From the NCBI GenBank assembly GCA_905331295.1, contig CAJNYD010000221.1, positions 1-46,598 on the forward strand: a stretch of DNA of 46,598 nucleotides, in the 5' to 3' direction. Shown one piece after another: positions 1-46,598 of this stretch; the first letter of the stretch is position 1; each line of letters opens with the position of its first letter. This stretch comes from Rotaria socialis (taxonomy: Eukaryota). A program made the translations under genes and the position numbers. The notes beneath the pieces are model-generated. The model did not search any database, had not been told where the DNA came from, and saw only the letters and a program-made list of their open reading frames with translations.

Positions 1-1320
1 CTTAAAAAGGTAAATTTTCCGAAAAGATGAAAGTTTGAGTTTTTATCGTGGGCAGATGACTCAAAATCACCTCTTTCACAATATATACAGGTTTTTTTTA
101 AAGGGTTTCATGCTAAGGGATTTATTGAAAAAATACTAAGACATACTGTCTTGTTTTTCGAGAAAAGACAAGTGGCGGTAAGGTCATTTTTTGACCGAAC
201 TATTTTCTGAAAAAATAGTTACATAGTTAGAATCAGTATAAAATTCTGAACAAAATAGTGTACTTTTTGGTAAAATCATTTTGCTTTGGTCACCCTCCCG
301 AAAACCGAATTTGTTTTTTCGGTATTCGATCTAGATATAGCTTATTCAGTATGCTGATCACAACTATGAGGTTTTTTTCTATAAAAATGGTCTCCGAATA
401 AAACAGGCAGTTCCAGATCCGAAGACAATCTTTTTTTACCTTGCTTCACAGATCGCTGTCTTGTAAATAAAGAAATCAGTTCATGAAAGAAGAAATATAA
501 TGACTATATGCAGAAATGATAGTTCTGTCGATTCTATTCAATTGAAAGAGTAAAAGCAATGTTAGCTAGGTTTATTAGGTTAAAAACTCTCATTTCATAT
601 TCATAAGTACAGGCGCGTCAGTTGAAAGAGTGGAGCTAATAGCAAACATCGTTTATAAGCGGAAATAGTTGATATCATTCATGACATCATCGAAATGGTT
701 CATTGTAAAAATATAACATATTCATTTTTTTTCGAGTTTAAACAAAAAAATGATTCTTAAACTTATTTATCGTTTTTCTCAAAACAAGATTTTTTATCAG
801 AAAAAGTGAAACTAGTTTCAAGGGATTTAAGATATTGAGCTCATTTTTTTATTTTGAAGCTTCAAGTGTAAGTAAAATCTTGTCCGATCAGATTTTTTCT
901 ATTTGATTCCTGAACTTAAAAAAGTCGGATTCTATACCAACATGTGCCTATTTTTAGCCAAATTTTGACCCCTCTTTCAGTAAAATACTTGCAAAATACG
1001 AACTAAAGCAAATTTTTAAATTTCCGTCGGAGAAAAGTTTTGTATTGGTGCTAGGTTTAATTTAAAACAAGCGCGACTTTTATAGGTGTCCTACTGGCAG
1101 AGCCTTGGGGATTCTCCTGGTGGCCATAAATCGTGTGTAAGTAAGCCATATTATCCACTCAATTCAATATATCGAACTGAAAGTTTTATCATGACTGTTT
1201 CTAATGAAGACCAGTCATCCCTGAAAATCTCAGCTCAAACAAATCTTTCTAAGTGACAACTCAAACCTGAAGGGTAGGAGGGGGGCCTTCATTTTTTTAC
1301 AATGACATGTTTTCCGATTG
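1..1320. mobile_element. Non-autonomous DNA transposon-like repeat; diverged inverted paralog at ~18080-19625
   Basis: Collinear reverse-complement similarity over ~1.3 kb, e.g. 1-60 vs 19561-19625 and 1181-1240 vs 18170-18240; no ORF; left end probably outside the window. Confidence 0.75.
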
Positions 1321-1637
1321 ACAGGGAGTATACTATATTCGTCCCCATGGAAATGTACCGAAAGGCTGTTGTCTTTTCGATAACGGTAGGAGAATCTGAA
1401 TACTGAGATAGATGACGTTTTATATTTTAGTAGACAATAGTTGGAATTATCGTGGTTGGCTCGTGAGAAGGTACGTTAAATAGGCTGAGATCCCTATTTC
1501 TTGTTGTTATGAACAGTGCTGCGAAAGCAGAGCGACACAAAAGAGTCTTGTACCTGATAGAGATGTAAAACTGTTTTCGTAGCGGAATATTCGTTTGAAC
1601 GGAACCTCCGTCCAATACTGCGTAGCGTAGTATAGAG

Positions 1638-1819
1638 TAGGGGTATGACAGTTCTCAGATCTAAGTTCAGATCAAAAGAACTGGTCGAACAGTTCAGATC
1701 AGATCCCAAAAGAGACGCCTATATCGATATAGACATCATCCCAGTGTAGATCCTAACAGTTCTTAGATCTGATTTGATCTGCCCGAACAGTTCTCAGGAT
1801 CTGAACTGTCATACCCCAA
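1638..1819. mobile_element. hAT-type MITE (TAGGGGTATGACAGTTC termini)
   Basis: TIRs taggggtatgacagttc...gaactgtcatacccc(aa); perfect 8-bp TSD gtatagag at 1630-1637 and 1820-1827. Confidence 0.85.
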
Positions 1820-4366
1820 GTATAGAGAACGCCAAATACAAAACGCGTTTCATTAGGAATAAACTTATGGTATATTACGGAACCTAATCTCTAACAAACC
1901 TAAAACGGTTTCAGTTTCGCTTAAGAAATCGGAAACTTTGTGATTTTCATATGACACACTATGGGATGTTGGCTTAGCATTAGTATTTGAAAAATGTTAA
2001 TGCTTTTGCATTAAAGTTAAAAAAATAATTTAATAATTTTTTATTAGTGAAAGATTTGTATTAACATAATGCTAATACACTATGAGTATATAAGGTTATT
2101 CATGATGTATCTATTCAGCCTCACTGCGAATTTCTGTACATTCGAATTTCCTATGGAATATTGACATTAAAACAAATATGTATTTTTTCGCTTACAGATA
2201 TTTTACGCGTGGAATTCGTTCCCCAAATCATTCGTATTTCTATCAGGGGTAGGTTCTCACAAGGAAGGCCTTCTCTTGAATCATTTAGAGTGAAACTATC
2301 ATACACCATATGACTATCATATGAAATAATTACAAATGGATAATCACGCGTTATTGAAAGATCTATAAGACTATTTTTATGATTATAGCTGTAAGTATTT
2401 GTTAAAAAGCTTATTAGCGCAGCCCCTTTGGGGCTAAAATGGGGAACTCACATATATCCCTTCGGCTTACTAAAATAATTCAAAGTAGTTCATCTGAAAA
2501 ATCTACCCTGATTTCCAAAACCTATAATTAGGTCATTGCCTATTTGCTTATATCTGTAATGGAGTATTACTTGTTAACGCGTATATTTAACAATGACAGA
2601 GACTAGTTACTATGGTCTGTAATGGACAAGCATTGCTTTTTTCGTGTAGTCTGTAATTAAAAAAGGAAGAAATAGCAGCCTAATTAGTCAAGCTCCTAAT
2701 TAGCACAATTTTGAATTCATTAATGTCTGTAATGGGGAGGGGTGGGGAGCCGCAAAAATCTTGCTTTTAAACTTACACTCACATTTTCTTCGAAAATATA
2801 TGTGAGTTTCACAAAACTCTTCTAACATAATGCTTTTATCAAAAACGTAATCTGTTATATACCATTAAATAGGCATAGCTCGACAAAGAAACCCTGTCAT
2901 GTCCTGTATTTTGACATGCTCTGTTTAGCATAAAAACGTGCATTGACTATGATGTGACTCCTTCAAAAATTCGGAGATGCTTGAGGACAAACCATAAATG
3001 AAGATAGATCAAGAAGATCTTTCGAGTCTTCAAAGAACGGCTTTATTTTTACAGTAGGTTATAAAGGAAATCATCAAAACTTTTCTGGTAAAATGCTATA
3101 TAAAGTAAATACATGTGTGAGTTCCACAAAAGATCCAACGATTGCTAATGTGAGGAAAATTAGCCAGCAATGGAGCTTTCGGCTTTCTTTTGTTTGAAGA
3201 CTACTTATTGTTCCTAACTCGAAATGATTAGACAATTGAAGACGGTAATTACTTGTCATAAACATTTCTACTCTAGCTGATAAAGTAAGATATGCACCTT
3301 TCGCTTTCAGATAAATTAAAGATAGCAAATACTATGCCTGGTGTATTCAAAACGATTAATAATGAATTGCAACAAGTTTCAGACCATCAATTTAATTATA
3401 TTGGTGTCGTCAGTGAATATATTAATAAACTTGCTGACGCATTTAAAGTGTTTGCCGACGGGCACTATGATAAATCGTTTGAAGTAATACTCTTTTAAGT
3501 GAAAAATATTCATTTAAAAATTGAATGTATTCTTCTTGGAATAGATACTCACAAGCATTGCTGTTCAATACGAAACATGTGACACAAATAATACTTCGAC
3601 ACTAGCCAGACTGAATATTCTTCGTAACGAATGCCAATTTCGACTTGAAAAGCTTAAAAGTATGTTCATAAAAATCCTTATAAGTGTTATCTTAGTTTCT
3701 ATCAACAGATGGATGCAGCGACGAAAAAGCACTGGTAAAACTGGATGAAGATGTTGATGTTGAGCCGCTACATGAGTAAGTATACATATTCTATGCTTAT
3801 TTGAAGTATTGAATAAGATTTAATTGTGGAATCTGTTCAACATTTATCGGGGAAAAGAAAATTATCGAAGAATGCAATTCGATCCGATGCTAGAAATGTA
3901 TTCCATAAAAAGTACAATTGAAACTTGTGTGCACTACTTTTATATCGAATAATTATGCATGATAATTAAAGGGTTCGCTTTCAACAATCTTATTACATTT
4001 TTAGTAAAATCAATAGTGAGTTGATCATATTTATGATGCATGAACTATTGCTTGTATAATGGAGGAAATTTTCTACATACTAACTTTCTCACATTAAAAT
4101 TCAATGAAAAAGTATTATTTTGGCATACATTTTAATTTAGAAAAAATGCAACACCAACTTTAAACTATAAAGATTATATTCTCATTGTCATTCCTAACCA
4201 CCCTAGAGTGCTTTTTATATAACAGGCTTGCATAGTGGACCTGAGTAGCTATTCTTTATTTAATTTAGAAGTTTTTTTTGTTGGTCGAAGAAAGCAACAC
4301 TAGAACTTCTCCATTGGTAGCCTTTCTATTTACGGTGACAAAATTCAGAAAGTTATACATATGAAT

Positions 4367-4654
4367 CAGAGCTAGGACGAGTACAAATACAGCAAGTAAA
4401 AGTATTTTACTTGAGCGTTAAAATAGTTACTTTTACTTTTACTTTTACTTGTCGTTTCACAAGTGTACTTGCTCCTGTACTTGTCCTTAGAAAAAACAAC
4501 TTGGTACTTTCACTTATCTTTCAAGTAAATTATTCGGTGCTTATACTTATACTGTGGGAAAAGTACTTGATAGTTAGTCATACTGGGTGAGTCATAATGA
4601 ATGGAACATATGAGTACAAAGAGTACAAGTGCAAATATTTTCGTCTGAGCCCTG
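4367..4654. mobile_element. hAT-like MITE rich in GTACTT motifs
   Basis: Degenerate TIR cagagctaggacga / tcgtctgagccctg; flanks atatgaat / atatcaag (6/8 TSD match); related fragments near 7380-7460, 7715-7795 and 9190-9275. Confidence 0.6.
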
Positions 4655-4830
4655 ATATCAAGAAACTTCAATATAAGTTTCTCGAAAAATATATTCTGGT
4701 TTTAGTATATTTTTATTTAGTATAATTTTGAGGGTTAAAATATATGTGTCATAGATGTATTCTATGTTGAGACAGTTGTGCTATTTGTGTACACTTTTTA
4801 CTAGCTTTTATATCCAAGTTAGAATCTTAA

Positions 4831-6649
4831 CCCAGGTTGAAAGTCGGCAATCGGATTCTATCGGATGTGTTTCAATCCGATGAATTCCAATGACTGCATC
4901 CGACATGATTCCGATTGTCGGAATCAGATCAGATGTCAGTTAATACCGGTAACTTTCGACTTATGTCGATTACCGAATCCGATGAAACCCGGTTGTCGGA
5001 ATCCAGTCAGTTCCCTGCGTTCCCGGCATCTAAGAACTCAGACATTTCTTTTTCCAAAGAGTAGTCGAAAATGTCTTAACTTTTTGTAAGTATTGTATAT
5101 AATTTTAATTATTGTCGTGTGCTACAAAATAAAAACTCTCTGAGTTCAATTCAGTATTTAGATACGTTAGTTCTACGAAAGAGTAAATTGAATTATATTT
5201 CGATTGTCCAAGCTGCACTAGTCAATTTTATACGAAACTGCTTCGTCCTAAATTCGCTAACTCTCTCATTGAAGAACGAAAACAACAGAAGTAAAGGACA
5301 GACACTGCCAACGATAATAGCTTTAAATGGCAATAGCATTTCATAAGATACTAATATTCTGCTTTCTTTTTATCCACGACGAAAGACACTATTTTCTGAT
5401 TAATTAAAACGCATTAGGAATGTCATGTATTCTTTTATTAACATCGACTTCTTTCAACAAAAATTGCTTGCATTGAAAAAGAAAGATTCGACGGTATTTT
5501 ACCATGCTTAAAAATGTTTTGTTCGCACAAACGAAACGTTAAAAGAGTTTAGTATCATGTAGACTTTCGTGTGAAACCTTTTTGGCCGTCAAAAAACGAA
5601 AATATTCTATAAAATACTTCTCAAATTTCATTTCAGAATGTGAGCATTAAAGTAAAAACACTTGCCCGAACTTCATTTCTTATATCATTAATTGTTTCAC
5701 TGCTAATCATATTCGACATTGAGCGAAATATTTCCAATAAACAATAGTCATAACAAATCAAAATGGTTGAAGTACTTAAGATTATCAAAAACAACATACT
5801 GCACTGTAAGTTCTAGTCACAATAAAAACTAGTCATGCACGTTTTCTGTTGAGGAGCCCAAGTAATTACCTTCGCTTAAGCGAAGGAGTTAAGCACAGTT
5901 ACGAGAATAGTTTGGATGTTGGATTAGGACACAAGTGTTAAGTTACGGAGATAGATATACAAAATGTGTAGATTAAGTCTACGGGGATATTTTAGGCGGA
6001 CAGATAAAGGTTAATGGGTTAACCTAGGCGGCTAGATATAGATAAGGTGATAGATTAAGGTTAAGGGGTTTAGTTAGGCGATAGATTAAATTTAAGGTGT
6101 TAAGTCAGCGGCTAGATATAGATAAGCTGATAGATTAAAGTTTTAGGGTTAAGTTAGGGGATAGGTTTATCCGTTCGAATCGGGCAAGCGCAGATCGAAC
6201 GCATTGTAACTGTGACGAAATCTCAGTTACGAAGCCAATTTGAATGTGAATTAAAGATGGTTTGGTTTGGAATCATAGTTTTGGAAGCCTGAAAAAAGTT
6301 TCTAATTTGTTGTAAATCTGTGAATTTTGACCAAGTTCCGTATGGACCTTTTTTTCAGTGCAGATAACTTGTAGAACCTTGATAAAAATTCGACCTGATC
6401 CCGTCCGTTCCCTTTATTTTTATTACGTGCTCGGATACGATCCAGTCGAATCCATTTGCCGGAGCTGATCGGAACCGACGAGATTCTTTCCCAGTCATAT
6501 GTTCGTCGGATTTCGGGTCACTTGATTCAGGGCTCGTTCCGACAGAATCCGATCGAATTGAGCCGGAAACCACCCAATTCCAACATAATCCGCCGTTGTA
6601 TCATACCGGATCCAACAAGATTCATTGGTCGGAACGCTCGACCTGGGAA
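4831..6649. repeat. CCGAT/ATCGG-rich MITE-like ends (cccaggttga at 4831; tcgacctggg at 6640-6649)
   Basis: Two blocks dense in ccga/tcgg motifs (4831-5030 and 6390-6649) with inverted terminal 10-mers; may be two separate partial copies rather than one element. Confidence 0.4.
5960..6170. repeat. Degenerate tandem repeat (gcggctagatatagataag / gatagattaaggtt units)
   Basis: Repeated units visible; a similar (t)aaccct-rich tandem block on the opposite strand at ~24440-24555. Confidence 0.5.
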
Positions 6650-6682
6650 TACATGAAACTTCTGAGCTACGTTTTAGGCTAG

Positions 6683-6978
6683 CCCCCATTATGGAAGACC
6701 CCCCTTGAGAAAAAGTTTGTCTGACGTAATAGAAGACCCCCCTTTAATTAATTAATTTTTGCTTATTACGAACTTTACTTAGCGTTTTCCCATAAAAATA
6801 TGCCTGATTCTTAGCATTTTAAGCTGGAAATATTAAGAGAATTTGTTCACCATTGTAATGGCACCCTTAAAAGCCTAAAATCCTGATGGAAATCTTGAAC
6901 ATCGCCTTAGTTTTCTGAAAAACCTTTTACATTAAATATTAGGAAAAAATGCGGTTCTTAATAGAAGACCCCCTTGAA
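6683..6978. mobile_element. Fragment of non-autonomous TIR element with repeated TAATAGAAGACCCCC motifs
   Basis: Three copies of the motif, truncated at the N at 6979; related motif (aatagaagccc) family at 23586-24320. Confidence 0.4.
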
Positions 6979-9823
6979 NCATTAACAAATTATAGAACCA
7001 ATAGATTATTGAACCCAACAGAGACTAGCTGGGATCATGGGTAAACCAGTCTACTTCTAAAAAGTGAAAGTCATTTTCAATTGTAAATTGGGTTCTCGAT
7101 CTGTTACAGTAAGTCGACTCTGAATTAAATACACCATCGACTAGGATATTATTCTAGTAGTTTTCAGTAAGAACTGAGTACAACAAAGCAATCACATAGT
7201 TTGATATAGTAGCAACATTCGTAGTTGTGCAATACTGTCTATTTAAGTCCATAGTTTCTTCAGCTAATTCTGGTTGCAGAAGTGCTACGTTACCATATTT
7301 ATACCTTTCATTCATCTCATATTTTTCAGGTTTCAGCACTAATAGGAGAGCCCGCAAGAAAGTATTCGTATTTGTAGCTTGGAAAATGTACTTGGTACTT
7401 ACATCAGTACTTATACTTGTACTCATATTTGGAGAAAGTATTTGCTACTTATATTCTTAATGCAAAGCGAAAAACCAGGGACGCGTTATCGTACAAAAAA
7501 TTGAACTTTGTATATTCTGCTTGATACAAGAAATAATTCTGTTTTTATTTCAAGTATTTTTCTATTTGCTTGAAATTGAACTCTTCGGTTAACAGTGTTA
7601 GAATGATAAGTAAGGATCTGGGTGTGATTATGCGCGGGTGTTGATAAATGTCAAACCCACACTTACACCTTTCGTAGTTAAGCACAGCGGCTAATAAAAA
7701 TATAAGTGCCGACTTTGAAGTACAAGTACAGGTACCTGTAAATTTTTCAATGCACACCCTCAGGTGCAAGTGTACTTGTACAAAAGGCAAGTACGAAATT
7801 AAGAGAGCTTTCACGAGCCGACCAAGGATCGCTCTAGTGTATCGAAGCACTCGATAAAATTTATTTTTTGTTCTTTTTATGCGCATTCGAAAGGTCAAGG
7901 TTTAAAACAATTACCCTGAAAATTTTAGCTTCTAATACCTTTCCTTCGAAAAGTTAGTCAACGACGACTTTTAGCACCCTCACAATTTTTCAATGTAAAA
8001 TATAGTAAAAATTTCTCGATCAAACAACCCCGTTTCATGCCTTAGCAAATTGTTCAAATCTTTAGATGAATATTCTGAAAGATAGGCCATAGTTCGGTGA
8101 GTAATACTGGATATTTAAAGTATTGGATAATATTCTTTTATTGAGGTTACAGGCATCAACAATTATGTCAAGCGGCATCGTTTTTTAGTTTTTTTGAGTC
8201 TATTTTTCGCAGTATATTTGATCTAATGTTTCCAAATAAGGAGACCCCAAGCTGAATTTCGGATATAACATGTAACTTTTAATTCTACACAAACTGTAAA
8301 GAACTATTAAAAAAAAATGGTATGCTCGATCCGAAAAGTAGGTAACATTATCGATAAGGTAGTAAAAATCATGAAAATAACCGACATGCGACTTATACTA
8401 AACATCATTGATCCACAAAAATTTTAATGCAGAAGAAATACGACTGGTATACTNNNNNNNNNNGAACCATTTAACATAGTTAGTGCGTTCTCGAAACGAG
8501 GAAAAAAATTTCCACCTCAACCGACCCCCCTGGGGGAGTACAGAGATTTGGTGAAAATTTCGAAAAAATATTTTTGTCCTAGAATCGAATGACAATAGTC
8601 TCAGATGATATAGCTTGAGAAACTGATTACAACTACATATAGAAAGTTATGTGTTGATTGTGATTTTGTGATAGATGGCCCACTTGTTAAATTCCATTTT
8701 AAAGGCACATCAGTTGAAAATGTCTCACGAAATAAATACTCTCCCTTCAAAAATATCACCTTTGAAGTATAGCTTTTAATTCTTGTTTTTGATTAGTTTT
8801 TCAAGCTATATCATCTGAGACTATTGTCATTCGATTCTAGGACAAAAAATATTTTTTCGAAATTTTCANNNNNNNNNNNNNNNNNNNNNNNNNNNNNNNN
8901 NNNNNNNNNNNNNNNNNNNNNNNNNNNNNNNNNNNNNNNNNNNNNNNNNNNNNNNNNNNNNNNNNNNNAGCGGCTTCGACTGTATATAGAATAGTTTGTT
9001 TTTCTGGTCAGAATTAACACTTACATCGTGTTTCACATTTTAATCCCGAAGGGATTGCGCTAACAGCTTTTTTATTGTGGTTTGCGCCAAACATCATCAA
9101 ACACTTTTGTCTATCATATATATCAATATGAACGACATCTGAGATACTCGATGATTGAGCACTGTCGGTCGTGCATTACGTGCAATGGCTCTTAAGTACT
9201 TTTTTTAGACACAAGCACAAATATATCTTTTCAAGTAAAAGTAAAATACTTTCACTTGCTATAATTGTACTTGTCCGATTTCTAATTAACAGAAGAATAT
9301 GATAACTATTCTAATTCGCAGACGATATAAAACGCTGCCAAAGATTTATTACAGAGAATCTAACGAATCAGCGAAGATCTAATCTATTTTATTCTATTCT
9401 ATTCGACATCTTTACAAACAAATTTGACTTCGATCGATTTGATTACCTGAAGTAAAAAGTCAGCATTCGACACCATTTGAATTAGATGATTCGATTTGGT
9501 TTCTATCTCTAGTTTGGTGCACATAAGCTCCAAATTTGACAGACCAACGAAAAATATGAACTTGGTAACAGATTCACTCTTCTATAACAGAGTTAACTGA
9601 ATATAAGCTTTCTTCAAATTCGCCGTGTCTTTGTTCAAAACTAGACGAAATTCAGTAAAGAAAACTAGAAAAATCTGTATATAACGATGCAATATCCTAT
9701 CGTATATTGTTGTGAGCGTATTACATATTTCAATTGTTTAAACAACATGACATAGTCGAATAGGAAAATAGTAATACGTCAAATATTTGTTGCATTCATA
9801 TTAATACGGTTTTTAGTTCTTCT

Positions 9824-12800
9824 ATGAGCAATGCTAAGACGGCAGCTGCTATATGTAAAAAAGAATGGAATGCTAAAGCATCGCGAAGTGCTCGAAAAAC
9901 CATCAATCCTATTCGCCGAATTGTTGATCGATGTAAATTGCTGCCAAATCCAGGCAAGGCGTTGATCACATTGTCCATTGGTAAGATTGTAGCTATCATT
10001 GACTGGCTCAAGAGGACGGGGAACCTATTCATCACATTTCGGCTCAATACGAAACTCATAGTGGATTCACCTGAGACTGTCAGCCTATGCACAGCTCACT
10101 GATAGTAATCATCCTTCAAAAGTTCAGCAAAATAGGCTTAAATTTTTCCTTACTTCGAAGCTCTATAAAATTGCATTTTCAGATGTGATCGTGATGAGCT
10201 TGAGTGAGGTTGTGGTAACGGGTGTGACTGTGACTGTGGCTACTAGTATTATAAGTGCGAAATAAAACACCCACACTCTGGGCTGCACATTTTCTGATAA
10301 TTTCAGGGGAATCCGCTGTAGCTTTTGTATTGAACCGAGATGCGGTAAAAACGTCACTCGTCACTTATATTTAGGTGATCCCACCTGCTACGGCAACATG
10401 CTTCCACCGATTGAGGCAACTGAAGCGGTTAATGAAGCCTTCGCAAAACCGACGTCTCATGGGTACTTGCCATCTTGCGGTAAATACTGTTTTATACTTA
10501 AAAATTTATTGAAAAAGCTATTTATTGTATTTATGTAAGGGATGGAAGAGGCAAGAGAAGCTATTGCGAAATTATGGTCACGAAATGGGCATGTTCTTGA
10601 CACAAAAGTAAGATAACTCTTCTAAGTACGTTTTCTCTGACAGAAGTAAATGCTAATTTGAAGGATATTATCCTTACAAGTGGTTGCTCGCATGCGCTCG
10701 AAATGTGTATCAATGGTGTGGCCGACCCTGGTGACAATATTCTTATACCGCAGCCCGGATTTTCGGTATACATTACATTGTGTGAGTCGCTCCATATAGA
10801 ACCACGATATTACAAATTAAAAGTGAGCATTGTATTTTATATCATATTATTTTCCCATTACCGTGTGTTTTCTGCAGCCTGAACAAAATTGGGAACTCGA
10901 CTTGGATGATTTAGAAACTGCCATCAACAGTAAAACGAAAGCTGTTCTTGTTAACAACCCATCGAATCCATGTGGTAAGTAAATGTTTAGTTGTATTGGA
11001 ATGCTCAATTTAATGAACTTTTAGGAGCTGTGTACAGTGCAGAACATCTAAAACAAATCATTGATATCTGCGAAAAGCATCGTCTAATTATCATTGCTGA
11101 CGAGATATATGCAGATATGGTAAACTCATGTGATATAAATTTTTCAGAAAAGTTCGAAAAAAGCATAGGTGTTTCCTGGTAACGAATTTCACTTCATGGG
11201 TGTTTTGTCGCAGAAGGTCCCAATTCTTTCATGTGGTGGGTTAGCTAAACGCTACATTTGCCCTGGTTGGCGGATCGGCTGGATTGCTATGTATGATCGT
11301 ATGAATATATTGAAAGGTATTGATACTCAGAGTTTTAAGATCCAGGTCTTGACTATAGTATAATTTAGAATCAATTCAACCAGGTTTGCTGGATTTATCC
11401 AGTCGTATTCTCGGCCCGAATTCCGTGATGCAAGCAGCTTTACCTAAAATTGTGGCGAATACGCCTCAAAAATACTTTGATAATATCATCAGTCAGATCC
11501 AAGTAAAGATTAAAATCACGCTTTCAACTATAATATGTTTTAATTACTACACAGAATAACGCTGAAATTTCTTATAAAGTTTTATCAACAGCACCAGGTC
11601 TGAAACCAATTATGCCTCAAGGTGCAATGTATATGCTGGTAAGAATTCATTTCAAAATCGTCGAGCCTACGTTCAGTAACAGGAAGATCTGCTTTGAAAA
11701 CTGTAATACAACGTTTTTCAAACCTCAAAGTTTATCGCTCTTGTAGACATTTTAAAGTGATAATTACCGACTGCTAAAAGAACTAGCATTAGTGGAATTA
11801 ATCTAAATCATGCAAAGTTATGCTTTTGAGAGCCTATTCTTAAAACAAGTATTCTAATGTTTTTGGACTAGAAATCGTATCGGTTATCATCTACAAGGAA
11901 ATTCTTATAGGCAATCTATCAATTTAAAACCATCTGTGCTGGCCAACAAAATATCCTGGGAATTTCTGAAGTTAGCTTTGCCTAGAGAAAGAAATTTCCG
12001 GTTGATTTCGAAAATAACTAACAATATGACAGCAAATTAGAACTAGAAAACGTAGACTCTCGAGTACTTTCCGCCATTACCTGGAAATTACGAAAAATTC
12101 TTTATTAATATTGCATAGGTTTAAGAATAAATAGGTATATAGATTTAAAGACCCCACCCTCAAGAATGAGAAGTACTTCTAGGAATTTTCGTATTTACCG
12201 TAATTTTATGGAATTACGGGAATAACTAGAAATTCTTCTCATTCTTGAGGATGGGGTCATTATATCTATGTACCTATTTATTCTTAAACCTATACGATAT
12301 TAATATAGAAATTGTAGGAATCTCCGTAATTTCTGAAATTTCCAGGAAATCACTTTATTTTGGTTTTCACTTATGGTGAATAACATTGCGGTAATCAAAA
12401 ACGTTTCTGATATTTTCTAAAACTTGAATGTTTCATCCCTGTAATTTCCGAAGTATGCATATTTAGCTAGGAAATTTTCTTTTTTGGAAATCTGTCCACT
12501 GCTGCACCAATTAAGGTTCTTTTAGTTATTCAACACGGCCAGTATTCTCATTTATTATTAGGGACGTTGTTAATCTTGTCAAGTTATATATAACGTCAAT
12601 TTATTTCTAATGTCTCGATTTTTTCGCTTACCTACCAAACAGGAGGTAAAGATCGATAGAAAAATCGGTAGCCATTGGAATATCACTCGAATAAAACACA
12701 ATTTCATATAATTTAATGACATTTCTTTCATAAGTATGGAAAGGACGTTACGGTTAGTCTATGATTACGTTACCATGTAGCTCGTGTCGGATTCTTTTTA

Positions 12801-15800
12801 ATATCAACCATTTTTTTCGAGTAGCTTGCGATGAGTGTCAGTTATCGATGTCGAAGGTTCGGCATAGTATAGAGAATTGTCGGGTGCTGCTAAGGTGTGT
12901 AGCATTCATTGTGTTCGAGTAGGTTTCGCACGGATATTTGCAGATGAGCATTCTTTTGTTACCATCTTCTACCACATCTCTAAATAGACTATGGTGAAAT
13001 TGCACCACAATGTAGCCGGATAAGTGATGTTTACCCTGTATAATTCTTCGATTTTTTCACGCTGGCTCCGCAGTCGTACTTCAGTAGAAATTTTCTGAAA
13101 TATGGAAATCTTGTGGATAATACATATTAAAATGGTCTACATTTTCGTGTAATCTGTAAATAAATTTCTACAAAAATCTCTAGAAAAAGGAGCACAACAG
13201 AAAAATATTCATCTTTAAATATCTCGCAAAGTTTTTCTAAACTCAATTAATATTACATTGGTAGAAGTTCCAAATATTTTTCTATTTTATGGCGAAAACC
13301 TGAGCGTGATAGTTAGAAGCTATCGAAAGTTATTTAGAAAATGATGGTTGGTATGTAAAACCTATCTGACACTAGTAATAGAACTGTTACCAATTACCAG
13401 GTAATGGAAAAGAACATTTACCACGGATCAGTATTAAGCAACGGAAAATTTGCAAGTTTATGAAAAGAATAATATTTTACGGTAATAATGAATTTAGATG
13501 AAGTATAACCAAAGATTTTCGGATTCAAGGAATCCGAATCCAAAATTGGTTTCCCAGAATTTCACTCATTCATTTTACGATAGGTAACTAACATTTCAGA
13601 GAATCAATTAAATTTTATAAAGAAAAATCAAGTTGAGGTATTGTGAGAAACTGATTACATATGTAGCTTCTTTAAAGAGTTACTTTTTGATTCAATATTT
13701 TCTATTTAAAACAACATCATGACTACTGTAAATTCTCATACGTATAGGACGTAAAGGGTAACCATTTAGGGGGGGACGACAGTTCAGTTTTAGTTCCGAT
13801 CAAAAGAACTGTTCAGCCAGTTTCTTAGATCTGACCTGAATCGTTCGAACGAACCTTTAGATTTAATCTGAACTGTTCAAACAGATCATAGTAGATCCCA
13901 AAAGAGACGCATATATCGATATAGACATAATCACAGTATAGATCATAACAGTTATTAGATGTGTTCTGATCTGTTCAAACACTTCTTTCGCTCATTTAAT
14001 CAGAATTTGGACCTGAGAACTATTATACCAAGTAGTGTCACTGATGCTATGTGATAGAGTGAAGAAAAATAGATCTTCAAGGGACTCGAACTCACACCTT
14101 CCGTGGTCCAAGTAGATGTCATAACCATTTGGACTAGAAAAGCATCTTTAATCTTTGTTTGGCGTCAGAGTGACCTATCACTGACGCTAGCTGCTACTCA
14201 AAGAGACACAGCTATTTATACGGTAATAACTATTCAAAACAAAACAAAAGCTTATTAATACAGTCCTAACGGGACTGAATGTGAAGCTCAAATGCATTGT
14301 TTACAGTGACAGCTAATTCAGAATACATTTGGTGAAAATCTGTCGTAAAAATCTACCATGTTTTAAGACCTGTAATTAGAGCACTACTTACCCACGTCGA
14401 TCGTAAACGGCCGTTTACGATGACCTAAGCGACAGTTTAAGATGACGTAGCTGGTGGTATACGTCGAATTTAAGATCGTATATGCGCCGTATATTGTCAC
14501 ACCGTATAAGGCGTATCACTGTTCACTGCAAAAAAATAAACGTAGAATAATGAACGCTAAAGGGTTTATTGAAGTGCAAAGTATAATAAGCCCTTTTAAC
14601 CGTATGGGAAATCTTCATAAACCCTTGTAAAGAGTTTATTAGAGGGCTTCATAAAATTAGAAACCCTTTCAAATACCCTTCTAACGGGTTTCGGGAAACT
14701 TAATTTTAGCCAAAACTCATGTTCAATTTGAAGAGTCATTGAAGCAAATCTAATTGAGAAAAGTAGAAAAAATTAATTCAAATTTAAAAATATTTACTAC
14801 TTTTCAAGCTGTCCGATCAATACTAAAAGATACAAATTATTAGTTTAATTCAAATAATACTTACTGTTCATTTTGTTATTGCGACCAGTGATGCGATCGA
14901 CTCGTGTTTTTTTCGAACCGAACCGATCGATTTTTTAAAAATAAGGAATCGAACCGAATAAAATTTAAATGTCTTACATATCTCAGCAACATCAAAATAT
15001 TATTAGAGTATTTGCGTTTCTCTTAAAATGCAATTTTGAGTAANTCAATTAACTAATAAAACTCCTCCATGAAAATAAGAGACTGATACTTTAATATTTA
15101 CTTTAATGATATACGCGACGTTTATTTTAGTGTATATTTTTTTTTTTATTCATTTATTTATATATGGCGCAGGAGAAATTAATATTCAAGAGATTTTGAA
15201 TTTTTCCTAGTTAAAGTTACAATTTTAATTTCACTTAGTACAACTTAAAATTTCAATTTTGACTACATATTTTTTAGTAAAAACGAATGTTTAAATTTTT
15301 CCTGTAGGAGAATGCTAAATATTCCTGACTGAATAGTATCAATTTCATATTCCAATCTTTCTTGTAAGAATAATTAAAATATGTGTTACTTTCGGCAGAA
15401 TCGGTAGAAGACCAGAATAAAATAAAAATGTACACTAAAATAAACGTCGCGTATATCATTAAAGTAAATATTAAAGTATCAGTCTCTTATTTTCATGGAG
15501 GAGTTTTATTAGTTAATTGATAAACAAATTGAAGGCTTATGTTCCGAATTTTAAGAGAAGTTTTCTATAAAACTGCCATTATATGATAGTATAATATTGG
15601 CTCTACGAGATGACTAGGGAGATTCTCAGCTCAGATTCTGTGTGAATAAAAATTGGTGATCATAATGTTGAATATGAAGTAGAATATTATCATCTTGCTT
15701 TTACATACGAAAATTTGTATACAAAGCTCAATAAATGTCACGAAAGAATTGGTCATCACGAACTAGATAAGATTTGTAAAAAAATATGTAGTGTGAACAT

Positions 15801-18800
15801 TTAGTAGTGTGGTACTATATATCATTCATCGAAAAAGAAAATATGCTCAAGTGTGTACTTTACTCTTTGTATTTTTGACACATAAAAAGAATAGAGTTAA
15901 TATTAAATTTTCAGGAAAATTTCAAATTCTCCTGAATTTTAATTTCTCCTGCGATACATTCATATATATGAGTGAATTGCAACTTTTTGGTACGATTGAA
16001 TTTTAGCTGTATTTTTTGAATAACGTTTTTTCGCTTCAGCCGATTTGGACAATTTTTTTACAGGATAGTAGTCCCTAAGTGTCCCACTTCCATACAAAAT
16101 TTCAGCCCTCTATCTCATACTATAGGTGACTTATAAAAGATACATTGCAAAAAAAACGTCATTTTTTGATGGCATGTATCAGAAAAGAAAATAATTTTAG
16201 TATAACAAATTAAGAAGGAATAAACATGAATATCAAAGTTTGTTCATCGTTCATCATTGTATTAAAATATGTTATTGGTTTAAATTTTATTCATTCTCCA
16301 TTCACTTGTCTAACGTTCATATATTTAGACAGACACATATATTTTTGTGTAGAGCGACACAAATACTACTATAGCTTCTGCTGTGCTAGAGCTAGCGGCT
16401 TTCAGGCTATATGAAAAGAAAGAGGACTTTTCAAGTAACAAACTACAGAGAAAAGGTTTCTTTTTATCAATTGTATTTCTCATAAAAAATAGCAGAACTT
16501 CTGGAAAAAAGATCGTTATACTCACTTTGTAGAACGACATTTTGATAATTGTGCATTTTATAACTCCCGAAGAGTTACCTCATTTTGGCTGAAAGTTTTA
16601 CAGAAGATACAAAACAAAAAGTTCTACAAGTTATCAAAATTTCACTCATTGATCATGTACTGTTCAAGAGAAATTTACAATATACTGGAAAATGTAGAGC
16701 GACAATTTTTAGAAAAGTATGTAGAATGACAATTTCACGGCTCTATAACTCCTCAACAACTCATGCGATTCAGCTAAATTTTTTAATCAATATATAAAGT
16801 GGCAAGATCTATCATTGATAAAAATTTCAGCCCTCAATCATCTTCTGTTCTGCAGAAATTTACATTATACTGAGAGATGTAGAATGACAATTTTTCGCGA
16901 ATATTTTCAGTACGGCTCATCCAAAAATATTTTTTTGACGTAGTTACGTGAGAAGCGATTATAGAGTATCATTTGGGGAAAAAATGATGACCGCAAAAGC
17001 GAAAATGTTCAAGATGTTGACGATTTTTACGAAAAAATTTATTCAGCATAAACATAAAAAAGCGCACTATTCTCTAGCTTCCATTTTTCTTGAAAAATTC
17101 GTACCTAGCACGAATAAGGACATGATCCCAGATAGAATCGTCAACATGGTTCTCCAGAAAAATTTTTTTTCGAAATTGCCGTACTCCCCTTCAGGGTTTC
17201 AGGTGGATAGAAAAACAAATTTCATTTTTCGTGACAACTACATCGTCCATTCCATCTATGATCATGTACTGATTTCTGCTATATATAAATTTTGAACTTT
17301 CAAAGTGTGGTTGTTTTGGCATGTAGTCACCCACAAGTAGAAAAAATCATACATTTATAAAAGGGCCATATCTCCGTTAATAATCGATCAATTGTTGGGA
17401 AATTTGTTTTGTGTACTACTGGCATTGATTGTAATAAAATGCACTACTGAAAAATTGTATGGGTTCACTTTCATCTGTTCGCGTGAATTGTACCAAAGAG
17501 TTGCAATTCACTCATATATATTATTGTTATTAACATCTATTTTTAGGGTGTGGGCGTAGTGTTCCTATTAGAAACACTGGATGGATCTATGTTTTACTTG
17601 TTTTATTTCTCTAATAAGCAGAAAAAATCTATTGGTTGAAAATAAATAAATCGGTTTAAAAGACTTCGAACCGAACCGAACCGGACCGAAAAAGTTTTAA
17701 ACCGAACCGATCGCATCACTGATTGCGACTAACCTAAATAAAAGAAATTAAAAAGATGATTTGTTTTAAAATAATAATTACTTAGGATTTTGAATTTTAT
17801 ATTCAGCCAAAAAAATAAAAATATGATAATTATTTATGAAAAATTATACTAACGTTCGAATTCAAAGTTGAATTTCGATCTAAAAGAATAAAAATAACAA
17901 TTATTGAAAGAAAAAGTATACTTACTCGCGGTTTTGAATTTAAAATTGAACTAAAAGATTAAGAACAATAATTTTAATAAAAAATATTATTTTTACCGAT
18001 GATTTTCAATTTTCTCTGCTATCCAACTAAAAGACTGAAATAAAACAATAAGTATATATAAAAATTAATGCTTGGATTTGATCGGATTGCTTCGAAAAAT
18101 CTTTTTTGTAAAAAATTAAAATAACCCCCCCCCCCCCCTCAGATCTGAGTTGTCCCTTAAAAAGGTCCGTTTGAGCTGAAATTTTCAGGAATGACTAGTC
18201 TTTACTAGAAACAGTCGTGATAAAAATTTCAGCTCGATATATAGAACTGAACCGAAAATATGGCTGATTTACATACGAATTATGGCCACCAGGAAAATCC
18301 CTAAGGCTCTGCTAGTAGCAGAGCTATACAAGTCGCGCTTGTTTTAAATTAAACCCAGCGCCAATACGCAACTTTTGTCCGAACAGAATTTAAAAATTTG
18401 CTTTAGTTCGTGTTTTACAAGCATTTTACTCGGATAGGGGTCAAAATTTGGCTAAAAATGGTCACCTGTCGGTATGGAATCCGACTTTTCTCAGATCAGG
18501 AATCAAATATAAAAAATCTGATCGGACACGATTTTACTTACACTTCAAGCTTCAAAATAAAATAAAAATGACCTTAATATCTTAAAACGCTTGAAACTAG
18601 TTACAGTTTTTCTGACAAAAAATCTAGTTTTGAGAAAAACGATAAATAAGTTTAAGAATCATTTTTTATTGTTTAAACTTAAAAAAATGCGGAGAAAAGA
18701 TCTATTTGTTATATTTTTACACTGAACCTTTTCGGTGATGTTATGAATGATATCGACTCGCTCCATCTATAAATGATCTTTGCTATTAGCTCTATTCTTT

Positions 18801-19642
18801 CAACTGGCGCGCCTATACTTATGAAAAATGAGAGTTTTTAACCTATTAAACATAATCAAAATTGCTTTTAACCCTTTAAGTTGAATGGAATCGATAGAGC
18901 TATCATTTCTGCACATATTCATTGTATTTCCTCTTTCATAAACTGATTTCTTTAATTACAAAATAGCGATCTGTGAAGCAAGGTAAACACAAATCGTCGT
19001 CTGGTCGAGTACTGCCACTTATTTTATTCAGAGAACATTTTTATGGAAAACAAACCTCATATTCGTGATCAGCGTACTAAATAAGTTACGTCTAGATCAA
19101 ATTCTGGGAAAAAAAGAAAAACAAAATTTCATTTTCGGGAGGGTGACAAATAGGGCTATGACAATTCTCAGATCTAAGTTCCGATCAAATGAGCGAAAAA
19201 ACTGTTCAAACAGATCTTTAGATCTGATCTGATCTGTTCGAACAGTTCCGATCAGATCATGTGAACTGTATGAACAGTTCTTTTGAACGGAACTAGAACT
19301 GAACTGTCATACCCCTAGTGACGAAGGCACAATGATTTTACAAAAAAAAGAATAATTTTTTCCAAAACAAAGTTCACCGTTTTGTTTAGAATTTTATACT
19401 GATTCCAACTATGTAACTATTTTTTCAGAAAATAGTTCGGTCAAAAAATGACTTCTCTTTTCTCGAAAAACAAAACAGTACGGTTTAGTATTTTTTCGAT
19501 AAATCCCTTAAAATCGAACCTTTTTTAAAAAACCCATATATATTCTGAAAGAGGAGAATTTGAGTCATCTACCCATGATAAAAACTCAAACTTTAATTTT
19601 TTCGGAAAAATCGACTTTTTTAAAGGGGGGGGGGCTTAAAAG

Positions 19643-19690
<48 letters not shown>

Positions 19691-21953
19691 AAAAGCGGTT
19701 GATTCACAAAAATAATAATTGCATAGAATTTTTTAACCTACTAATGAAATTCTTCAAGATTTATGAATAAATACTAACATTTTTTTTTAAGAAGCCTCAC
19801 CTACATAAAACAAAGTTTCATTTGGTTTTTTAAGCTGATCTAATTAATAGAGAATGATAATCTTTTAATGTGAGATTACAAACTATTGCAACATAGAGAG
19901 AACTAAAGTTATACAGTCTGTTTTTCATTAATCTGTGTTTCTATTGTAAGATTTCCTATGTAATCAAAAAATATTTGATGAATAGTGTCATCAACCAGAA
20001 AAGTCAACATCATTTTGATATATCTGTATAACGTGTCCAATTTGAATTTTTTAGTGCAAAAAACAATTGTATGGAAGAGTGCAATAATAAACTCTTCACC
20101 GTAGATTCATAAACCCTTCCCCTTCAATTCTGGTGCAATGAACCGTTTTGGAGTTTCGGACAAAAACATAAACCCTTTAAGGGTTTATGAAATTTTTTTT
20201 CTAGTACTAGGGTTTATTATTCTACGCTTTTCTTACAGTGTGGTCGTTTACATATAAAATCCAGCCGTTACGGGTCTGTAAAATACAGCTGATACAGTCA
20301 GTGACTGTGGCGTATACCGCTGTAAAAAGGTCGTAACCCATCGTATCCTGTCAAACAACACAAGCGGAGTTTCAAAAACATTTCAGTAAATCATAATTTA
20401 TATTCAACACATATTGTGCTGCGCCAAACAAGAAAAATCACCTTATTAAGGACGCTTCGGAGAGCACCGTTGATGCAAGCGATCAATCGAGAGAAGTAAG
20501 AAATACCTATTCCTTGATTTCTGCTGTCCCATGACAAGAAGCTGGAAAAATCTGAAAAATGATACAAGCATCAAACAAGTACTATAGGAAAATGAAGAAC
20601 ATAAAAATATAGAAAAAAAATATAGAAAAGGACAACGGAGAAAAGAAAAATATCGATAGAAGAAACGTCGAAATTAATCATCTAGAAGAAAAATATTGAA
20701 TAGAAAGCAGGGTTTCGGTGTGGGTGTGGCTTCGAGTATAATAAGTGCGAAACAAGACACCCAGACCTACATAAAAGCAGACAAATGCTGAACGCCACTA
20801 TGCAACTGTCAATATTACACCAGTAGTTCATGCAACCAAATTTTATAGTTCCTCGTGAGCCAGGGCGTAAATGTGGCGATACTGAATAGAAAATGTACAC
20901 AAACCTATGCTTTGCTATATTACTGGATGGTTTCATTGCGATAGAAGAGACCTACTTGGGAATGAGTTTTAAAGTTATGAGATGAGCAAGGAGGATACCT
21001 ATGTCCGAGAAAGATATTTATTTCTATCGCGAAGACTAAAGATCTTTCAAGATACATTTAGATATCGAATCTTGAGATAATATCCAGTATATCGAAAATC
21101 CGAGTGCTTGAGATGTCTGCCACTCGAATGGGTGAGGGTGCAGAAATTGAATATATGACTGCCGTCAATATTACAATTAAAGATATATAATTTTACTTGG
21201 TGAGCCGTATGTTCATGTAAAACAGAGGACGAATATGGTGAACATGAACGCGGCGAACAACAAAGTCTACCATCATAGTTTCTGTTAGTGATAAGAATAC
21301 TAATTAATTTATTGCTGATAGTATCATTCGAATGAGTTTTCGTCCAGTCATTATGTTGTTTGTCTATGGTTTCTAGTAATCTTCGCAAATGATTTAGTGA
21401 TATCTCAGTGGATACCGAAAAAACGGTATGCCAAAAGTATGCAGATCATTTCACTGTTCACTTGAATGTGGTAGGAGGGAAGCAACTATGTGGTTCCATG
21501 ATAGAATTTCGATGTCACTTCGTATATGTATACTAAGCAGTTTTCACTATGTTCTTGTAGGTTGGACTTGATCCTACTGCCTACGACGATGTGGAAAATG
21601 ACACAGTATTTTTTACAAAGCTGTTCAATGAACAGTCGGTCTCTTGTTTACCAGCATCGGTGAGTGAGCACATGTCAATTACTATATTTAATTATTATTT
21701 AAAATGTATTTTGGGGCGTGAAAAGGTATTTGGTATGCCTAACTATTTCCGTTTGGTTCTGACGACGCCATACGATAAAACGCAAGAAGCGTGCGAGCGC
21801 ATCGTCGAATTCTGCCATGAACACAAGCAAATTACGAATCCAGATCAATTGCGTGCATCCAAAGACATTACACGATGGGAAGTGCGAGCTGAAGGTCTCG
21901 CACAATCAGAAGAGTCAATTCTACCATTTTATACAAATTCGAAAAGATATTAA
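9824..21953 (+). CDS. TAT: Tyrosine aminotransferase (PLP-dependent class I/II), 11 exons, 457 aa
   Basis: Exons 9824-9980, 10375-10479, 10540-10607, 10664-10822, 10878-10974, 11025-11119, 11169-11316, 11369-11502, 11555-11638, 21561-21659, 21726-21953. All introns are GT-AG and the exons sum to 1374 nt with no internal stop. Motifs [43 protein letters not shown] (PLP lysine), PGWRIGW, PQGAMY and EQSVSCLP are typical of animal TAT. Confidence 0.95.
12070..12350. mobile_element. Foldback MITE-like inverted repeat in TAT intron 9
   Basis: Imperfect ~70-bp arms ~12104-12175 vs ~12233-12306 (ataggtttaagaataaataggta...ctcaagaatgagaag), with ggaaattacg-type motifs around them. Confidence 0.6.
13767..14030. 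mobile_element. Degenerate copy of the TAGGGG hAT MITE family
   Basis: Shares agatcccaaaagagacgc.tatatcgatatagacat and gaactgttc/gatc motifs with 1638-1819; termini decayed. Confidence 0.7.
14071..14143 (-). pseudogene. tRNA-like sequence (tRNA pseudogene or tRNA-derived SINE head)
   Basis: Minus strand tagtccaaatggttatgac...gtgagttcgagtccc gives Pol III A-box- and B-box-like motifs at tRNA-like spacing; the acceptor and anticodon stems pair poorly. Confidence 0.45.
14886..17721. mobile_element. Non-autonomous hAT element
   Basis: TIR CAGTGATGCGATCG; perfect 8-bp TSD attgcgac (14878-14885, 17722-17729); subterminal AACCG repeats. Confidence 0.88.
15970..17513. mobile_element. Non-autonomous TIR element, GAG termini with ATAT flanks (Sola2-like)
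   Basis: TIR gagtgaattgcaact(t/c)tttggtac(g/a)att at both ends, flanked by atat on each side; superfamily inferred from the GRG terminus and 4-bp TSD. Confidence 0.7.
18080..19700. mobile_element. Inverted paralog of the repeat at 1-1320, with G/C homopolymer tracts near both ends
   Basis: Reverse-complement collinearity with 1-1320; interrupted by a MITE at 19151-19317; exact termini uncertain. Confidence 0.7.
19151..19317. mobile_element. TAGGG hAT MITE inserted in the 18080-19700 repeat
   Basis: TIR tagggctatgacaattc / gaactgtcataccccta; TSD gtgacaaa / gtgacgaa; the paralog has an empty site at ~281-300. Confidence 0.88.
20950..21390 (-). pseudogene. Possible degraded Penelope-like reverse transcriptase remnant
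   Basis: ORF segment [10 protein letters not shown]...[20 protein letters not shown] loosely resembles the PLE RT C-terminal region (LL...N..HPNIK.T.....FLD..I....G.L); highly decayed. Confidence 0.3.
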
Positions 21954-22045
21954 TGAGACTGTCTAAATCCATCAATCTCTATTCCTTGTTTCCGAATTTT
22001 TTCGGTTGCTTTTCTCAGTCTAAATTTACCGAAATAAAATATATA

Positions 22046-23362
22046 CAGTGAACGTCAAAATTATCCAACCACTTAATAAAAATGTTTTCTTCAATATTTC
22101 AGAGTAGAAATAAGCTAGAGACTTGCGACTTTCACCATAATGTAACCCATCATCTCTAGAATATGTTCGGTTAGACTTTAGGGGTCCACCCTGACAAAAG
22201 TTAATTTTTTACAGAAAAAAGGAAATGGATTTTTTTACTATGGGAAGATGTTCCCAATTTGCCTCTATCCAAATAAAAATAAGGTTTTAAAAAACATCCA
22301 GGTTAAACAACACTTTCGAAATCATTTCTTCAAACCTAGTACCACAGTTTTAGGCGGACAGGTATTTTTTATTTCGGGGGTTTCTCAAAACATGATTTTC
22401 TAACAGTAAAGCTGAAATAATTCTGGCTTGGCTCAAGCTTTGCCTGATGTTTTTATTTCATTTAAAAGGTCTCAACGAGACCTAACTTTGCATCGGACGG
22501 ATTTTCGATAATAGATTCCGGGACTAAAAAAAGTTCGATTTAGTGCGCGTTTTGTACCTAATTTGACAGTCATATCATATAAAATGATTATAAAAAAAGG
22601 AATACAGGCGAATTTCAAAATTCCGTCCGATGAAACGTTGCATATGGAGGCTTGCTTTAATTTGAAATCCACCCGACTTCGATAACTTTCACAGCCATGA
22701 AGTTATTTTGATTCTCGTGAAGTGGTCACAGATAGCGCCACTACCTAACAAAAATAATAATAAAAAAACATGAACTTTCACCCGTCAAAATGATCCAATC
22801 AGATATAATTTTTTTTCGAAATCAATGCTAATTATTGTTTATTCCTATTGAACTTGTTGCTAACGTCATCTGCGTTATGTATATTCGTTAGTGTGTTTGA
22901 AATAACTAGATACGTTGCCAAGAAAAAGTTTTCATAATGGCTCCTAAGAAGAAGAAGAAGAAGGAATATTACAATGATTTACGTGAAGTTGTTATTAAAC
23001 ATTATTTGAATGGCGATTCTGAGAGCGAAATAGCTCAGAAAACATTAATTTCACGTGATTCTGTTCATTACATGGTTGAAAAGTACAAATCGACTAAATG
23101 CATTGGTAATATAATTGGTCGAGGTCGAAAACGGAAAACAACAGCTCATACGGATCGTGTTATTCAACGCAAAATCAAAGTTGATCGTCGAAAATCAGCC
23201 TCAACTATCAAAGCTGAATTCAATATTGCTATTTCTGAAACAACAATTAGTCGAAGAGTTCATGAAATAGGCCTTTACGGTCGTGTTGCTCGCAAAGAGA
23301 CATATGCCAACAAAATCAATCATTGGAAATGTCCCGAGTATGCTCGAACATATCGCGAAAAG
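22046..23362 (+). mobile_element. 3'-truncated Tc1/mariner element
   Basis: TA + CAGTG left terminus (cagtgaacgtcaaaattatccaacc) followed by a Tc1 transposase N-terminus; no matching right TIR seen. Confidence 0.75.
22937..23362 (+). pseudogene. Tc1-family transposase, N-terminal paired-HTH part only (no DDE domain)
   Basis: EYYNDLREVVIKHYLNG...GRGRKRKTT...IKVDRRKSA...SETTISRRVHEIGLYGRVARK, a GRPR-like linker plus HTH_Tnp_Tc3_2-like region; the ORF then runs into unrelated sequence to 23494. Confidence 0.85.
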
Positions 23363-23585
23363 CAAGGAGGAAAACTCATTCGGGCATTCCTAGCCATTCC
23401 TAGCGATTCTTATACATTCCGATCCATTCCTACACTGAAAAAAAGGTATCATACGAAACTAAAAAAGGGTTTCGAGATTCGAAACGAATTCTGAACCATT
23501 TTTTAGTTTCGTACGAAAACTTTTTCTTGGCAACGTATCTAGTTATTTCAAACACACTAACGAATATACATAACGCAGATGACGN

Positions 23586-24320
23586 CCCACCCTATAATAG
23601 AAGCCCATCCGGAATAGAAGCCCAGTCTTGACTTTATAATTTTCCAATATAATAGAAGCCCACCCAGTGGAAAATTCTAGACTATATGAGATTATACTAA
23701 ATTAGATTATAATCTGGCATAATCTCTCATTTTTCAGTGAGCACTTAATTCGAAACATGTTCGTACAAAGACATGAAGAAAAGAAAGCACATTATTGACA
23801 GTAGTCAATTCTTTTAAATAAATATTCATATACGTCAATCTATTTCTTTCACATATATTATTTCGTTATACGATATTGTGCATTTTTGCTGCACAATAAA
23901 ATTGTGAAATGGGTAGAGTTTATCTTTGTAAAAACGTTCTGAAGCTTTTTGTAATAACAACCCGTGTTCTTAAAATCGCGAGAAAATTCCTGAAATTGTG
24001 ACTTTTCCTGGGAAAATCGCAATTTGTGTACTTTGTCGATAAAAATTGACGATTAATAACGGATAATTTGACGATTTGTTTTCGAAAAGCGTGATAAATC
24101 GCCAGAAGTGCGCCAATTCCGAGGAAATTGCAACACAGATTAGTAGAAATTTCAAAGATCAGGAAATTGATGAAATTCTATTTATCGTTGCTTTCTAACT
24201 TACATAAATCTCGCTCTACAAGATGAAAAAGCTGATCGTAATAGAAGCCCACCTTTAAACTCATAATTTTTCAAACAAATTAGAAGCCCACTGGGCTTTT
24301 ATTCTGTGGGGGGTTTAGTC
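23586..24320. mobile_element. Non-autonomous TIR element with AATAGAAGCCC motifs
   Basis: Five aatagaagccc/tagaagccc copies; right end gggcttttattctgtgggggg is an inverted match to the left cccaccctataatagaagccc. Confidence 0.55.
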
Positions 24321-26105
24321 TATGCTTTGTATGGCGCTTCGAATGATATCGGCCAAACATAAACGTACTGTCAATTCGTTTTCTACAGAGCTCTCCAAAC
24401 GTATATCCACACTTGAGAGACGCATCTGTCCTATTGAAGCCATATCTAACCCTGTATTTGTCCATTAACCTCTGCTATATCTGATTCTTTATTTCTATCC
24501 TTAACCCTTAATTCTATATCTGATTCCTTATTTCTATCCTTAACCCTTAGTTCTATACCATACTACTTAATTCTGTGTAGTTTCTAAAAAAACGTTGTTT
24601 CCTGATTAACCCTTAACAGATTTCCAAGCTCAGCAAAATGAAAACCCAACATGGAACCTGAAATAAATCGACAGCCAATAGAGATTTAGTCATTATGCCG
24701 TGTGTCATAAGACCACGACACGACATATATCGCTCTCTCCGGAATATGCACATGTCGCGTAACCATTCGACGAGATCCACTTGAATAATCTAAAACAAAA
24801 GAAGAATTGATGTGAATTTTTGATTCTCGAATATAACTCACCAATTAGACAAAATCCATTTGAACAATCTAAAACAGAAAAGGAAACTTTAATATTAGTT
24901 TTTGATTCTTGAATGCTACGTACCATTCGGAGGAATGCCACTTAAGAAATTTGAAACAAGAATAATAGGCATAAGGTTTTAATTCTCGAATGTAACTTAC
25001 AAGTTCTGTGCAATTCATTTGAAGAAGTTAAAGAGAAAAATAAATTTTGGCATTATGTTTCAATTCTTCAATGTATTTTACTCGTTCAATGAAATCCATT
25101 TGAAGAATCCAAAAGAGAATTCCAATTGATATTGGTTTCTCATTCCATCCCTTGATTTTTAGGATAAAATCAGTCATATCTGAAACATACGGATTTTCGA
25201 GCCTTTAGAAACAAGCAATTTACTCTCGGAAACTCTTCAAGTGTTGATAAACATTCTCGAAAAACTCTAAAGGTTTGCAAAACGGTTTCCGAGAGAGCTT
25301 CAGTTTTCTATGAAACGATTATTTTTTTTTAAAGTAATTCCTTATGTCCGTCCTTACCTCGTATTCATTTAGGTAAACCCTAATTTCTAGTTTTAAGCCG
25401 AAATGATATTTTTAGCCCCTAAACTATATACTCAATGCCTTCTATTTACCGTGACCCGTCATATCTATCCTTAATCTATGAACTCGACATCGAACTCCTT
25501 CTTTCGATATCCACTCTCCTAAGAGTGTATATAAATTCTTATGACCGTCTAAGCTATTATATGCTTATGTAACACTTTTTTCTACGACAATCCTTTCAAA
25601 ACTGTAATCAACTCCTCATAAATATGTCGAGCTCGTTACAACTATATCTATTCCCTTGTAACTGTTTTTAATGACTTATAACTTTGCCAAAGCCCTTATT
25701 TCTATATGTCACTTGTGAAAACTATTGATCACCACATATATCTATATCGAAATTCTCATAACTCTATATAAATTATGAGCTGTATCCACATTGGGCCCAT
25801 GGAGTTTCAGGTGATACAAAAAAAGTTGTAAAACATATGTATTTTACTTTGAAGAAATAATTGAATGGTTTTGTATTAGTGTTAAACCGGTAACTCAATA
25901 CTTCAGCATTCGTGTTAGTTTAGTATTAGCATAATACAAGCACTTATCTTTCAATATTAGCTATTGGTAGATATATGTATTCAGTTGAAGTCTGAAAACA
26001 GAACAGGACTATTTTGTTAAGGCAACATCGATCGTCAAATCTCTTATACGAATTATCTGAGCACTTTATACTTATGTTCTTCTTTTGTTAAGAAGGTTGA
26101 TATAA

Positions 26106-26186
26106 TAGACATGATTTAATTCTCTTCTTTTATTTAATTTTAAATAATTTTAAATTAAATAAAAGAAGAGAATTAAATCATGTCTA
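26106..26186. repeat. Near-perfect AT-rich palindrome/hairpin
   Basis: tagacatgatttaattctcttcttttatttaattt ... aaattaaataaaagaagagaattaaatcatgtcta. Confidence 0.8.
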
Positions 26187-28981
26187 ATTTTTTCTTATGT
26201 AAGTCTTAAAGCTTAGATTTATTTGAAGCATATTTATATATTTCGAATCACCTATATCCATCGTAAACGTCATACATACTCTTAAGTTCTCAATATCTGT
26301 GCAGATCCGCCTCAAGTTATGTGTATCTCTTATATCCAAGGGGGGNNNNNNNNNNNNNNNNNNNNNNNNNNNNNNNNNNNNNNNNNNNNNNNNNNNNNNN
26401 NNNNNNNNNNNNNNNNNNNNNNNNNNNNNNNNNNNNNNNNNNNNNCAGGCTGCATTGTGTCCTTTTGGCCAAATTTCTATGGTACAAACGGATGACTGGT
26501 GACCTGTCACAAGTTCACATATTTGCTATCTTCTTCTTGGACAAATTATCCGCGCCAAGATGGATTTTCTCGCTTAGCTGAACGTGAGCTAATACGGTTC
26601 CGAGGCTCAGTGAGGAGTGACTTTTCTCAGTTGTAGATGTTTGCAAATAAGTTCTTCGAGGAAATAACGATCTTTCTCAATAGTTCCAGATGCTCTTTTC
26701 GGTGACACATCAATCAATTCAGTGATTAATACTACACAGTTTCCCGTTCTTCTCGAAACCCTGTTATTCATATCACATCTATATTATAACATATGCCACC
26801 CTCGCCAGTAAGCGAACTCAATTAAGATCCAATTGATTTCGCTTCAATATTTTGCAGTACCGTTCTCAACGCACTGTTCAAAATACTGACAAGCCACCTA
26901 ACAATGTGGACACCGACTTTTCATTGAAAATTTTCGGGTTACATTAAGATTTCAATCAAGTTCCTGTACCACGATCATACAGGCGATACATAGTACTACA
27001 AACACGCAGTAACAGAATTTCTCCATCAGCCACCACCCATTTGAGAAACCACCAACAGCCGAACTCATCGCAACCACACGATATACCTAAAACATCTACG
27101 TAAGCAAAAACACCGTAACCTTCACGTTCAAAACTAATCTACCCACACCATACCATGTTTTCAAAACAAAAATTTCAATCTGTCGAATTACTTCCGATTT
27201 TCAATCACAATATGGATTTCCACTAGACAAAATTACAACAAAAAATATATGATTCAATATAGACAACCGATATCAACCTTTCATTCATATATTCACCATT
27301 CAAAAAAGCTTCGTCACAAACACGCAAGCTACCTTATGTTCTCTCACCAAATATTGCGTGCAACCCGCCAACTAAACACTGCCAGTGACTTCAAACTCTA
27401 CACCAATGAACTCGACACTCACTTCTCATCATTGCCACCAAAAACAAAAAACGCCTCCAAATATCACAGTCACAGACATTCGCAAACCTACTAAACATTC
27501 CACAAGTCAACTCACACCAACAATATCCACAATACGAAACAAACCTACACTGACCAACAACCTAAAGCAATCCGCTTCTTCATCATCCAGTAATCACTAA
27601 ATGCATCGACAACAGCTCACTACAAGTGATGTTCGATGAGCTGACCCAATCGCAACGTTTGCTTCGAAGTGAGCAAAAGAGGTGAACAGAAGTATGATGA
27701 TGATGATGATAGCGAAGTAATGGAAAACGGACTGTCGTATCTCCTAGCGAAAGGTTAAGGTCAATCTGCTAATCTCAATCCTTGCTTTTCAGCAACCGTT
27801 TTTTGTGTGAAAAATTAAGGAGAGTTAATATGCTTGAACAAAAATTAATTCAAGTAATTGGAGAGTTTGATTTCGGCGAGTGTCTCGTGTATTTATTGAA
27901 TAATATGAAACACTGATCAGGGCTCTGCATTATAATAAGGAAAAAAGAAAAAAAGTTCAATGTTGTTAACTAAAAATGAATAAATGGTGAAATTAAGTGT
28001 ATGGTACTGACGATAATAATAGTAACAATAAACTAAAATCATCCGTAGGAAAAAACGCATTAGAAATCGAGGAAGTTTTTGAAAAAAGAAAGAAAAGCAC
28101 AGGCTGAATGAATAAGGATCATGTGTGAAAAGGTTTTTATTACAATTAAAAACGGTTTAAAAAAACGGAAGTAAAATACAAATACCTATATATTTGAAAA
28201 TAATGAATACCAGAGATAAATAAATGTAGAAATAATAGCTAATAGTTTGCTAGCGTCCTCAACTTGTATTTTAATCGTATCTAATTATATTCTTCGATAT
28301 TCAGTCAGTTGATTGAATTAACTCATATTTTATTGAATATTCGTGGTAAATTATAATTTTGAAACGCTAATAACATATTAGTTTGAGAATCGTGGTAGGA
28401 TATCCATTTTTAGTCAGTTGGACCATTAAATATCAATTCCCATTGATCTAGTGTGTTGGCTGCCTGACGGTGTGGGTGTGGGTATACAAAAACACATAGC
28501 AACAAAATATCCACGCTCACTTCATTAAAGATAATACTCATTAGCTTTCAAAGATAGACTTTTTTAAGCAATAGAACATTTTTAAATGAAAATTACAAAC
28601 CTCTTGTAACCATCTGTTGTGTTAATATAGTTGAATTTTTAATATGAGATTAAAATGTAAATAATCGAGAAACTCAATCGATATTTTTCTAAACTATATC
28701 AAATGTATGTCTTAATTCTTCTATTTATCATTAATCCTTAAAAATAGTATAAAGACAATTCATGAATCTTCAATATCTTAAAGACATGGTTAATCATGAT
28801 TACATTTTCTCATAATGATTGCTTCCTGTGAAGGATACGCATGAGAGCATCAACCAGGCCACTAGGCCTGCCTGCCTGTGACAGGCACAGGCTAGGATCT
28901 TAAGGCCTGGCCTGTCTCTATTTTTTTTATATATCATTCTATTTTCGATATAACCTTTTTTAAATTGTGGGTGGCGCTAAT

Positions 28982-29320
28982 TAGGGGTTGCACTTCAACT
29001 TTAAATTGACCGTAAAGTGCAGAGTTTAAAGTTGTTTAAAGTCACGTTTTAATGCTTTTTTTGGCGTTTTATCTGTTGCAGAGAGTCGCATAAGCATAAT
29101 TGAATACGTGAGTACAGTAAAATGTATCAAAAAGAAGCGTTTAAAGGCAACTTCAAACAAGTTTAAACTTTAAACTTTACGGTTAAAGTAAAGTTAAAGT
29201 GCCTACAGGTGTAAGCCGTCAATCGATGTTTGCTGAAGCCGACGGCTGACCGCCGGCGTTTTTGCTAGAGCCGACGTATTTCCCAGCTGACGGCTTACAC
29301 CTCTAAAAGTGCCACCCCTA
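28982..29320. mobile_element. hAT MITE nested in the 28843-29900 element
   Basis: TIR taggggt(t/g)gcactt; perfect 8-bp TSD gcgctaat (28974-28981, 29321-29328). Confidence 0.88.
29204..29305. mobile_element. 102-bp hAT MITE nested at the right end of the 28982-29320 MITE
   Basis: TIR ta(c/g)aggtgtaagccgtca; perfect 8-bp TSD aaagtgcc (29196-29203, 29306-29313). Confidence 0.88.
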
Positions 29321-29399
29321 GCGCTAATAATCAGATGATGTATAGAATAATGATATTTAAAAATGAACATAGAAGATATTCAGAAAATACCAAACCTGT

Positions 29400-29600
29400 T
29401 ACCTTTCTGGAAGCATTATCAGCAGAAGTTCCCATATTTATCATTACTTGCTCTTCATCTATTTTCGATACCTGTAACCTCCGCAGCTTTAGAAAGATTT
29501 TTTCGACTGTTGGACTAGCTGTAACAGAACGTCGTTCTACTTTGGATCCTCAAACTTTAAATGATATTCTCTTTGTGATATCCATTCAAAAGATTTTTGA
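29400..29600 (+). pseudogene. hAT transposase C-terminal dimerisation domain remnant
   Basis: Frameshifted LFSIPVTSAALERFF/STVGLAVTERRSTLDPQTLNDILFV matches the hATC signature SIPATSA.SER.FS..G......R..L.P. Confidence 0.85.
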
Positions 29601-30252
29601 ACAAAAACAAACTTTTTTCTTAAGGTTTTGCAATGCTGCCTCTGATGTATTTTTTTTTTGTATGAAAACTTCGATAAGTAAATGCTTAATCTAGTCATAT
29701 TAAATTAATTAAACTGGCTTTCTTCATTCTCAACATTAATTGCATGTTTCTATTCTATCCTCGTAATGGTATTAGCATAAAAAACATTGCCAGGCAGGCC
29801 AGGCCAAACAAATTAGTTGACAGGCACAGGCAGGCTTGAAATGCAAAGGCCTGTCACGTACCGGCCAGGCCTACAAAAACACGGCCTAGTTGATGCTCTG
29901 ATACACATAGTTAATTCATACGATTCATGGAAATACTTAGTTTTTCCTTCAATAAAGCAAACCACTAGTCTGTTATTAAAACAAAAATTTGCGAAATCGA
30001 AAATCGTCTTATTCTACGTATATACGAGCAATACTTATTCATTTCGTATGCGATATTCTATTTTCTAGATACTCGCCTTGTACTTTGCACCGCATTTCGC
30101 ATTCTAGCAAAACTTGAATATTATCTAGTTTCTTTTATTTGTTCTATTCTTCTAGTTAACAATACAATACACAATCAAAACAAAAAAAATGACCTCAACA
30201 TCGGCAATAAAAACTTTTTCATTATGATCATGTGATTGGATAGGTTTTNTCA

Positions 30253-30545
30253 TTTAGAAAAATTAAGAAGGTCAAATAAAAAATTGTTTTAGCAACAAAT
30301 TGACGTTTTGATTATACTAATTTATTAACAACATATGCATTTGGTGATGACTGTAAAAATTTATTTGATTTAATTATTGTTGCTTATAAAAAAAGCATTC
30401 ATATTCTAATGGTTAAAATCTATGCGATCCTTTCATCGATTTATTGATGAAAATAATATTATTCCAGTTACTATTGAATATATAATTACAGATTTTAATA
30501 AAAAGTTATATTTATTCATTTGGTAATAGTGAAGAATTAGAATTT
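30253..30545 (+). pseudogene. 5'-nucleotidase domain-containing (NT5DC/cN-II family, HAD) pseudogene fragment
   Basis: Across frameshifts and stops: LEKLRRSNKKLF/LATN*RFDYTNLLTTYAFGDDCKNLFDLIIVAYKK...RSFHRF...YSFGNSEEL, resembling the family motif KKLFL.TNS...YT..M.Y..G.DW..LFD.VIV.A.KP.FF. Confidence 0.6.
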
Positions 30546-31298
30546 GATTCATCTCCGATAATTATTCATACAACTGCTCATCATTTATCGAATCGATTAT
30601 CAACAAATGCCGATCAATCTTATATTAAAGGAAATCGATTACAATTTTTTTTTGCTTCACCATCCGATTCAATTATTTTCGATGATGATAATACAAATGA
30701 AACAAAATTTCAACAAACTGAACCTGATGCTATATTATCGTCTCTATCATCGTATTGGTATACTTATATAACAAAACATGCGCATTTAAGCTTAAGAGAC
30801 TGCCCCCTCCCCCTCAGGAATCGTTTTTCATTATTCGTGGACCGATTTGTCTGAAATTTTGAGGCAATGCATGTGTTGTATTAAATCAATTTCTTGTAAA
30901 ATTTCGGCTCATAAATGTTTTTCTTTAAAGAGTTATTCACAAATTAGTCCCCAAAATGATGGTGCTCGTAAGGTACCGATTTCTCGAACTGCCAAAGACG
31001 TAGAGAGCTACTTTTTTTTAAATGAAAGAAGAAACCTATGTCCAGAAATATATGTGGCAGTTGAGTTCAGAATTCAGTTGAGTTTGGAATATAATAGTTT
31101 GTAAGAAATTTATAGTGTTAATTATAGGTATAAATGATATGAAACTGAAAAATGAAAGTTTTTATTTCTGCAAATCATTGAAATATTGCTCCAAATGAGT
31201 TCTTATTCAGATGTAGGTAGAAAAATGTTTTTGTACAAAATAATAAAAATCGATTTCTTATTGGTTTTTTCTTGAGCAGTATTGTGGTACAAATAGAA

Positions 31299-31500
31299 AC
31301 ATTGAATAATTGTTGTATATGAATTCAGAATATTTTTTTTCTGATTTTCGTATTGTATTTATTTTAAAACTGAGGGACATGGGGACATTGAATAATTGTT
31401 GTATATGAATTCAGAATATTTTTTTTCTAATTTTCGTATTGTATTTATTTTAAAACTGAGGGACATGGGGACATTGAATAATTGTTGCATATGAACTAAA
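31299..31500. repeat. Tandem repeat, 86-bp unit, about 2.3 copies
   Basis: acattgaataattgttg starts at 31299, 31385 and 31471. Confidence 0.9.
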
Positions 31501-32961
31501 ACTTATTTTTTTAATGATTTTGTTTTCTTTTTTTTTAAATATAGAATTTCGAGAAATTAACTTATGTATTGATCAGTGGTACCTTAAATCTGTTAGTCGA
31601 TAGCCTTATGGTTATTTAGATAATTTTCTAAAAAACGAATATTGGTTTGTTATTGTATTAATACAGTTTACGTCGAATTATTAATTCTTCGGGAGTTTTC
31701 TTAACATGAATTCAGGAATGTTTATTTGGGACGTTGATAGAATGTTGAAAAAATAGTTTAATAAAGTAAGTCAATGTGTCTTCAAAACAGAACAGTTTCA
31801 AAAACCATCGTAACTTCATATAAAAATTGAATGTATGAAGGAGTCTTTTGTATAGAGTTTAAATCAGGGATATATTAAATGTTTGTGAAATTTTCTAGTA
31901 TAAGGGATCAGTGTTATTAGTTGTTTTTATTTTAAACATATCTTTAAGCATCATTGAAATTATCCTTTTAGCGCAATGTAGGATATCGTGTAAAGTAAAG
32001 TTCATAAGATTATTCATGTAGGGGTTCTTAGTTTCTTTCTATTGATTTTTCAATGAAGTTTGACTCTAGAATTTTCGTAAAAATGGTTTTTCGCAAGTTC
32101 TATATGATCCTGTTTCTTTGAAAAATATTGCGTCTTCATCTTGTGAATTATTAAAAAGTGCAGCTAGTAATTAAAAGAATACTTTTTGTGGTTATTAAGG
32201 ATTGTAAATTGATCAAGTTTTTTATTCGAAAAACAAAATTAGGTTATGAACTTGTGGAATAGATCGTGAATAGAAATAGAAATAGAAATTCACTAATGTT
32301 TTATCAATTTTTTTATTGTTTTGATCTCTTAATTCTGGAGATCAAACCGCATTTTTATGTGGAAATTTTATGAATATGTTATGTCTTTGTGAGTAGCGAG
32401 TAATCTGTGCCGTGCTTGATCGTAAAAAACAGTTGTATTCGTTCAAGCAGGAAATGCAGTGATTTTTTACTATCCCTTTTTAAATAGGCAGTTTCATGAA
32501 TTTTGCTCGCGAGTAATTTATTGGTGTGGAATTAAGTATAAAAAAGTTATGAATATTTATTTTTATTATTGTTTTTAGTGTGAGCCTGTGCAGATTATAG
32601 GATGAAAGAAACAGTACACTAATTGAATCATTTGATATGTGCGTCATCTTGCGGAGATGTGCGATCTTTTTATTTACTAGTGGTGACATATATGATTCAT
32701 ATATGAAGAATGAAATCATAGTTATCATTCAGTTTATATTTTAGCGTTCATTACTTCATTTTAATTTGATGGTTTGAAAACAAATTTTTTGGTACAATTG
32801 TTTATTAATTGAACTGTTCCACTATTATACAGATAGATTGTTAGAAATATGCAGATAACAAAAAAAAAAGAAAGTATGCATCTTGATGATTGAAAATGTT
32901 TCAAACATTTCGTTGAAAAAAAAATCATATAGTCCGAGTTTTGATTTGAAAGTTTTTATCA

Positions 32962-35900
32962 TCATTTGCGTTTTATTTTCTTCTTTTTAATTTCAATTGT
33001 TTTCGTTCTTCGTTTAGATTTTTGTGCACGAGCGGTATTACTGCTTAATGGTTCAGCATTTGATGATGCTGGATTAGAAATTGATGAATCTAAGAATATA
33101 AATGAAAATTAAGTTATATTCATTATTGAAATCATGTATTGAGAAGAAATAGTCCTTATGTCACATTTAGTAGTATGTTTGAAAATGTAACTTCATATGA
33201 TTCTGTTAAATAATAAGAAACTGTTGTTTCTCACGTTTTAGTGAATGTGACACAAAGAAGGTCAATTACCGTTAGTTTCAAAAGAAGGTCGAGCGATACT
33301 TGTCGAAGCGATATTCGATATATTATTTTGAAATCCGGTTAGAATATTTGTTACATTATCAAAATTATGAAGTGTCGTAGTTGAAACATGTCGTTCAGAA
33401 GTGTTCATGGTTGTTTTATTGTTAGTAGGAATAGTGATATTTTCTAATGGCATGATGATATCAGATGAACCAATAAATTGATTTTTCTGAGGATCTAATT
33501 TAGTATGATTTAATGATTCAGGAGATATTATATGACTGAATGAAGCTAAAATATGTCAGGAATATTTTTTTAATATTATATATCTATTAATTAATTCTTA
33601 CTATGCATGTTAGAATGGATCTTATCCGAGTTATTGTGGAGTTTATTAATGTATTTTAGAATAGAATCGTTAGTTGTCAGCATTGCTAGAAATAAATAAT
33701 TAGCATTGTATTGATTAATTATTTGGATCATACTTTCGCTGATATCTTCAAATTGATTAGTAGTCACCTGAACTGGTGTTGATTGGTTGTTGAATGTTAC
33801 GTTTTCAACGTTCGATGATAGCAAATTAGTTGTTAATGTGGAATTATTATTAAATTGTGTTTCAGCTTAAATGTAAATTTTTATTCATTTTTTTTATATT
33901 ATAGTTCAATATGTAATACTTAGCGTCTGCAGATTTGAATGCAATATTTCGATATGAGTTGGAGAACCTGAGATATTAACTGTTTGGCTTACGGAAGATA
34001 TTATTGATGGTGTGCGTGATTGAATTAATGTATTTGATAATTCAGTCTTAGGATTTTTCGACGCGTTTTGAATTGTTGGTTTTATGCCTAGTACAAAAGA
34101 ACGAGTGTATTAGTTTCCAAGTGTTTTTTTTTGTAATATAGTACATTTGTTTATACTAATTGAAGAATTGTTAGTGGTCGTTTCGATTGCTTGTGTTTCA
34201 ACATTAAGAGTCAGCTGTTCAGTATTAGAATTAATCGTAGTAGTATTAGAATCTAAATTTAATTGCTTTTAATATAGATTCTATCCAGAAAAAGGGATAA
34301 AATATATTGAGTAATCAAGACTTTGCCATGTGTCTTAAATGTTCATATAGCTAATAAATAGGAAAGTATCCTAGAGTATATTTAGTGTTTAGAAGTTAGT
34401 GTGAGACTAGTATCATAATTTTTATGTAGAAGTCATAAAGTAATTCCATTGTTCATTTGTATTATGAAAAGTTCTTATATCTGAAAGGTTACTTGATGTT
34501 TGTAAGTGAAATACATACTATTAAGAAATCGTTCGGGATATTTTTGTTTTAAGTTATTGAATAATGATTTATTATCAGATTGCAACAATACTTGCATAGA
34601 ATCGTTTGTTAGTATTTGTTTTTGCTTAATAGTACTATTATTCAAGTTTGTCATATAAGTTTTTAGATCTGATTTTGAGTCATTAAGTATTTGCTCAACA
34701 ATTTGTCGTTTTACAGGATTATTTAGTATGTTTGTCGATGGATAGCATTTCATATATACAGATGTATGTGATGTAGTTTGTATGTATGCTAAATGAGATC
34801 GGATTGAGATGAAAATATGTCAAAATAACAGTTTTATTAAAGTTATATTATTGATGGAAAAGTATCTGACTATAGCTATAATTGATTCTATAACTTACAC
34901 CCTTTTCGTATAAATTCATAATTTATTAATTCGTCGAGAGCTGTGTTGACCAGATCAGTTGGAAAACGTCGAAGTACTCCCATTGGTCCTGTTAAGTCAC
35001 GTTTCAGAAAAAACAATTGATTTATTTCGAATATATATTCACGAATTGTATTCAATGATGTTTGAACTATAAAGCGGTGAATTTATCATACAAATAATGA
35101 TAAAAGAATTTACTAGGCAATATCTGATTTCGAGTTGATAATTCGTTTGGAAGTAGTGGACTAGTATTATAAAGTTCGATGAACATTTTTCTTAGATAGT
35201 TGCAGAATAAATATCCAGCTAGTCGTGTACTAGATGATTGTATTTCCAAAACTAAGTTGGCAGATGGATACTTATTTTCAATTAATTGTGTCGTATTGCG
35301 AATAAAATTCAAACTGGTATCATCATATAAGAGTTGGTTTTGATCTTTCAAAATTCTATTTAATATAGAGATATTGTTTATTAACAAGCGAATGACATCA
35401 AAAGAATTATAATCAGAATGAAATCAGCTAGTTTGGGATGTTAATGTTGGCAGATTTACTTTAAATTGAATCAATGAGATTAGTGTTTCATGTTCTTTTT
35501 TTAAGGTGAAGATACTTTCAATTTCTCAAGTATTGGTTATCAAGTAGTTTTATTTTGAGAATTGTATAAATAGAATGATAAATGACTTTTTTTTGATTGA
35601 TTAGCACCAAAGGTATGATGTATTATAAAAATATTTAGTCGAATAGTTATAACTTACTGTAGTATTTCCAGTGAAATTTTTACAATTTGAGAAATGCCAG
35701 CTATTTTACATAAAATTTCAGCGGCTTTGCCAATTCGTGATGCATAATTAATGTCATCTGAATCATCATGTTGAGCTAATTCTTGATATTGGCGTATTTT
35801 ATTGTTGAATTTTTTTGTGCCATGTCGACTTAAAGTAAATATACGATCACCTAATAAACGACAGACAATTAATATTTGTGTTAGACTCGGCTGATTTTGA

Positions 35901-37573
35901 TTCATATTTTTCGCCGTTGTAGTTCCATATTCATCGTCGCTGATATCTTCTTCACTATCGTCATTGTCGTCATTATTGTCGTTATGATAATCTAGTGTTT
36001 GCGATTTAATACTATTTAAATCGTTTTTCTTCGGTATCGTGTAATGTAGAAACCTATTATTTTTAAAGAAATTAATGCATATAATTAATATGAATTGAAA
36101 GAAATTATATAAGTCAGAAATTCATTAGTGAGAATAAACTGAATTTTCTATTATGAATGATCGTTATTCACCGACTACTATTTCAATGTGTGAAGATAAT
36201 TTAAAAACTGTGATGCATTAAAAAAGCATTTAATTCATTATAATTGTTACATGAATCAGAAGCAATGAAATTTATGAAATCACGAAGCATTATGTAGAAT
36301 AATAAAAGTAAAAGTAATCGGTAGTTTTCATCGATTTGTTTACCGATGAGAAATCTAATATTTTCAGTCATGGTTACGGGTTTTTTAGTTGGGATCGTTG
36401 ATTTATAAAAATCATTCGCTAACCCTATTGATTTTTGGTCAACTGCGAATCCTAATACTCAGAAATAGTAGTAGTTAGAAATCGGATAAGTTGTTAGAAA
36501 TGAAAAAAAAGAATTCATTTTATTTCGTATTTTGGGATAAAATAAAATAAAATTATGAACTTCTATAGTGCGATTAATAAATAAAATAATCAAGTTTGGT
36601 ATAAGGACGGACATATTAAATTGTTTTAAGTAGAAATGCCTTTAACCTTTTTCAAAAGCAAGAATTATTCTAAGAATTGTTTCGTTAGAAGATATATTAT
36701 GAAATGTAAGGATAGATACATTTAAAAGAAGATTCTATTTTATCTTTTTAACAGCTGTTTTTTAGCTTAGGCAGTCTTATATGGTTGCTAAACAATGCAT
36801 AGTTTGAGTTACGTATCTGGTTTTCTTAGAAAATCTTATTACCGTTCTGAAAAACCATCTGTTTGATTTCCTTGTACATAATAGTCGATTAGACGATTCC
36901 ATAATCGACCAGTTGTCGCTCCAAGAAAAGACAAATGAGAGCTGACTTCAAGATGGTACGTCATAGTGTCCTTTGTTGTTGGTACAGTGCCGAAGAACTT
37001 GCATCCAGCTATTCTATCAGCAGCAGTACTATCGGAGAATGGTGAGTAAAAACCAAGAGTTAACAATGGTTTTTCCGCTTCATCTGACATTATAAATGCA
37101 TTGCTTTTAGCTAATTTAAGTGTTAATGATGCTATTGTGAAATCATCGATGATGCCGTAATTTTCGTTTGGAATGTTTAAGGCCTTCATAGTGTTGATTA
37201 TGGATCTTTTAACAGGTCCAATAATTTTAGTTTTACCAGAACCTAACGAAAGAAACACTGTTAAGAATTTTTAATTTTTTTATTTACCTGACGGGCCAAT
37301 TAGTAGTACAAAAATATTCAAATTAGTTGTTTGATTCGATATAGTAACTGTAGAGTTAGTTGCTAAATAGCCTACACTTGCAAATAATGATAATAGAGTA
37401 CCAATTGGATCAGTATCATTTATTGATTTAAGATTATTTAAAAGTTCACGTAGTAATAAAAACGATTCATCAAGTAAATCATCTATATTGATAGATATTT
37501 TTCGTGAATTTTGCAAGTTACGTCTCCAGATTAAATTTACAATTGATTGTTGATTTTTTAAAATTTTTGACAT
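32962..37573 (-). CDS. DUF3987/YfjI-like (MCM-related AAA+) P-loop ATPase, putative helicase, with a long S/T/N-rich tail; 11 exons, 857 aa
   Basis: Exons 37573-37288, 37242-36843, 36053-35658, 35355-35114, 35066-34899, 34788-34519, 34252-34145, 34087-33920, 33865-33734, 33545-33270, 33089-32962 (2574 nt, GT-AG, no stops). Walker A LIGPSGSGKT is split by intron 1. Also Walker B FIMSDE, LSFLGATT (sensor-1-like), DGFSERFL (Arg-finger-like) and a basic C-terminus KSKRRTKTIEIKKKKIKRK. The 3' exons are less certain. Confidence 0.75.

Positions 37574-46598: not shown

Follow-up and report, generated by a model that had tools for sequence, protein, structure and literature searches.

Boundaries and repeats of the element

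A 14,306-bp element occupies positions 31053..45358 of the window (the whole stretch of DNA analysed, 46,598 nucleotides of the Rotaria socialis contig CAJNYD010000221.1), bounded by terminal inverted repeats (TIRs; inverted repeat I17) and carrying three genes, all on the minus strand: a DUF3987/MCM-like AAA+ gene (32962..37573), a gene for an RPA70-like SSB (39842..41781) and a DDE integrase gene (42723..44795). A preliminary description of the first gene had taken it for an element-borne helicase, and it does lie between TIRs beside an integrase and an RPA70-like gene; these ends and the two neighboring genes, which that description did not include, are the main point of the present analysis. 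The GC content of the element is 28% with a GC skew of +0.21, versus 34% and -0.01 to the left of it.

The two TIRs, of 38 bp each (31053..31090, plus strand, beginning TGTGG; 45321..45358, minus strand, beginning TGTTA), are identical at 32 of 38 positions, with an ungapped score of 25 against a maximum of 15 for 138 random pairs, and the left TIR has a homolog in the related locus L004 (31 of 38 positions identical, versus 25 at best in 20 shuffles). The termini read TGT...ACA and have the TGTNR form of Ginger2/Tdd elements. TATA adjoins both ends (31049..31052 and 45359..45362, plus strand), preceded by A on the left, as in an RTATAY target, and followed by T on the right; it is also kept at the other flanks to which the left end is joined in sequencing runs X9, X6 and X10, whereas the terminal repeat of L004 is flanked by CATA. 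An empty site was not observed, and the 4-bp duplication stays a candidate because the left-flank repeat continues in run X10 with letters unlike those of the right flank, so that the left and right TATA of the window may derive from different insertions. Ends and target appear to fit Ginger2 as defined by Bao, Kapitonov and Jurka in 2010 (PMC2836005), with TIRs shorter than the approximately 50-180 bp expected, the shortest listed being 45 bp.

Inside the left end is an 86-bp tandem repeat of 2.8 copies (31299..31539, minus strand, found by TRF), two units of which contain a doubled ATGTCCC; L004 has three occurrences of this doubled motif, within a repeat of approximately 100 bp at the same place and in the same orientation. 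The repeat may be an origin or a protein-binding site. A 27-bp tandem repeat of 2.7 copies (45224..45296, TRF) lies just inside the right end. A search of Rfam gave no match.

The near-identical left ends that are joined to other flanks in other runs (X9, X6 and X10) point to recent movement. Read depth was higher in the interior than at the junction (25.4 versus 15.8 in run X1; 85.6 versus 35.8 in run X6), which hints at two or more identical copies, although depth does not give a copy number. No free or replicating form of the element was seen.

The predicted MCM-like helicase gene

The helicase gene reads from 37573 to 32962 in 12 exons separated by 11 introns, all GT-AG, and its 885 codons contain no internal stop, in agreement with the spliced gene proposed earlier. 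The exon model was fitted to a database gene model (P0004), from which it differs at 6 residues. Intron 10 (33545>33602) is the only intron confirmed, by a spliced contig of depth 3.8 from run X20, which is presumed to be an RNA run since its contigs are spliced; the stretch is absent from every run recorded as RNA, and no RNA cover is listed for exons 1-9. No transcript places the 3' exons in a different gene, as far as so thin an RNA cover can show. A database model that fuses the SSB to the helicase (P0003) was rejected, because the spliced contig of the SSB carries a stop of its own and extends to 39393.

All of the motifs reported previously were located: Walker A (GPSG|SGKT, 37297-37229, split by the 45-nt intron 1), Walker B (IMSDE, 37093-37079), LSFLGATT (36934-36911), DGFSER|FL (split by intron 2, 36859-36047), an acidic stretch (36007-35954; residues 230-270 are 32% D/E), the possible winged-helix stretch DLVNTALDELINYEFIRKG (34956-34900), a tail that is 46% S/T/N over residues 590-860, and a basic C-terminus (50% K/R in the last 26 residues). 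The ATPase spans residues 35-421 approximately, followed by a winged-helix-like region (approximately 430-590) and the disordered tail. In a 29-row alignment reaching down to 15-25% identity, G98 and K99 of Walker A are invariant in 21 of 21 covering rows, and E150 of Walker B and R229 in 23 of 23. Going by the order of motifs in MCM proteins, R229 is presumably the arginine finger; both Walker motifs and this putative finger are intact, as in DUF3987 proteins of SF6.

The assignment to DUF3987 and the MCM-like helicases is upheld by comparisons of fold and sequence. An AF2 model, confident over most of residues 1-590, has an MCM-like AAA+ fold by both VIA and Foldseek: the best 11 of the 50 VIA matches listed are MCM proteins (Z 12.6-15.6, rmsd 4.5-5.3, 245-270 residues aligned), and neither A32 nor NACHT, the unrelated P-loop families considered, is among the best. 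Foldseek returned phage proteins, several of them named DUF3987 (E 4e-10 to 1e-8, with a DUF3987 match at 2e-9), ahead of MCM5 (2e-5); judged by the predicted structure, the helicase is closer to phage DUF3987 proteins than to cellular MCM. P0004 scores 22.8 bits (E 6e-5) against Pfam DUF3987 (PF13148), below the cutoff of 27 bits, which one of 20 close relatives passes (P0005, 33.2 bits), as do the distant members P0121, P0115, P0092, P0114 and P0117 (39-60 bits); single helicase exons have no DUF3987 match in Pfam, and a profile search of PDB sequences yielded P-loop noise only. In the Atlas, a rotifer DUF3987 cluster, possibly the helicase's own, scored 0.97 and bacterial DUF3987 clusters 0.95. 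Residues 429-513 resemble winged-helix chains at Z 5.8-6.5, below the level at which VIA is trusted (for example 9j89, rmsd 1.5 over 61 residues).

In residues 35-421 the rotifer protein shares the AAA+ fold of cellular MCM2-7 and archaeal MCM (Z up to 15.6), and perhaps also a C-terminal winged-helix-like region, but identity is approximately 13%, the N-terminal MCM domain is absent (the ATPase begins near residue 35), and the rotifer protein has its acidic insert and long disordered tail. Relatives were not found in viral contigs, prokaryote genomes or phage records, by searches that reach close relatives only. A helicase profile run against 1.84 billion proteins gave 91 matches, and of 10 among the weakest of these, 8 are named as bdelloid; the profile is narrow, so that members in other animals are possible. 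A horizontal origin of the helicase, already raised as a possibility, is plausible. In a 2016 survey, MCM-like helicases turned up in phages and in viruses of archaea but not in those of eukaryotes (PMC4889955); against this background, one would not expect a spliced DUF3987 family on an element of an animal.

SSB and integrase

The SSB gene (39842..41781, minus strand) has 9 exons encoding 307 residues with a basic N-terminus and two OB folds, and its eight GT-AG joints are all present in one contig of run X20; the model is identical to P0176. Its profile matches the tandem OB-A/B chains of RPA70 (E 1e-18) and TIGR00617 (E 2e-25, below the full-length cutoff), and the protein spans OB-A/B only, not the full RPA70 subunit.

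The integrase (42723..44795, minus strand; approximately 550 residues in 7 predicted exons) is of the retroviral type, with an H2C2 finger, a D160-D219-E256 core in which D and E are separated by 36 residues, and a cysteine-rich tail. A single exon matches Pfam rve at E 9e-7 (29.6 bits, cutoff 32.6). A stop-free GT-AG splicing is possible, six solutions having been kept of 48 with variable middle junctions, and by eye the spliced model combines the finger and DDE core with neither YPYY nor GPY/F, as in Ginger2. The protein may resemble SCAND3/KRBA2.

PrimPol in related elements

In five of six informative metagenome loci (those with more than 1 kb upstream of the helicase), three of the five being independent, a PrimPol gene lies directly upstream of the helicase; the exception, L009, has none within 1,040 nt. 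The relatives' PrimPol matches human PrimPol (E 4e-7) and has retained a UL52-like zinc finger as well as the motifs DxE, SxH and D (L004, P0224, P0128), with a Herpes_UL52 match below cutoff (E 0.02) and a predicted fold of too low confidence for use (pLDDT 36). The earlier statement that the helicase lacks a primase partner thus holds for this copy, in which no intact PrimPol, fused or directly upstream, was found in the whole window or the intergenic stretch, but not for the family. A possible decayed remnant of the PrimPol zinc finger (38451..38493, minus strand) is uncertain: its nhmmer E value is 1.1 over the whole window and 0.026 over the intergenic stretch alone, and its local score of 37 against L008 compares with a shuffled maximum of 35, and L001, L002 and L004 gave no comparable match. 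Near-identical copies in run X10 extend across the interval without PrimPol. This form is therefore shared and seemingly mobile, so that PrimPol is apparently not needed in cis.

Linkage and selection

All four genes stay linked within related terminal repeats and are under purifying selection (dN/dS 0.08-0.30 over the four). L004 holds integrase, SSB, PrimPol, helicase, the motif repeats and one terminal repeat, at saturated synonymous distance from the window element; L003/L004 is the sole relative that shows an end, one end only, and the L004 integrase runs in the opposite direction. The Pfam scan of L004 omitted two of its frames. Fused database models from other species join PrimPol to helicase (P0224), SSB to PrimPol (P0128, P0204), the integrase tail to SSB (P0201) and, in Didymodactylos, the integrase tail to a helicase approximately 21% identical to the present one (P0117). 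For six of 10 SSB clusters, a member sits on a contig whose length equals that of a helicase contig. Identities of SSB and helicase correlate over seven pairs (r 0.91, the best of 5040 permutations), the pairs being related rather than independent. The R. magnacalcarata copies occupy at least four places in a tree built from 22 helicases, which was consulted for this spread alone, since the distant members have long branches.

Comparison with known mobile elements

The element shares with Ginger2/Tdd (PMC2836005) TGTNR ends, apparently the 4-bp TATA within an RTATAY target, TIRs, and an integrase with H2C2 finger and DDE core, but at 14.3 kb it exceeds the listed families (2.7-6.7 kb, TIRs 45-297 bp) and adds a helicase, an SSB and, in relatives, PrimPol; the text of PMC2836005 mentions neither helicase nor primase. 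Bacterial AgaPP-AgaPH elements (PMC11724360) and SCCmec, whose Cch (5dgk) matches the helicase at Z 10.6, likewise carry an integrase, and their MCM-like helicase also has a gene for a separate primase-polymerase immediately upstream. The rotifer family differs in its animal host, spliced genes, RPA70-like SSB and Ginger2 ends, in a primase of the human PrimPol type rather than BT4734-like, and in having no PriCT domain before the ATPase. Helitrons and Helentrons with RPA (PMC6431247) are also eukaryotic transposons bearing a helicase and an RPA-like protein, but their helicase is fused to a rolling-circle Rep initiator, whereas the rotifer element has TIRs, an integrase of the DDE type and a helicase that is MCM-like. 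Polintons/Mavericks and Polinton-like viruses are similarly large TIR elements with rve-type integrases and DNA synthesis genes of their own; the rotifer element differs in its many introns and its 4-bp rather than 6-bp flanking repeat.

Among the DNA transposons of eukaryotes, one review distinguishes DDE elements that move by cut-and-paste, rolling-circle elements, and self-synthesizing elements with protein-primed PolB (PMC5718144); DDE ends combined with a primase-helicase-SSB module fit none of these classes. Another review noted that primase-based replication together with an integrase could yield new kinds of element (PMC6431247). No Ginger2-type element with such a set of replication genes was found in the literature searched, Repbase being outside the search.

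A possible self-copying transposon

The best explanation of the gene, with a probability of approximately 0.6, is that its product, predicted to be an MCM-like helicase of the DUF3987 kind, belongs to a bdelloid transposon of Ginger2 type, 14.3 kb long, whose family also has an integrase of the DDE type, an RPA70-like SSB and mostly PrimPol and likely copies its own DNA, since the helicase lies beside integrase and SSB genes and most close relatives checked carry PrimPol. For a bacterial DUF3987 protein on an integrase-bearing element, ATP-dependent 5'-3' helicase activity and binding to its primase-polymerase have been shown (PMC11724360). The rotifer helicase would form a ring and unwind DNA with ATP, its winged-helix part perhaps loading it at the subterminal ATGTCCC repeats; SSB would coat the single strands, PrimPol would lay primers, host polymerases would probably finish the strand, and the integrase would cut the TGT...ACA ends and insert the new DNA at RTATAY sites. 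The element in the window may belong to a subfamily that lost PrimPol and borrows priming from PrimPol-bearing relatives or the host.

The chances are about even that the family constitutes a new class of self-synthesizing animal transposon, combining a Ginger2 integrase with a minimal replisome (PrimPol, phage-type MCM-like helicase and RPA-like SSB) and a subterminal origin, which is old enough to span Rotaria, Adineta and Didymodactylos, continues to move and may pass from one rotifer species to another. If so, it would be the first such class with a primase-polymerase instead of a protein-primed polymerase. Self-copying would also give DNA transposons a testable route to persistence in hosts in which sex is not known, and the small size of the four proteins would permit tests in vitro.

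Ordinary cut-and-paste transposition is the less probable but most serious alternative: the helicase, SSB and PrimPol would act afterwards, in refilling the donor gap from a sister or homolog or in finishing the junctions, with no self-copying intermediate. Cut-and-paste is the mode described for Ginger2, the subfamily without PrimPol appears to be mobile, a related bacterial primase-polymerase works in end joining and lesion bypass (PMC11724360), and end-to-end contigs, whose shorter sides of 23-24 nt make them weak evidence, suggest short derivatives that move by their ends alone. Self-copying is favored over this by descriptions of DUF3987, primase and winged helix as a replicative unit (PMC4889955, PMC5862659) and by the conserved repeated motif inside one end only, which resembles an origin.

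It is improbable that the three genes are passengers kept for host benefit, such as DNA repair, with no role in transposition. The SSB is RPA70-like and transcribed and PrimPol resembles its eukaryotic namesake, but the scattering of R. magnacalcarata helicases in the tree, the co-divergence of the genes with the integrase and an integrase link extending to Didymodactylos all speak against this, as does a host species that is probably non-desiccating (PMC7943196).

Slightly less probable still is an endogenous Polinton-like virus with capsid genes lost or unrecognized. Such viruses have TIRs, rve integrases and primase-helicases (PMC10120064), and among the Atlas clusters nearest to PrimPol are some with AEP proteins of giant viruses (score 0.89, no more than a lead). 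They are treated as intronless (PMC10120064), however, whereas the element's genes are intron-rich, Polinton duplications are 6 bp, and the viral contigs searched hold no relative. Protein-primed PolB, capsid and packaging ATPase were not seen in the window element or in the part shared with L004, which is seen to one end; the unexplained intervals (0.6-2.3 kb) contain no ORF of more than 82 codons, and of 187 ORFs, those that match L004 are the frames of the integrase, the SSB and the helicase, with two short matches at E ~0.01 as the only others.

Finally, a domesticated host helicase with integrase and repeats as chance neighbors or an assembly chimera, to which junctions that may not share one empty site would lend something, is largely refuted, as the interior (31458-45253) is a single 13,796-nt contig in each of runs X6, X1 and X7 and the gene set and a similar end recur in so distant a locus as L004.

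The helicase gene and its protein family

The intron-rich DUF3987-like ATPase gene proposed in the preliminary description is real and situated at the place given there: when the window is fitted to P0004, a database gene model, the helicase gene runs on the minus strand from 37573 to 32962 in 12 exons with 11 GT-AG introns and 885 stop-free codons, differing from P0004 at six residues, and every motif previously named is found in it. RNA support is thin, a single spliced contig of X20 (a run guessed to be RNA) confirming intron 10. The first search returned 20 matches, 19 of them named Rotaria or Adineta, which identifies the window as DNA of a bdelloid rotifer. In an alignment reaching down to 15-25% identity the catalytic motifs are invariant in the rows that cover them.

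On the DUF3987 Pfam profile the window-type helicase scores 22.8 bits, under the cutoff of 27 that is passed by one of 20 close relatives and by five distant ones. Its AlphaFold model is confident for most of residues 1-590 and disordered after. Among the 50 rows listed from a VIA fold search of 48,161 chains, the top 11 are MCM proteins (Z 12.6-15.6), followed in order by BrxL, RavA, BchI, SCCmec Cch and ComM. Foldseek matches phage proteins best, several of them named DUF3987 or primase-helicase (E 4e-10 to 1e-8), with cellular MCM5 well behind (E 2e-5); in the Atlas, a rotifer DUF3987 cluster, possibly the protein's own, ranks first and bacterial DUF3987 clusters next. The suggested winged-helix region receives only a moderate match (Z about 6). 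In the distant members P0114/P0080, P0121/P0110, P0111 and P0096/P0116, a second winged-helix-like region, recognized by eye, replaces the S/T/N tail. Published classifications place DUF3987 proteins among the replicative helicases that are related to MCM and linked with primases (PMC4889955, PMC5862659); for one of them, 5' to 3' DNA unwinding and binding of its own primase-polymerase have been demonstrated (PMC11724360).

Structure and gene content of the element

The helicase gene lies within 14,306 bp enclosed by terminal inverted repeats (31053-31090 and 45321-45358, 32 of 38 positions identical; ungapped score 25 versus a maximum of 15 among 138 random pairs). The termini are TGTGG (left, preceded by A-TATA) and TGTTA (right, followed by TATA-T); Ginger2 transposons are defined by termini of the form TGTNR, by duplications of 4 bp and by RTATAY as the target (PMC2836005). 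The left flank (30790-31049), the element's insertion target, is itself a high-copy repeat.

Integrase, single-strand-binding protein (SSB) and helicase are all encoded on the minus strand. The integrase (~550 amino acids, spliceable without a stop) has an H2C2 finger and the residues D160-D219-E256. The SSB has 307 amino acids, and a profile built on it matches RPA70 OB-A/B (E 1e-18). All eight introns of its gene are spliced out in one X20 contig, which stops at 39393; SSB and helicase are therefore separate genes. The remaining intervals contain no ORF of more than 82 codons. The dN/dS ratio is lowest in the integrase (0.08), followed by the helicase (0.16), the SSB (0.24) and the primase-polymerase, or PrimPol (0.27-0.30).

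PrimPol and gene linkage in relatives

A metagenome scan yielded nine loci, and a PrimPol gene lies upstream of the helicase in five of the six having more than 1 kb of upstream sequence. Of these five, three are independent, since L003 is the same locus as L004 and L001 the same as L008. L009 has no PrimPol within 1,040 nt upstream of the helicase. The relatives' PrimPol matches human PrimPol (E 4e-7) and retains three catalytic motifs and a zinc finger. The earlier statement that the helicase lacks a primase partner holds for the window copy but not for most of the relatives examined.

Locus L004 carries an integrase in inverted orientation together with SSB, PrimPol and helicase. One of its ends lies within the available sequence, and the terminal repeat there agrees with the left end of the window element at 31 of 38 positions (at most 25 in 20 shuffles). 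A doubled ATGTCCC motif in AT-rich tandem repeats is common to both elements despite synonymous sites near saturation, and lies ~300-500 bp inside the matching end once a 1.16-kb L004 insert is removed. This insert (L004 15643-16800, perfect 26-nt terminal inverted repeats) separates the motif repeats from the element end. Outside the L004 element, 17031-18630 contains Josephin-domain ORFs and one ORF resembling a helicase C-terminus (UvrD_C_2, E 0.05), possibly a Helitron-like element.

Database models join PrimPol to helicase in R. sordida, SSB to PrimPol in Rotaria sp. Silwood2, and the integrase tail to SSB in R. magnacalcarata and to helicase in Didymodactylos (E 4e-14); these are read as neighbouring genes, not true fusion proteins. 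For six of ten SSB clusters, a member lies on a contig equal in length to that of a helicase, with close accessions where shown (from listings, not DNA), and SSB and helicase identities correlate over seven linked pairs (r 0.91), which are related rather than independent. In P0259 and P0009, Argonaute exons lying downstream or a domain of TTF type are joined to the helicase; these are probably neighbours at other insertion sites.

Protein and DNA profile searches of the window found no intact PrimPol gene; the best DNA match is a 43-nt zinc-finger-like stretch in the expected place and strand (E 1.1 on the whole window, 0.026 on the interval alone). Run X10 is near-identical across this interval, so the loss is common to both, and since the helicase, SSB and integrase frames stay open despite it, they are useful without PrimPol in cis. 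The existence of a PrimPol-less copy speaks against the element being a strictly autonomous replicon.

Mobility

Run X9 contains the left end, with 2 differences over 280 nt, attached to a different flank immediately before TATA, and the window's own left flank is without cover at that junction; X6 and X10 contain additional flanks at this end. Contigs joining both element ends hint at short derivatives of the element, although their shorter sides measure only 23-24 nt. No empty insertion site was seen in the sequencing runs. In X10, the sequence following the left-flank repeat differs from the right flank present in the window. The two junctions may therefore stem from different insertions, and TATA on both sides of the window element is a putative 4-bp target-site duplication.

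In the tree, helicases of R. magnacalcarata are scattered over four or more positions, a pattern that transposon families would be expected to show. A comparison of element genes (window 32962-37573 and 39842-41781 with P0004, P0176-P0179, P0016/P0017 and P0198/P0127) gives 98-99.7% identity within the window subfamily when models under the name R. socialis are set against those under R. magnacalcarata, whereas in a second subfamily these two species differ by 9% in helicase and SSB alike. The contrast hints at possible recent interspecies transfer.

Possible mechanism and novelty

The gene set, its linkage and selection, the element ends and the spliced SSB are established here, and we favour, at a probability of about 0.6, a Ginger2-type element that uses a PrimPol-helicase-SSB module to copy its own DNA; confidence is held there mainly because PrimPol is missing from the window copy. 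By analogy with the respective families, a ring helicase would be loaded via its winged helix at subterminal repeats, SSB would coat single strands, PrimPol would prime, host polymerases would complete synthesis, and the integrase would insert the element at RTATAY. The main rival, cut-and-paste transposition after which the module would fill in the gap left at the donor site, is distinctly less probable. That the module genes are host cargo fits worse and is improbable, and a capsid-less virus fits slightly worse still; that the genes are chance neighbours is very improbable.

The Ginger2-type element departs from known Ginger2 and self-synthesizing kinds as a variant of both, and would represent a new transposon class if self-replication were shown. 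The literature searched, which lay outside Repbase (where an entry may exist), subscription journals and most supplements, contained no description of such an element and no match for 'Ginger2' together with 'primase'; by listing, its DUF3987 reports deal with prokaryotes or with DNA viruses, the DUF3987 proteins of the latter belonging to phages. The main text of a bdelloid transposon survey does not mention integrase, helicase or primase (PMC7943196).

Other features of the window

Large inverted blocks (4-1317 and 18092-19620, 82-94% complementary, ~17-19 kb apart) surround aminotransferase-like exons and may represent a further large element or an inverted segment. Host aminotransferase class I/II exons, which we take to be tyrosine aminotransferase-like, occur at 9764-10882 (Pfam match for 10601-10879) and 21561-21953. 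A short Tc1/mariner element (22864-23584) has 73-nt terminal inverted repeats and a truncated transposase ORF, and a weak hAT dimerisation-domain fragment (E 0.09) lies at 29269-29694. Nested inverted repeats at 15045-17527 are perhaps an old Ginger-like relic; within them, 15646-15786 shares 28% identity with the N-terminus of the integrase, and a stretch at 15956 agrees with the terminal repeat at 26 of 38 positions.
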